NCBI RefSeq assembly: GCF_003945235.1
Contig: NZ_RSDW01000001.1
Coordinates: 5,310,001 to 5,342,000, forward strand
From: Edaphobacter aggregans
Lineage (GTDB): Bacteria; Acidobacteriota; Terriglobia; Terriglobales; Acidobacteriaceae
Length of the DNA: 32,000 bases
Reading direction: 5' to 3'
The first letter of the stretch is position 1, and the number at the start of each line of letters is the position of its first letter. This document shows positions 1-32,000 of the stretch, piece after piece. A program made the position numbers and the translations under genes. Below the pieces are notes generated by a model, which had not been told where the DNA came from, made no database searches, and worked only from the letters and a program-made list of their open reading frames with translations.

Positions 1-666
1 TACAACGTCTTTCCGCTCGACGATCGTTCCGCGGAACGCTTCAGCCCGGAGGCTACGGGAAGGCCCGTAGGCGCTATTCAGGGCCTGACCAAGGTGACCT
101 ATTGGCCTGGAGTCACACGCGTTCCGGAAGGAAGCGCAATCGATGTCAAAAACAAATCGTTCTCCATTACAGCGGAAGTGACTACGCCGCCTAACGGCGC
201 CGACGGAGTGATTATTACCCAAGGCGGACTCTTTGCCGGTTGGGCGCTGATCGTGGAGAACAGTAAGCCGGTCTTTATTTACAACTGGCTTCAGGAACAG
301 ATTACAAAGGTCTCTTCGCCGGTTACGCTGCCGCAAGGCAAGAGCGTGGTGAAGTTCCAATTCTCTTACGATGGGGGCGGGGTTGGGAAAGGCGGCACGG
401 GTTCTCTGAGCATCGATGACAAGCAGGTCGCCTCGGCGCATATCGAGAAGACTGTACCCTTCCGCTTCTCGCTGGACGAAAGCCTCGACGTAGGCGAAGA
501 TACCGGAACCCCTGTGAGCATGGACTATTTCGACAAGATGCCATTTCGCTTTACAGGCACACTCGGCGGAGTGACGGTGGAAGTGGCTCCGGTTAGCGCA
601 GCACAACAAAAGCAGGCAGCCGACGCCCATCGAAAAGTACAACAAAAAATGGCTGAGCTCAATTAG
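1..666 (+). CDS. Arylsulfatase, C-terminal part (5' end lies outside the window)
   Basis: Frame 1 is open from base 1, before the tracked GVG-start ORF at 94. The product (YNVFPLDDRS...PEGSAIDVKNKSF...GEDTGTPVS) aligns position-for-position with the last ~220 aa of the complete sulfatase at 1280-3688. TAG stop at 664-666. Confidence 0.8.
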   Translation, partial: YNVFPLDDRSAERFSPEATGRPVGAIQGLTKVTYWPGVTRVPEGSAIDVKNKSFSITAEVTTPPNGADGVIITQGGLFAGWALIVENSKPVFIYNWLQEQITKVSSPVTLPQGKSVVKFQFSYDGGGVGKGGTGSLSIDDKQVASAHIEKTVPFRFSLDESLDVGEDTGTPVSMDYFDKMPFRFTGTLGGVTVEVAPVSAAQQKQAADAHRKVQQKMAELN

Positions 667-1279
667 GCGCTGCGTGGCCTTGACGAGTTCGTATCATCTC
701 AAAACAAGGGCGAAGTCCATGGAGCGATTCAGCAGCGCTCTCGCCGTTTCAGTTGGTGATAACAGGGCAAAGCGCTCATCGACGTTTACTAAATCCGATT
801 ACTCCCCATAAACGCCGTTGTCGTAAGCGATCGTGGCCCAGCGAATCTCATTTGTTGCCAAATCGCTTTCTCGTGAATTGAACTCATCTTGAATTCCTTG
901 CGAGAGATGGACATCCGAAGGAGTGCAAGCCCCTGTTGTCGCCAACTAAGATTCAAATGTGTCTAGCAAAGATGGCACAACAGTGAACACAACCCGACAT
1001 ATAGTTACGTATCTTCAGTGCTCGATGAGTGACTTGGCGATTTATCACCAATCGAGAAAAATAACCCCTAAGCGCGTCTGCTGGTTCCAATCAGGCGGCT
1101 GCGGGACATTCCCATAACCTAACCTAAGCCGAGGCATCCCCGACTTACGACTTTGCGTTCATATTGTCGGCACTGTGAGATTGTGCGACCATTGGTCGGC
1201 CAAGCCAGGAGCATCCCGGGACCCCACAACGAACTTTTGCTTTGATCAAAATTTCGACAACTTGAATGGAGAGAGTCCC

Positions 1280-3688
1280 ATGAAACTTTGTGCAAGGTCA
1301 GCATTCACGGGCTATTTCGTAGCAGTTCTTTGTGCCTTCGTCGGCGTTTCCTTTTCAAGTGCACAAGAAGTCTTACCAAGGCCCGAACCGCCATTCAAAG
1401 GCCACATCGGGCGCACGGTGCAGGAATCCACAAAAGACTTCCCTCAAGAGGTAAAAGCCCCCAAGGGAGCACCAAACATCCTGCTTATTCTGACTGACGA
1501 TGTGGGCTTCGGAGCCAGCAGCACATTCGGTGGTCCGATACCTACACCGACCTTCGACCGTCTCGCCAAGAACGGTCTTCGCTACACACAATTCCATACC
1601 ACGGCTCTTTGTTCTCCCACACGCGCGGCCTTGCTAACGGGCCGCAATCATCACTCTGCAAATGCGGGAATCATTATGGAAGGAGGGACCGGCTTTCCGG
1701 GCTACAACACACTCATGTCCAAGAGCGTCGGCTCCTTTGCGGAGGTGCTGAGGCAAAACGGCTACAACACCGCCTGGTACGGTAAAAACCATAACGTGCC
1801 CGATTGGCACACCAGCCAAGCCGGGCCATATGATCTCTGGCCCACAGGTCTGGGCTTTGAATACTTCTATGGCTTTATAGGTGGCGACACCAGTCAGTGG
1901 GCGCCCGCCATCTATGAAAACATCAAGCCCATCGAGCCTCCTCACGATCAAAAGGACTACTTCTTCGATCATGACATGGCTGACCACGCCATCGCCCGTA
2001 TCCAAATGCTGCACGCCGTCGCTCCGGACAAGCCTTGGCTGGCTTATTTCGCACCGGGAACAGCTCACGCCCCTCACCACGCTCCAAAGGATGTGATCGC
2101 AAGCTTCAAAGGGCAATTCGATCAGGGATGGGACAAGGTGCGCGAAGAAACTATCGCCCGACAGAAGGCGATGGGTATCATTCCATCGGACACAAAGCTA
2201 ACTGAGCGCTCCGAGGGAATTCCGGCATGGGATTCACTCGACGCGGATCACAAAAAAGTCTTCGCGCACATGATGGAGGTCTACGCTGCTGCGCTGTCGA
2301 ACTGTGATAGAGAAATCGGGCGAGTGCTGGATGCCATTCAAGATTTGGGTGAACTCGACAACACCCTTGTGATCTACATCCAAGGCGACAACGGGGCCAG
2401 CGCCGAGGGTGGTCAGCAGGGCTTGCTCAATGAAATGGCTTTCTTCAACGCCACACGCGAAGACTTCACGGAAGTGATGCGACGGATGGACGAATTAGGC
2501 GGTCCCACCACGTTTAATCACTACCCAATCGGCTGGGCCCATGCCATGGATACGCCTTTTCAGTGGACAAAACAGATTGCTTCGCATTTCGGCGGCACGC
2601 GCAACGGAATGGTTATTTCCTGGCCCGCCCGCATTAAGGACAAGGGTGGTATTCGTCCACAATTTCACCACGTAATCGACATTGCCCCGACCATCCTGGA
2701 AGCCGTCGGCGTTCAACCTCCGTCTGTCCTTAACGGAGTGCCGCAGAAACCCATTGAGGGCGTGAGTATGGTGTACACATTCGACTCTCCAACAGCGCCG
2801 TCTACCCATCGCACCCAATATTTTGAAATGTTTGCGAATCGCGCCATTTACAACGATGGATGGGTAGCCGCCACAACACCCCCGCTGCCGCCGTGGGCAA
2901 GCGGCAAGACCATAGACATCGATGATTACAAGTGGGAACTTTACGACGTTAGCAAGGACTTTAGCGAAGCCAATAACCTTGCGGCACAGCAACCCAAAAA
3001 ACTTCGAGACTTACAGGAATTGTTCTGGATTGAAGCGGCCAAATATAACGTGCTTCCACTGGATAACAGCAAGTTAGAACGCATGAACGTTGACAACCGT
3101 CCCAGCCTCACGCGGGGGCGCACTGAGTTCACTTTCTTTCCCGGTATGACCCGTATCCCGGAAGGCACTGCACCGAGCATCTTGAACAAATCGTTCCGCG
3201 TCACTGCTGATGTGACCATTCCTGCAAATGGGGCCGATGGGATCTTAATCACTCAAGGCGGACGATTCAACGGTTGGGGGCTCTATCTTCTGGATGGCAT
3301 ACCGGTTTTCCATTACAACCTGGTGGGTGTCCAACGCTATAACGTGGCTGGCCCAGATAAGCTTTCTGCCGGCAAGCACACAGTTGTTGTTGACTTCAAA
3401 TACGACGGCGGCGGCCTTGGCAAAGGAGGTCTCGCCACACTCTCGGTGGATGGAAAGAAGGCAACCGAAGTGAAGTTTGCCCGGACAATTCCGTTCCGCA
3501 TTTCGGCGGATGAGACGCTCGACATCGGCGAAGACACCGGCACGCCAGTCAGCGAGGACTACCACGTCCCCTTCAAATTCACCGGCACTATAGCGAAGGT
3601 CGTCATCCTGTTAGGGGACGAAAAAATCACAGCGACCGACCAACAAGCCATGGAACAAGCCGAGTCCGACTTCGCTGTAAGTGATTAG
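1280..3688 (+). CDS. Secreted type-I arylsulfatase (formylglycine-dependent) with a C-terminal beta-rich extension
   Basis: The tracked ORF is 1175-3688. The preferred start is ATG 1280 (GGAG about 8 nt upstream), which gives the signal peptide MKLCARSAFTGYFVAVLCAFVGVSFSSAQE. It has the sulfatase signature LCSPTRAALLTGR (Cys-x-Pro-x-Arg) plus the LILTDDVGFG and YGKNHN motifs. The C-terminal 200 aa are paralogous to feature 1-666. Confidence 0.9.
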   Translation: MKLCARSAFTGYFVAVLCAFVGVSFSSAQEVLPRPEPPFKGHIGRTVQESTKDFPQEVKAPKGAPNILLILTDDVGFGASSTFGGPIPTPTFDRLAKNGLRYTQFHTTALCSPTRAALLTGRNHHSANAGIIMEGGTGFPGYNTLMSKSVGSFAEVLRQNGYNTAWYGKNHNVPDWHTSQAGPYDLWPTGLGFEYFYGFIGGDTSQWAPAIYENIKPIEPPHDQKDYFFDHDMADHAIARIQMLHAVAPDKPWLAYFAPGTAHAPHHAPKDVIASFKGQFDQGWDKVREETIARQKAMGIIPSDTKLTERSEGIPAWDSLDADHKKVFAHMMEVYAAALSNCDREIGRVLDAIQDLGELDNTLVIYIQGDNGASAEGGQQGLLNEMAFFNATREDFTEVMRRMDELGGPTTFNHYPIGWAHAMDTPFQWTKQIASHFGGTRNGMVISWPARIKDKGGIRPQFHHVIDIAPTILEAVGVQPPSVLNGVPQKPIEGVSMVYTFDSPTAPSTHRTQYFEMFANRAIYNDGWVAATTPPLPPWASGKTIDIDDYKWELYDVSKDFSEANNLAAQQPKKLRDLQELFWIEAAKYNVLPLDNSKLERMNVDNRPSLTRGRTEFTFFPGMTRIPEGTAPSILNKSFRVTADVTIPANGADGILITQGGRFNGWGLYLLDGIPVFHYNLVGVQRYNVAGPDKLSAGKHTVVVDFKYDGGGLGKGGLATLSVDGKKATEVKFARTIPFRISADETLDIGEDTGTPVSEDYHVPFKFTGTIAKVVILLGDEKITATDQQAMEQAESDFAVSD

Positions 3689-3728
3689 CCCGCGTGTTCA
3701 ACGTATGGAAAGTTGTTTGAATCACGCT

Positions 3729-4141
3729 TTATGGGGGTCTCACCGATATCATGGGAGCAAATGGACCAACGTAAGATTGTCCCAGAAGGGCTGCTTGTAT
3801 TGCTGGAATCAAGTGAGCCTTCATATGTGACTTGAGGACATATCCAAGGCCCCTTCTGCCATGCATGCGTCGACAAACTGCTGTTCTGAGTGAACCGTTA
3901 GAAACACAACTTTGGCGGAGGGGGCGGAATCGCGCAGTTGACGGGCTGCATCGATACCGCTCAATACTGGCAAGGTAATATCAGCCACGATTACATCGGG
4001 ACAAAGACGAAGGGCTTCCGACACCAGCGTTGCGCCATCCACCACAGTTCCCACGACATCGAACTGAGGTTTCAAAAGCCCATTTGTGGCTTTGAGTACA
4101 GCTGGATGGTCATCGGCAAGTAGTATCCGTGGGCGACTCAC
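3729..4141 (-). pseudogene. CheY/NarL-type receiver-domain protein interrupted by a 1-nt frameshift (or assembly error)
   Basis: ORF 3821-4141 encodes a receiver domain (ILLADDHP...IVADITLP...VFLTVH) and ends abnormally at ...AEGALDMSSSHI*. Shifting one base at the GG run (plus-strand cc at 3844-3845) restores the canonical ...GALGYVLKSHMKAHLIPAIQAALLGQSYVGP..., including the conserved Lys, and reaches a TAA at 3729-3731. No HTH follows. Confidence 0.6.
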
Positions 4142-4420
4142 ATTCCCCTCCGTCAGATCATTCCTATCGCAACCCGGGAGGATGCACTACTGGGGAAATC
4201 TCCCGTTCGAAATCTGATAGTCTCTCTCGTTTCCAAAAGACCTTCTCATCTCACTTTTCGGTAAGTTTAGGTGGCAAGTTGCCGAAAAGCTGACGTCCCA
4301 GCGCCGAGTCTGCAAGGCACTGAAAAGCGAACAACCTGAAGGGAAAGATTTTGGCGCCTACGTCGATATGCCTCTACAATTCGTAACTGCGTGTAAATAC
4401 AAAGACTGAGGGATCTGAGA

Positions 4421-4792
4421 ATGGCTGAGAAAACGATGGTCGAAAAGGCTGGTGAGGCGGTTGGCTTCGGAATTGCGATGGCAGAAGATGTGGCTGGCGC
4501 CGTTAAAACGGCAGTTGGTGCAGCGGTGACGACGGTGACAGATGTTTTGAAGAAGGCACCTACGACGAAAGCTCCGGTCAAGCAGGTTCCCAAAAAAGCG
4601 CCCGCCAAGAAGGCTGCAAAGAAAGCACCTGCAACAAAGGCCATCAAGAAACCCGTGACCAAGACGGCGGGTAAGAAGTCAACCGGGAAGAAGGCTGCCA
4701 AAAAAGTCGCAGTCAGGAAGGCGCCAGCGAAGAAAGCCGTGAAGAGAGCGGTAAAGGAGACTGTGAAGAAGGCTGGCCGACGGCGGAAATAA
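4421..4792 (+). CDS. Histone-H1-like Lys/Ala-rich basic protein
   Basis: A 123-aa ORF with an N-terminal Ala/Val-rich segment followed by AKKA/KKAP-type repeats (KKAPAKKAAKKAPATKAIKKPVTK...). The antisense ORF 4267-4701 is a low-complexity mirror artefact. Confidence 0.7.
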   Translation: MAEKTMVEKAGEAVGFGIAMAEDVAGAVKTAVGAAVTTVTDVLKKAPTTKAPVKQVPKKAPAKKAAKKAPATKAIKKPVTKTAGKKSTGKKAAKKVAVRKAPAKKAVKRAVKETVKKAGRRRK

Positions 4793-5200
4793 CTGTCGCG
4801 AAGAAGGCTGAAAGAGCGGTCAGAAAAGCTGTGAAGCAGGGCTTAACCGAGAATGCCGTAGAGGCAGCGGTCGGACTTGGCCTCTCTAGGGCCTCCGGTA
4901 AGAAAAAGGCATCGGCAAAGCAGCCGTAACTGAGGACGCGCAGGCCTCAAAAAGAGCCTGATATTGTATCGGCGTCTTCATTTCAGGTGTGCCAACTCAA
5001 GGAGTTTCTCGCGCAACGCCATGTTCTCGAGCGTGCTTTCGGTGACCATACGCGCCGCGTGCACAGTTCCGGCATCCCAAGCACCGAAAGTTCGCGGCTG
5101 AGACTGTTCAATCTGCCTCGAGGAACGTAGCAGGATACGCGGTCCATGACGCAAAGACCTGACCATTGTTGACTTCAGGACAATGCACACATTGACAGGC

Positions 5201-5840
5201 TCAGACCACTCTTCGCGCAGCTCTGAAGCGAAGCTCTTCGGAATCGAGTTCTCCGGTCTCCATGTCTCGAAAGAAGACTCTGTAGAACCCCGGAGTGACC
5301 AACTCGACTCCCAACTCTTCGAAGCGAAATACCTCGCTGATGAAGATTCTCTTCTTGTGCCAGCTGATATCGCCGCTATTGTTGACCCGTTGCAGTTGGA
5401 GACCCTTCGGATACCTAAACTCCGGCAACTTGCTCGGCAGTCGTAATGCGCTCGGAATGTACAGACTTGCGGGAACCTGGTTGTTCAGGCCCTCATGCGG
5501 GCGCTCGTGGTTAAACACGTACCGGAAGTTATCAAATCGGCTCTGCTGCGCTCGAAGGGATGCCGCAGGTGGTTTGGTCGTGTCCTCCTTCAAAGTGCGA
5601 TGCATTCGCTCATGACGGCCGTTTTGTTGCGGTCTACCTGCTTGAATGCGCTCGTGCACGATCCCGAGCTTCATCCATCCGAGCGAGAGCTTCGACAGAC
5701 CTAAGAGCCCGGTGCCCGCAAACGGTGCTCCGTTGTCTGTTCTGATCCGCGCTGGCATCCCGTACTCCCGCATCGCTGCTTCGCATACCGCCCGAACCTG
5801 GCTTAGATCCATGCGCGAGACGATCTGGCAACGAATCAGT
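5201..5840 (-). mobile_element. IS481-family (rve/DDE integrase core) transposase, N-terminally truncated remnant
   Basis: The translation contains ARIRTDNGAPF, RPQQNGRHERMHRTLK and FNHERPHEGL, which are the second Asp and the Glu region of the DDE core. The frame stays open upstream of the tracked Met (..LIRCQIVSR-MDLSQ..) but hits TAA at about 5841-5843. The N-terminal HTH and first catalytic Asp region are therefore missing. Confidence 0.75.
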
Positions 5841-6157
5841 TAACGGCTATCGTAGCCGTCGCGCTCCGCTGTAAACCATGTCTCCGGTCTGTTTTGTAAG
5901 GCAAGTGCTAAGTACGCTCAGGGGCGCTGCCCCGATCGCGCGGCGCAAGGGGTCTCCCCAATCTTCCGCGCTGCGCTTGTGCAGACCTCCGCTCCGCTTC
6001 GCCCTTTCCGTTCCGCCTGCGGCTCCCTCTCCAAGGGTGGGAGATACCCCTCCCCGTTGCGCCTTGCTACCCCCGCCTTCGCCAGGAGGCGTTCGGCATG
6101 TAGGTACATGCCACGCATGGCATGAAAAACAACGGCCAAGGCCAAGGAGGAAACACC

Positions 6158-6313
6158 ATGAATACCACCAGCACCGTCACCCCCATCAGCGAAAACCCCA
6201 AACAACCGCAGCCACGGCAGACCGCCAAAGAAGTCATTGCCGCCAACGTGAAGAGCCTCATCGAGCAGCTAGAGGCAGGACACAGCGACGCACTCACCGC
6301 CTACCTCAACGCG
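6158..6313 (+). pseudogene. ArdC-like (DUF1738-type, plasmid/ICE antirestriction) N-terminal fragment, about 52 codons
   Basis: A GGAGG lies 7 nt upstream of ATG 6158. The product MNTTSTVTPISENPKQPQPRQTAKEVIAANVKSLIEQLEAGHSDALTAYLNA matches my recollection of ArdC-like N-termini (..LEAG....AYL.AM.RFH.YSF.N). The similarity stops at about 6313 and the frame then reads low-complexity junk. Confidence 0.4.
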
Positions 6314-6318
6314 ATAAA

Positions 6319-6541
6319 CAGAAGCGCATCCTCCTCCCCGTCCGCAATCTTCAGTTCTGGATCGATAACAATATCCTGCTCGTCCTCAAGGTGGCACCGT
6401 TCGACAAGAAGGACGGTCAGCTTGTGCCAGCATCCGGAAGCTGTGTCGATTGCCCCAAGCGCACAGGTCATAACAAGCTTTTGTTTTCCGATCTCGGCAA
6501 GCAGGACGCCTGCACCGACCCGACCTGCTATCAAGCGAAGG
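6319..6541 (+). pseudogene. ParB-like partition/nuclease protein, internal fragment
   Basis: Frame 1 reads ...VAPFDKKDGQLVPASGSCVDCPKRTGHNKLLFSDLGKQDACTDPTCYQAKV. This has the CxxCPKRTG...CTDPxCY motif I associate with ICE/plasmid ParB-like proteins. It has no start of its own and lies inside the artefactual 231-aa ORF 5878-6573. The similarity ends exactly where the opposite-strand ArsR remnant ends. Confidence 0.45.
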
Positions 6542-6863
6542 TTACATGTTTCGGTCTGCTGCGAATGACTTGAGGGTTGCGTCAAGAATCGCCGCTGCTC
6601 TGGTGTCATTCGGTCGTTCGATTCGATAGTGCATCCATTTTCATTCACGTCGTGCCTTTACGATTCCTGCACGACGAAGATAGGCGAGAGGCCTTGATAT
6701 CTTAGGCTGTCCTTGCCTCAGAATCTCCACAAAGTAGCAGACACACACCTCGCGACCTTCCATCAGGTTTAGCAGCCTGAGGCGCGTGGGATCTGCGAGT
6801 GCTTCGAAGAGGCGAACTAGGTCAAATGATTTTGAGAAAAGGAAGACACAGCCTGCTGCTCAT
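6542..6863 (-). pseudogene. ArsR/SmtB-family metalloregulator carrying one frameshift and one in-frame TGA
   Basis: The reverse strand reads ..SKSFDLVRLFEALADPTRLRLLNLMEGREVCVCYFVEILRQGQPKISRPLAYLRRAGIVKARRE*KWMHYRIERPNDTRAAAILDATL... This includes the ArsR wHTH and the CVC metal site. The TGA at 6641-6643 sits where Gly is expected (ARR-E-G-KWMHY). The only ATG (6863-6861) is out of frame by one base, across the plus-strand A4 run at 6837-6840. Confidence 0.65.
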
Positions 6864-7127
6864 TTGTAAGTGTGGCCAGTCGCTGATGGAGGGACTCGTA
6901 ATGCTCGCCGAGATCAGGAAGTCAGCTCTTCCTGATCTCAACCTCTAGACAGGCATCATCGAAGAGGCTGAAGGCTCTTTGGGCGTCGTCGATTCTGCGT
7001 GGTTCGGGGTAACCGGAAGATTAAGGTAGAGAGAATGGGTGAATGAAATAATCTTGGTCGAGTGACTGCGCAGAAAGTGTCGAACTTAATACATCAGGCC
7101 GATCGAGAGTGAGCCCGGTGACGCACA

Positions 7128-7283
7128 TCAGAACTTGGCAATGAGATTGATACCACCGACCAGTGGCAAACCGCCGATGATTCGACCAGAGTTCAGAGGA
7201 TGAGGCTGCTTCCTGAACCAGCCGAAGTGGTCAATCAACAACGAACTGATCAGCGCGGCGGTAACAGTGAATCCTACGAAAAC
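7128..7283 (-). pseudogene. DMT/DUF606 (YdcZ-like) transporter, C-terminal ~50-aa fragment
   Basis: The reverse frame reads FTVTAALISSLLIDHFGWFRKQPHPLNSGRIIGGLPLVGGINLIAKF*, which resembles the last TM hairpin of DUF606 proteins (..LLIDHFG.FG......R..G..L...GV.LI). It is bounded upstream by a TGA and has no start codon. Confidence 0.45.
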
Positions 7284-7442
7284 TCACAGTTCGGGATGCT
7301 CTAATCGGCCTAGCCCCTCGCATTGCATCGCTGCGGTTCGTCGCCGAGTTCGCCGGGAGAGATTGTCGGCAAAGTCTCAGCCGCGACCATCTCGCATGGA
7401 CCCGTTACCCCATTTTCGCTCATCACTCCGCAACTGGGCTCT

Positions 7443-7853
7443 TCAATTGTTCTCGGAGATAGAACCAGGCTTTTCGTGTAAGAGTCGTCCAGCCATTCCA
7501 AGCAGTTCGGAAGGGTGGACGGGCTTCGCTACAACATCGAATCTGTGTCCGTTCCTCGTCGCCGTGTCGAGCAGGTCGCCAGTCGCCGCCTGTCCTGAGA
7601 AGAGGGACAGGTGGCACTCTGGCCATTGAGATTTGATCCGGATCGCCAAGTCAATGCCATTCATCGCAGGGAGCAATACATCAATAATTACCAGCGCCGG
7701 ATGCCAGTCTTCCATGGCTAGTAGTGCCTGTTCGGCTGAATAGACACCCTTTGACTCATAGCCCTCTTGGGAGAAGATCATAACGAGCGTATCGGTAATC
7801 ACCCGCTCATCATCAACAATCAAAACACGCTTTTGCTTCCCAAGTTCGAACAC
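7443..7853 (-). CDS. Single-domain (CheY-like) response regulator
   Basis: A 136-aa ORF with a GTG start. Receiver hallmarks are present: VLIVDDE, VIIDVLLPAMNG (phospho-Asp), LFSGQ and VVAKPV (Lys). There is no output domain. Confidence 0.85.
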   Translation of the reverse strand: MFELGKQKRVLIVDDERVITDTLVMIFSQEGYESKGVYSAEQALLAMEDWHPALVIIDVLLPAMNGIDLAIRIKSQWPECHLSLFSGQAATGDLLDTATRNGHRFDVVAKPVHPSELLGMAGRLLHEKPGSISENN

Positions 7854-7918
7854 GGACCCACTCCATTTACCAACTACCTAAGGGTAGCGAAATCTCTGCT
7901 ATTTAAGCCGCCGCCGCG

Positions 7919-8348
7919 TCATGCAGTTCCCCAAGCGCACAACCGTGGTTGGGCCGTAGGACGCCTCCAACGAGCCTCCCGTTGCCGACGACGCGGAAGA
8001 AGTCCAAGGGATGCGCTCCGCCCAAACATAGAGTTTCGTAAAAGCCTCATATTGCCCCCAAATGCAACGCCAAAGGCAGCCGTCGGTAGATTCGCGAAAG
8101 CGGACCCAATGCCCTCACCGCGTCTTTTCTCGCTTGCCGTATCGTGTACGACTCCATCGATCTTCACTTTCTTGCCCGAGAAACAAAAGTTACTGTCTTT
8201 GCCTGGCAACAAGTTCCGATAGATCCAAGGGCCGTCACCGATTCAACCGAGGCTCGAGCCAAAAAACAGTTACCTGATGCCCTGCCTCCTGCGGCCGGGC
8301 TGCGCACAACGTGCCGACAACTCCCGCTCCATAGACCAAGATGGCCAT
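7919..8348 (-). pseudogene. Ketopantoate-reductase/ApbA-like NAD(P)-binding protein, decayed (multiple frame breaks)
   Basis: ATG at 8348 (GGGGG 6 nt upstream) opens MAILVYGAGVVGTLCAARPQEAGHQVTVF.., a GxGxxG Rossmann N-terminus of the ApbA/PanE type. It terminates after 37 codons. Protein-like sequence then continues in other frames (IGDGPWIYRNLLPGKDSNF.. in ORF 7919-8212). The assignment is tentative. Confidence 0.35.
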
Positions 8349-8486
8349 TGCTACCCCCGAACACGCGCGGCGTTATCGTCAACTAACTAGCCAGCGACGG
8401 CGTACTCCGACGAACTCAGCAAACCGCTTATGGAATTGACAAACCGATTCTGCGGCGGCCAAGGGACCGGCGTCAGCATGAAACAA

Positions 8487-8699
8487 TCATTTTGCCTCAC
8501 CTTCGCGCTCGAGTTCTTCTTGGGCTTGACCACATTCCTTCTCAAGATGTGCAAGCTCAAGATCGAGCATGTCTTGCTCTTGCGGACCGGAATGGAATCC
8601 AGGAGGGGAACTAACTGCGGCGTCTCGTTGCTCACGTTTTGCGATCAATTGCAGCTCTAATCGCGCGTGGCGAATCGTGATGTTTGTGGACGTTTCCAT
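8487..8699 (-). CDS. Hypothetical small coiled-coil protein; the frame stays open beyond its TGA
   Basis: A 70-aa ORF (..LELQLIAKREQRD...DLELAHLEKECGQAQEELEREGEAK*). The same frame stays open for 35 more codons after the TGA at 8487-8489 (LFHADAGPLAAAESVCQFHKRFAEFVGVRRRWLVS*, ending at 8379). There is no obvious SD and I recognise no family. Confidence 0.3.
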   Translation of the reverse strand: METSTNITIRHARLELQLIAKREQRDAAVSSPPGFHSGPQEQDMLDLELAHLEKECGQAQEELEREGEAK

Positions 8700-9409
8700 G
8701 TCAGTGAGTGTACGCGCTGGTTCGCATCACTGGCCCGTTTTTGCGTACTTCCGACTGCTGGATCTGGCAAAGCCACACTGATTCATTCATGCGCGATAGC
8801 CGTCACATCCAAAAGACTGACCCATACCATCCAAACACGCATGTTTCGGTAAGTTCGTAAAAGCTCAGAAAGTAGGCGGTTTCTCCTTACTCGGCCTGCA
8901 AACCAACGCTTTGGCCGTTTCCTCATTAGTGATCTGGCTAAAGTGGTTGCTCGTAGGTCCCCTCTGAAGGGTCAAGTAATCCGTGTGTAAAAACGTAGGT
9001 ACTCGTTGTTTTCGAGAGCAGTTATCGCAAACTGCTATGACGTTTAGGGTCAACATGTTGAATCAGTACGAATGCGCAGAATCGCTGTAAGAGCTTCTAA
9101 ACCACCTGTCAACGCTTCGATCTATGTAATGCCCGGCAAAGTGGATATATCTCCATCACTCCGCAGAAGTCGAGCCATGCTTGAGGTCTTTGTTCTGCCG
9201 CCCTACCTACAGAAGCGGCTCTTGCACCTTGGTGTTGCCACTTGATAGAAGTAGCTGTATTGGTTCGGGACTTGATGATCCCATAGGCCACACAGGCCAC
9301 CTTAACGCCCCCGGCGACAGACGCCATTCGTTTGCGACCGGCGCTGCGGTTATGGGGTTGTTTGCAGATACCTACGAAAGCTGAAGGTGTTGCAAGATAA
9401 ACCGAATCG

Positions 9410-9607
9410 TCATGTTGAAATTTGAGCTCGGTCAAAGGCTCGCTGTGACACTGTCGAGGGATTGCAGACGTGATTCTTGTCGTGCTTCTCAAGTTCGATT
9501 TCGGTTCTTGCATTCGCAATCGTGCGCAAGCATTCCAAACAAATGGAGTCGAAGGAACCATCGCTATTTCGTCGGTGCGGAAAAAAAGGAGGAAGAGTGG
9601 GGATCAT
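9410..9607 (-). CDS. Small CxxC-x19-HxC protein, copy A (65 aa)
   Basis: The internal Met of tracked ORF 9410-9673 gives MIPTLPPFFPHRRNSDGSFDSICLECLRTIANARTEIELEKHDKNHVCNPSTVSQRAFDRAQIST. It is collinear and roughly 65-70% identical with the ORF at 22053-22250, whose N-terminus is fixed by upstream stops. Both have AAGAGAGA about 8-10 nt upstream of the ATG. Confidence 0.7.
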   Translation of the reverse strand: MIPTLPPFFPHRRNSDGSFDSICLECLRTIANARTEIELEKHDKNHVCNPSTVSQRAFDRAQIST

Positions 9608-9963
9608 CGCATCTGTCTCTCTTTCTGGGGAGAACCTCCAACATACGGCAGCTGTACCCAGAAAGATGTTCAATTTAGCTCACGTCAACTTTGTCTTCTC
9701 CGGCAACCTAGCGCCCGGACCCTTCCGGTCCCGGCGCAGCTTTGATGGAAGATGCGTTTGGGGGGCGGTGTTTGTTATCCCTGCCGTCGTTATCTCCATG
9801 CTCTTCACCGTTTCCGCCACATAACCTTAGAGCTGCCAAGCTACAAATCGGGCGGCGGATTGTCCGCCTCGAAGCACACAAGATAATATTTCGTCGATCT
9901 GCAAACCTGCCATATGATTTATGAGATTTACATGATGAGCCCCTGTACGGAAAGAGGCCACTG

Positions 9964-10632
9964 ATGAACGCGCAGAACAATACATTATTTGATCCCGCAG
10001 CGTTTCTAGCGAACGCGGGACTAGGCAGAAGGATTGTCCAAGTCAAGGCAAAAGGAGTCTTTTTTTCACAGGGGAATCCAGCCGATTGCGTTTTCTACCT
10101 TCAGACAGGCCGGGCGAAGCTCACAGTCGTCTCACGAGCCGGAAAAGAAGCCACAATCGCCCTTCTCTCTGCTGGCGAGTTCATTGGAGAAGAGTCGATT
10201 GCTGGGGCGGCTGGACTGAGGATGGCGACGGCGACGGCGATCACCGCATGTACTGCCCTCAAGATAGAGCGAGTGGAGATGATCCGCGTTATGCACGAGG
10301 AGCACGCCTTCTCCGACCTGTTCTTGAAGTTTCTGCTGGCTCGCAGCATGCGAACCCAGGCCGATCTGGTTGATCAGCTTTTTAATTCCAGCGAAAAGCG
10401 TCTGGCGAGAATTCTCCTGTTGATGGCCGAGTTTGGCCAGTCGGGAAATCCGGAAACGCTAATCCCTCAAATCACGCAGGAAACTCTGGCAGATATGATC
10501 GGTACTACGCGATCTCGTGTCAGTTTCTTTATGAATCGTTTTCGCAAACTAGGATTTATTGAATACAACGGCCGCATCAAGGTCCATAAGTCGCTGCTCA
10601 ACGTTGTCCTGCACGATCAGTCCTTCGAATAA
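9964..10632 (+). CDS. Crp/Fnr-family transcriptional regulator (cNMP-binding domain plus C-terminal HTH), paralog 1
   Basis: 222 aa. The beta-roll region reads FFSQGNPADCVFYLQTGRAKLTVVSRAGKEATIALLSAGEFIGEES. The HTH reads ITQETLADMIGTTRSRVSFFMNRFRKLGFI. TAA stop. Confidence 0.9.
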   Translation: MNAQNNTLFDPAAFLANAGLGRRIVQVKAKGVFFSQGNPADCVFYLQTGRAKLTVVSRAGKEATIALLSAGEFIGEESIAGAAGLRMATATAITACTALKIERVEMIRVMHEEHAFSDLFLKFLLARSMRTQADLVDQLFNSSEKRLARILLLMAEFGQSGNPETLIPQITQETLADMIGTTRSRVSFFMNRFRKLGFIEYNGRIKVHKSLLNVVLHDQSFE

Positions 10633-10859
10633 ATCAACGTAGCTGCTCCCCTTATGGGCAATCGGAAGAGTGAATGGACACCTCTTCAAGCGCGGCCGTG
10701 AACATAGGCTGCCGACGCTTGGCTGAGGCCCAATGCGCCGTAGCATCACCAGGTCGCACCAATTCCCCTCGCATAGGTATCGAACCCTGCCATTCACCCT
10801 GAGTCGTACGCAAATTCGCCGGTATCTCGATTCGTCGAGAAGCGGGAGAACCCAGGCTG

Positions 10860-11519
10860 TCACTCGGAGAAGTTGGGAGCATTCAGAGGCGTCGGCATCG
10901 CCAGACCCGACTTCTGCCGGGACGCCTGCGGAAAGATCGGATTCATCGGCTGGACAATTGCGTAATGGACCAAACTGGAGCAATGAACGCAATCTGTTTC
11001 GTTGATAAGGAGGATGTCTTTGCCGAGAACCTGCGGGAACGCTCTCAGGCACTCTGGGCAGGTAACTGTAACGTACTCCTCCCCGGAAGAGTCATGTCCG
11101 TTCTTCGGGATCCAGATGGGCGCCAATGTGCCGGGATGTTGGAAAAACTGCCATTCCATGTGGGCCATATCATGCATTATCTGCAATAAAGAACTCAGGT
11201 TTGTTCCTTTTTCATAGAAGGCATCAGCGACAACTCCGGGTGGTACGCCATCACCTGAAAGCGCTCCGCTCATAGCGATCGTACGGATTGCGGGAAACCG
11301 GCGACGAACCACAGAGAGAAACTCAAAGCCGGACATACCTGGCATGTTGAGATCGGAGAGAATGATGTTGGGGATTTCATTCCGGATCTCAGCGAGTGCA
11401 GAAAACCCGTCTTCCGCTGACCGCACGTTATACCCAGACTCAGTAAAGATTTGTGATAGCAACATCAAGAGCGATGCATCATCGTCTACGACAAGAAGCT
11501 TCACTTTCGCATCGGGCAT
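10860..11519 (-). CDS. Response regulator: receiver domain fused to a C-terminal CxxC-x19-CxHC (zinc-ribbon-like) domain
   Basis: 219 aa. The receiver domain shows LLVVDDD, ILSDLNMPGMSG, IAMSG and FYEKG. The C-terminal ~95 aa carry ..GEEYVTVTCPECLRAFPQVLGKDILLINETDCVHCSSLVHY.. with no HTH or enzymatic motif. Confidence 0.85.
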   Translation of the reverse strand: MPDAKVKLLVVDDDASLLMLLSQIFTESGYNVRSAEDGFSALAEIRNEIPNIILSDLNMPGMSGFEFLSVVRRRFPAIRTIAMSGALSGDGVPPGVVADAFYEKGTNLSSLLQIMHDMAHMEWQFFQHPGTLAPIWIPKNGHDSSGEEYVTVTCPECLRAFPQVLGKDILLINETDCVHCSSLVHYAIVQPMNPIFPQASRQKSGLAMPTPLNAPNFSE

Positions 11520-11574
11520 CTTGGCCCCTCCCTAGCGCATCATAAGACAGGTTTGGGAAGAGTATTTCATTCCG

Positions 11575-12363
11575 CTAATTTTCCTTCTGTTCAATTTTGC
11601 TCACTCTGGCCGTGCCTCGCTTAGCTTTCCTTGATTCATTTTGGGGAGTGTCCAAGATCGAAGCACTTATTGCATTGTGTTCAGGCAATTGATCGTGCAG
11701 AACCACATTAAGAAGCGACTTGTGAACCTGAATGCGGCCGTTATATTCGATAAAGCCGAGCTTCCGAAAGCGATTCATGAAGAAGCTCACGCGCGATCTG
11801 GTAGTTCCAATCATTTCTGCCAGTGTTTCCTGCGTGATCTTCGGAATCAATGTTTCCGGTGCTCCTGGCTTGCCAAATTCCGCCATCAACAGGAGAATTC
11901 TTGCCAAACGCTTTTCGCTTGAGTTGAAAAGCTGATCCACAAGATCAGCCTGAGTCCGCATATTGCGAGCCAGTAGAAACTTCACAAACAAATCAGAAAA
12001 TGCATGTTCCTCATGCATGACGCGAATCATCTCCGCCCGCTCTATCTTTAGCGCGGTACAGGCGGTAATTGCGGTAGCCGTTGCCAGTCGAAGCCCGACC
12101 ACTCCGGCAATCGACTCTTCACCGACGAAGTCGCCCGCGTTGAGCAGGGTGATCGTAGCCTCTTTACCATTCTTCGAAATGACTGTGAGTTTTGCGCGAC
12201 CCTTCTGAAGATAAAACACGGAATCAGCTTGATTTCCCTGTGAAAAGAAATCTCGCTTTGCTTTCAATCGGATGATCCTTCGTCCTAATCCCGCGCTCGC
12301 GAGAAAAGCGGCGGCGTCAAACTTTCCGTTTTCTAACTCAGGCATCAGGACAGCCCTTTCCAT
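11575..12363 (-). CDS. Crp/Fnr-family transcriptional regulator, paralog 2 (with a ~40-aa basic C-terminal tail)
   Basis: 262 aa. By hand count there are ~29 mismatches over ~208 aligned residues against paralog 1. The true start may be the second ATG at 12345 (MPELENGKFDAAAFL), by comparison with paralog 1 (..NTLFDPAAFL). TAG stop. Confidence 0.9.
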   Translation of the reverse strand: MERAVLMPELENGKFDAAAFLASAGLGRRIIRLKAKRDFFSQGNQADSVFYLQKGRAKLTVISKNGKEATITLLNAGDFVGEESIAGVVGLRLATATAITACTALKIERAEMIRVMHEEHAFSDLFVKFLLARNMRTQADLVDQLFNSSEKRLARILLLMAEFGKPGAPETLIPKITQETLAEMIGTTRSRVSFFMNRFRKLGFIEYNGRIQVHKSLLNVVLHDQLPEHNAISASILDTPQNESRKAKRGTARVSKIEQKEN

Positions 12364-12508
12364 ATGTTCGATTACTCCGGTACTTGACGAACTATTCCCG
12401 CACCTTGGCTTCGTTCCGGAATTGAAAGGAGAGTTTATGGGGAGATGGTCTGGGAGCTAAACTCTCCCCATATATGCCGTAGATACGATCAAGCGGCAGG
12501 GCACGCGT

Positions 12509-12592
12509 TCATCCTCGGCGCCAGCGAGAGAATCCCCAACCCCCGCCACCGAGCAAAAAAAGCACTACGAGAACAATCAGTACGGTTTCCAT
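12509..12592 (-). CDS. 27-aa hydrophobic micro-protein (DUF3309-like pattern), absent from the ORF track
   Basis: ATG at 12592 with GAGG 7 nt upstream. The product METVLIVLVVLFLLGGGGWGFSRWRRG* is one TM helix followed by a W/R-rich tail, resembling small stress-associated membrane peptides. Confidence 0.45.
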   Translation of the reverse strand: METVLIVLVVLFLLGGGGWGFSRWRRG

Positions 12593-13153
12593 CTTGTAAC
12601 CTCACTTCTAAGAGGAAACTGGACGGGCCTTTGTAACTGCTGTCCCGCTTCCTCACTACCAACAGCATAAAAGTGGCTCAGACAAATGTCTGGTCAAATT
12701 GGATCACTTTTTCGGCGCGCTCTACCCCCTATGACGCGAAGGGAGGGCTTTATCGAACTCTTGATGCCTTTGCATTGTGATGTCAAGTATGATGAGATGT
12801 GGCGAAGTCGCGGACTACGCCGTTAGAAGAGCTACGACCCACGTCGTGGCGTACTGCAGTTTCTTGCAGAGCTTTGGACGGGAGGCCGTGGATCTGCCGA
12901 CCTTACGCGCGGGTTGAGATGAAACCTAAGCGGTTTTGTTCGTTTTGGCGGCCGCGACACAGCTAGTTTACCGGCCCTCTTTGCTTTCTCCCTTCGCCGC
13001 GAACTCCTACCTCACCTTGAGTGCAATGGCGTCGGTATCGAACCTTGTAGGGTCGCGGCGGCATCGGAGAGGACGACGGCGGGACTGGTATGAGCCGAAA
13101 ATCGGGTGCTTTGGAGTCGGGCGGCCATAAAATCGGAGGCTGGAGTCATTCAG

Positions 13154-13417
13154 ATGCTATACAAAAAGATCAATGTCGAACTGATCGTTGTTGCTGATGA
13201 AGTCGAGGCAGTTGTCGCGGAATTGAACACCGCGCTCGATCTGCTGGAAGAAAAACACACCCTGTTCGGTGGTGGAATCGAGGCCGTCGCTTTCGAGCAT
13301 CCGAAAACACGTAAGAGATCGGCACTCGAGCATACGATCGCCGCAGGCGAGACTGTCACTGGAGCTCTGAGGACTGCACGTGAGAGCGTGGTTGTTGCCA
13401 TCCGCGCAGTCATCTGA
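13154..13417 (+). CDS. Hypothetical acidic 87-aa protein
   Basis: The internal ATG 13154 of the tracked ORF 13106-13417 has GGAG 8-9 nt upstream. The product is MLYKKINVELIVVADEVEAVVAELNTALDLLEEKHTLFGGGIEAVAFEH... I recognise no family. The antisense ORF 13150-13716 is judged spurious. Confidence 0.5.
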   Translation: MLYKKINVELIVVADEVEAVVAELNTALDLLEEKHTLFGGGIEAVAFEHPKTRKRSALEHTIAAGETVTGALRTARESVVVAIRAVI

Positions 13418-13623
13418 TGACGACGGTCCTGGTGCGCGTCTGATTCTGGCCGAATCACGAGCAAACCGAAATCTAACCTATAACGGGCCATGGGAAGAAC
13501 GGACCCCGTAAAATAGCGGAATCCGAGACACGCGAGGCCAAAATGGACGCCTAGCCGATTTTTCGGCCGGGGCAACTTCCGAGTCGCCGCCTCTATGTAG
13601 TCATTGTCAAGTGAAGGCACAAG

Positions 13624-13655
13624 TAGTCCGGCGCTCTGAAGAACGCGCCGGACTA
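13624..13655. terminator. Perfect 11-bp hairpin between convergent genes
   Basis: TAGTCCGGCGC (13624-13634) pairs with GCGCCGGACTA (13645-13655) around a 10-nt loop. It lies 64 nt downstream of the minus-strand Gln-rich gene stop and 207 nt downstream of the plus-strand gene ending at 13417. Neither side has a clear U-tract. Confidence 0.4.
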
Positions 13656-13718
13656 TAAGATTCATGATGTAACAACTCGCAAGGTGCGCCTTCTCCCGAG
13701 GCTGCACCGGGTACACCG

Positions 13719-14378
13719 TTACACCGAGATGCTGATTGCGATTCCGACATTGGGATACCTGCGGTTGAACAGGTAATAGCCGTTGTCGGCGTAGGCGATG
13801 TAGACGTCATCGGTGTCGTACCAGTTATTCGCCCAGTATTCTGGCCATGGGTCAACCGGACTTAACCAATAGCCACCGTACTGGAAGCGCGGGTATCCGC
13901 CAACAACCAGGAAGGGAAGACCGTAGATGCGGAATCCATGCTCCGGCCCAAAGTATCCACGGAATCGGTCGTCGGGGATGCGGTAGCCGTGGTAGCCACC
14001 ACGTTGTTGCCAATTGCGGTGGTCTGACTGCCAGCTTTGTGCTCGATGTTGCTGCCAAGCGCTCTGCTGGACTCGCTGCTGTTCCTGAGTGCGCTCGGGT
14101 TGTTCATTGCCGCGCTGCTGCTGAGCATGCTGTTGCTGCCTGTTTTGGTCCTGCTGCTGCTGAACATGTTGTTGCTGTTTGTTCTGGTTCTGCTCCTGCT
14201 GTTCAGCGCGCTGTGGTTGCTGAGCATGCTGCTGTTCGGGCTTGGATTGTTCGTGCTTGCTCTGTTGCTGTTCGGGATGATCTTGCTTTTCGCCCTGCTG
14301 CCCCTGCTGTGCGTAGGCAGGGGCGATTCCGAGAAGGAAAGACAGAACGGCTGTACTGGCGATTCCAATTACTTTCAT
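13719..14378 (-). CDS. Secreted Gln/His/Glu-rich protein with a C-terminal Trp/Tyr/Gly-rich domain
   Basis: The signal peptide is MKVIGIASTAVLSFLLGIAPAYAQQ. It is followed by a ~110-aa QQ(H/E)-rich low-complexity segment, then ..GGYHGYRIPDDRFRGYFGPEHGFRIYGLPFLVVGGYPRFQYGGYWLSPVDPWPEYW..DDVYIAYADNGYYLFNRRYP.. Three overlapping ORFs in other frames are low-complexity artefacts. Confidence 0.8.
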   Translation of the reverse strand: MKVIGIASTAVLSFLLGIAPAYAQQGQQGEKQDHPEQQQSKHEQSKPEQQHAQQPQRAEQQEQNQNKQQQHVQQQQDQNRQQQHAQQQRGNEQPERTQEQQRVQQSAWQQHRAQSWQSDHRNWQQRGGYHGYRIPDDRFRGYFGPEHGFRIYGLPFLVVGGYPRFQYGGYWLSPVDPWPEYWANNWYDTDDVYIAYADNGYYLFNRRYPNVGIAISISV

Positions 14379-14417
14379 ATGGGCTGCCTCTATTACTGCT
14401 CGTTACTTACACTCGCT

Positions 14418-15938
14418 CTAGCGCAAGCTTCCTATCGTTGCATTGACTGGGCTGCCGATGGCTTCGCCGGATACGAGAAGTTCTACTCTCCGGTTCTGCT
14501 GCCGGCCGGAGGAGTTATCGTTGGAGGCCACAGGCAAAGTGTTGCCGAAACCCTTTGCGCTGACCGAATTTATCGCCACGCCTTGTTGCACTAGGTAATC
14601 ACGCACCGAACCGGCGCGGTTCTGAGACAGTTTTTGATTCATTTCATCGCTGCCGATATTGTCCGTGTAGCCGCCGACCTCGATGTTGAGTCCAGGATAG
14701 GCGAGCAGAATTCCAGCGACTTTCGCCAGCTTCTCCCTTGCACCTGGCTTCAATGAGTACTTCCCGGTGTCGAACAACACATCGGACATACTGACGATGA
14801 GCCCGCGTGCGCTGTCGCGAGTTTGAAGTATGGCATTCAACTGCTCAGACAATCGCATGCGCATGGCTGTCTTATCGTTTTCCGCTTGCTGTGCAGCTAG
14901 ACGAGATTGGTTGGCATCAGCCTGAGCCGCAGTGACCGCAGCTACTGATGCTGCTTGATTTGCGGCCATGTCGGATTGTGCCTTTGCCGCATCAGACTGA
15001 GCCTGCTCTTTCTGCCTAATCGCGTCATCAGCTTGCCCTTGCGACTTTGCCTGTGCATCCGCTGAAGCCTGGCGTTCGTCGGCTAAACGTTGCTCGTCCA
15101 TTTTCTTAACCGCAATTGCGCGCGCATCTTCGGCAGTCTGCACTGCGTCTCTGGAAGCAGCGATCAGGAGTTTTTTGGGGGAGTGCTTTTCCGTGGCATA
15201 ACCATCCGCACTGTTCATCAACTGAACGGCGTGCTGATAGCTGTCGCTGGCATACTCCTTGGCTCCCTCGGATTGCGCGATTCGTAGTGCATTCCGCGCC
15301 TCGAAGAATTCCAGTGGCAAATTAGCATTCAGAATCACCGGGTCGAACTTGTAGCCGGTGGGAATGTAGCTGCCCCGTTCCATGAGTTCATACTTCGCAT
15401 TAACCGCCTCGGCAGTTCCCTTGGTGTCATCGCGAACGACGTTCTCGAGCACTATTACATTGCTTGGCTGCCGAACAGCATAGTAAGGTTCCGCGGTAAC
15501 AATCAGGGCGAATGCCTGAAGGTCCGTGGTCACGTCCAGTTTGCTGCGCCGGTTCCCGCCTACCAGCACTTCACCCAGGTTCACCGCCCGGCCCTCGGGC
15601 GAAATAGCCCACAGGACGTAAGTGAGATATTCGTTGCCAAACGTTGTGGGCTTCTGCAGGTTGCCAAACTCCACCTCGATCTCGATGGAGCCACGCTTGC
15701 TTTCCACCTTAGCTTGGCCGTTCGCTGAAGGCATAAGGTCGGTGCCTGCGAAATCCAGCTTCGTAGCGCCGCTGCGATGCTGATAGTTGACCGCTTGGAC
15801 CGTGCGACTGATCACGTTCACGTGGTATACAGATGCCGGACTTGTGGATTGGCTGACAATGGTTGTTTGAGGGTTGGTTTGAGCAAATGCACTCAAACTG
15901 AGGGTGATTCCGACTGCTAACGAAAGCGTAGTCTTCAA
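14418..15938 (-). CDS. OmpA-family peptidoglycan-binding protein: N-terminal domain, Ala/Gln-rich coiled coil and OmpA C-terminal domain
   Basis: The tracked ORF extends to 16151, but the best start is TTG 15938 (AAGGAG 5 nt upstream), giving the signal peptide MKTTLSLAVGITLSLSAFAQ. The C-terminus reads ..VLFDTGKYSLKPGAREKL...GYTDNIGSDEMNQKLSQNRAGSVRDYL...NRRVELLVSG. Confidence 0.9.
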   Translation of the reverse strand: MKTTLSLAVGITLSLSAFAQTNPQTTIVSQSTSPASVYHVNVISRTVQAVNYQHRSGATKLDFAGTDLMPSANGQAKVESKRGSIEIEVEFGNLQKPTTFGNEYLTYVLWAISPEGRAVNLGEVLVGGNRRSKLDVTTDLQAFALIVTAEPYYAVRQPSNVIVLENVVRDDTKGTAEAVNAKYELMERGSYIPTGYKFDPVILNANLPLEFFEARNALRIAQSEGAKEYASDSYQHAVQLMNSADGYATEKHSPKKLLIAASRDAVQTAEDARAIAVKKMDEQRLADERQASADAQAKSQGQADDAIRQKEQAQSDAAKAQSDMAANQAASVAAVTAAQADANQSRLAAQQAENDKTAMRMRLSEQLNAILQTRDSARGLIVSMSDVLFDTGKYSLKPGAREKLAKVAGILLAYPGLNIEVGGYTDNIGSDEMNQKLSQNRAGSVRDYLVQQGVAINSVSAKGFGNTLPVASNDNSSGRQQNRRVELLVSGEAIGSPVNATIGSLR

Positions 15939-16009
15939 AGCATCTCCTTGAAGCTGATGTGTGCCGTGATGCGTTATATCGATCTTGACTGGGTTTCTCT
16001 CGTCACCCT

Positions 16010-16201
16010 TCACGTTCCGACGTGGATCCGGGAAAGAGAATGAAATAGCCCAAAAACATTCAGTAGCCACAAAACGACGGCAATGACTACGACGCCATTC
16101 AAAATTGACTTGATGGACTCCTGCATGGGAATGAAGCGGTTCACAAGCCATAGCAAGATTCCTACTACGATCAGCGTAATAACGACCTGGATGAGTGGCA
16201 T
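16010..16201 (-). CDS. Small two-TM membrane protein (pattern of the Thivi_2564 family)
   Basis: 63 aa: MPLIQVVITLIVVGILLWLVNRFIPMQESIKSILNGVVVIAVVLWLLNVFGLF... AAGGAG lies 8 nt upstream of the ATG. It is 71 nt upstream of the OmpA-like start, so probably co-transcribed. Confidence 0.7.
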   Translation of the reverse strand: MPLIQVVITLIVVGILLWLVNRFIPMQESIKSILNGVVVIAVVLWLLNVFGLFHSLSRIHVGT

Positions 16202-16284
16202 ATTATGTTCTCCTTTCAGCTTCCTAAAGCTGATCGAGATCCTGGGAGGAGCCCGATCAGCAGAGCCTGATTCGTTTCGTCTGC

Positions 16285-16998
16285 CTACTTCTTGTCCTGC
16301 CTAGCTTCGGCAATCGTCGCTGCGTGATTCGTTTCCGCAATCGCCTTCATAAAACCCAAGGTCGATTTCGGCGCGGGGACCTTGCCTGACAGGATGGCCT
16401 GGAAGGTCTGATCGCGGCCATAGATCGCCCGCGTGGAGTCGTTGTCTTGCTGAACTACGGCGCCATTCAATGTGATCCCTGCGAACGCACCGCGCGAACG
16501 TGAGTAGGTCAGGATTTCAGTGTTAAGTTTCCAGTCGGTTCCTGCGGACGCATGACGACCCACTGGACCTGCGGCAGCAGACGCATCGCCGCTGATCTGG
16601 AACTTGCTGGAAAGCAGATGTTGGAAACCCTGGTTGTTCATGACCAGCATGACCAAGTCGACGCCTTCCAAGCCGATCTGCAATCCCCAACTGCCTCCTC
16701 CGATGGAGACGAACGCAGGAGAACTCCAGCCCTCGGCCGTGCGGCATGTTGCGATGCCCCGGCCGTGCTCACCGCCGACGACGAAGCCGCCCTTTACCAA
16801 ATGCGGGACTACTACGATGCACTTTGCACCACCCACTACTTCTTCTGGAATTCCTTTGTCCGGGGCATTCATAATGGAATGGAGTACGTCCGAGGACATT
16901 TGCAGGCGCTCAATCGAGTCCTGCTGTCCTGTGGCAGCCCATAGGTTTCCGTTCGCCAGCGTAAATGCGCCGATCAATAGCATGGATGTCATCTTCAT
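16285..16998 (-). CDS. SYLF (YSC84-like / DUF500) lipid-binding domain protein, secreted
   Basis: The start is taken at ATG 16998 (AAGGA upstream), giving the signal peptide MKMTSMLLIGAFTLANGNLWAA. SYLF-type core: ..AKCIVVVPHLVKGGFVVGGEHGRGIATCR...GGGSWGLQIGLEGVDLVMLVMN.. Confidence 0.85.
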   Translation of the reverse strand: MKMTSMLLIGAFTLANGNLWAATGQQDSIERLQMSSDVLHSIMNAPDKGIPEEVVGGAKCIVVVPHLVKGGFVVGGEHGRGIATCRTAEGWSSPAFVSIGGGSWGLQIGLEGVDLVMLVMNNQGFQHLLSSKFQISGDASAAAGPVGRHASAGTDWKLNTEILTYSRSRGAFAGITLNGAVVQQDNDSTRAIYGRDQTFQAILSGKVPAPKSTLGFMKAIAETNHAATIAEARQDKK

Positions 16999-17022
16999 AG
17001 GTTTTCCTTGCAAGGCGGGGAG

Positions 17023-17066
17023 CTAAGAGGGACGGATGTCAGATGGGCTGACTTAGCTCAGAAACC
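17023..17066 (-). promoter_or_regulatory. Conserved upstream block shared with hsp20 (GGTTTCTGAGCTAAGTCAGCCCATCTGA-N8-CCTCTTAG)
   Basis: The reverse strand reads GGTTTCTGAGCTAAGTCAGCCCATCTGACATCCGTCCCTCTTAG and ends 24 nt before the SYLF ATG. It contains the same 18-mer CTAAGTCAGCCCATCTGA as 30804-30821, in the same orientation and at the same ~40-nt distance from the start codon. Confidence 0.5.
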
Positions 17067-17130
17067 ATGAGGGAGCCGATAACAAGGACTCTTCTCCAAA
17101 GTCATTGTTCCAAAGATGGGTGGCAATAAC

Positions 17131-17146
17131 TGAGCTATATAGCTCA
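17131..17146. promoter_or_regulatory. Perfect 16-bp palindrome TGAGCTATATAGCTCA (candidate dimeric TF site)
   Basis: A perfect palindrome read directly, located in the 288-bp gap between the YihY stop and the SYLF start. A second palindrome, TCTGTG-AAA-CACAGA, lies at 17153-17167. Confidence 0.35.
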
Positions 17147-17286
17147 CTAAGGTCTGTGAAACACAGAATTCTTTTCACGCTAACGAAACTGCTGCGACAC
17201 ACCACTAGTCGAAATCGAGCGCGCCAACAGGTATCGGAATGGCTGCGGCGTTATTGGTCGTGTCCGGTCCGAAGAAAAATATATGT

Positions 17287-18093
17287 TCAGGTGCTTTCCG
17301 CGTTCCAGGCCACGCCCAGAAAAACGGTCATCGTCGAGAACTCCATCCACACCATCAAACCGATCGCGGCGGCCAACCCACCGTAGACAGGACCATACTG
17401 CATCTTCTGAACGTAAATTCCAAACAATAGACTGACGCCCCACCATAGAATCGCAGCCGCAGTTGCTCCCGGCAGAACAGACCTCCAAGTCGTTGGGACC
17501 GGTCGCGCGACGCGATAAATCAGTGCCAGGACGAGCATTGTTAGGATCCCTCCTAAGGCCGGAAGCATCACGCTCCAGAAGCCTAGAATCAAAGGAGAGG
17601 GGCCGAATTCTCGATTTATCCATTGGCGCAATGGCTGGCCAAAGACACTCAGCCCGATAGCCAGGAGCCATGCCACAATGGACACGCAGAACAGAAGCAA
17701 GCCACGAAGCTGCCGACCGAGAAAAGAGTGTTTCTCTCGATCCCCATAAATGAGGTGGATGCCTTCCATAATGAGTTTCATCACCTGCGAACCGACGAGC
17801 AGCGTCCCGACCCAGCCGAAAAGCACCCATGCCCAGGGATTCACTTCCCGGCGCAAGAGGGAATCAGAAACGAGCTGCCAACTTCCCGGGGGTAGAATTC
17901 TCGAAAGCCGGCCAATAAGCTCCCCACCGCTCCTCCCTCTTAGAAGGTTGCTCATGAGGCCGAGCACAACCAGCAGACTCGAGAAAAAAGCCAGGAACAT
18001 ATTGAAAGCCACGGCCTGCGACACCATGCCGCATTGTGGAATGACTCTTGCCAGTGCTCGGAACAATTTCTTCGCAAGAGAGGTTAGCGTCAT
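17287..18093 (-). CDS. YihY/BrkB-family inner-membrane protein
   Basis: 268 aa with about 6 hydrophobic helices. The pattern is typical of YihY: ..SQAVAFNMFLAFFSSLLVVLG...YRVARPVPTTWRSVLPGATAAAILWWGVSLLFGIYV...YGGLAAAIGLMVWMEFS.. Confidence 0.85.
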   Translation of the reverse strand: MTLTSLAKKLFRALARVIPQCGMVSQAVAFNMFLAFFSSLLVVLGLMSNLLRGRSGGELIGRLSRILPPGSWQLVSDSLLRREVNPWAWVLFGWVGTLLVGSQVMKLIMEGIHLIYGDREKHSFLGRQLRGLLLFCVSIVAWLLAIGLSVFGQPLRQWINREFGPSPLILGFWSVMLPALGGILTMLVLALIYRVARPVPTTWRSVLPGATAAAILWWGVSLLFGIYVQKMQYGPVYGGLAAAIGLMVWMEFSTMTVFLGVAWNAEST

Positions 18094-18316
18094 GGCGCAA
18101 AATTATATCGGGTTCGGCGAACATTCCCGATGCCTTCTCTATGCGCATGTCAGCTTCTAGCTGCTCAATTTGATAGGGCAAGTTCTCAGCGGACAAGGCC
18201 TGAACTGCCGTCCCTAATCTATAGTGTTGGTAGCTCTCCCCTGTACTGCGGTCGGATCGCGGACGCGTCCCCGAACCGTCCCGGGCAAGACCGCCTCTAC
18301 GAAGGGGTCCATTTAG

Positions 18317-18686
18317 ATGACTGAGTTGAAAAAGACGACATTCGACGCAGCCGCCTTTCTGGCGAACGCTGGTGGGCCTTCGTCGCGTAGGAAACCATTT
18401 CAATGCCGCGCAGATCGGGCATTTTGAGGTGACCAAGTATCTCGGATTCTTTCTTGCCAGGGTGAAGATATATCGGTATCAGATTCAGCAGGGTGCACTC
18501 CCCTTGTGTCCGACCAAGCCGCGCCCCTTGATGTCTCCGCTGCTTGAGGCGGCTGCGAACATAGGCCCCAGGTTGCGTCAGCCGGCTAAGGAATCCCTCA
18601 ATTTCCTGGCCAGACTGAGCTGTTTAGCTCAGTCATTTTTCTGCGTCATTTGGAACAATTGGAAACGTATTCCAGTGTTTGCATAA
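18317..18686 (+). pseudogene. Third, decayed Crp/Fnr paralog (N-terminal part only, frameshifted)
   Basis: ATG 18317 opens MTELKKTTFDAAAFLANAG.., compared with MPELENGKFDAAAFLASAGLGRRI in paralog 2. After the G-run at 18374-18376 the similarity continues one frame over (GLRRVGN...YLGFFLARVKIYR..NIGPRLRQ versus GLGRRII...FYLQKGRAKLTV..VVGLRLAT). No HTH region is left. Confidence 0.4.
18616..18631. promoter_or_regulatory. Palindrome (C)TGAGCT-GTTT-AGCTCA(G), the same half-sites as 17131-17146
   Basis: 7-bp arms CTGAGCT/AGCTCAG span 18615-18632. The site lies about 55 nt upstream of the ATG at 18686. Confidence 0.35.
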
Positions 18687-19495
18687 TGACGACACGGTTG
18701 CCATTTCGTTCCCTTTTGTTGATCTCGCCGCTACTGTTGTGCATGGGGCTACGCCAGTCTGCAAATGCACAACAACGAGGCAAATTCGTTTCGTCTGCAA
18801 ATGCTCCGCTCACGACAGAGCAAGTCGTAGAAAACCTGGTTAAGAGGAATCTTGAGCGGGCCCAGGCGCTCCATGCCTATTTAGGGACTCGAATTTACCA
18901 GGTGGAATACCGCGGTTTTCCAAACGACCGCAGTGCGGAGATGGTCGTGGAGGTAAAGTACCAATCACCCGGAACGAAGGAATTCACAATTCGCTCTGCG
19001 ACTGGGTCTAAAGTGATTATCGACAAAGTATTCAAAAAGCTCCTGCAGGCTGAACAAGAGGCGCTGGCCATAGAGGCTCAAACTCGCTCGGTTTTGAACA
19101 ACGACAATTACAATTTCACGCTGCTTGAGCAACAAAACACGCCATCCGGTTTGATGTACGTGCTTACCGTAGAGCCCAAAATCAAGGACAAGTTTCTTTA
19201 CCAAGGTCGAATCTGGGTGGATGCAGCAGACTTTGCGGTGGTCCGATTAGAGGCAGAACCCGCAAAAAAACCCTCCTTCTGGACGAAGAATAGCGAAATC
19301 GAGCAGGCATACATTAAAGTGGGTGAGTTTTGGCTTCCTGTACGCAACCACAGCATCAGTGAGATCAGGCTTGGTGGAACCGCGGAATTAACAATCCGCT
19401 ACAGCAATTATCGAATCATGAGTAAAGAGCAGATCAGCAATTTGTCAACGGTGGAACCGGTTCGGTCGGTAGACACTACCCACGCGCAACGCTAA
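18686..19495 (+). CDS. LolA-like / outer-membrane lipoprotein-sorting-type periplasmic protein
   Basis: The start is taken at ATG 18686, giving the signal peptide MTTRLPFRSLLLISPLLLCMGLRQSANAQQ. The body (..YQGRIWVDAADFAVVRLEAEPAKKPSFWTKNSEIEQAYIKVGEFWLPVRNHSISEIRLGGTAELTIRYSNY) matches my recollection of LolA_like-fold hypothetical proteins. The family call comes from memory only. Confidence 0.6.
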   Translation: MTTRLPFRSLLLISPLLLCMGLRQSANAQQRGKFVSSANAPLTTEQVVENLVKRNLERAQALHAYLGTRIYQVEYRGFPNDRSAEMVVEVKYQSPGTKEFTIRSATGSKVIIDKVFKKLLQAEQEALAIEAQTRSVLNNDNYNFTLLEQQNTPSGLMYVLTVEPKIKDKFLYQGRIWVDAADFAVVRLEAEPAKKPSFWTKNSEIEQAYIKVGEFWLPVRNHSISEIRLGGTAELTIRYSNYRIMSKEQISNLSTVEPVRSVDTTHAQR

Positions 19496-19663
19496 TGATC
19501 ATTGATAACCTCGTTCGACTCGCGTATTAGTCGGCAATCGCGACATTGCACTCATCTTCTTCACTCCGTAACCAATGAGCAGCAGCCAGTCCGAGAAGAC
19601 CAAGGCCGAATACATTGAGCGTCAGCAGCTAAATGAACAGGCGTCGGGGCCACGGGTCAGAGG

Positions 19664-19699
19664 GCGATAAGAGGCGGATTAGTGGCCGCCTCTTATCGC
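19664..19699. terminator. 14-bp perfect hairpin between convergent genes
   Basis: GCGATAAGAGGCGG (19664-19677) pairs with CCGCCTCTTATCGC (19686-19699) around an 8-nt loop. It ends 9 nt from the DUF892 stop. There is no clear U-tract. Confidence 0.45.
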
Positions 19700-19707
19700 A
19701 AGTTGTT

Positions 19708-20304
19708 CTATCTTGCTGAACTATGTGCTACGAGATCAGAAGCAGCCTTCTTCTCATCTTCCCGACTCTTCTGGGCCGAGTATTTTTCTTTACCCGTTTG
19801 AGGCTTCTTGTCTTCTTCTTCGGGCTGATTTGCGGATTCCCGAAGGATTGGCTTCGCCGCGACGAGAATCTTCTCTGCCGCCTTCTGCTCCTCGTTCAGG
19901 TTCTTAGTGAGAAGGCCGGAAACATCTTTCAGGCCCAGCGTGTCCGCCATCGCGATTGCGGCCATATAGCCAGCAATCTCATAGTGTTCAGTCCTAAGGG
20001 CTGCTCCCACAATCCCTGAGTCGAATGATGCGCCCTCTTCGTCCTTCTCCAGAGCATCCGCGCCCTCTTCTATGACGCCTTCCATACCGTTACAGTGCTC
20101 ACCGGTAGGCTTCTCCTCAAGAATCTCGAAGACCTGTTTCAGGCGAAGGACCTGTTCCTTCGTCTCTTCAAGATGTGCTGTAAAGAGGGCCTTTAGCTGC
20201 GCATTCTTGGCGCCTTTGGCCAGCTTTGGAAGTGCTTTGACGAGCTGATTCTCCGCACTATACATGTCCCGGAGTTCATCGACTAGTACGTTAGTGAGTG
20301 CCAT
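19708..20304 (-). CDS. DUF892 (YciE/YciF-like) ferritin-like stress protein with an acidic/basic C-terminal tail
   Basis: 198 aa: MALTNVLVDELRDMYSAENQLVKALPKLAKGAKNAQLKALFTAHLEETKEQVLRLKQVFE...LRTEHYEIAGY.. This is the typical DUF892 four-helix pattern. Confidence 0.9.
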   Translation of the reverse strand: MALTNVLVDELRDMYSAENQLVKALPKLAKGAKNAQLKALFTAHLEETKEQVLRLKQVFEILEEKPTGEHCNGMEGVIEEGADALEKDEEGASFDSGIVGAALRTEHYEIAGYMAAIAMADTLGLKDVSGLLTKNLNEEQKAAEKILVAAKPILRESANQPEEEDKKPQTGKEKYSAQKSREDEKKAASDLVAHSSAR

Positions 20305-20830
20305 TTGAATCCTGCTTTCAATCGTTATGTTGGATGTAGACCGCTTAACGAAAGCTGAAGGCAGGTACGGTCAAAGCTAAAGCGATCTCGACCGGTTTCA
20401 TTAGAGTGAGATGCAGAATACTTCACCAGGCTCGCCCGCTCATGGCGATAAATAGCATCTCAACATAGAGAGGGCCATCATGAAAGCAGCAACCGCCGCC
20501 GGAATTCCTCATAGTACTCGGAATAATTGGTTTTGCCGTGGGGTGAATCAGCGTCATCCTTCAGTAGACGGATGTGGACGTAGGTCCCGTCCAACTGTCG
20601 CGCAAAGAGACGAATACTATGCCGATCTCACCGATCCTGAGCACCCTCTCGTTGATCGCCGAGTTGGCTTAGTCGTTGTTGGCGTCGGAATAAGTAATTT
20701 CTGGCATTCGGGCACACAGTAAGTCCGTCCATTTCCCTCCCAAGATCGTGATCCTTTAGATCGCGTCGTAGGTTTCCTGCAGAGAACTCCTCGACTTTTC
20801 CACCATCTGCCGTGAGTCAGGGAGGTTCTT

Positions 20831-21703
20831 ATGTATCACCACGTCAAGAAGCTTATGTATACCGTTACGATTGGAGAGCCCGACCCGAAGTTCGGGAAGA
20901 TGTTGCTTGAGCAGTTCGGCGGAGCTAACGGCGAACTGGCGGCCGCTATGCAGTACTCGATCCAGGGGTTTAACTGTGAAGATGCCGCACGGAAAGATTT
21001 GTTGATGGATATCGGAACTGAAGAACTCAGTCACCTGGAAGTCGTGGGCGCGTTGATTCGCATGCACCTCAAACCTATGAAAGATGAGCGAGAAGCAGCA
21101 GAGGCCGACCCTTTGGTAGCGATTGCAGGCGGCGGTGGCGTGGCCCTTTTTGATTCGATGGGAAATGCATGGACGGCAGACTACCTGAAGATTACTGGCG
21201 ATCTCGCTGTCGATCTGCGCAGCAATATCGCGGCGGAAGCTCGCGCGAAGATCGTGTATGAACGCCTTATTAGCTTCACAGAGGACCAGGGGTCTAAGCA
21301 GGCGCTTCAATTTCTGATGACGCGAGAAGTCACTCATATGCGCGCTTTCACTGCAGCTTTAGACAGCATGGAGAAGCCACAGTTCGCGCTAGGTATTATC
21401 CAACCCACGCCGGGTTTGGTGGACCAGTTCTTCAACGGGTCCACCGGGGAGAGTCAATACGGGGAATCCGATTTCAAAGGACCCTGGAATAGCGGCAATG
21501 GTCTTCACACCGTGCAATCGGAGATTAAAGAGGGCGAGGGCCTGGACGTCACCCCCTACGATCCAAAGCCGGGAACCGAAACGACCTCTCCTGTCGATTC
21601 GACTCCAGTGGGCGAGTGGACGAACGGCGTCGGCGAGAAGCAAAAGGCCCTCCACGAGGCGAAGGAAAGAGATGCGGCAAAATATGCGACTGTTGAAGTC
21701 TGA
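20831..21703 (+). CDS. Manganese (non-haem) catalase
   Basis: GGAGG lies 6 nt upstream of the ATG. The product shows ..FGGANGELAAAMQYSIQG..., EELSHLEVVGA, AAEARAKIVYERL and LMTREVTHMRAF, which are the di-Mn ligand motifs of the Mn-catalase family. Confidence 0.92.
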   Translation: MYHHVKKLMYTVTIGEPDPKFGKMLLEQFGGANGELAAAMQYSIQGFNCEDAARKDLLMDIGTEELSHLEVVGALIRMHLKPMKDEREAAEADPLVAIAGGGGVALFDSMGNAWTADYLKITGDLAVDLRSNIAAEARAKIVYERLISFTEDQGSKQALQFLMTREVTHMRAFTAALDSMEKPQFALGIIQPTPGLVDQFFNGSTGESQYGESDFKGPWNSGNGLHTVQSEIKEGEGLDVTPYDPKPGTETTSPVDSTPVGEWTNGVGEKQKALHEAKERDAAKYATVEV

Positions 21704-21736
21704 TTTCGAAGTTGGCTGTTTGTTACTCTTAAAAAG

Positions 21737-21762
21737 GCCCGCATCCGCGGGCTTTTTCTTTG
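21737..21762 (+). terminator. Rho-independent terminator of the catalase gene
   Basis: GCCCGC-ATCC-GCGGGC is followed by TTTTTCTTT, and lies 34 nt after the stop. Confidence 0.75.
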
Positions 21763-22052
21763 TGTTGCCTTCGTATCAAATAAAACGCTTGAACGACGAC
21801 CAAGCTTTTGATCTTTGTCTCTCTGCATCGTATGAAATAGATTTCGATTCCTATCGAAAGTCTGCCATTCGGCGGTGATACCATCCTCGCCCTCTCATGG
21901 TCACGTCATTCGTAAAGGAGTCGCAGTGGTGAGTCTGTTTGAGTGAAGCTCGCGAAAAGTTGAAGAGGGGTTGCACCATGCGTCCATCTATTCTCGTAGA
22001 CAACGCACTCGCATAGGACTAGGCTTAAGCCTCACAAGAGAGAGGCGACAAG

Positions 22053-22250
22053 ATGGTTTTCACTCTTCCGCCCTTCTTCCCGCACAGACGAAATCGAGAC
22101 GGTTCGTTCGACTCCATTTGCCTGAAGTGCTTGATCACAATTGCTAACGCAAGAATTGAAGCCGATCTGGCAGCGCACGACATGGATCACGTCTGCAATC
22201 CTTCCATCTTGTCCCAACAGGCTTTTGATCGCGCTCGGACACCGCGCTAA
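22053..22250 (+). CDS. Small CxxC-x19-HxC protein, copy B (65 aa)
   Basis: MVFTLPPFFPHRRNRDGSFDSICLKCLITIANARIEADLAAHDMDHVCNPSILSQQAFDRARTPR. Upstream in-frame stops fix the start. It is a paralog of 9410-9607. The antisense ORF 22032-22310 is judged spurious. Confidence 0.7.
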   Translation: MVFTLPPFFPHRRNRDGSFDSICLKCLITIANARIEADLAAHDMDHVCNPSILSQQAFDRARTPR

Positions 22251-22293
22251 CCGATCCAGCCTTGCCCATTTCTGAACGTCTTTAGGCGGCGTG

Positions 22294-22467
22294 ATGATGG
22301 TTGAAATCAAATTTTCACACCGCTACAACCCTGATGGGATGTGGCAATCAATTTGCCCGGAATGTTATAGAACTGTGGCGGAAAGCCGCGAAGAGGCAGA
22401 CCTAAAGCGAGCCGAGAGCATCCATGTTTGCCTCTCACTCAATGGGCGCATGGTTCGGATCGATTAG
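22294..22467 (+). CDS. Small CxxC-x19-HxC protein, copy C (57 aa, below the ORF-track cutoff)
   Basis: Hand translation gives MMVEIKFSHRYNPDGMWQSICPECYRTVAESREEADLKRAESIHVCLSLNGRMVRID*. It has the same H-R-x-N-x-D-G...SIC-x-E-C...x19...HVC layout as copies A and B. It lies 43 nt downstream of copy B. Confidence 0.6.
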   Translation: MMVEIKFSHRYNPDGMWQSICPECYRTVAESREEADLKRAESIHVCLSLNGRMVRID

Positions 22468-22668
22468 GTTAGATCGCACTGCCGGACCAGCGTTCGATTG
22501 ATTTCGCAGCCGCAGTGAAGTTCGGCGTGGGTTCGGATGTCCATGCGACGCATGGCCGTACAATACGCGAAAGCCGCACTTCGAGACGATCAGGGACGAT
22601 TACCGGGATGCGAAGCGATTGCTGAAGCCTCATCATCCTGATTAGAGGAAGATGGGGGCTTAAAGTTT

Positions 22669-23346
22669 TTAACCTCCTGTTTGGAGCCTAGCTCGCGACC
22701 TGCGCATCAATGCACCGGCAAATCCGATCAGACCGGTCCCCAAGAGCAACAGCGTTCCTGGTTCCGAAATGGTCGCGACTGAAACGGCTGACGTGACTGA
22801 TCCGTAAAAGTCAAGTCCCGTCTCGGCGATTTCTTGCTGCACATCGAATTGCAGTGTGTTCAGGCCAATCAAAAAGTCCCCCGTTGGAAGGGTAATCAAG
22901 GTTGGAACGGAGCAGTTAGGAGGGCCACTGGCACAATGAGCGTCGGTGCCGAGATTGCCTTCTGGCTCCAGCATGTCACCGTTAAAGATGACATCGGTTG
23001 TGTCATCGGCCAGTATCGAGATGGAGCCGGTGTAATTGCTGGATAGGGCAGTAAAGGTGGTGGTGTACGAGTAGACAGCATTGGGCTCGATAACGCTTCC
23101 TCCTGGGCCTGATCCTGCATTATTCGAGACCCAGACGGAGTTAGCTCCTGCAGGCGCCCACACACTATCTGCGGTGAGAGCAAATGTTGCGGTAGACCCT
23201 CCCACAAAAGCAACAGCAGTGTTTCCATTACCCAGGTTTGGACCACCGGTCTGGTAACTACCTAGTTGAATCGTATCTGCTGACGCAAAAGCGGTCACGA
23301 AAGCAAGCACCGCTCCAAAGGTCGAAGCCTTCCAATCGAGTTTCAT
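22669..23346 (-). CDS. PEP-CTERM-anchored secreted protein
   Basis: The start is taken at ATG 23346 (AGGAGG 4 nt upstream), giving the signal peptide MKLDWKASTFGAVLAFVTAFASA. The C-terminus ..ISEPGTLLLLGTGLIGFAGALMRRSRAR is a PEP-CTERM-type sorting signal (SEP variant, TM helix, Arg cluster). Confidence 0.8.
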   Translation of the reverse strand: MKLDWKASTFGAVLAFVTAFASADTIQLGSYQTGGPNLGNGNTAVAFVGGSTATFALTADSVWAPAGANSVWVSNNAGSGPGGSVIEPNAVYSYTTTFTALSSNYTGSISILADDTTDVIFNGDMLEPEGNLGTDAHCASGPPNCSVPTLITLPTGDFLIGLNTLQFDVQQEIAETGLDFYGSVTSAVSVATISEPGTLLLLGTGLIGFAGALMRRSRARLQTGG

Positions 23347-23642
23347 TAATCCTCCTGAGTACCGTGTAGAGAACTGGACACCATTCATCGGGGCGCTTGC
23401 GCCAGTATTTGGCCGCTCCGATAGACTCAGGCAAAAGTGCCCTCCTCCCATTGAGGACAAGAGGGCGAATTAGTTTTCTGATGGGTAGTTTCCTGCCTGA
23501 ACAGATACTAACTTTTGTTGCTGCAGCAAAGCTGTTCCAAATTGCTCACTATGTGCATTTCGTAAGAACCTGTTCTTTTCCTAGTTAAGCTAAACAACAC
23601 TACTCATAAATTTGGATCCAAACCACTGAGGTTTACTTATGC

Positions 23643-24041
23643 GTGCAATTAGATTTCTTTGCTTTAGCTGCCATTGCTGGTCTCACACTTGCAGCAACTA
23701 CTCCCAAAACACAAGCTCAAATTAGCGTCAACATCGGAGCTGCTCCCAATTGCCCTTATGGCTACTATGAAGCCGCTCCCTACAATTGTGCCCCCTACGG
23801 CTACTACGGCCCGGAATGGTTCACAGGCGGCGTTTTCATTGGTGCAGGCCAGTGGTTTCATGGCCCTGCCAACTTTCAAGGCCATGTAGACAACAATTTC
23901 CATCCCGATCACGGCTATAAGGGGCCCATGCCCGAGCGCGGCGAAGCTCCCAAACCTGAGAACCGTGTCGATAAGGTTGCAAACTTCAAAGGGAACGAAG
24001 TGCGAGACGGACGTGGCCACGTAAGCGGCGAGAAGCGTTAG
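23643..24041 (+). CDS. Small secreted Tyr/Gly/Pro-rich protein (start ambiguous)
   Basis: A GTG-start ORF whose mature part begins ..AQISVNIGAAPNCPYGYYEAAPYNCAPYGYYGPEWF.. A better-placed ATG (23639, with GAGG 7 nt upstream) is in the neighbouring frame. See the finding at 23639-23720. Confidence 0.6.
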   Translation: MQLDFFALAAIAGLTLAATTPKTQAQISVNIGAAPNCPYGYYEAAPYNCAPYGYYGPEWFTGGVFIGAGQWFHGPANFQGHVDNNFHPDHGYKGPMPERGEAPKPENRVDKVANFKGNEVRDGRGHVSGEKR

Positions 24042-24371
24042 ATAGATTCATTTTATGGAAACAGCAAAGAGTCCCACACATTCCCTCTGCACTCGCATTG
24101 GGTTGGTGTGGGGCTCCTTGTTGTTCACTCGCCTACCGCAAGTCGTAGATGTGCCTGCGTGGATTCAATCCAAAATAGGCGGCTAACGCCAGTTAATCCT
24201 ACCAACGAGAGGCCAAAGGTCGTTACTATGAGTACAGCAGACCTAAGGCATGGCTCTGGTATTTTGAATACGAACTCGAGTGGCCTCGTCGATGTCGGTT
24301 CCTAAAGAGCGCGTCCCGACCCAGGGTTCACAACTGACGTGATCAAAGGATGCGTGACACGAGTTCGCTTA

Positions 24372-24782
24372 TCAGAACTCGTATTGCGGCATCAAAGAAC
24401 AATATAGGGATGCAGCAGGTGTGAAGAACTCAACGGGCACGATCCAGACGGATGGGCACTGATTATGAAGGTTGTGATTGATTATGTTGTTGGATATGTA
24501 GGGGGAACCTGCACTGGCAGTTATTTGCTTGACGGTTGCCGACCACCGGAAGTGGGCGATGTCATACAGCTGTTCGTTAGGAAAGGCAAATCGCCGGTAA
24601 CTGTCGATCTCGTCGGAGCCCCAGTCAAACGCGATCGGGAGGTGCACATTCGGGTTCTCTGCTCGGTCACAGCGCTCACGGCGTAGCGTGGTGGGATTAG
24701 AACGTTTGCTGCTATGACCGCGATCCGACAAACAGCAGATCGACGAAGCCTGCCATCTTGGCAAAGTGGGATGCTGGCACAT
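24372..24782 (-). CDS. Hypothetical protein (weak call)
   Basis: A 136-aa ORF. Only the C-terminal two thirds look protein-like (..HLPIAFDWGSDEIDSYRRFAFPNEQLYDIAHFRWSATVKQI..). It overlaps other ORFs on both strands and I recognise no family. Confidence 0.3.
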   Translation of the reverse strand: MCQHPTLPRWQASSICCLSDRGHSSKRSNPTTLRRERCDRAENPNVHLPIAFDWGSDEIDSYRRFAFPNEQLYDIAHFRWSATVKQITASAGSPYISNNIINHNLHNQCPSVWIVPVEFFTPAASLYCSLMPQYEF

Positions 24783-24917
24783 TCGTCGACATCTTTCCGC
24801 GAGTCTTCCACGGATCTGAGCTGTTGTTCAAGGGCAGACAGCGTTACCGGACTCCGGGATGAAGATATAACGCAAGTTTCGTAGCTCAGTGCGGAATCAG
24901 GTGCACAATCGCGATTT

Positions 24918-25133
24918 TCAGTGAGCGAACTCCTCGATCTCAAGAAGAACCTTGCCGATGCTATTACGGCATGTCTTCTGCATGGCCCTCAAATGACATA
25001 CTTCCTCTTTGAGCAGGCTGTCATCAATCCTTCGTCGTTGTGCGACGAGGCGAGCCACCTCTAACTCCATCCCTTTGATATCTGATTCCAGTCGTTGGAT
25101 GAATCCATTCAAAAATCCCACTGTGTCTTGCAT
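24918..25133 (-). CDS. Hypothetical 71-aa coiled-coil protein
   Basis: GAGGGAG lies 8 nt upstream of ATG 25133. The sequence is heptad-like: ..FIQRLESDIKGMELEVARLVAQRRRIDDSLLKEEVCHLRAMQK.. Confidence 0.5.
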   Translation of the reverse strand: MQDTVGFLNGFIQRLESDIKGMELEVARLVAQRRRIDDSLLKEEVCHLRAMQKTCRNSIGKVLLEIEEFAH

Positions 25134-25297
25134 GGCGGCTACTCCCTCGCTGTTTCCAATTATGAATAGGAATTTGAAGATTTATTTGCAGGCGAAACCC
25201 CGATCGGCAGGTACGCTCGTTTTTCCACCGCGTTTTAAAAACTAGATGCATAAGCCCGTCGAACTCGTTCGCCTGAGCGACAGACTATCGTTGGACG

Positions 25298-25489
25298 TCA
25301 CACTCCCACTCCTTGAGCCAAGATGAAGGTCTCGGAGCCGGAAGCGATCCTTTCAAACGCACTGTTGATCGTTTCCTGGGTGTTCGTGGAAGAAATGTGC
25401 AGGCGTCTAGTAGCTTTCGCTACGCTCTGACAAAGCATGTATTTATTTGTGATGATCTCTTTCGCGCGAAAAATGATTTCAGGACGCAT
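25298..25489 (-). CDS. RNA-polymerase-omega-like small protein (paralog type common in Acidobacteriota)
   Basis: AAGGAG lies 4 nt upstream of the ATG. MRPEIIFRAKEIITNKYMLCQSVAKATRRLHISSTNTQETINSAFERIA.. fits the remembered pattern MR.E..F......N[RK]Y[LM]L...A.KATR.LH...T..Q.T.N...ER. It is not in the usual gmk-rpoZ context. Confidence 0.45.
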   Translation of the reverse strand: MRPEIIFRAKEIITNKYMLCQSVAKATRRLHISSTNTQETINSAFERIASGSETFILAQGVGV

Positions 25490-25857
25490 GCATCTCCTTT
25501 CTTTCGGCTTTCACAAGAGTATTTTCTCGGAAGGCAGAGTGAATTGCAGAGTCTGGTTTGTTCGATCAATCGAACGAAATAGTCAGCCGGAACCGTTATC
25601 TACCTGTCCTTTTGCGTAATTCCTGGGGATGGATAGGTTGAGCCTATAGGACGCTGGCGAAGCCTAGAGCTATTCCCTAGGGTAGAGAAGGATCGGATGA
25701 TTGTAATGTTGCATAATGGGCCGTTACGCGGCACGTTTGTCCAATCAAGCGTATGGTTAGGACAGTACCTGAGTTTCAGCTTCTCGCCTTCAGCATCCAT
25801 TGCTTCGCTCCAGACGAGCACCTTTCCAAGTAAGCAACAGGATGACTGGAGAAGCCC

Positions 25858-26067
25858 ATGAGCCTTCCAAACCAATCGGACATAAAGAATCATCTCGTGC
25901 GTCGTCAGAGAAATAATCTGATAACCTTCGATGCTGCAAGTCACTCGAAGTACCTTGATCAGCAACGGCTTGAACAGAACAAAGCTTTTGAAACCGCTCT
26001 CCCAAGTGGAGATGATGACCGTACGCCACCAGCAGTTCTAATTGAAATTAGAAGGTCGAAGGCGTGA
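25858..26067 (+). CDS. Hypothetical 69-aa protein, first gene of a coupled pair
   Basis: GGAG lies 7 nt upstream of the ATG. The product is MSLPNQSDIKNHLVRRQRNNLITFDAASHSKYLDQQRLEQNK... Its TGA overlaps the next start (GTGA). Confidence 0.55.
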   Translation: MSLPNQSDIKNHLVRRQRNNLITFDAASHSKYLDQQRLEQNKAFETALPSGDDDRTPPAVLIEIRRSKA

Positions 26068-26426
26068 AACCGCATTCGATGTTTCTGCGCGAAGGAAGTG
26101 TTCTTCCGAGTGGATTCGATCTTAGCCAAGAGAAGTTCATTGAGAACTGGATGTCCATTCGGGACACCACAGCTTTTGCTCTTGATATAAAGGTTCGCGC
26201 GGCCGGCTGGCATTTCTTTTGGTTACAAGACGTGCTCAATAGCTCAGCGGCTAGCCGGAGCGAGGCCTCGGCTCGTACCCATGCGATCGCTCGATCTCTA
26301 AAAAAAATCAGAGAGCCGTTCAATGTTGCAGAACTCCAGTTGATAACGGTTAAACGCTATCTGGGCTTCTGGGTTGCGAACGTGATGCTTATCACCCGAC
26401 ACATCCAGATTGGCGCGACAATTTAG
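26064..26426 (+). CDS. Conserved hypothetical protein (GWHFFWL ... RYLGFWVANV ... RHIQ pattern)
   Basis: The GTG start overlaps the upstream stop (alternative start ATG 26079). The product resembles uncharacterised proteins I recall from Burkholderiales, Bradyrhizobium and Acidobacteria (GWHFMW..., FNAAEL..., YPGF.VA.V, R.IQ). Confidence 0.55.
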   Translation: MKPHSMFLREGSVLPSGFDLSQEKFIENWMSIRDTTAFALDIKVRAAGWHFFWLQDVLNSSAASRSEASARTHAIARSLKKIREPFNVAELQLITVKRYLGFWVANVMLITRHIQIGATI

Positions 26427-26563
26427 CGACCCGGCCTCTTCAATGTTCCGCTCCCGGCTGGATGCGGCGATCGTGACCTCGAGAATGACCCTATGCAAGC
26501 GCGGCGACGCTAATCGATTTGCTATGCAGTTGTGATGTTGAAGGCTCTGAGAAAGCAGGGAAT

Positions 26564-28942
26564 ATGTCTACCGCGCGGCATCTTCAAGACGAAAAATCGG
26601 TAGAACTTACGCTTGTTGGAGCGCCGATCTCGGAGGCGTCCAAATTCGAATTGCAGCCATTGCCCACGCGAATTGCATTCATTGGCAACTACCTTCCCAG
26701 GCAGTGCGGCATTGCCACTTTCACAACAGATCTGTGCGCAGCGATAGGGACAGAATATGGTGTTCATCGTCTTTTTGCGATTCCTGTCAATGATCCAGAT
26801 TCAAGTTACGACTATCCAGATCAAGTGAGACTCGAGCTAACGCAAGAGGATAAAACATCGTATGAACGGGCCTCCGATTTTTTGAACTTCAACTGCAACG
26901 ACCTAGTCTGCTTGCAGCATGAGTACGGTATTTTCGGTGGAGCGGCCGGGAGCCACATACTTACATTGCTTCGAAAATTAAAGATGCCGTTAGTGACGAC
27001 GCTTCATACTGTTTTGCGTCAGCCAGATTTGGACCAGCGCGCTGTCCTTGAAGAAATTGCCCAGCTGTCGGATCGTCTTATTGTTATGAGTGAGCACGCC
27101 CGGGATTTGTTGCGAGACATCTACAGCATTTCTCGCGAAAAGATAGATATTATTCCGCACGGTGTTCCAGATCTTCCATTTACTGATCCTAACTATTTTA
27201 AGGACCATTTCAACGCCGAAGGTAAATCGGTGCTGCTCACTTTCGGACTGCTGTCACCCAATAAAGGCATTGAGAACGTGATTCGGGCATTGCCCGCGAT
27301 CCTCCAAAAACATGCAAACGTGGTCTACATGATCTCCGGAGCAACGCATCCTCAGATTAGACGGAGTGAGGGTGAACGCTATCGCGGAAGCTTGCAGACG
27401 CTGGCGGAAGAATTGGGTGTTTCCGATCAAGTCATCTTCAACGACCGCTTTGTCAGCGCTGAAGAGTTGGTTGAACATCTTGGGGCAGCAGATATTTACA
27501 TCACTCCTTATCGACAGGAGGCCCAGGTTGTCTCCGGTACATTAGCGATCGCCCTTGGAGCAGGAAAGGCGGTCATTTCTACGCCATACTGGCATGCGAA
27601 AGAACTGCTCGCAAACGGTCGAGGCGTGATCGTCCCGTTCGATGATCCTCTCGCCATTGCCGAGGCAGCAGTTAGCCTGTTGGAAAATAGTGGTGAGCGG
27701 CATGCAATGCGCAAGCGTGCATACCTTTACTCGCGCGGCACAACCTGGAGGCGTACCGCGCAGGCTTACATGACAACTTTTCAGCGTGCCCGGGCTGAGC
27801 GAATGTCCAGACCCAGAGCCACGTCAAAGGATCTGGCAGCAGCCGAAGTTACAGGCGCGTTACCATCGATCAATTCGAGTCACTTGACCAGCCTGACGGA
27901 CGATACGGGCATCGTGCAGCACGCCATATTTTCAGTTCCCAATAATATTGAGGGCTATACGACCGACGACAATGCCCGCGCTCTGATTGTTTCCGTGTTG
28001 ATGGATGTTTCGGCTCAGTCGAGCCAATCCAATTTCGCTAGATTGTCTCATCGCTACCTGGCGTTTTTACTGTTGGCGTTTTGTGAAAAGACCGGACGCT
28101 TCAGGAACTTCCTAAGTTATGGACGTCAGTGGCAGGAGGATGTCGGATCAGAAGATAGTCATGGTCGCGCTCTTTGGGCGTTAGGAACCGTTCTTGGAGA
28201 GTCTGAGGATCCTGGTCTAAGAGGCGCGGCAGGCAGGCTCTTTGAAGCAGCGGTGCCGGCTGCTCTGACGTTCACGAGTCCTCGTGCATGGGCATTTTCG
28301 GTGTTAGGGTTGCAAGCTTATTTGGACAGGTTTCCTGGTGATCGAGCGATCCAGGCCGCTCGCAACAAGTTGGCCAATCGGCTTTTGGATATATACGAAC
28401 GCAGTAACATCCCGACATGGAGATGGTTCGAGAAGAGTCTGTCTTACTCCAACGCGCGGTTGTCCCAGGCGCTTATCGTTGCAGGGGACCGAAGCCAAAA
28501 CGTCCGGATGCTCGAAGCAGGGTGTGAATCTCTGCGGTGGCTTCTCGCCGAGCAGCATCGAGAACACAACGATATTTTCGTACCGATTGGCTCCATGGGA
28601 TTCTTGATGCAAGGAGCTGAGAAGGCACGTTTCGATCAGCAACCCATAGAAGCATGCGGAACAATTTCGGCATGTCTTCAAGCCTTCAAACTAACCGACG
28701 ATAGCAACTGGCTTCGAGAAGCATGGTCAGCGTTTCGCTGGTTTCTTGGAGAAAACGACCTTCAAGTTCCGCTCTACGACCCAACGACCGGTGGCTGTCG
28801 CGATGGCCTTCACCCAGACCGCGTGAATGAAAACCAGGGGGCCGAATCAACTCTCTCGTTCCTGATGGCCCTTCTCGAAATGCAAAGTATCGAGCTCGCG
28901 ACGTTAGTCGAGCCGAATCAGGAAATGAGTGTGTCCAATTGA
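26564..28942 (+). CDS. GT4-family glycosyltransferase fused to a ~370-aa C-terminal helical domain
   Basis: The start is taken at ATG 26564 inside the tracked ORF 26519-28942. The N-terminal ~430 aa are GT-B/GT4-like (IAFIGNYLPRQCGIATFT..., LLTFGLLSPNKGIE..., ITPYRQEAQVVSGTLAIALGAGKAVISTPY). The C-terminal part is rich in W/R/L helices (..DDNARALIV...HGRALWALG...YSNARLSQALI...NQGAESTLSFLMALLEM). Confidence 0.9.
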   Translation: MSTARHLQDEKSVELTLVGAPISEASKFELQPLPTRIAFIGNYLPRQCGIATFTTDLCAAIGTEYGVHRLFAIPVNDPDSSYDYPDQVRLELTQEDKTSYERASDFLNFNCNDLVCLQHEYGIFGGAAGSHILTLLRKLKMPLVTTLHTVLRQPDLDQRAVLEEIAQLSDRLIVMSEHARDLLRDIYSISREKIDIIPHGVPDLPFTDPNYFKDHFNAEGKSVLLTFGLLSPNKGIENVIRALPAILQKHANVVYMISGATHPQIRRSEGERYRGSLQTLAEELGVSDQVIFNDRFVSAEELVEHLGAADIYITPYRQEAQVVSGTLAIALGAGKAVISTPYWHAKELLANGRGVIVPFDDPLAIAEAAVSLLENSGERHAMRKRAYLYSRGTTWRRTAQAYMTTFQRARAERMSRPRATSKDLAAAEVTGALPSINSSHLTSLTDDTGIVQHAIFSVPNNIEGYTTDDNARALIVSVLMDVSAQSSQSNFARLSHRYLAFLLLAFCEKTGRFRNFLSYGRQWQEDVGSEDSHGRALWALGTVLGESEDPGLRGAAGRLFEAAVPAALTFTSPRAWAFSVLGLQAYLDRFPGDRAIQAARNKLANRLLDIYERSNIPTWRWFEKSLSYSNARLSQALIVAGDRSQNVRMLEAGCESLRWLLAEQHREHNDIFVPIGSMGFLMQGAEKARFDQQPIEACGTISACLQAFKLTDDSNWLREAWSAFRWFLGENDLQVPLYDPTTGGCRDGLHPDRVNENQGAESTLSFLMALLEMQSIELATLVEPNQEMSVSN

Positions 28943-29967
28943 ACCCAACTATCGCCCTTCCGACGGCATTCGAGTCGTCGTCCCCTAAAGAGCGTCACCT
29001 GACAGTGTTCCCTGAGATTCCGTTGTTCACCCGTCATTCCAATAATCCGATTCTTACCCGACAAGACTGGCCCTATCCGATCAACAGCGTCTTCAATGCA
29101 GGTGCCACATTGTTACCCGATGGAGACACCTTGTTGCTCTGTCGTGTGGAAGATCGGCGAGGTCTCTCGCATCTTTGTGCCGCTCGATCGGCTAACGGGA
29201 TCGATGGCTGGCATATCGATTCCAGACCGACCCTCATGTCAAATCCAACTGAGTATCCCGAGGAGATATGGGGTATCGAAGACCCCCGTATAACCTATGT
29301 TCCTGAGCTGGAACAATACGCGATTGCCTATACCTCCTTCGCTAGAGGCGGTCCTGGCGTTTCCCTCGCGCTGACGAGAGATTTCAGAAGCTTTGAGCGA
29401 TATGGTGTGATCATGCCACCGGAGGATAAAGATGCAGCACTGTTGCCGCGTCGCATTGGAGGTTTCTGGGCACTGATCCACCGGCCCGTGACAACGCTTG
29501 GCGCCCACATGTGGATCTCTTACTCGCCAGATCTGCGGCATTGGGGAAGCCACAAAGTAATTCTCGAAGCGCGACGAGGAGGTTGGTGGGATGCGAACAA
29601 GATTGGTCTCTGTTCACCCCCGATTGAGACCTCCAGGGGATGGCTGGTGCTTTATCACGGCGTTAGACAGACAGCATCCGGAAGCATCTATCGTCTAGGC
29701 TTAGCTCTCTTCGATCTAGATAAACCGGAAATTTGTTTGCGGCGGGGAGATTCCTGGATGTTCGGCCCAGAAGCGCCTTACGAACGCAGCGGAGATGTCA
29801 ATGACGTTGTCTTTCCGTGCGGCCAAACACTCGCCGCGGACGGAGATACGATTCATCTCTATTACGGGGCAGCGGACTCGTGCATTGCAATGGCAACTGG
29901 AAGTATCCGTGCTCTTCTCTCTTGGCTGGATGCGAATTCTGAAGCAACAAATGCAGTGAACTCATAG
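28939..29967 (+). CDS. GH130-family (DUF377) beta-mannoside phosphorylase/glycosidase-like protein
   Basis: The TTG start overlaps the GT stop (TTGA). GH130 hallmarks are present: NPILT..., SVFNAGATL, GIEDPRITYV, EDKDAALLPRR, ANKIG, WLVLYHGV and HLYYGAADS. Confidence 0.9.
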   Translation: MNPTIALPTAFESSSPKERHLTVFPEIPLFTRHSNNPILTRQDWPYPINSVFNAGATLLPDGDTLLLCRVEDRRGLSHLCAARSANGIDGWHIDSRPTLMSNPTEYPEEIWGIEDPRITYVPELEQYAIAYTSFARGGPGVSLALTRDFRSFERYGVIMPPEDKDAALLPRRIGGFWALIHRPVTTLGAHMWISYSPDLRHWGSHKVILEARRGGWWDANKIGLCSPPIETSRGWLVLYHGVRQTASGSIYRLGLALFDLDKPEICLRRGDSWMFGPEAPYERSGDVNDVVFPCGQTLAADGDTIHLYYGAADSCIAMATGSIRALLSWLDANSEATNAVNS

Positions 29968-30001
29968 CCTGTGAAATCGGGCATGTGAGGAGGTTAATTA
30001 G

Positions 30002-30214
30002 ATGAACTCGATAGTCTTCAGATTGCCAGATCGATTCCCACAATTCTTGTGGCTTCGCAAAACGTGCTCTCTCTGCACATCAATAGAATTCGAAGCCGCA
30101 GAAGTGCAGCCACTCGATGCGCTCTTAAGCTTCTTTGCACTGAAACCAGTCCGGTGCCTTAATTGTTGGCGTCGCTATTACTGGTTTGTAAGAAAGGGCG
30201 AATCCTCGATATGA
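30002..30214 (+). CDS. Small zinc-ribbon protein (CxxC-x28-CxxC)
   Basis: GAGGAGG lies 7 nt upstream of the ATG, 35 nt after the GH130 stop. The product is MNSIVFRLPDRFPQFLWLRKTCSLCTSIEFEAAEVQPLDALLSFFALKPVRCLNCWRRYYWF.. Confidence 0.6.
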   Translation: MNSIVFRLPDRFPQFLWLRKTCSLCTSIEFEAAEVQPLDALLSFFALKPVRCLNCWRRYYWFVRKGESSI

Positions 30215-30272
30215 ACATTCCAGCACAGCGCAAATCTGCCTCAGGTTTCAGCGAATCCAAGGAAACACTTAT

Positions 30273-30644
30273 TTGAAAAATTCTGAATATTCTTTCGGTT
30301 CTACATCGAACGATCTGCTATTTAAGCTCGATCCAAAGCTGCCGCATTCTTATCTCAATTATCAGGTAATCGCGCAAAACAGAGAAGAAGTGCAGGATAT
30401 CCAGAACGCCCCATCCATCAGTATCAGCACATACCTGACCGACTCGGCACAGACGCAGCTTCTCACGACAATTAGCGTTTACAGTCAAAGAGGCGAAAGC
30501 ACTGATCAAATTCGATTACTCTACATGAACGCTGTTGCGTGTTCGGTATGGCACGATATGGGCAGGTCAGCCCTAATAATCGGTTCAGTACATCGTCCAC
30601 CGAAGACGACTTCGCTGACATTTGGAGTGCCATTTAGTGAATAG
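30273..30644 (+). CDS. Hypothetical protein (weak call, TTG start, AT-richer region)
   Basis: A 123-aa ORF with AAGGA 9 nt upstream of the TTG. I recognise no family. Confidence 0.3.
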   Translation: MKNSEYSFGSTSNDLLFKLDPKLPHSYLNYQVIAQNREEVQDIQNAPSISISTYLTDSAQTQLLTTISVYSQRGESTDQIRLLYMNAVACSVWHDMGRSALIIGSVHRPPKTTSLTFGVPFSE

Positions 30645-30792
30645 AAGGTGTTTTAGGTCGCATTACGCGGCCCCTCAGATGCATCTTCGACCTTGGCAGT
30701 AGCGACACCAATTAGGGCGCAACCGTATCTTGACAACAATAAGTGCACAAGCCTACGGTTAACACCGAGCGAGTCTCTTTCTTACTCTTTCA

Positions 30793-30836
30793 GGTTCACT
30801 GAACTAAGTCAGCCCATCTGAAGTTTTTCCTCTTAG
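30793..30836 (+). promoter_or_regulatory. Conserved upstream block shared with the SYLF gene (GGTTCACTGAACTAAGTCAGCCCATCTGA-N7-CCTCTTAG)
   Basis: The 18-mer CTAAGTCAGCCCATCTGA (30804-30821) is identical to the reverse strand of 17039-17056. The flanking GGTT..CTGA and downstream CCTCTTAG are also shared. The block ends 41 nt before the hsp20 ATG. It contains nested repeats CTGA-N6-TCAG-N5-CTGA and a CCCATCT box. Confidence 0.5.
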
Positions 30837-30855
30837 ACCTACTGCTAAGGAGGAA
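30827..30855 (+). promoter_or_regulatory. SD-sequestering hairpin in the hsp20 leader (candidate RNA thermometer)
   Basis: TTCCTCTTAG (30827-30836) pairs with CTAAG-GAGGAA (30845-55). That gives 10 bp with a single bulged G (30849 or 30850) and the 8-nt loop ACCTACTG. The AAGGAGG Shine-Dalgarno (30847-30853) lies entirely inside the stem, and the ATG is at 30863. Confidence 0.5.
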
Positions 30856-30862
30856 CTGCGTC

Positions 30863-31363
30863 ATGACACTATTGACCGGTTGGGAATCCGTCCGCGAATT
30901 ATCCGCTATGCAAGACCGCATGAACCGCATGAACCGTCTTTTCCGCGAGTCGTATGGGTCCGAAGTGCCGGAAGAGGCGTTGACAACCACCACCCTCGCA
31001 CCGCCAGTGGACATCTACGAAGACGAGCACAACATTATTCTGAAGATCGAAGTCCCGGGCATCGACGAAAAAGAAATTGATGTTCGCATTCAGAACAACA
31101 CCCTCACCGTCCAAGGCGAGCGCAAGATCGAGAAGGAAGAGAAAGAGGAGAACTTCCGCCGCGTCGAGCGGCAATACGGAAGCTTTACTCGCTCGTTCAC
31201 ACTTCCCAGCTCCGTGGATCCGGGGCAAGTGAGCGCCCGCTGTGATAAGGGCGTGCTGAAGATTAGCTTGGCCAAGAAGGTTGAAGCCAAGCCCACGCAG
31301 ATCAAAGTCAATGTTGGCGGCGAGAAGACGCTCGAAGCCGTGACTCCAGGAAAGGCTGCATAA
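30863..31363 (+). CDS. Hsp20/alpha-crystallin small heat-shock protein
   Basis: 166 aa. Alpha-crystallin domain: PPVDIYEDEHNIILKIEVPGIDEKEIDVRIQNNTLTVQGERK...FRRVERQYGSFTRSFTLPSSVD...GVLKISLAK. Confidence 0.92.
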   Translation: MTLLTGWESVRELSAMQDRMNRMNRLFRESYGSEVPEEALTTTTLAPPVDIYEDEHNIILKIEVPGIDEKEIDVRIQNNTLTVQGERKIEKEEKEENFRRVERQYGSFTRSFTLPSSVDPGQVSARCDKGVLKISLAKKVEAKPTQIKVNVGGEKTLEAVTPGKAA

Positions 31364-31381
31364 ACCGGTAACGAATGGAGA

Positions 31382-31420
31382 AATGGGAGGTTGGCTTTAT
31401 ACTGCCTCCCATTCTATTTT
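31382..31420 (+). terminator. Rho-independent terminator of hsp20
   Basis: AATGGGAGG (31382-31390) pairs with CCTCCCATT (31405-31413) around a 14-nt loop, followed by CTATTTT. It starts 19 nt after the stop. Confidence 0.6.
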
Positions 31421-32000
31421 CCCTCCACGCGCCTCCGCCGCTGTGTCGCCAGTCTGTCTGCCCCAGCGTTCCGCCAGCGTCGAGCACTCACAATACATGA
31501 AAAAACTCTACGAGGGGGCGTTCCTCACCTCCGAAGATAAACAATCTCCCGTAACTCCATCGTCAACTATGAAGTCGGCCTTCACCAGCCAGGAGGCCGC
31601 TAGGATTAGTTACGAGAACCGCTCTTGTCGTCAGTTATCCCGTTATTTCTGGATTGTCGGCAATCCGGGAAAGAATCCGCGTTACAAATCTCGATCAGCG
31701 CAAAATCGCCAATTCACTCATCGTGGAATGCGAGCCACATGGCCGAATATGTATGGTCCGCCGTCCGACTGCAAGGAAAAAGCTAGAAGCGAACAAGACA
31801 AGTCTGCGCAAATGTATTCGGCCTTTGGTCGAGCACTGCGCTCCTGGCCAGGATGAGTTGCGCGCGTATCTGTCCTTATTAGTCGGTCGGTTGTTGCAAA
31901 CCAACGCGTCCAGCAGGTTTCCAGACACGCCGTTGTGACTGTTCTTTCGTCCTTGCTGTTTCTGTGCAGACCTTGGTGGGTAAACTTTAAGCCGTCGTCG

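Follow-up and report, generated by a model that had tools for sequence, protein, structure and literature searches.

The window analyzed here, a 32,000-nucleotide stretch of the Edaphobacter aggregans genome (GCF_003945235.1, NZ_RSDW01000001.1:5310001-5342000), encodes on its minus strand a response regulator of 219 amino acids plus stop codon (10860..11519), in which a receiver (REC) domain is followed by a tail with four cysteines. The coding sequence, taken from the ORF list and the sequence itself, is preceded on the same strand by a Shine-Dalgarno element, GGGAGGGG (11525..11532), 5 nt ahead of the ATG. This ORF is a real gene, with about 70 full-length homologs across 78 genome loci and 288 representative clusters. 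The exact sequence of the window protein is absent from the contig index; the nearest locus, in an uncultured Acidobacteriaceae MAG, encodes a tail 97% identical to it and has the same gene order as the window. A search of the window against Rfam returned no match.

Two Crp paralogs flank the regulator gene. Directly upstream lies crpB (11575..12363, minus strand), a Crp/Fnr-family gene whose product contains cNMP-binding and HTH_Crp_2 domains by Pfam, and on the other side is the convergent crpA (9964..10632, plus strand), likewise assigned by Pfam. The two proteins are 86% identical by BLASTP, and their genes form an inverted repeat (479 nt, 79% complementary) on either side of the regulator gene. 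A six-frame scan of the window also identified exactly three small ORFs with a CxxC-x19-HxC pattern, at 9410-9607 on the minus strand and at 22053-22250 and 22294-22467 on the plus strand.

The receiver spans residues 5-120 (11160..11507, minus strand), as delimited with Pfam, AlphaFold2, alignment column counts, and Foldseek. Pfam Response_reg (PF00072) matches residues 9-86 with an E-value of 2.9e-18 (66.5 bits against a cutoff of 30.2) and is matched in 53 of 55 family members, while NCBIfam gives partial REC matches to many regulator families and nothing more. The original prediction of a response regulator with a canonical phospho-acceptor REC domain was borne out: the acid pocket (D12/D13), the phospho-acceptor aspartate (D56), S84, and K104 are all present. 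In a 128-member alignment, whose sequences share 35-97% identity with the window protein and which underlies all of the column counts reported here, D12 is conserved in 110 sequences (with Glu in 13), D13 in 119, D56 in 121, S84 in 119, and K104 in 126.

We modeled the regulator with AlphaFold2. A 13-sequence alignment gave a pLDDT of 47.9 and that model was discarded, and a 55-sequence alignment gave a mean pLDDT of 86.7 and a pTM of 0.70. In this second model there is no helix alpha-4 between beta4 (residues 79-84) and beta5 (residues 100-103), a region predicted with a pLDDT of 86-89; the other four REC helices are present, and the complete (beta-alpha)5 fold is not. In place of the helix is a connector (residues 85-99, consensus SGA[FY]SGDxVPxGVxAD), and the Gly/Pro-rich connector that follows the conserved A-M-S-G-A-[FY] has a fixed length of 13 residues in 115 of the 128 members. 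Foldseek comparison of the whole model to the PDB returned REC domains and nothing beyond them, with CheY, Spo0F, and PhoP as the best matches. On the AlphaFold2 model, the regulator's receiver is a REC variant.

Receivers in which alpha-4 is replaced by a linker have been described as FATGUY proteins (Sma0114, SdrG, MrrA, CpdR, and CckA-Rec), which function in general-stress signalling through protein contacts and not through DNA binding (PMC9981736). Like them, the regulator combines a canonical phospho-acceptor pocket with a beta4-beta5 linker instead of alpha-4, and as in the S/T-G plus aromatic motif of those proteins, an S-G, conserved in the regulator family, and an aromatic residue come after beta4. 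The match to the FATGUY sequence is nevertheless incomplete. Where those proteins have F-A-T-G-Y, the regulator family has [IV]-A-M-S-G-A-[FY], and relative to the PFxFATGY / FxSGY motif the S-G is kept, the aromatic residue lies one position later, and the leading Phe is absent. In further contrast to FATGUY proteins, the regulator keeps a beta5 aromatic switch residue (F101/Y102), and its C-terminal Cys4 module means that it is not a single-domain protein, although REC-only sister paralogs do exist.

Beyond the receiver, a variable linker with high column entropy and a pLDDT of 65-75 (residues 121-132; 11124..11159, minus strand) leads into a predicted zinc-ribbon module (residues 133-190; 10950..11123, minus strand), which we delimited by its modeled strands, its conservation, and sub-threshold matches to zinc-ribbon Pfam families. 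The remaining residues (191-219; 10863..10949, minus strand) form a C-terminal extension predicted to be disordered (pLDDT 57-66) that varies at its C-terminus, is subfamily-specific, and is missing from many members; in a subset it carries an AFQRKPGxGxP motif.

The module contains two cysteine knuckles. In the first, C154-P-E-C157 (TGCCCAGAGTGC; 11049..11060, minus strand), both cysteines are conserved in 128 of 128 sequences, P155 in 106, and E156 in 115, and in the second, C177-V-H-C180 (TGCGTTCATTGC; 10980..10991, minus strand), C177 is conserved in 128 and C180 in 126. The spacing between the knuckles is 19 residues in 110 of 128 members, and, judged from the alignment, the conservation of the cysteines is far beyond chance. 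The original prediction had read this motif as CPEC-x19-CVHC, a CxHC-type site, and made it depend on conservation of its Cys and His positions among relatives. The string is present and its four cysteines are conserved, but the histidine is not: position 179, an aromatic site inside the second knuckle, is Tyr in 51, His in 43, Phe in 23, and Trp in 4 of the 128 sequences and is therefore no ligand, so that the motif is CxxC-x19-CxxC. Outside the knuckles, W136 (127/128) and R159, which directly follows the first knuckle (123/128), are also conserved, and R159, F161, P162, Q163, and Y186, non-ligand surface residues of the ribbon, are strongly conserved together with an NGHD loop. The net charge of the module is -1.8 ± 1.9.

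In the AlphaFold2 model, pLDDT reaches 90-94 across residues 141-190, and residues 135-189 form six beta strands (135-138, 140-142, 148-153, 160-164, 173-176, and 183-189). These are laid out as a conserved lead strand, APIW(136)I, followed by the NGHD loop and two beta-hairpins with one CxxC knuckle each: strands 148-153 and 160-164 flank C154-C157, and strands 173-176 and 183-189 flank C177-C180. With both knuckles at beta-hairpin turns, the arrangement is that of a zinc ribbon, and we predict that the tail is an all-beta Cys4 zinc ribbon of approximately 58 residues. The only other folded part of the regulator thus appears to be a four-ligand metal-knuckle module, as had been proposed, with a putative metal site supported by the model and by the conserved cysteines.

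The earlier observation that the tail lacks a recognized output motif also held. None of its approximately 100 residues falls in a Pfam or NCBIfam family above threshold, even when the tail is scanned alone at E-values up to 10, and no helix-turn-helix, winged-helix, or LytTR output domain from Pfam or NCBIfam is found in the regulator or its 55 relatives. Sub-threshold Pfam matches in the relatives are to small zinc-ribbon families only, led by DUF7836 (20 of 55, best E-value 6e-5) and including DUF7560, DUF5817, Zn_ribbon_3/4/5/8, DZR, TFIIB (Zn_Ribbon_TF), and TackOD1. No family member reaches the gathering score of any zinc-ribbon Pfam family, those listed individually scoring 13-22 bits against cutoffs of 27-31, and a PDB sequence search with the tail profile gave nothing significant (best match the RNF4 RING domain, E-value 0.28). 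With the small zinc-ribbon families named here other than TackOD1, the module shares two CxxC knuckles spaced some 15-20 residues apart at hairpin turns, and the weak profile similarity covers the knuckle region. It differs from them in its extra N-terminal strand (APIWI) and NGHD loop and, unlike stand-alone zinc ribbons, is joined to a single REC subtype in all full-length cases inspected.

One described precedent for a REC domain with a Cys-rich output is TackOD1 (PF18551) of Thaumarchaeota, which has 11 conserved cysteines with five CXXC motifs and an HXXC (Galperin et al. 2018, PMC5847659). As in TackOD1 proteins, the sole output of the regulator's receiver is a domain rich in CXXC motifs that presumably binds zinc and whose function is unknown (PMC5847659). 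However, the TackOD1 profile gives weak matches in only 2 of 55 family members (E-value approximately 0.01, far below the Pfam threshold), and the regulator module has four cysteines and not 11 and occurs in a different phylum and a different genomic context. The module lacks the defining features of TackOD1.

Clustered at 50% identity, the family defined by searches with the tail comprises about 290 clusters. A word-indexed search recovered 12 close clusters, and the tail profile, run exhaustively with HMMER against 1.84 billion representatives, recovered 288 clusters at E-values up to 1e-3, including 127 at up to 1e-10. Full-length members are approximately 200-260 amino acids long with the tail at roughly residues 125-210. 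Among 55 full-length representatives, 53 join REC to the tail and none contains another supra-threshold domain, and one variant architecture, REC-REC-tail, was found. The survey for REC fusions proposed at the outset therefore finds them as the prevailing form, with genomic hits that are almost all from Acidobacteriaceae, and the tail is, as suggested, a domain family in its own right, absent from Pfam, NCBIfam, and the PDB by sequence. When one genome per species was scanned, 136 loci were confirmed, almost all in Acidobacteriaceae; the 78 kept for counts of genomic context, almost all from Acidobacteriaceae/Terriglobales, include those of two cultured strains, Silvibacterium bohemicum S15 and Acidobacterium sp. 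S8. Literature searches found no description of a REC-zinc-ribbon family.

We found no credible stand-alone tail among the short matches examined. Two tail-only ORFs (L021 and L027) are frameshift fragments with pieces of REC in neighboring frames, and three further candidates (L009, L032, and L076) were rejected as truncated ORFs. The converse arrangement does occur, as REC-only sister paralogs without the ribbon, 62-77% identical in REC, are present on many independent contigs in similar stress contexts. One of these (P0291), which is found in 106 indexed blocks of the assembly collection, again in stress contexts of a comparable kind, has upstream of it the same box that precedes the regulator gene.

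The association with Crp recurs across the family. A CrpB homolog, 69-95% identical, is encoded directly upstream on the same strand at 43 of the 78 loci, and any Crp paralog lies within 8 kb at 63. There is no immediately adjacent crp gene at 35 loci, and pairing with a particular Crp is therefore not obligatory. Recurrent neighbors include Ysc84, OmpA, GT4 plus GH130, HSP20, and an uncharacterized protein of about 150 amino acids encoded directly downstream. The context holds genes for oxidative and desiccation stress (Mn catalase, DUF892, HSP20, OmpA, and Ysc84), and at related loci phosphoketolase, acetate kinase, G6PD, and a cation ATPase are encoded beside the crp-regulator pair. A histidine-kinase homolog was present within 8 kb at only 4 of the 78 loci, searched with a single query that could miss other kinase families; judged with this one query, the regulator is an orphan with respect to kinases at these loci. 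Neighboring pairs of a CRP-family regulator and a response regulator are known from the lxa locus of Burkholderia cenocepacia (BCAM0287/0288 and BCAM1483/1484; PMC3721108). There too, a Crp/Anr-like regulator adjoins a response regulator in an island of stress, persistence, and fermentative genes with a TGA-N6-TCA-type motif, but the phyla differ and the likeness is one of context only.

The regulator gene is preceded by a conserved candidate operator, GAGTGAGCAAAATTGAACAGAA (11585..11606, minus strand), a pseudo-palindrome of the form TGAGC-N6-GAACA that is the window's best match to our position weight matrix (PWM; score 34.7). At a conserved offset from it is an extended -10-like element, TGAAATACT (11561..11569, minus strand), for which the family consensus is TGnGATACT. 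The operator runs into the end of the crpB coding sequence, sharing its last codons, and the -10 follows immediately after the crpB stop codon, which points to a Crp-type promoter belonging to the regulator gene itself; we predict that transcription of the gene does not depend simply on read-through from crpB. Across the family, the element (G/C)TGAGCAAAATTGAACAG occurs 82-92 nt (about 85) before the regulator ATG in 58 of 77 loci. The operator generally takes the form TGAGC-N6-GnnCA, and perfect TGAGC-N6-GCTCA and TGTTC-N6-GAACA versions occur at other genes; in the window, perfect palindromes stand at 17128-17149 and 18613-18634. In 28 sites, TGnGATACT starts at offset 37, counted from the 22-mer's first base, and in 6 further sites the hexamer is in the same position with the TG absent.

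In the window, the PWM identifies six sites compared to 0.25 in shuffled sequence, and over 1.07 Mb of loci it identifies 214, of which 59 lie before regulator genes and 25 before crp genes. The window shows no enrichment of canonical CRP (TGTGA-N6-TCACA) or FixK/FNR-like (TTGA-N6-TCAA) boxes. A repeat search additionally found a 17-mer common to the regions upstream of the regulator gene, mini-protein 1, and a PEP-CTERM gene, and the regulator probably shares a regulon with the surrounding stress genes, including this one mini-protein gene.

The position of the operator resembles that of a known activator class. Transcription would start near 11554, and, if the hexamer serves as the -10, the palindrome would be centered at -41.5 from this start. 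Class II CRP/FNR activators canonically occupy this position, which together with the extended -10 suggests a class II Crp/Fnr promoter geometry. As in the E. coli class II CRP/FNR paradigm (Busby & Ebright), the region combines a dimer-type inverted repeat with a 6-bp spacer, centered at -41.5 and overlapping the -35, with an extended -10. In contrast to the CRP (TGTGA) and FNR (TTGAT) consensus, the half-sites are TGAGC/GCTCA and TGTTC/GAACA, and recognition by Crp is putative. From the symmetry and position of the box only, we infer that a Crp paralog, most probably the one encoded by the adjacent crpB, controls the regulator gene. Other readings of the motif, a direct repeat or an ECF-type -35, were rejected given the perfect palindromes (CTGAGC-N6-GCTCAG and TGTTC-N6-GAACA) and the -41.5 geometry.

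The reading that we favor, and that we hold to be somewhat probable, is that the protein is a Crp-induced orphan regulator specific to the Acidobacteriaceae/Terriglobales lineage that acts through phosphorylation-gated protein binding. A Crp paralog would induce the REC-zinc-ribbon protein, and a kinase encoded elsewhere would phosphorylate Asp56. Phosphorylation would in turn alter the remodeled alpha4-beta5-alpha5 face and hence the exposure or orientation of the zinc ribbon, which could then contact a protein partner, with the Crp paralog, RNA polymerase, and another stress-response component as candidates. The outcome would be a second, phosphorylation-dependent input to a Crp-controlled stress or dormancy programme. 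As the module is acidic and there is no helix-turn-helix, the output is probably protein binding and not DNA binding, and the REC-only sister paralogs and the FATGUY-like receiver were also counted toward this assignment. Of the rival accounts, a sensory metal site, a structural cap, and a nucleic-acid-binding ribbon are each ranked lower than phosphorylation-gated protein binding.

It is possible, if on present evidence unlikely, that the REC-zinc-ribbon protein acts as a cofactor, gated by phosphorylation, and docks on the co-encoded Crp paralog or on RNA polymerase at TGAGC-N6-GAACA class II promoters, with a Cys4 site that may respond to redox state or oxygen. If true, a cyclic-nucleotide-type regulator and a two-component signal would converge on a single promoter complex, closing a feedback loop. 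This would also represent an undescribed form of transcription control by response regulators without a DNA-binding domain, and a master circuit of the stress and dormancy islands of Acidobacteriaceae.

Rather less likely is that the Cys4 site is itself a sensor, a Zn(Cys)4 switch that is redox-labile or an Fe(Cys)4 center like that of rubredoxin, through which the protein would combine information on oxidative or oxygen status with phosphorylation. CPxC knuckles that, like those of the regulator, lack the Gly trailing the knuckles of rubredoxins are typical of structural zinc ribbons, and the sequence offers nothing that distinguishes a sensory from a structural site. What recommends a sensor is the genomic setting: Mn catalase, DUF892, HSP20, OmpA, and Ysc84 abound in the context, phosphoketolase, acetate kinase, G6PD, and the cation ATPase accompany the crp-regulator pair at related loci, and the lxa locus of B. 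cenocepacia, to which these loci bear a likeness, is activated by low oxygen (PMC3721108).

We assign the same low probability to the view that the regulator is in effect a single-domain receiver, working as a phosphotransfer intermediate, phosphate sink, or protease adaptor in the manner of MrrA, SdrG, or CpdR, with the ribbon merely capping or stabilizing the alpha-4-less face. The absence of alpha-4, an S-G-x-aromatic motif like that of FATGUY Rec-only proteins, and the existence of closely related REC-only paralogs would fit such a role, as would the pTM of 0.70, which suggests that the two domains pack together. However, the strong conservation of R159, F161, P162, Q163, Y186, and the NGHD loop exceeds what stability would require and suggests that the ribbon has a functional surface.

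More doubtful still is an unconventional transcription factor whose ribbon binds DNA or RNA in the manner of NrdR and may recognize the TGAGC-N6-GAACA box. Zinc ribbons can bind nucleic acids, the Arg immediately after the first knuckle is conserved in 123 of 128 members, and, with the box in front of the regulator's own gene, such binding would permit autoregulation. Yet the module, with only about 58 residues, is short and has an acidic mean charge (-1.8), and a 5-N6-5 pseudo-palindrome at -41.5 is typical of Crp/Fnr helix-turn-helix dimers, which are encoded next door. Also speaking against it are the REC-only paralogs, which lack the ribbon and of which at least one has the same box upstream.

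The three mini-ORFs in the window had been taken as free-standing relatives of the tail. Each does contain CxxC-x19-HxC, but the lead-in that they were thought to share with the regulator is out of register, with 14 residues from the Asn to the first Cys in the regulator and 9 in the mini-proteins. The mini-proteins belong to a family of at least 32 clusters with conserved H11, C23, C26, H46, and C48 in the pattern HRxNxDGxxxSIC-x2-C-x19-H-x-C. We consider it very improbable that the tail and the mini-proteins are one domain family, free-standing in the latter and phosphorylation-controlled in the regulator: both have a CxxC followed 19 residues on by a second pair of metal ligands, both contain 'C-x-E-C-L-R', and hhalign aligns 19 columns, around the first knuckle only, but the hhalign probability is 6.4%, the ligands differ (Cys4 compared to the His and Cys residues listed above), a Pro/Gly-containing spacer predicted to be a beta strand in the regulator stands against a Pro/Gly-free, amphipathic, helix-like one in the mini-proteins, and at only 2-3 of the 78 loci is a mini-protein encoded within 8 kb of the regulator gene. 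Elsewhere they sit in clusters of small ORFs beside Crp paralogs. The mini-proteins form a separate family, with homology to the tail not supported, and their co-occurrence with the regulator in the window is better explained by one regulon sharing an upstream operator, as the box common to the regulator and one mini-protein gene suggests a link by co-regulation and not by homology.

Acidobacteriaceae are among the most abundant soil bacteria, and to our knowledge their regulatory circuits are almost entirely undescribed. The REC-zinc-ribbon protein varies the two-component theme within one lineage and is not a new kind of system; what is new is a previously undescribed response-regulator output module, restricted to this lineage and carried on an unusual REC subtype predicted to lack alpha-4. 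Also new is a conserved operator and promoter that would tie the regulator, multiple Crp paralogs, and stress genes (mini-proteins, Ysc84, and PEP-CTERM) into one putative regulon. The REC-only sister paralogs offer a natural comparison for the contribution of the ribbon, and the proposed circuit can be tested directly in culture, for example in Silvibacterium bohemicum S15.

The gene encoding the REC-zinc-ribbon response regulator is bracketed by an inverted repeat made of two Crp/Fnr paralogs, crpA (9964-10632, plus strand) and crpB (11575-12363, minus strand). The two are 86% identical in protein and 79% identical in DNA over 479 nt, and the helix-turn-helix recognition regions of CrpA and CrpB are identical; CrpB also carries a basic C-terminal extension of 37 aa. 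A Crp/Fnr-like box, TGAGC-N6-GCTCA/GAACA, occurs in six copies in the window versus 0.25 expected, at 9664-9685, 11585-11606, 12688-12709, 17128-17149, 18613-18634 and 23530-23551 (all scored on the minus strand). Downstream of these boxes lie mini-protein 1, the regulator gene, crpB (whose box is ~330 nt away), Ysc84, orf18650/BrkB and a PEP-CTERM protein. Half-sites are of two types, TGAGC and TGTTC, and the box of the regulator gene is a hybrid of both. Together these six sites probably define a local regulon.

A variant of the box is found 54-75 nt 5' of the mini-proteins, small ORFs located in the window at 9410-9607 (minus strand), 22053-22250 and 22294-22467 (both plus strand) and also present in two of the compared genomic loci, L080 and L082. 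This family of ~57-73 aa proteins comprises at least 32 clusters and conserves H11, C23, C26, H46 and C48 in a C2HC-like pattern; we found no Pfam family for it. Its members occur as tandem clusters of small ORFs adjoining Crp paralogs, and in L082 a PAS-HisKA histidine kinase is encoded downstream of them.

Among the relatives of the regulator are REC-only sister paralogs (proteins P0212, P0245, P0270, P0280, P0291 and P0309, and those of loci L084 and L086), which are 132-154 aa long, share 64-74% identity with the regulator's REC domain and stop at the point where the zinc ribbon would start. Within the assembly collection P0291 appears in 106 indexed blocks, so these REC-only forms are real genes. 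The L086 paralog has the same box ~70-90 nt upstream. The full REC-zinc-ribbon gene is found in tandem duplicate copies in L027 (3047-3637, 4042-4635 and 7817-8270) and L053 (7593-8198 and 8590-9144), and several genomes hold at least two such paralogs each. One related protein, P0156 (211 aa), joins the N-terminal two-thirds of a Crp to the regulator's helix alpha-5 and tail, with a reading frame that shifts past the CPEC knuckle; rather than a working fusion, this chimera most likely reflects a deletion or an artefact of assembly. A typical crp-regulator pair also lies on a 3.8-Mb chromosome labelled 'uncultured Verrucomicrobiae' (L012, OY970299.1), which shares one source sample with an Acidobacteriaceae MAG; the label could reflect taxonomic misassignment or the pair horizontal transfer.

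Beyond the ribbon, the regulator has a disordered C-terminal extension (10863-10949, minus strand) that is subfamily-specific, also occurring in L003, L004, L006, L013, L014, L022, L044 and others, while many members end directly after the ribbon. Its semi-conserved motif, P-x-A-F-Q-R-K-P-G-x-G-x-P...[FYN], may be a short linear motif. Directly 3' of the regulator gene and on the same strand, ~19 of 78 loci encode an uncharacterised protein of ~120-175 aa (for example L052, 8323-8805), a family with no match in Pfam. Its paralogs in the window, at 26064-26426 and 18372-18686 (both plus strand), lie upstream of a GT4-GH130 pair and near BrkB.

Genes at 13719-21703 and 26519-31363 mark the window as a stress-type island: their products are a secreted Gln-rich protein, an OmpA-like protein, Ysc84, BrkB, DUF892, Mn catalase, GT4 together with GH130, and HSP20. 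At the island's edge, the ORF at 5201-5812 (minus strand) has a match to the rve_3 integrase core domain (E 2.4e-15) and is probably what is left of an IS or a transposase. Related loci additionally hold phosphoketolase, acetate kinase, G6PD/6PGD and a cation ATPase (L079). By analogy of context, this gene content recalls the Burkholderia lxa low-oxygen locus.

Follow-up and report, generated by a model that had tools for sequence, protein, structure and literature searches.

Haloarchaeal one-domain zinc-finger µ-proteins, among them HVO_0758, HVO_2753 and Brz of Halobacterium, are shorter than about 70 amino acids (aa) and carry one Cys/His metal site; many paralogs occur per genome, and mutants are affected in stress responses, biofilm formation or regulation (PMC6562870, PMC10716476, PMC11241148, PMC2253796). 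They offer the closest analogue for how the bacterial protein family described here may work, an analogy of function without homology. The members of our family are likewise free-standing, small and multi-paralog, with a single Cys/His site, but the two groups have no sequence relationship and belong to different domains of life. The haloarchaeal proteins carry two C(P)XCG knuckles (C4), whereas our family has one CxxC, followed by F/L/Y and not by G, an HxC as its second site, a fixed 19-residue spacer and an HRxNxDGxxDS patch. A second comparison is with Ros/MucR Cys2His2 and ββα fingers, which resemble the family in its predicted β-hairpin with CxxC followed by a helix that gives the distal ligands. 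The ligand spacing of Ros is CX2CX9HX3-4H, whereas that of the family is CX2CX19HXC, and the family core is acidic, not basic. The ROS_MUCR and zf-C2H2 models of Pfam gave no match, and Ros was not among the Foldseek matches.

We analysed a stretch of 32,000 nucleotides (nt) from Edaphobacter aggregans, hereafter the window, in which an earlier note had described three small open reading frames (ORFs). All three are present exactly where it placed them. Copy A (9410–9607, minus strand) encodes a protein of 65 aa beginning MIPTLPPFFPHRRN, with its ATG at 9607, and stands alone; we refer to this arrangement as A-type. Copy B (22053–22250, plus strand; 65 aa) is the first gene of a tandem and copy C (22294–22467, plus strand; 57 aa) the second, with the ATG of C at 22294 following directly on an in-frame GTG (22291). 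The family profile hidden Markov model (HMM) detected A, B and C with E-values of 1.4e-30, 3.7e-30 and 1.2e-23, respectively. A and B belong to a 'long' subfamily and C to a 'short' one. Comparing each copy with the whole window by tblastn, we found A and B, described as collinear in the earlier note, to share 74% identity across 62 aa (E=3e-30), and C to be more diverged, with 50% identity to A and B across 40 aa (E=2e-11 and 1e-9). The same searches found no fourth copy in the window. The CxxC-x19-HxC motif occurs in all three copies, which on this similarity are paralogs.

The family extends far beyond this genome. Copy A retrieved 32 ortholog clusters at 90% identity (63–90% identical, mostly 65–69 aa) and copy C retrieved 47 (68–91% identical, nearly all 57 aa), none of them with a name or a Pfam domain. 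A profile built from 70 sequences was run exhaustively against the representatives of 1.84 billion clusters (at 50% identity): 2,750 scored at E≤1e-3, and 987 of them at E≤1e-10. A word-indexed profile search returned 488 clusters, all (488/488) labelled 'hypothetical protein'. To define the family signature, we aligned A, B and C with 146 diverse representatives that are 28–72% identical to A, giving 149 sequences. At least 90% of these conserve H11, R12, N14, D16, G17, D20, S21, I22, C23, C26, T29, E36, L39, H46 and C48 (copy A numbering). The resulting register, H-x11-C-x2-C-x19-H-x-C, spans a domain of ~40 residues and is rigid: the 19-residue spacing between CxxC and HxC holds in 141 of the 143 sequences having both motifs, and the spacing HR-10-CxxC in 141 of 142. 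The five sequences in which a motif is missing appear to be frameshifted or truncated gene calls. The consensus reads [FY]-P-H-R-x-N-x-D-G-[ST]-[FYW]-D-S-I-C-x2-C-[FLY]-x-T-[VI]-A-x4-E-x-[ED]-L-x3-[ED]-x2-H-[VI]-C, with a shorter core form of [FY]-P-H-R-x-N-x-D-G-[ST]-x-D-S-I-C-x2-C-x2-T-x6-E-x2-L-x6-H-x-C. All three window copies have the core register and the hallmark residues, except that C, in line with the short subfamily, has Q in place of D20. With a net charge averaging −1.5, the core is slightly acidic.

Family members have a median length of 76 aa and mostly measure about 55–80 aa. The N-terminal 48 residues are conserved; the C-terminal tails vary and differ between subfamilies. Longer members were considered as possible fusions and rejected: P0243 and P0083 are read-throughs into a neighbouring 72-aa gene, and the others are over-extended start calls. 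The 695-aa P0314, placed in the 90%-identity cluster of the 57-aa short copy P0036, is elongation factor G and a clustering artefact. The 72-aa gene itself (MKYIAEYAVSHLGN...; 4207–4425, plus strand, in locus L001, with the same gene in L002–L004) has a 4-nt overlap with the stop codon of the long copy; neither Pfam nor NCBIfam matches it, and the window lacks it.

A narrow peptide-pattern scan of one genome per GTDB species identified 33 loci, all in Acidobacteriaceae/Terriglobales. Carriers include Tunturiibacter gelidiferens M8UP28, strain KBS 89, Granulicella, Edaphobacter and Acidobacterium sp. S8, and two further copies lie on megaplasmids of G. tundricola MP5ACTX9. Even with the narrow pattern, several metagenome-assembled genomes hold 3–5 family genes each. 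Among named carriers, the family is so far documented only in Acidobacteriaceae/Terriglobales, and no copy was found on viral contigs.

The family is so far unnamed and is in none of the curated libraries that we searched. Pfam gave no match for A, B or C at E≤1, NCBIfam and PADLOC gave no family match, PHROGs gave none below E=0.04, and a profile search of all PDB sequences revealed no relative. With neither a PHROGs or PADLOC match nor a viral locus, nothing places it among phage or defence proteins. The sole Pfam signal among the 149 members was to DUF7685 (PF24734), at 26.2 bits for the two-domain member P0086, which is below the gathering score of 27; other members score 13–14 bits, and neither A, B and C nor P0086 qualifies for DUF7685 by this threshold. 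The likeness covers the H-x-N-x-DG...SIC-x2-C half (profile positions 13–34 of 43), whereas the helix and the HxC are left uncovered by that model. We found no mention of DUF7685 in the literature and nothing on small zinc proteins of Acidobacteria. Annotation also tends to pass over the genes: the G. tundricola copy WP_157478250.1 is a 'hypothetical protein' in RefSeq, the copy on the second G. tundricola megaplasmid (pACIX903) is missing from the PLSDB gene table, and a long copy in L005 was left uncalled.

We quantified selection by the Nei–Gojobori method. The earlier note had seen many third-position differences between A and B; these differences are mostly synonymous, with dN=0.154 and dS=1.60 (dN/dS 0.10). 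Median dN/dS was 0.12 for long orthologs (171 pairs) and 0.11 for short orthologs (105 pairs), and copy B compared with its orthologs gave dS of 0.13–0.5 and dN of 0.03–0.1. The C-terminal tails are likewise under purifying selection inside each subfamily. Antisense ORFs overlap A and B, and since their third codon positions coincide with those of the sense genes, dN/dS alone cannot identify the coding strand. No antisense frame, however, stays open across the family: the best is open in 7 of the 18 long copies, in 12 of the 14 short ones and in 6 of the 15 others, and the best-open frame differs among these three groups. The rigid Cys/His register runs throughout the sense frame. Coding on the antisense strand was rejected for lack of a family-wide open frame, and the sequence comparisons show that A, B and C are real protein-coding genes under strong purifying selection (dN/dS≈0.10–0.12). 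The argument of the earlier note that three retained, diverged copies are real, selected genes is borne out: homologs are abundant outside the source genome, they conserve the Cys/His positions and the 19-residue spacer, and dN/dS between copies is about 0.1 rather than about 1.

With the family HMM, we found a long→short tandem like that of B and C in at least 13 other genomes, with about 45–60 nt between the two genes. The conserved B–C spacer (22251–22293, plus strand) contains a Shine–Dalgarno (SD)-like AGGCGG, which has the consensus AGGxGG across the 13 tandem loci aligned, and no terminator. B and C probably form a conserved bicistronic unit, co-transcribed from a promoter upstream of the long copy. 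In one lineage, L006–L010, the long copy has decayed (its ATG is replaced by CTA, and a deletion takes out HVC) with no damage to the upstream block or the short copy, a pattern consistent with transcription of both genes from a promoter upstream of the long copy. These loci, together with L042, where the short copy occurs alone, indicate that a long partner is not indispensable to the short copy. In L001, a degenerate 62-aa member (3677–3865, plus strand) that keeps SICxxC and has lost HxC lies just upstream of the A-type long copy.

Alignment of the 300 nt before the long copies of 20 loci showed strong conservation of ~85 nt before the ATG, with the sequence farther upstream being unalignable. 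The conserved sequences fall into two types of block, A-type and B-type, one per gene type. The A-type block (9608–9683, minus strand), a putative promoter and 5' leader, contains ATTGAACATCTTTCTG at 9659–9674 and the SD-like AAGAGAGA at 9616–9623. It is found at copy A in the window and at L018, L001/L002 and L026, with the consensus ATTGAACATCTTTCTG.ACA...GTA..TTG.AG..TC.CCC.G.AAAGAGG. The B-type block (21979–22052, plus strand), also a putative promoter and leader, is conserved across 15 tandem loci with the consensus cg.CTATCT...C...TAGACAATGCAcC..TATAGGACTAcGCTTgAGccTCACCAAGAGAGAGGCcgCAAGATG. Within it, an imperfect inverted repeat, GTCCATC-N6-CGTAGAC (21982–22001, plus strand), overlaps a −35-like TAGACA (21997–22002, plus strand). 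A −10-like TAGGCT (22020–22025, plus strand) follows the latter after a 17-nt spacer, matching a TAnnnT hexamer at this distance in the consensus, and the SD-like AAGAGAGA lies at 22036–22043 (plus strand). In L021, the repeat is a perfect palindrome, GTCTATC-N6-GATAGAC.

The AAGAGAGA motif, which the earlier note had seen upstream of both A and B, belongs to a purine-rich SD-like tract, conserved in orthologs, with which both block types end. Within the window, the upstream boxes occur at A and B and nowhere else, and a shared regulon inside the window was rejected on this ground. A simple sigma-70 scan called no promoter at the B-type block, and Rfam had no match to the leader. The promoter and operator assignments are putative, and we propose that each gene type may be an autonomous expression cassette with its own upstream block of ~85 nt. 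The purine tract AAGAGAGAGG is complementary to the pyrimidine-rich LPPFFP codons CUUCCGCCCUUCUUCC of the same genes, so that 22036–22045 would pair with 22065–22081, and 9616–9625 (minus strand) with the LPPFFP codons of A. Such pairing could sequester the ribosome-binding site; its RNAalifold energy is weak and it offers no covariation to test.

An AlphaFold2 (AF2) model based on the 149-sequence alignment reached a mean pLDDT of 73.7, and 80–89 over residues 11–50. It predicts strands at residues 11–13, 19–23 and 28–33 and a helix at residues 36–45 (topology βββα(α)), placing C23/C26 at the hairpin turn and H46/C48 right after the helix. A Foldseek search of this model against the PDB returned nothing significant (best E 1.3), with weak resemblances to HicB N-domains and the XPA zinc finger (TM about 0.36–0.48). 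A second AF2 model, of P0086 as a natural two-domain fusion and thus a probe of dimerisation, had a pTM of 0.33, a value that speaks neither for nor against dimerisation, and a helix where the first has β3. Because the two models disagree over residues about 24–33 (strand versus helix), the fold beyond the knuckle is not firmly predicted. The convergence of C23, C26, H46 and C48 on one site is suggested by their sequence pattern, by which the domain most likely folds round one metal ion, probably Zn(II). H11 is a fifth conserved potential ligand, and the resulting 3Cys+2His composition would also fit an Fe–S or other metal site. The invariant polar patch of H11, R12, N14, D16, G17, D20 and S21 may form a functional surface. 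By inspection, we saw no HNH/His-Me nuclease, CDGSH or Rieske motif, as spacings and motifs do not fit. Nor is there a ZAS-type H-x3-C-x2-C: the residue four before C23 is F, Y, W or I (67, 34, 18 and 8 of 138 sequences), not His. Pfam gave no match to zf-HC2.

The window forms an island of stress and regulatory genes, encoding two Crp/Fnr paralogs, a receiver-plus-zinc-ribbon response regulator, an integrase fragment, Mn-catalase, DUF892, HSP20, BrkB, OmpA and Ysc84. The closely similar Crp/Fnr-family paralogs (9964–10632, plus strand; 11575–12363, minus strand) flank the response regulator (10860–11519, minus strand). The earlier note had remarked that copy A sits beside a Crp/Fnr gene; we found such adjacency at roughly four independent loci, namely the window, L001/L002, L026 and pACIX903 of G. 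tundricola, which is suggestive but no fixed linkage. It had also placed B and C just downstream of the Mn-catalase/DUF892 pair. The position is correct, but the link is one of adjacency: a strong intrinsic terminator at the end of the Mn-catalase gene (21732–21757) lies between, making B/C a separate unit.

A census of 144 flanking ORFs found 124 Pfam families, led by HSP70 (4 loci), nitroreductase, PAS histidine kinases and Fer2 (3 loci each); at least 3 of the 4 HSP70 loci fall in one syntenic orthogroup. Neighbours are thus highly variable, and the census found no fixed operon partner. Response regulators neighbour the family in the window, L032 and pACIX903, cold-shock genes do so in L044 and pACIX903, and toxin–antitoxin (TA) modules and transposases are frequent. 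The recurrence of Crp/Fnr, response-regulator and cold- or heat-shock neighbours is mild and, counted without a genome-wide background, no more than suggestive.

Several loci call for separate mention. The pACIX903 locus (L052) resembles the window set in having a Crp/Fnr gene, a response regulator, a cold-shock gene and a CCHC gene. In L044, a distant CCHC gene (5001–5234) overlaps the downstream cold-shock-domain gene (5210–5440) by 25 nt, an arrangement that suggests translational coupling. A 123-aa ORF of the window without a Pfam match (30273–30644, plus strand) precedes HSP20 (30863–31363, plus strand); homologs of it, together with HSP20, lie no more than a few kb from a long/short tandem or a lone short copy in L005, L014, L024 and L042. 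A homolog of 18650–19495 adjoins the A-type gene in L018 and L026. The integrase fragment (rve_3 core domain; 5201–5812, minus strand) and the rearranged synteny relative to these two loci suggest past reshuffling of the island. In two genomes, the CCHC gene has members of another unannotated family of small proteins on either side, at 4689–4889 and 5231–5455 (both plus strand) in L032 and at 4710–4901, 5231–5407, 8877–8978 and 9072–9293 in L034. The members of this second family are about 66–74 aa and helical, with a C-terminal HR-x-TC-x2-C, and the window has none.

On balance, we favour the reading that A, B and C are paralogs of a large uncharacterised family whose members would each form a zinc-type mini-domain and serve as small partner-binding or regulatory proteins. 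In this mini-domain, a Zn(Cys2HisCys) site would be built from a CxxC at a β-hairpin knuckle and an HxC at the end of a helix, and the H-R-x-N-x-D-G-x2-D-S patch before the knuckle would be the functional surface; the protein would be neither a DNA-binding finger nor an enzyme. The slightly acidic core and the absence of a fixed operon partner point to such a role, and so do the missing enzymatic signature, the occurrence of several paralogs and the putative promoters that serve them. The earlier note had speculated that the three copies are free-standing versions of the output domain of the regulator at 10860–11519, acting as decoys, partners or redox/metal sensors, and had remarked on the spacing common to copy C and the regulator tail. 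The regulator tail, H-x11-CPEC-x19-CVHC, does have the gaps of the family, including that of 19 residues, and in L032 a regulator homolog and another family member are 1.4 kb apart. The second knuckle, however, is CVHC and not HxC, and the similarity is not significant: the best tblastn E-value of copy A against the tail is 1.6 (noise), hhalign of the family profile gives a probability of 1.5%, and the family HMM does not match the regulator. The tail has none of the invariant polar or hydrophobic residues, lacking R12, N14, D16-G17, D20-S21-I22, T29, E36 and L39, and the L032 homolog reads CSEC-x17-CDFC with no upstream His. The missing hallmarks and this shorter spacer identify the tail as an ordinary C4 zinc ribbon of variable spacer (19 residues here, 17 in L032), which resembles the family in its CxxC knuckle, a 17–19-residue spacer and a second metal knuckle and differs in that the second knuckle is CxxC. 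Judged by sequence, the match in spacing is coincidental; homology to the tail was rejected, and the output-domain proposal is very improbable.

Among the other explanations, redox or iron sensing is unlikely, although the invariant potential ligands number five and not four. The 3Cys/2His set would then bind a [2Fe-2S] cluster or act as a redox-switchable thiol–zinc site, reporting oxidative stress to, for example, Crp/Fnr regulators, which lie next to family genes at some four independent loci; other fitting neighbours are nitroreductase and 2Fe-2S ferredoxins, at 3 loci each, and, in the window, Mn-catalase and DUF892. These associations are, however, weak and variable, the terminator parts B/C from the catalase gene, and no known Fe–S signature is present (no CDGSH, no Rieske CxH...CxxH). 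In most CxxC-plus-HxC mini-domains, moreover, the zinc is structural. The conserved tandem of two small genes, with the palindrome GTCTATC-N6-GATAGAC on the −35-like box as a candidate operator for one of the products, brings to mind a TA-like or other autoregulated module, and TA modules and transposases are frequent nearby. This is improbable, as B and C are paralogous to each other, which TA pairs are not, solo copies are common (A, L026–L043), and either one may go missing (the long copy decayed in L006–L010, the short alone in L042). The Foldseek likeness to HicB antitoxin N-domains (TM 0.44–0.48 over 36–37 columns, probability 0.35–0.44) is not significant at E=2.5, the core is acidic, PADLOC and Pfam gave no TA match, and HicA/HicB of Pfam turned up neither in the family proteins nor among the top neighbour families. 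Finally, small, multi-copy and often tandem genes with a conserved N-terminal part of 48 residues and subfamily-specific tails could encode RiPP precursors, the former part being the leader and the tail the modified core. We give this hardly any credence: the neighbouring genes include no recurrent modifying enzyme, protease or exporter, the conserved part is a rigid metal-site register unlike a leader helix, and the tails are under purifying selection within each subfamily.

The zinc-type mini-domain with a partner-binding or regulatory role is the reading that we carry forward. Small Cys/His metal-binding proteins are already known as a kind, and defining the family resolves no long-standing question; what is new is a large family that gene callers often miss, with a signature ready for building a domain family. 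Its cultured carriers, Granulicella tundricola MP5ACTX9, Tunturiibacter gelidiferens M8UP28 and KBS 89, are concrete targets for genetic and biochemical work. Acidobacteriaceae rank with the most abundant bacteria of soil, yet, as far as we are aware, little is known about their stress responses and signalling. A bolder idea, speculative and unlikely in our estimation, is that the proteins are metal-dependent or redox-dependent mini-regulators specific to Acidobacteria. A dedicated, operator-controlled promoter would drive long and short paralogs together, and these, as homo- or heterodimers, would bind Crp/Fnr-type or response regulators and modulate them under stress. If this were true, the family would represent a previously unrecognised layer of small-protein signalling in a dominant soil phylum.

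What the first reader, a model, noticed from the sequence alone, without database searches (positions are those of the whole stretch)
30827..30865. The hsp20 Shine-Dalgarno is locked in a 10-bp bulged-G hairpin: candidate RNA thermometer
TTCCTCTTAG pairs with CTAAG(G)GAGGAA so that the whole AAGGAGG SD is double-stranded. One unpaired G lies in the SD strand, the loop is 8 nt, and the ATG follows 8 nt after the stem. SD sequestration in an imperfect hairpin with a bulged G is the operating principle of ROSE-type thermometers. Those control small-hsp genes in alpha- and gamma-proteobacteria. The sequence here does not look like ROSE itself, so this would be an analogous element in a different phylum. 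The anti-SD octamer CCTCTTAG recurs in two other leaders (17023-17030 and 12608-12615, both in gene orientation).
Basis: partly seen in the sequence, partly recalled or inferred. Interest (0 to 1): 0.7.

Follow-up and report, generated by a model that had tools for sequence, protein, structure and literature searches.

The report
Shared stress-gene leader RNA in Acidobacteria
The hairpin that hides the ribosome-binding site of this small heat-shock gene is real. It is the last stem of a roughly 100-base leader RNA with an almost invariant middle hairpin, which soil Acidobacteria place in front of many different stress genes and which is in no RNA family database.

Summary
The 10-bp bulged-G hairpin (30827-30855) exists as described and covers the hsp20 Shine-Dalgarno sequence (SD).

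It is not a stand-alone element. It is the 3' stem (P2) of a conserved leader of about 96 nt:
- a sigma70-like promoter (TTGACA 30730-35, TACGGT 30754-59);
- a 5' hairpin P0 (30767-87), supported by covariation;
- a near-invariant hairpin P1 (30788-823);
- a CU tract ending in CUUAG (30824-36);
- the SD hairpin and the ATG (30863).

74 of 80 related hsp20 loci carry this leader. All come from Terriglobia (Acidobacteriota), apart from one contig labelled Nitrospira.

The same P0-P1-CUUAG module, at 61-69 nt from the start codon in most copies, also precedes unrelated genes: SYLF lipoproteins, DUF2934, DUF892, DUF4440 and two unnamed small-protein families. One copy is a second module in this window (17014-17098, minus strand).

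Rfam 15 and the literature hold nothing like it. It fails the ROSE and fourU definitions.

SD pairing persists in orthologs, but through register shifts and CU-rich composition rather than clean compensatory changes. The 4-bp UUAG:CUAA extension is clade-specific.

Best reading: a regulon-wide leader that controls translation by occluding the SD. A thermometer role for hsp20 is plausible but untested. Invariant P1 and an alternative CUAAG:CUUAG helix suggest a switch.

The parts
30730..30735 (+). -35 hexamer TTGACA of the conserved sigma70-like promoter
   Evidence: TTGAC sits at -71 to -66 from CTGAAC in 92 of 94 distinct hsp20 upstream regions. Sequence further upstream is not conserved.
30754..30759 (+). 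-10 hexamer TACGGT (TAnnnT) with an 18-nt spacer; orthologs mostly have TAGCAT
   Evidence: Every one of the 92 TTGAC sites has a TAnnnT 16-19 nt downstream. The simple promoter scan missed it because only 3 of 6 bases match.
30767..30787 (+). P0: 5'-terminal hairpin, GAGCGAG (30767-73) pairing with CUUACUC (30781-87), with a C.A mismatch. It starts at the inferred transcript start.
   Evidence: It is in the MFE structure. All 7 pairs show changes on both sides across 145 leaders. In 0 of 500 shuffles were the observed paired cells or double changes reached. Paired cells are 89% for the whole P0+P1 structure against 33-46% when partners are slid.
30788..30823 (+). P1: near-invariant hairpin. 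Outer stem 30788-95 with 30816-23, a 3x3 internal loop, inner stem CUGA (30799-802) with UCAG (30809-12), hexaloop ACUAAG (30803-08).
   Evidence: Alone it folds at -9.9 kcal/mol, z = -2.4. The 25-mer 30799-30823 is almost unchanged in 75 of 81 hsp20 leaders. Nearly all stem changes in the main classes are wobble-compatible, and there are no double changes.
30824..30836 (+). CU tract UUUUUCCUCUUAG. The left (anti-SD) arm is 30827-36 and the conserved CUUAG is 30832-36.
   Evidence: CTTAG is present in 184 of 193 distinct leaders, 28-29 nt after CTAAG. It is complementary to the P1 loop CUAAG and, in this window, to CUAAG 30845-49.
30837..30844 (+). 8-nt loop of P2 (ACCUACUG)
   Evidence: This segment varies between orthologs and in many of them holds a second CU-rich anti-SD.
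30845..30855 (+). Right arm CUAAGGAGGAA. The SD AAGGAGG is 30847-53 and the bulged G is 30849.
   Evidence: The SD unpaired probability is about 0.1 at every temperature tried.
30863..31363 (+). hsp20 coding sequence (166 aa)
   Evidence: Pfam HSP20, E = 9e-25. The 80 related loci are 72-91% identical.
17014..17098 (-). Second copy of the P0-P1-CUUAG module. Here GAGCUAAG (17059-52) can pair with CUUAGCUC (17027-20).
   Evidence: Covariance-model hit of 55 bits, E = 4.5e-13. The MFE contains the 8-bp CUAAG:CUUAG helix enclosing a UCAG/CUGA hairpin.
16285..16998 (-). SYLF/Ysc84-domain lipoprotein gene served by the second copy. An OmpA-family gene (14418-16151) lies downstream.
   Evidence: Pfam Ysc84, E = 1e-35. 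NCBIfam SYLF lipoprotein. The ATG lies 63 nt from CTGAGC.
12509..12615 (-). Third CCTCTTAG (12615-12608), upstream of a 27-codon DUF3309-like ORF (12592-12509). This is not a module copy.
   Evidence: The covariance model gives no hit here. The CU tract is predicted to pair with an upstream GAGGAA.

Best explanation
The hairpin is P2, the SD-occluding stem of a modular 5' leader RNA. The leader runs P0, then P1, then a CU tract ending in CUUAG, then P2. Terriglobia place it between a sigma70-like promoter and the start codon of hsp20 and of a set of small stress-type genes.

**Steps that are shown**
- The module exists and is conserved.
- Its geometry is fixed relative to the start codon.
- It precedes several unrelated gene families.
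- P0 is an RNA helix.
- The SD is predicted to be paired.

**Inferred mechanism.** After transcription from about 30767, P0 and P1 fold first. The CU tract (UUCCUCUUAG) then pairs with AAGGAGG and holds back 30S binding. Translation rises when this pairing is lost.

**Trigger.** P1 is the conserved control element. Its strands can re-pair as two short hairpins, which frees CUAAG to pair with CUUAG and so draws the anti-SD region away from the SD. My split for the trigger, within this reading:
- heat acting directly on the RNA, about 0.4;
- a protein or ligand that recognises P1, about 0.35;
- no switch at all, about 0.15.
For: **Conservation and spread**
- 74 of the 80 related hsp20 loci, plus the window itself, share the leader.
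- The promoter lies at a fixed position.
- The MFE of the inferred transcript is exactly P0 + P1 + P2.
- P1 is in the MFE of 66-69 of 89 distinct hsp20 leaders. The SD-region Gs pair with upstream sequence in 87 of 89.
- The module recurs before unrelated genes, with CTGAAC-to-start distances of 61-69 nt in about 180 of 194 copies.
- The gene families are HSP20, Ysc84/SYLF, DUF2934, DUF892, DUF4440 and two unnamed families.
- In a motif-anchored metagenome sample, hsp20 makes up only 25 of 126 copies.

**Evidence that it acts as RNA**
- P0 covaries.
- Frequent G.U pairs fit only the gene strand.
- The covariance model scores both window copies at 78 and 55 bits, with no other hit in the window at E below 2.

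**SD occlusion**
- The hsp20 SD is less accessible than in 66 control genes with a GGAGG SD: median unpaired probability 0.065 against 0.20, p = 1e-6. The sequences are not independent.

**Alternative CUAAG:CUUAG helix**
- CUUAG is kept in 95% of leaders whatever the SD context.
- In SYLF leaders the helix extends to 8 bp, with GAACUAAG:CUUAGUUC, GAGCUAAG:CUUAGUUC (a G.U pair) and GAGCUAAG:CUUAGCUC.
- It is in the MFE of window copy 2 and of about half of that class.
Against: - No experiment supports any of this, and the transcript start is inferred.
- The SD hairpin has no clean compensatory changes and no RNAalifold consensus.
- The tail is no more stable than composition-preserving shuffles (mean z = -0.4). 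Pairing may therefore be a by-product of a CU-rich leader.
- Class-1 leaders are no more occluded than controls.
- P1 shows no covariation.
- For the hsp20 leader, the alternative fold is 11 kcal/mol less stable than P1+P2 and has predicted probability 0.01. A switch there would need help.
- The extension of the CUAAG:CUUAG helix is class-specific and not significant over the whole set (13% against 12% in shuffles). The A-U to G-C change may be a single event.
- Predicted SD pairing does not open below 60-70 C.
Confidence: 0.6

Rival explanations
1. A stand-alone ROSE-analogous RNA thermometer. Hairpin 30827-30855 alone senses heat by melting around the bulged G, and the upstream leader is irrelevant.
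For: - The gene is an hsp20, the stem over the SD is imperfect, and the ATG is left free.
- Hairpin energy of -9 to -12 kcal/mol is similar across orthologs: -8.8 +/- 1.6.
- The extra G opposite CUCUU recurs, because the left arm lacks one C in most leaders.
- In Pseudomonas, the SD hairpin alone suffices for thermoregulation (PMC3669281).
Against: - The left arm and CUUAG are shared with many non-hsp genes.
- The strongest constraint lies on P1, which is not part of the hairpin.
- The 10-bp form is clade-specific.
- There is no compensatory covariation.
- Stability equals that of composition-preserving shuffles.
Confidence: 0.15
2. A constitutive expression leader. P0 and P1 protect the 5' end from decay, and the CU tracts recruit the 30S subunit or protein S1. 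SD pairing is an incidental result of composition, and there is no switch.
For: - A 5'-terminal hairpin begins at the inferred start.
- The tracts are pyrimidine-rich.
- SD pairing is explained by composition.
- The fixed geometry relative to the start codon would suit a docking site.
Against: - A 25-nt invariant block that includes both stems is more than a stabiliser needs.
- CUUAG is conserved and partly covaries with the P1 loop side.
- The association is with stress-type genes only.
Confidence: 0.15
3. A DNA-level element. The invariant block and the CTAAG...CTTAG inverted repeat form an operator for a stress repressor, or part of an alternative-sigma promoter (GCCCATCT resembles a sigma32 -10).
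For: - Extreme sequence invariance without covariation.
- Fixed distance to the promoter.
- The repeat spacing is tight at 28-29 bp.
- A regulon-like distribution.
Against: - The adjacent P0 covaries as RNA.
- Stem changes are G.U-compatible on the gene strand only.
- The two halves of the repeat are unequally conserved.
- The nested and offset repeats share no dyad centre.
- There is no conserved -35 at sigma32 or ECF spacing from GCCCATCT (read).
- The module keeps its distance to start codons behind different promoter types.
Confidence: 0.07
4. A chance hairpin. Any CU-rich leader pairs with a strong SD, so nothing here is selected.
For: - Local z is only -1.75.
- Control genes with GGAGG also show low predicted accessibility, median 0.20.
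Against: The CU tract and CUUAG are conserved in position and sequence across about 190 distinct leaders and several gene families.
Confidence: 0.03

Closest known systems
ROSE / ROSE-like RNA thermometers (alpha- and gamma-proteobacterial small-hsp genes; Rfam RF00435 and relatives)
   Same: - A 5' UTR of roughly 60-100 nt, transcribed from an ordinary promoter upstream of small-hsp genes.
- Two to four hairpins, with the SD imperfectly paired in the 3'-proximal one.
- Several copies per genome.
- Upstream hairpins whose role is unclear (PMC3669281).
   Different: - There is no U(U/C)GCU anti-SD motif; the anti-SD here is UUCCUCUU.
- There is no Rfam match.
- The unpaired G lies on the SD strand.
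- The most conserved part is an upstream hairpin, not the SD hairpin.
- The module also serves many non-hsp genes.
- The phylum is different.
fourU and cyanobacterial hsp17-type thermometers
   Same: A short imperfect hairpin occludes the SD of a small-hsp gene (PMC2887971, PMC4477652, PMC4152365).
   Different: - No run of four U pairs with the SD.
- The leader is about 96 nt with three helices, not a single short hairpin.
- The flanking module is conserved at sequence level.
Two-conformation mRNA thermosensors (lambda cIII, E. coli cspA), recalled from general knowledge
   Same: Alternative mutually exclusive folds of a leader decide SD access. Here P1 can re-pair as UUCAG:CUGAA plus UCAG:CUGA, and CUAAG can pair with CUUAG.
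   Different: - The alternative fold is supported here only by sequence logic and by one class-specific covariation.
- It is energetically disfavoured in the hsp20 leader.
Translational riboswitch expression platforms (sensor helix, anti-anti-SD, anti-SD, SD)
   Same: In SYLF-class leaders, GAACUAAG (inside P1), CUUAGUUCC and GGAAC form exactly such a chain of mutually exclusive helices.
   Different: - There is no identifiable ligand pocket.
- The stems are invariant rather than covarying.
- The gene set suggests a general stress signal rather than a metabolite.
CIRCE and other regulon-wide heat-shock elements
   Same: One conserved inverted-repeat element lies between the promoter and the start codon of several stress operons.
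   Different: CIRCE (TTAGCACTC-N9-GAGTGCTAA, recalled from general knowledge) is a perfect DNA palindrome bound by HrcA. Here the sequence differs, the symmetry is imperfect in a G.U-compatible way, and the adjacent helix covaries as RNA.

Membership tests
ROSE-like RNA thermometer | Lies in the 5' UTR of a small heat-shock gene | tested here: met
   Hsp20 ORF 30863-31363. A conserved promoter lies about 100 nt upstream. The transcript start is inferred, not mapped.
ROSE-like RNA thermometer | Two to four hairpins, with the SD imperfectly paired in the 3'-proximal hairpin (PMC3669281) | tested here: met
   The predicted MFE is P0 + P1 + P2, with the SD in P2 and one bulged G. This is prediction only.
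ROSE-like RNA thermometer | U(U/C)GCU anti-SD motif opposite the SD (PMC3669281) | tested here: not met
   The anti-SD arm is UUCCUCUUAG. No UUGCU or UCGCU appears in the arm in any of the 71 aligned orthologs.
ROSE-like RNA thermometer | Match to the Rfam ROSE covariance models | tested here: not met
   No ROSE hit even at E up to 10 on 126-nt and 701-nt slices, and none at gathering score over the whole window.
ROSE-like RNA thermometer | Temperature-dependent melting of the SD hairpin and temperature-dependent translation | not testable with these tools
   Nearest-neighbour melting keeps the SD paired up to 60-70 C. It does the same for a fourU sequence recalled from memory, so it cannot discriminate.
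fourU thermometer | Four consecutive U residues pair with the SD | tested here: not met
   The SD pairs with UUCCUC. Of the U run 30824-28, only two U pair, and they pair with AA. There is no Rfam hit.
Cyanobacterial hsp17-type thermometer | A single short hairpin makes up the whole 5' UTR (PMC4477652) | tested here: not met
   The inferred UTR is about 96 nt with three helices.
Any curated RNA family (Rfam 15) | Covariance-model match | tested here: not met
   Nothing at gathering score in 32 kb. Only chance-level hits at E above 2.
The leader family defined here (model R1: P0-P1-CUUAG) | Covariance-model match, gene-strand orientation and a start codon 61-69 nt after CTGAAC | tested here: met
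   Window 30765-30846 scores 78 bits and 17098-17014 scores 55 bits. The start codons lie at 64 and 63 nt. The hsp20 copy was part of the seed alignment.
Riboswitch | Conserved ligand-binding core with covarying stems, and a demonstrated ligand | tested here: inconclusive
   P0 covaries, but P1 is invariant with no double changes. A platform-like chain of alternative helices is seen in one class. Ligand binding cannot be tested here.

The most novel reading that the evidence does not exclude
The P0-P1-CUUAG module is a new class of regulon-wide riboregulator specific to Terriglobia. An invariant, bistable hairpin can fold either as P1 or as two short hairpins plus a CUAAG:CUUAG helix. It senses temperature, or an as yet unknown protein or ligand. 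Through class-specific SD hairpins it co-ordinates translation of a general-stress set: Hsp20, SYLF lipoproteins, DUF2934, DUF892 and two uncharacterised small-protein families.
Probability: 0.35. Interest if true: 0.85.

Novelty: new variant of a known kind. Interest (0 to 1): 0.73.

Why it matters
Acidobacteria are among the most abundant soil bacteria, yet almost nothing is known about how they regulate stress genes.

- **A stress regulon defined by sequence alone.** One leader, about 85 nt of it conserved, sits in front of hsp20 and at least half a dozen unrelated small stress-type genes. It links two large families of 'hypothetical' proteins to that regulon; one of them has 4747 database homologs and no Pfam domain.
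- **A compact, testable RNA.** The leader has a near-invariant hairpin and could be studied in a cultured strain, Edaphobacter aggregans DSM 19364 (locus L004).
- **If it senses temperature.** It would extend RNA thermometers to a new phylum and to a whole regulon rather than single hsp genes. That bears on peat and permafrost warming, since many of the source MAGs come from such sites.
- **If it binds a factor.** It would be a new riboregulator class.

Tried and rejected
- **Rfam.** Three scans found nothing. Acido-1 and Acido-Lenti-1 (PMC2864571) did not match.
- **GCCCATCT as a sigma32-type -10, or TGAAC as an ECF -35.** Rejected. No conserved partner hexamer lies at a workable spacing, and a conserved TTGACA/TAnnnT promoter lies upstream.
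- **In-silico melting curves**. Uninformative. The SD stays paired to above 60 C, as it does for a fourU sequence recalled from memory.
- **RNAalifold on the hsp20 leaders and on class-1 tails**. It finds P1 only. Register shifts defeat the alignment of the SD helix.
- **Bistable P1 as a spontaneous switch in the hsp20 leader.** The alternative state is 11 kcal/mol worse and has probability 0.01. It is kept only as a factor- or class-dependent possibility.
- **Test of the CUAAG:CUUAG helix extension over all classes.** Not above shuffles. The signal is confined to the SYLF class and a few other leaders.
- **L051 copy.** Its loop AUAAG and tail CUUAU change together, but the gene is frameshifted, so this is weak evidence.
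- **Search for divergent homologs through the class-1 protein.** It returned only relatives at 82% identity or more, which is no use for covariation.
- **Fuzzy regex over 1.1 Mb.** It timed out and was replaced by the covariance model.
- **Plasmid collection.** No match.
- **Literature.** Searches for the sequence, for Acidobacteria with thermometer or RNA-motif terms, and for transcript-start data found no prior description.
- **12608 site.** It is not a module copy.
Full report
**Observation**

- UUCCUCUUAG (30827-36) pairs with CUAAGGAGGAA (30845-55) over an 8-nt loop. This gives ten pairs with G30849 bulged.
- The whole AAGGAGG (30847-53) is in the stem.
- The ATG is at 30863, which is 7 nt after the stem, not 8. 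The right arm has 11 bases.
- RNAfold gives this hairpin at -12.3 kcal/mol. The z-score is only -1.75, and 12 of 200 shuffles fold as well. The fold alone is therefore not beyond chance.
- The ORF 30863-31363 is an Hsp20.
- CCTCTTAG occurs five times in the window against 0.67 expected.

**Orthologs**

A protein-anchored scan of one genome per species returned 80 loci. All are Acidobacteriota or Terriglobia by their record titles, apart from one contig labelled Nitrospira. They include Silvibacterium, Edaphobacter aggregans DSM 19364, Terracidiphilus and Ca. Sulfotelmatobacter.
- Counting the window, 75 of 81 upstream regions carry the same leader.
- Conservation starts abruptly at a TTGACA. 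It continues through a TAnnnT 16-19 nt later (mostly TAGCAT; TACGGT in the window).
- Next comes a GAGCAAG...CUUACUC segment. Then comes the almost invariant CUGAACUAAGUCAGCCCAUCUGAAG.
- A CU tract ending in CUUAG follows, then a variable stretch, AAGGAGG and the ATG.
- TTGAC plus TAnnnT lie at a fixed position in 92 of 94 distinct hsp20 upstream regions.

The transcript start is therefore inferred near 30767, about 60 nt upstream of the left arm.

**The leader is a module shared by many genes**

The invariant 25-mer has a second copy in the window, at 17037-17061 on the minus strand with three mismatches. It is followed by CCCTCTTAG (17031-17023) and by the ATG of a SYLF/Ysc84 lipoprotein gene.

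Further copies lie in the flanks of the hsp20 loci, in front of other genes. With the earlier loci, this gave 212 copies in all.
- The distance from CTGAAC to the start codon is 61-69 nt in about 180 of the 194 copies with a recognisable start.
- CTTAG follows CTAAG by 28-29 nt in 166 of 184 distinct leaders that carry CTTAG. CTTAG is present in 184 of 193.

The downstream proteins cluster as follows:
- Hsp20;
- a 105-aa family with no Pfam or NCBIfam model, which has 4747 database homologs, those listed with a source name all called 'hypothetical protein';
- SYLF lipoproteins;
- a 67-aa family;
- DUF2934;
- DUF892 (YciE/YciF-like);
- DUF4440;
- singletons.

In the motif-anchored metagenome sample, hsp20 accounts for 25 of 126 copies. 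From general knowledge this gene set looks like a general-stress set. That is an inference.

**Structure**

With the 5' end at 30767, the MFE is three hairpins:
- P0: 30767-73 with 30781-87;
- P1: outer stem 30788-95 with 30816-23, inner stem 30799-802 with 30809-12, hexaloop ACUAAG;

The evidence differs between the helices. It comes from a MAFFT alignment of 145 distinct leaders from all classes, which was not fitted to any structure.
- **P0.** All seven pairs show changes on both sides. For example, 12:26 is A-U 70 and G-C 37, and 13:25 is G-C 65, G.U 48 and A-U 12.
- **P0 and P1 together.** The whole structure exceeds all 500 shuffles for paired cells and for double changes. It is 89% paired, against 33-46% when partners are slid.
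- **P1.** There are no double changes. In the main classes, nearly all one-sided changes keep a pair: G.U to A-U or G-C, C-G to U.G, U-A to U.G. The exceptions are mostly a SYLF subclass with a shifted register.
- **Strand.** The many G.U pairs fit only the gene strand. Together with P0 this argues for function as RNA rather than as a DNA site.

A covariance model of P0-P1-CUUAG scores the two window copies at 78 and 55 bits. Nothing else in the window has E below 2. It recovers all known copies plus a few divergent ones in the loci. Rfam 15 has no matching family, and literature searches found no description.

**Is SD occlusion selected?**

*For:*
- In the 25 C MFE of 87 of 89 distinct hsp20 leaders, at least 75% of the SD-region Gs pair with upstream sequence.
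- The mean unpaired probability of GGAGG has median 0.065, against 0.20 for 66 non-module genes with a GGAGG SD from the same loci (p = 1e-6; the sequences are related).
- The partner is mostly the CU tract, with fraction 0.66.

*Against:*
- RNAalifold finds no consensus SD helix, because registers shift.
- The UUAG:CUAA extension is confined to about 10-12 of 89 distinct leaders, which are close relatives of the window.
- The tail energy (-8.8 +/- 1.6 kcal/mol) is no better than when the upstream part is shuffled (mean z = -0.4).

Pairing therefore follows from a conserved CU-rich composition rather than from one conserved helix.

Other classes have their own SD-proximal arms just after CUUAG. 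Examples are CAACC:GGUUG and AAUCC:GGAUU in the 105-aa class, and GUUCC:GGAAC in the SYLF class (read). Overall, however, class-1 leaders are no more occluded than controls.

**P1 and CUUAG**

P1 is built from UUCAG, CUGAA, UCAG and CUGAA. It can fold in two ways:
- as the long hairpin;
- as two short hairpins with CUAAG single-stranded between them, free to pair with CUUAG in a nested way.

In SYLF leaders this helix extends to 8 bp, and the extension changes in step: GAACUAAG:CUUAGUUC, GAGCUAAG:CUUAGUUC (a G.U pair) and GAGCUAAG:CUUAGCUC. The last form is the second copy in this window, and its MFE contains this helix.

The helix excludes the inner stem of P1. It also uses the UUC that otherwise pairs with the SD GGAA. 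The result is a chain of sensor helix, anti-anti-SD, anti-SD and SD. In that class the two folds are predicted to be about equally likely.

In the hsp20 leader the helix is only 5 bp. Its predicted probability is 0.01, and the alternative state is 11 kcal/mol worse. Over all classes the extension is not above shuffles. Overlapping alternative pairings would explain why P1 is invariant, but recognition by a protein or ligand would explain it equally well.

**Thermometer question**

The arrangement resembles ROSE: a small-hsp gene, an ordinary promoter, several hairpins and an imperfect SD stem. It fails the defining U(U/C)GCU motif (PMC3669281) and the Rfam models. It also fails the fourU and hsp17 definitions.

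Predicted melting does not open the SD below 60-70 C. The same is true of a fourU sequence recalled from memory, so the calculation decides nothing.

Use of the module by many non-hsp genes, and the weight of constraint on P1, argue against a simple gene-specific thermometer. They do not exclude heat as the signal.

**Verdict**

What is there is the expression platform of an undescribed, widely used leader RNA of Terriglobia. It most likely controls translation initiation of a stress gene set by SD occlusion (confidence about 0.6). The trigger is unresolved: heat about 0.4, a factor or ligand about 0.35, none about 0.15.

The rivals are a stand-alone thermometer (0.15), a constitutive stabiliser or enhancer (0.15), a DNA operator or promoter element (0.07) and chance (0.03).

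Noticed in passing
window 12509-12592 (-): An unlisted 27-codon ORF, METVLIVLVVLFLLGGGGWGFSRWRRG, is a weak DUF3309 match (E = 2.5e-4). Its leader carries CCTCTTAG. The CU tract is predicted to pair with an upstream GAGGAA that repeats the GUGAGG of its own SD, giving a possible anti-anti-SD arrangement. A homologous small ORF lies just upstream of a module copy in L008.
   Followed up: partly
L004:2865-3006 (Edaphobacter aggregans DSM 19364) and L062:2868-3006: The anti-SD segment (CU tract, CUUAG and loop; about 21 nt) is tandemly duplicated in the hsp20 leader. These leaders therefore hold two anti-SD copies, one of them in a cultured strain.
   Followed up: no
L051:2492-2602 (-): A divergent module copy has loop UAUAAG and tail CUUAUA, changed together relative to CUAAG and CUUAG. 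Its downstream 105-aa-family gene is frameshifted after about 45 codons, so this may be a decaying copy.
   Followed up: partly
window 30770 and 30784; alignment A2 columns 10 and 28: A C.A mismatch in the middle of P0 is kept in most hsp20 leaders. Other leaders have U-A or C-G there. A protonated A+.C pair would be pH-sensitive, which may matter in acidophiles.
   Followed up: no
L072 (DATGEA010000195.1): This contig is labelled 'Nitrospira sp.' MAG. It carries the typical acidobacterial hsp20 (77% identity) with the full leader, so it is probably mis-binned.
   Followed up: no
L010, L020, L066 and many of L081-L200: The commonest gene behind the module is a 105-aa protein (MFARNVSIHLK...). 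It has no Pfam or NCBIfam model and 4747 database homologs; those listed that carry a source name are all called 'hypothetical protein'. A 67-aa family (MHPNAILHE...) is equally unannotated and lacks an obvious SD.
   Followed up: partly
L044, L064, L074, L076, L078, L079: Six related hsp20 loci lack the module, and most show a plain, A-rich leader. MAG MFD01248.bin.1.34 has three paralogs, two with the module (L025, L040) and one without (L044).
   Followed up: no
window 14001-16000: There is a strong negative AT skew (-0.235) over the OmpA-family gene 14418-16151 (-), unlike the rest of the window.
   Followed up: no
L198:8646-8743 (-): A weak model hit (18.7 bits) lies just after the stop codon of a 105-aa-family gene. 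It has a perfect 10-bp P0-like hairpin and CUGA/UCAG with a different loop, and no CUUAG. It could be a relic or a variant of the module.
   Followed up: no
alignments, between -10 and +1: The stretch TGTAATTGAG between the -10 and the inferred start is shared by hsp20 leaders and by leaders of other classes that lack the TTGACA -35. Conservation therefore extends into the discriminator and start region.
   Followed up: no

Follow-up and report, generated by a model that had tools for sequence, protein, structure and literature searches.

A conserved candidate leader RNA upstream of general-stress genes in Terriglobia

Several described kinds of regulatory element lie close to the start codons of bacterial stress genes. 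RNA thermometers of the ROSE and fourU kind, which conserve structure and not sequence, mask the Shine-Dalgarno (SD) region in the cold and melt on heat shock. CIRCE, the inverted repeat bound by HrcA, is a DNA operator that has also been reported to act at the mRNA level. The boxes bound by CRP and FNR have the geometry TGA-N6-TCA, in which the TGA is read by a Glu and an Arg of the recognition helix, and promoters of the heat-shock factor sigma-32 (RpoH) carry a -10 box whose consensus we take to be CCCCATNT. Terriglobia are among the most abundant soil bacteria, and Acidobacteria dominate many soils; to our knowledge, how Acidobacteria regulate their genes for stress and dormancy is essentially unknown.

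The window analysed here, a 32,000-nt stretch of Edaphobacter aggregans DNA, carries two exact copies of the 18-mer CTAAGTCAGCCCATCTGA, at 30804-30821 on the plus strand upstream of hsp20 and at 17039-17056 on the minus strand upstream of a SYLF/Ysc84 gene. The original prediction, that the two genes share this block, is confirmed: two matches stand against a chance expectation of 0.01, none of 100 shuffles gave two hits, and the window holds no further copy with up to three mismatches. The end of the block is separated from the start codon by 41 nt at hsp20 (ATG at 30863) and by 40 nt at SYLF/Ysc84 (ATG at 16998, minus strand), and the nested repeats CTGA-N6-TCAG and TCAG-N5-CTGA, like the 8-bp complementarity of GAGCTAAG and CTTAGCTC in the SYLF copy, are present as had been described. 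Similarity between the copies spans 37 nt with 81% identity (17039-17075 and 30785-30821), and CCTCTTAG is found downstream of the block in both (30829-30836; 17030-17023). The conserved unit reaches far beyond the 18-mer to about 110 nt, comprising a promoter, a 5' hairpin region of about 20 nt, a core of about 36 nt, a pyrimidine tract, and CTTAG.

Features of the hsp20 copy:
30730..30735, plus strand: -35 hexamer TTGACA of a predicted sigma-70-type promoter (from sequence and conservation in relatives)
30754..30759, plus strand: -10 hexamer TACGGT (TAnnnT class) after an 18-nt spacer (same basis)
30767..30787, plus strand: predicted mRNA 5' end (conserved GAG, 30767-30769) and 5' hairpin P1 (GAGCGAG ... 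CTTACTC)
30788..30823, plus strand: conserved core UUUCAGGU-UCA-CUGA-aCUAAG-UCAG-CCC-AUCUGAAG, which holds the 18-mer
30804..30808, plus strand: CUAAG, 5' strand of helix H4, covarying with the downstream CUUAG
30824..30831, plus strand: pyrimidine-rich linker of constrained length, UUUUUCCU in this copy
30832..30836, plus strand: CUUAG, 3' strand of H4, 24 nt downstream of CUAAG
30845..30853, plus strand: SD region of hsp20, CUAAGGAGG
30863..31363, plus strand: hsp20 coding sequence (166 aa, PF00011)
31382..31420, plus strand: terminator-like hairpin AATGGGAGG ... CCTCCCATT, then CTATTTT (read from the sequence)

Features of the SYLF copy:
17127..17132, minus strand: hexamer CAGTTA at the -35 position, non-canonical and kept as CAGyTA in SYLF-type copies
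17104..17109, minus strand: hexamer AACAAT at the -10 position, after a 17-nt spacer
17039..17070, minus strand: core UCAUGGUUU-CUGA-gCUAAG-UCAG-CCCAU-CUGA, with the 18-mer at 17039-17056
17020..17027, minus strand: CUUAGCUC, 3' strand of H4, forming 8 bp with GAGCUAAG (17052-17059)
16285..16998, minus strand: SYLF/Ysc84 coding sequence (PF04366), with a lipoprotein-like N-terminus

The terminator-like hairpin after hsp20 suggests that the gene is probably monocistronic. A search for contigs encoding the window's own Hsp20 returned no record.

A genome scan found the element in at least 120 stretches, essentially all from Terriglobia. At least about 215 unique copies were collected, all of them in sense orientation and most of them 28-50 nt upstream of a start codon; among the matches listed, 120 of 141 unique contexts combine that orientation and that distance, which supports the proposal of a common regulatory signal for unrelated stress genes. 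The downstream genes belong to at least eight families (Hsp20, a 106-aa ABM-domain protein, SYLF/Ysc84, DUF2934, BON, DUF4440, carboxylesterase, and others), and most are not heat-shock genes. A sample unbiased for the motif was obtained by picking 71 ABM genes by protein alone, and the element is present at all 71. It has been kept across Acidobacteriaceae, Korobacteraceae, Sulfotelmatobacter, and Acidiferrales, amid randomised flanking DNA, and 2.9 million viral contigs yielded a single match, a normal hsp20 module. Rfam cmscan at the gathering threshold gave no match in the window or at 10 further loci, and at E<=10 the interval 30700-30900 gave none save a chance DUF805b fragment; full-text literature searches by part of the block sequence and by keyword retrieved nothing relevant to the element or to the control of stress and dormancy genes in Acidobacteria.

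The conserved upstream promoter was found by a custom scan of the relatives' contexts, in which the best match places its -10 hexamer at -54 to -49 in 99 of 136 and a hexamer within one mismatch of TTGACA occupies the matching -35 position in 83. Because this TTGACA-N17/18-TAnnnT arrangement lies about 50 nt upstream of the block at a fixed distance, the block is placed in a predicted transcribed leader. We infer its promoter function from consensus and conservation, an assignment that would put the block about 40 nt inside a predicted 5' UTR of about 100 nt. The conserved GAG lies 7-9 nt downstream of the -10 hexamer, and the 218-nt hsp20 intergenic region holds no other promoter-like site. 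A sigma-70 scan of 30400-31000 returned no site at a threshold of at least four of six matches per hexamer, which leaves out TACGGT. The same core is also preceded by two other promoter types. Sense orientation, a constrained distance to start codons, and a promoter on the 5' side are all consistent with a leader location in a presumptive UTR.

Pairing at the RNA level, which had been raised for (GAG)CTAAG with CTTAG(CTC), is backed by comparative data on helix H4. CUAAG faces CUUAG 191 times, CAUAAG faces CUUAUG in six unique sequences, UAUAAG faces CUUAUA in three, and CUAGG faces CUUAG, with a G.U pair, in three. The first three combinations form a two-step compensatory series, CUAAG:CUUAG to CAUAAG:CUUAUG to UAUAAG:CUUAUA, in which an A and a U were inserted together and a C-G pair became U-A (nine unique sequences together), and no unmatched CAUAAG or UAUAAG was seen among the copies collected. 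In alignment A4, made from sequences of equal linker length, pair 15-51 is CG in 18 and UA in 3, and pair 16-50 either is AU (7 sequences) or has a gap at both positions (14). Every cell is paired, and the observed score was reached by 2 of 500 shuffles. The covariation comes from one lineage, the Korobacteraceae ABM genes, and represents two evolutionary events. On these comparative grounds, compensatory evolution shows CUAAG to pair with CUUAG. In 113 of 133 copies, TTAG follows the end of the 18-mer at a distance of 11-12 nt; linker lengths in the unbiased ABM set run from 8 to 12 nt.

The core is able to form a long hairpin, P2, with an outer stem of 8 bp and an inner CUGA:UCAG stem (-11.7 kcal/mol at 30 C). 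The MFE fold of the hsp20 leader is exactly P1, P2, and an anti-SD:SD pairing, in which CUUAG pairs with the flank of the SD (CCUCUUAG:CUAAGGAGG). The SYLF copy has an outer stem unlike the hsp20 type; its MFE fold keeps CUGA:UCAG, has AUGG:CCAU in place of the outer stem, and uses H4 and H3. The nested second conformer, made of small hairpins, is always 3-6 kcal/mol less stable than P2, with no temperature switch between the two. No conserved nucleotide of the core stays unpaired in both folds; the positions that do (-8, -6, 9-11, and the linker) are the variable ones. Stem positions are nearly invariant, whereas loop positions -8, -6, -1, and 9-11 vary in sequence and length: in the unbiased set of 71, the segments CUGA, UCAG, CUGA, CUAAG, and CUUAG are invariant or show G.U-compatible changes only, and the loops carry 1-nt indels (9 copies have aa for a, 4 have 2 nt in place of yCy, and 6 have CC for CCC).

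P2 and the small hairpins show invariance and no compensatory substitutions, and the S1/S2/S4/S5 variants, tabulated for P2b versus H0 versus H3, include no informative double changes. The inner P1 pairs vary between gene families (AU 42, GC 38, GU 20), with covariation not significant against controls. Neither leader of the window has an unusual folding energy (z = -1.19 for hsp20, -0.44 for SYLF), and RNAalifold on 123 leaders gave a weak consensus (-3.0). A genome scan with a fixed 18-mer underlies the 131-sequence alignment, and a covariation count on it therefore yielded almost none with either fold. The linker is complementary to the SD, but not above composition-matched shuffles, and in the model, shuffling the upstream sequence does not make the SD more accessible. 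About 36 nt of nearly invariant sequence exceeds what structure alone would need, which suggests that a sequence-specific partner exists.

We interpret the element as a conserved cis-acting leader RNA, with the 18-mer at its centre, that would control general-stress genes after transcription has started, and give this reading a probability of roughly 0.62. Each target gene would have its own promoter, usually of near-consensus sigma-70 type, and transcription would start at the conserved GAG about 40 nt before the block to give a 5' UTR of about 100 nt. The leader would consist of P1, the core of about 36 nt, and an 8-12-nt pyrimidine linker that leads to CUUAG, the core being made of four alternating complementary segments (UCAG, CUGA, UCAG, CUGA) around CUAAG. 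In one fold, segments 1:4 and 2:3 would form P2 with CUAAG in its apical loop, and the addition of H4 would create an H-type pseudoknot; in the other, two small hairpins (1:2 and 3:4) would be enclosed by H4. With H4 open, the pyrimidine linker and CUUAG would be free to pair with the SD region, a pairing seen in the MFE fold of hsp20. How the core folds may thereby set access to the ribosome-binding site, and possibly also mRNA stability or transcription read-through, so that the general-stress gene set would answer to one post-transcriptional signal, for which a protein, a small molecule, temperature, and Rho are candidates.

The main rival to a leader RNA is a DNA operator of the CIRCE/HrcA kind. 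A repressor, most plausibly a Crp/Fnr-family regulator, would sit on the imperfect 36-bp palindrome TTCAGGT-N3-CTGA-N6-TCAG-N3-ATCTGAA between the sigma-70 promoter and the start codon and block elongation or initiation until stress inactivates it. The window encodes two such regulators:

9964..10632, plus strand: Crp/Fnr-family regulator, of the type that is the commonest neighbour of the element elsewhere (an association only)
11575..12363, minus strand: second Crp/Fnr-family paralogue, in inverted orientation, with 79% nucleotide identity to the first over 479 nt

Among 120 listed 8-kb loci, Crp/Fnr homologues are the commonest neighbour (at 33 loci by clustering, at 35 by tblastn), often directly adjacent and commoner than any target gene family. 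The inner repeat C-TGA-N6-TCA-G fits the geometry of CRP/FNR boxes, both stems and some loop bases are invariant in sequence, and the near-consensus promoter implies negative control. Against an operator, the spacing of the half-sites is not fixed, N6 becoming N7 in 9 of 71 unbiased copies, N5 becoming N4 in 6, and the left spacer shrinking from 5 to 4 in 4, and the outer left arm is replaced altogether in SYLF-type copies. CTAAG and CTTAG, at a distance of 24 nt, change together in a complementary way, which fits base pairing and not protein contacts, the genome's other copies keeping the ancestral sequence. The recognition helix of the regulator (RSRVSFFMNRF) is without the Glu and Arg that would read TGA, the regulator's own upstream regions share another recurrent motif (TGAGCA-N4-TGAACA), and the centre of the palindrome lies near +41 from the predicted transcription start, which is far for an operator and away from the -41.5 or -61.5 of CRP/FNR boxes. 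The original prediction's repressor site like CIRCE or HAIR is thus disfavoured by the 1-nt shifts in spacing, and we regard it as unlikely while keeping it ahead of the other alternatives. We also considered activation of the class II CRP type, with TAGnnn serving as -10 element and a fitting centre at -41.5, and dropped it once the promoter upstream, the N7 variants, and covariation in H4 had been found.

Slightly less probable is an RNA thermometer, in which the pyrimidine linker and CUUAG would mask the SD in the cold and release it on heat shock. The element does lie in the pyrimidine-rich predicted 5' UTR of a small heat-shock gene whose MFE fold masks the SD. Modelled accessibility of the SD is, however, flat from 25 to 45 C and equal to shuffled controls (modelling only), and the ddG between conformers barely depends on temperature. 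Neither ROSE nor any other Rfam family was matched at the gathering threshold or at E<=10, the core is nearly invariant across families of Terriglobia, unlike the little-conserved sequence of thermometers, and most targets are not heat-shock genes.

A transcription attenuator appears just as improbable as a thermometer. Here termination would be brought about either by P2 and the U/C-rich run after it, as a weak intrinsic terminator, or by Rho loading onto the leader, which is rich in C and poor in G; under stress, transcription would read through owing to the alternative fold (small hairpins with H4) or to a bound factor. Directly after P2 comes UUyUCyC, with T at +20, +21, and +23 in 122, 105, and 102 of 141 listed copies; SYLF-B copies have neither the U run nor the outer stem of P2, and the four-segment choice between 1:4/2:3 and 1:2/3:4 resembles classical attenuators. 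Yet P2 has an interrupted stem rich in AU and GU pairs, the U run is short and frequently reads UUCUCC, a terminator scan of 30400-31000 found nothing, and the 3' strand of H4 would be transcribed only past the putative termination point.

An alternative-sigma promoter, in which GCCCATCT would serve as a -10 box of the sigma-32 kind or CTGAAC/TCTGA would be ECF-like elements, is already largely refuted, and we consider it very improbable. GCCCATCT fits CCCCATNT at six of seven specified positions and hsp20 is among the downstream genes, but the original prediction had itself noted that a TTGAA-like -35 was missing at 13-15 nt, and it is indeed absent: CAGGTyC/AGGTyCy stands there. The supposed box is moreover the most variable segment of the core, since CCC(AT) appears in the unbiased 71 as TCCAT (7), CCAT (a 1-nt deletion, 6), CTCAT (4), TTCAT (2), and others, the supposed spacer is as conserved as the boxes, a canonical promoter lies 50 nt upstream at a fixed distance, and H4 covariation argues that the region is transcribed. 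Consensus sequences for ECF, sigma-E, sigma-54, sigma-28, and SigB-type factors, compared by eye, fit at no spacing. Least credible of all is a dispersed or mobile (MITE-like) repeat or recent duplication without regulatory meaning: whole hsp20-type promoter-leader modules also precede some ABM and 67-aa genes, and so have been exchanged or copied, but the constant sense orientation and constrained distance to start codons, the lack of any copy seen inside coding regions, the conservation across four lineages amid randomised flanks, and the single, normal viral match all speak against random dispersal.

A wider proposal, which we regard as possible but doubtful, is that the general stress response of Terriglobia operates mostly after transcription initiation, dozens of stress genes per lineage having near-consensus housekeeping promoters and the same ultra-conserved bistable or pseudoknotted leader under one trans-factor. 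That factor could be an RNA-binding protein, a small molecule or alarmone, or Rho, and the outcome would be an "RNA regulon" in the role that sigma-B, EcfG, or RpoS has in other phyla. Absent from Rfam 15 and the searched literature, the element would be a new class of cis-regulatory RNA with hundreds of members in metagenomes. A conserved RNA core of about 55 nt with the defined helix CUAAG:CUUAG offers a handle that can be mutated and compensated, the strongly linked Crp-like regulator is a further testable one, and the motif search provides a ready-made list of target genes. The element can also help to annotate promoters, 5' UTRs, and start codons better in MAGs of Terriglobia.

Among known systems, sigma-32 promoters resemble the element in that GCCCATCT recalls their -10 box and the block lies upstream of hsp20; they differ in that the element has no -35, a CCC that varies or is deleted, a canonical promoter upstream, and a position predicted to be transcribed. 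With CRP/FNR sites (TGTGA-N6-TCACA, TTGAT-N4-ATCAA) it shares the C-TGA-N6-TCA-G core and a linked Crp/Fnr gene, whereas N7 variants are common, the position is +41 and not -41.5 or -61.5, and the canonical recognition residues are missing. As with CIRCE/HrcA and HAIR/HspR, an inverted repeat stands between a sigma-70-type promoter and a heat-shock start codon, but its sequence is unrelated to CIRCE, its spacing shifts by 1 nt in many copies, one pair of arms covaries like an RNA helix, the linked regulator is of Crp/Fnr and not HrcA or HspR type, and the targets are general-stress genes and not chaperone operons. ROSE and other thermometers are also multi-hairpin 5' UTRs of about 100 nt before hsp20 with pyrimidines that can pair with the SD in a 3'-proximal hairpin; the element is set apart by having no Rfam match, a nearly invariant core, at least eight unrelated gene families, and no temperature-dependent opening of the SD in the model.

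The small pseudoknot riboswitches (preQ1-I, SAM-II, guanidine-III) differ in that the stems of the element are invariant and its loops vary, the reverse of typical aptamers; its stem 2 does not include the SD, the coexistence of its stems is predicted, and its heterogeneous stress-protein gene set suggests no ligand. What the element shares with them is a possible topology, with stem 1 CUGA:UCAG, a loop 1 of 1-2 nt, no inter-stem nucleotide, stem 2 CUAAG:CUUAG, and a long loop 3, as well as a length of 40-55 nt and a place immediately 5' of the ribosome-binding site.

The 18-mer CTAAGTCAGCCCATCTGA is present in exactly two copies in the window, and no further copy was found there with up to three mismatches allowed. 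Compared with chance (0.01 expected; two matches in 0 of 100 shuffles), this confirms the original prediction of a block shared by the regions upstream of hsp20 and the SYLF gene. Similarity between the two copies spans 37 nt, at 81% identity. The copies and the genes that follow them are:

30804-30821, plus strand: 18-mer copy 1, exact match in the window search
17039-17056, minus strand: 18-mer copy 2, exact match in the window search
30863-31363, plus strand: Hsp20 gene (PF00011), ATG 41 nt past the end of the block
16998-16285, minus strand: Ysc84/SYLF gene (PF04366), ATG 40 nt past the end of the block

The window resembles a stress island from an Acidobacteriaceae-like genome and encodes OmpA, BrkB, DUF892, Mn-catalase, several response regulators, and two Crp/Fnr paralogues, and an Alloacidobacterium metagenome-assembled genome is among the closest relatives of its Hsp20. 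The hsp20 stop codon is directly succeeded by a terminator-like hairpin, AATGGGAGG...CCTCCCATT, and then CTATTTT (31382-31420, plus strand). A small DUF3309-like ORF (ATG 12592) is preceded by GGCCCGTCCAGTTTCCTCTTAG (12608-12629, minus strand), which is similar to the leader's 3' part (GCCCATCTGAAGTTTTTCCTCTTAG), has no core, and is possibly a degenerate leader or a related one.

Other repeats were also seen in the window. The sequence ATGAGTGAMTTGGCGATTT occurs twice, at 1025-1043 (plus strand) and 31703-31721 (minus strand), with 0 and 1 mismatch (expected 0.02), within longer inverted matches of 30-42 nt that also involve 753-782, 21307-21337, and 25537-25565; some of these sites may correspond to the N-termini of paralogous ORFs. 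An inverted repeat of 185 nt (75% identity; 9424-9608 versus 22052-22236) and a direct repeat of 98 nt (70% identity; 151-248 versus 3185-3282), the arms of which fall in the C-terminal part of a sulfatase ORF (1175-3688) and in an ORF at 94-666, are probably paralogous coding segments. Inside the island, an integrase-core (rve_3) fragment (5201-5812, minus strand) may be a trace of earlier mobile-element activity close to the stress genes.

In relatives retrieved with the Hsp20 protein, hsp20 and SYLF are preceded by the block at an unchanged position, and a third gene has it upstream as well. A genome scan with the query CTAAGTCAGCCYATCTGA, using one genome per GTDB species, returned at least 120 stretches, essentially all from Terriglobia (Acidobacteriaceae, Korobacteraceae, Sulfotelmatobacter, and Acidiferrales). 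Among the matches listed, a start codon follows after 28-50 nt, in sense orientation, in 120 of 141 unique contexts, and the genes downstream encode a 106-amino-acid ABM-domain protein (45 contexts), Hsp20 (27), SYLF (24), or a 67-amino-acid protein (12), with DUF2934, DUF4440, BON, and carboxylesterase genes among the others. The earlier idea of a shared regulatory signal was right. Targets cluster in islands, as is shown by an 8-kb locus (L054) with five copies of the element within approximately 3.3 kb, before different small genes. At another locus (L021), a group II intron (Rfam RF01999 and RF00029; 2012-2134 and 3757-3832) adjoins an element-bearing ABM gene.

In positions relative to the 18-mer's first base, conservation extends from GAG at -39 to CTTAG at +29 to +33, with the consensus GAG..(P1)..CTCTTTCAGGTyCyCTGAaCTAAGTCAGCCCATCTGAAGTt-(pyrimidines)-CTTAG, where P1 is a 5' hairpin. 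In 113 of 133 copies, 11-12 nt separate the block from TTAG; the spacing between TTAG and the start codon is less strict (18-31 nt).

A custom promoter scan upstream of the core covered 136 contexts among the matches listed. In 99 of these the best sigma-70-type match has a -10 hexamer starting at -54 to -49, and in most of them a perfect TTGACA is separated by 17 nt from a TAnnnT hexamer (e.g., TAGCAT, TAGGGT, or TACGGT); no conservation was found upstream of the -35 hexamer in the aligned contexts. This predicted promoter at a fixed place further upstream argues that the block itself is not the promoter, and the sigma-32-like reading of the block was very probably wrong. Predicted promoter features in the window are:

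30730-30735, plus strand: hsp20 -35 hexamer TTGACA, consensus match
30754-30759, plus strand: hsp20 -10 hexamer TACGGT, consensus match
17104-17132, minus strand: SYLF-type promoter block, also at L016, L018, L026, L028, and L057

From the two hexamers, hsp20 transcription is predicted to start at the conserved GAG (30767-30769). In SYLF copies, CAGyTA-N17-nATnAT or CAGyTA-N17-(A/G/C)AnnAT replaces TTGACA/TAnnnT at the promoter position, and these copies may depend on another sigma factor or on an activator. A third, non-canonical promoter-like type, ...GGCCACTCAAATGC..., is found in approximately 30 ABM copies; these loci (L131-L205) show ...caacaagTTGCGc...GGGCCACTCAAATGCaac... approximately 60-30 nt before the core and lack TTGACA-N17-TAnnnT. 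Since the same core stands behind three promoter types, it thus appears to act independently of the promoter.

Because the scan fixed the 18-mer, the genomes it returned were uninformative on variation within it, and 80 metagenome loci were therefore fetched by ABM protein alignment only. The element is present in all 71 with enough upstream sequence (44 exact, 14 with one mismatch, seven with two, and six with a 1-nt deletion). TCAG is kept in 71 of the 71 copies, the first CTGA in 70 (one CTGG), the second CTGA in 69 (two CTGG), and CTAAG and CTTAG in 68 each. The GTyCy segment has ten variants of 4-5 nt, the single A is AA in nine copies, CCCAT has nine variants (CCAT in six), and linker length ranges from 8 to 12 nt. 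Fixed stems with variable, indel-tolerant loops fit an RNA, and the spacing shifts, from CTGA-N6-TCAG to N7 and from TCAG-N5-CTGA to N4, argue against a rigid protein-binding palindrome. Divergent or decayed copies (L173, approximately 2043; L175, approximately 2045; L006, approximately 11941; all minus strand) may be relaxed or non-functional leaders. Before an hsp20 paralogue the core is TCAGGCCAGCCGAAG, followed by CTTATG in place of CTTAG, with CTAAG lacking the matching change; another copy has a 3-nt deletion, GTCAGCCC---TGAAGT.

The three exceptions to CTAAG are all CATAAG, and exactly those three have CTTATG in place of CTTAG. Protein homologues from this lineage, the Korobacteraceae, supplied more CAUAAG:CUUAUG copies, along with UAUAAG:CUUAUA, one step beyond. 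Across 215 unique elements this helix (H4) is CUAAG:CUUAG in 191, CAUAAG:CUUAUG in six, UAUAAG:CUUAUA in three, and CUAGG:CUUAG, with a G.U pair, in three; in none of the 215 is a changed 5' strand left with an unmatched partner. In a register-correct alignment every cell is paired (pair 15-51, CG in 18 and UA in three; pair 16-50, AU in seven and gapped on both sides in 14), a score reached in two of 500 shuffles. Read on this alignment, the changes are a co-insertion followed by compensatory substitution, 24-30 nt apart, and by such comparative evidence pairing of the 5' end of the 18-mer with the downstream CUUAG is under selection. The 8-bp RNA-level pairing originally proposed for the SYLF copy, which is H4 as GAGCUAAG:CUUAGCUC, is supported by these changes in relatives.

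The rest of the core holds four alternating complementary segments, UCAG (-14 to -11), CUGA (-5 to -2), UCAG (5 to 8), and CUGA (14 to 17), for which two folds are predicted. In the first, a long hairpin (P2; -11.7 kcal/mol at 30 °C), UUUCAGGU:AUCUGAAG and CUGA:UCAG flank a 3x3 internal loop beneath the apical loop aCUAAG; the minimum free energy structure of the hsp20 leader combines P2, P1, and an anti-Shine-Dalgarno:Shine-Dalgarno hairpin, CCUCUUAG:CUAAGGAGG. In the second, segments 1:2 and 3:4 form small hairpins, the latter enclosed by H4; the SYLF leader adopts this type in its modelled minimum, and in main-type leaders it is less stable than P2 by 3-6 kcal/mol. The SYLF-type copy keeps the inner CUGA:UCAG and has AUGG:CCAU as outer stem. 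All conserved core bases are paired in at least one fold, and variation falls on those unpaired in both (-8, -6, 9-11, and the linker); such a double constraint would explain the near invariance. Alternatively, H4 and CUGA:UCAG could coexist as an H-type pseudoknot, with a loop 1 of 1-2 nt, zero nt between the stems, and the 8-12-nt linker leading back to the apical loop, an idea that the narrow range of linker lengths fits. Alignments and variant tables contained no compensatory changes in the inner helices, so covariation does not decide between pseudoknot and switch. ABM leaders have a gene-specific hairpin overlapping the Shine-Dalgarno region, CAACC...GGAGGUUG, with CAACC:GGUUG in some copies and AAACC:GGUUU in others (compared in, e.g., L132, L139, and L143 versus L190, L192, L195, and L205), an apparent compensatory change.

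CUUAG would pair either with the upstream CUAAG, as H4, or, jointly with the pyrimidine linker, with the Shine-Dalgarno region, and this choice of modelled partners suggests control of ribosome access. The leader may instead attenuate transcription, either by means of P2 and its U/C-rich run or because Rho loads on its C-rich sequence, or it may be bound by a sequence-specific RNA-binding protein.

The gene that most frequently occurs near the element encodes a Crp/Fnr-family regulator (33-35 of 120 8-kb loci among the matches listed); it is often adjacent, and often either convergent with the gene for the 67-amino-acid target or immediately upstream of hsp20 or ABM (L017-L124). Its recognition helix, RSRVSFFMNRF, is without the Glu and Arg of CRP/FNR, and the genes' own upstream regions carry a different recurrent motif, TGAGCA-N4-TGAACA (e.g., GTGAGCAAAAGTGAACATC), often paired with a reverse-complement-like copy, AATGCTCAATATTGCTCAT, approximately 70 nt further upstream. 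The motif precedes Crp-like genes at L025, L037, L038, L047, L073, L089, L108, L116, L120, L123, and L124, and shows no enrichment in the window at three mismatches. In the window the paralogues, in inverted orientation and 79% identical over 479 nt, and the motif sites are:

9964-10632, plus strand: Crp/Fnr paralogue 1
11575-12363, minus strand: Crp/Fnr paralogue 2
11588-11603, 9667-9682, and 23533-23548, all minus strand: TGAGCA-N4-TGAACA sites

The motif may be the regulator's own site or that of a response regulator, and the regulator itself perhaps serves as the transcriptional branch of this stress response. That it binds the palindromic core as DNA is less likely, given the spacing indels and the covariation in H4. 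A simple thermometer finds no support in modelling, with Shine-Dalgarno accessibility flat from 25 to 45 °C and equal to shuffled controls, and an energy gap between the folds that barely depends on temperature.

Among 2.9 million viral contigs searched there was one match (L241, IMG/VR), an ordinary, complete hsp20 promoter-leader module (417-550) at the end of a 66.8-kb "viral" contig and probably host flank or a misclassified contig. No Rfam family matches the element, and a literature search found nothing on it; on comparative grounds, its best reading is as a new family of cis-regulatory leader RNAs marking a set of general-stress genes in Terriglobia.
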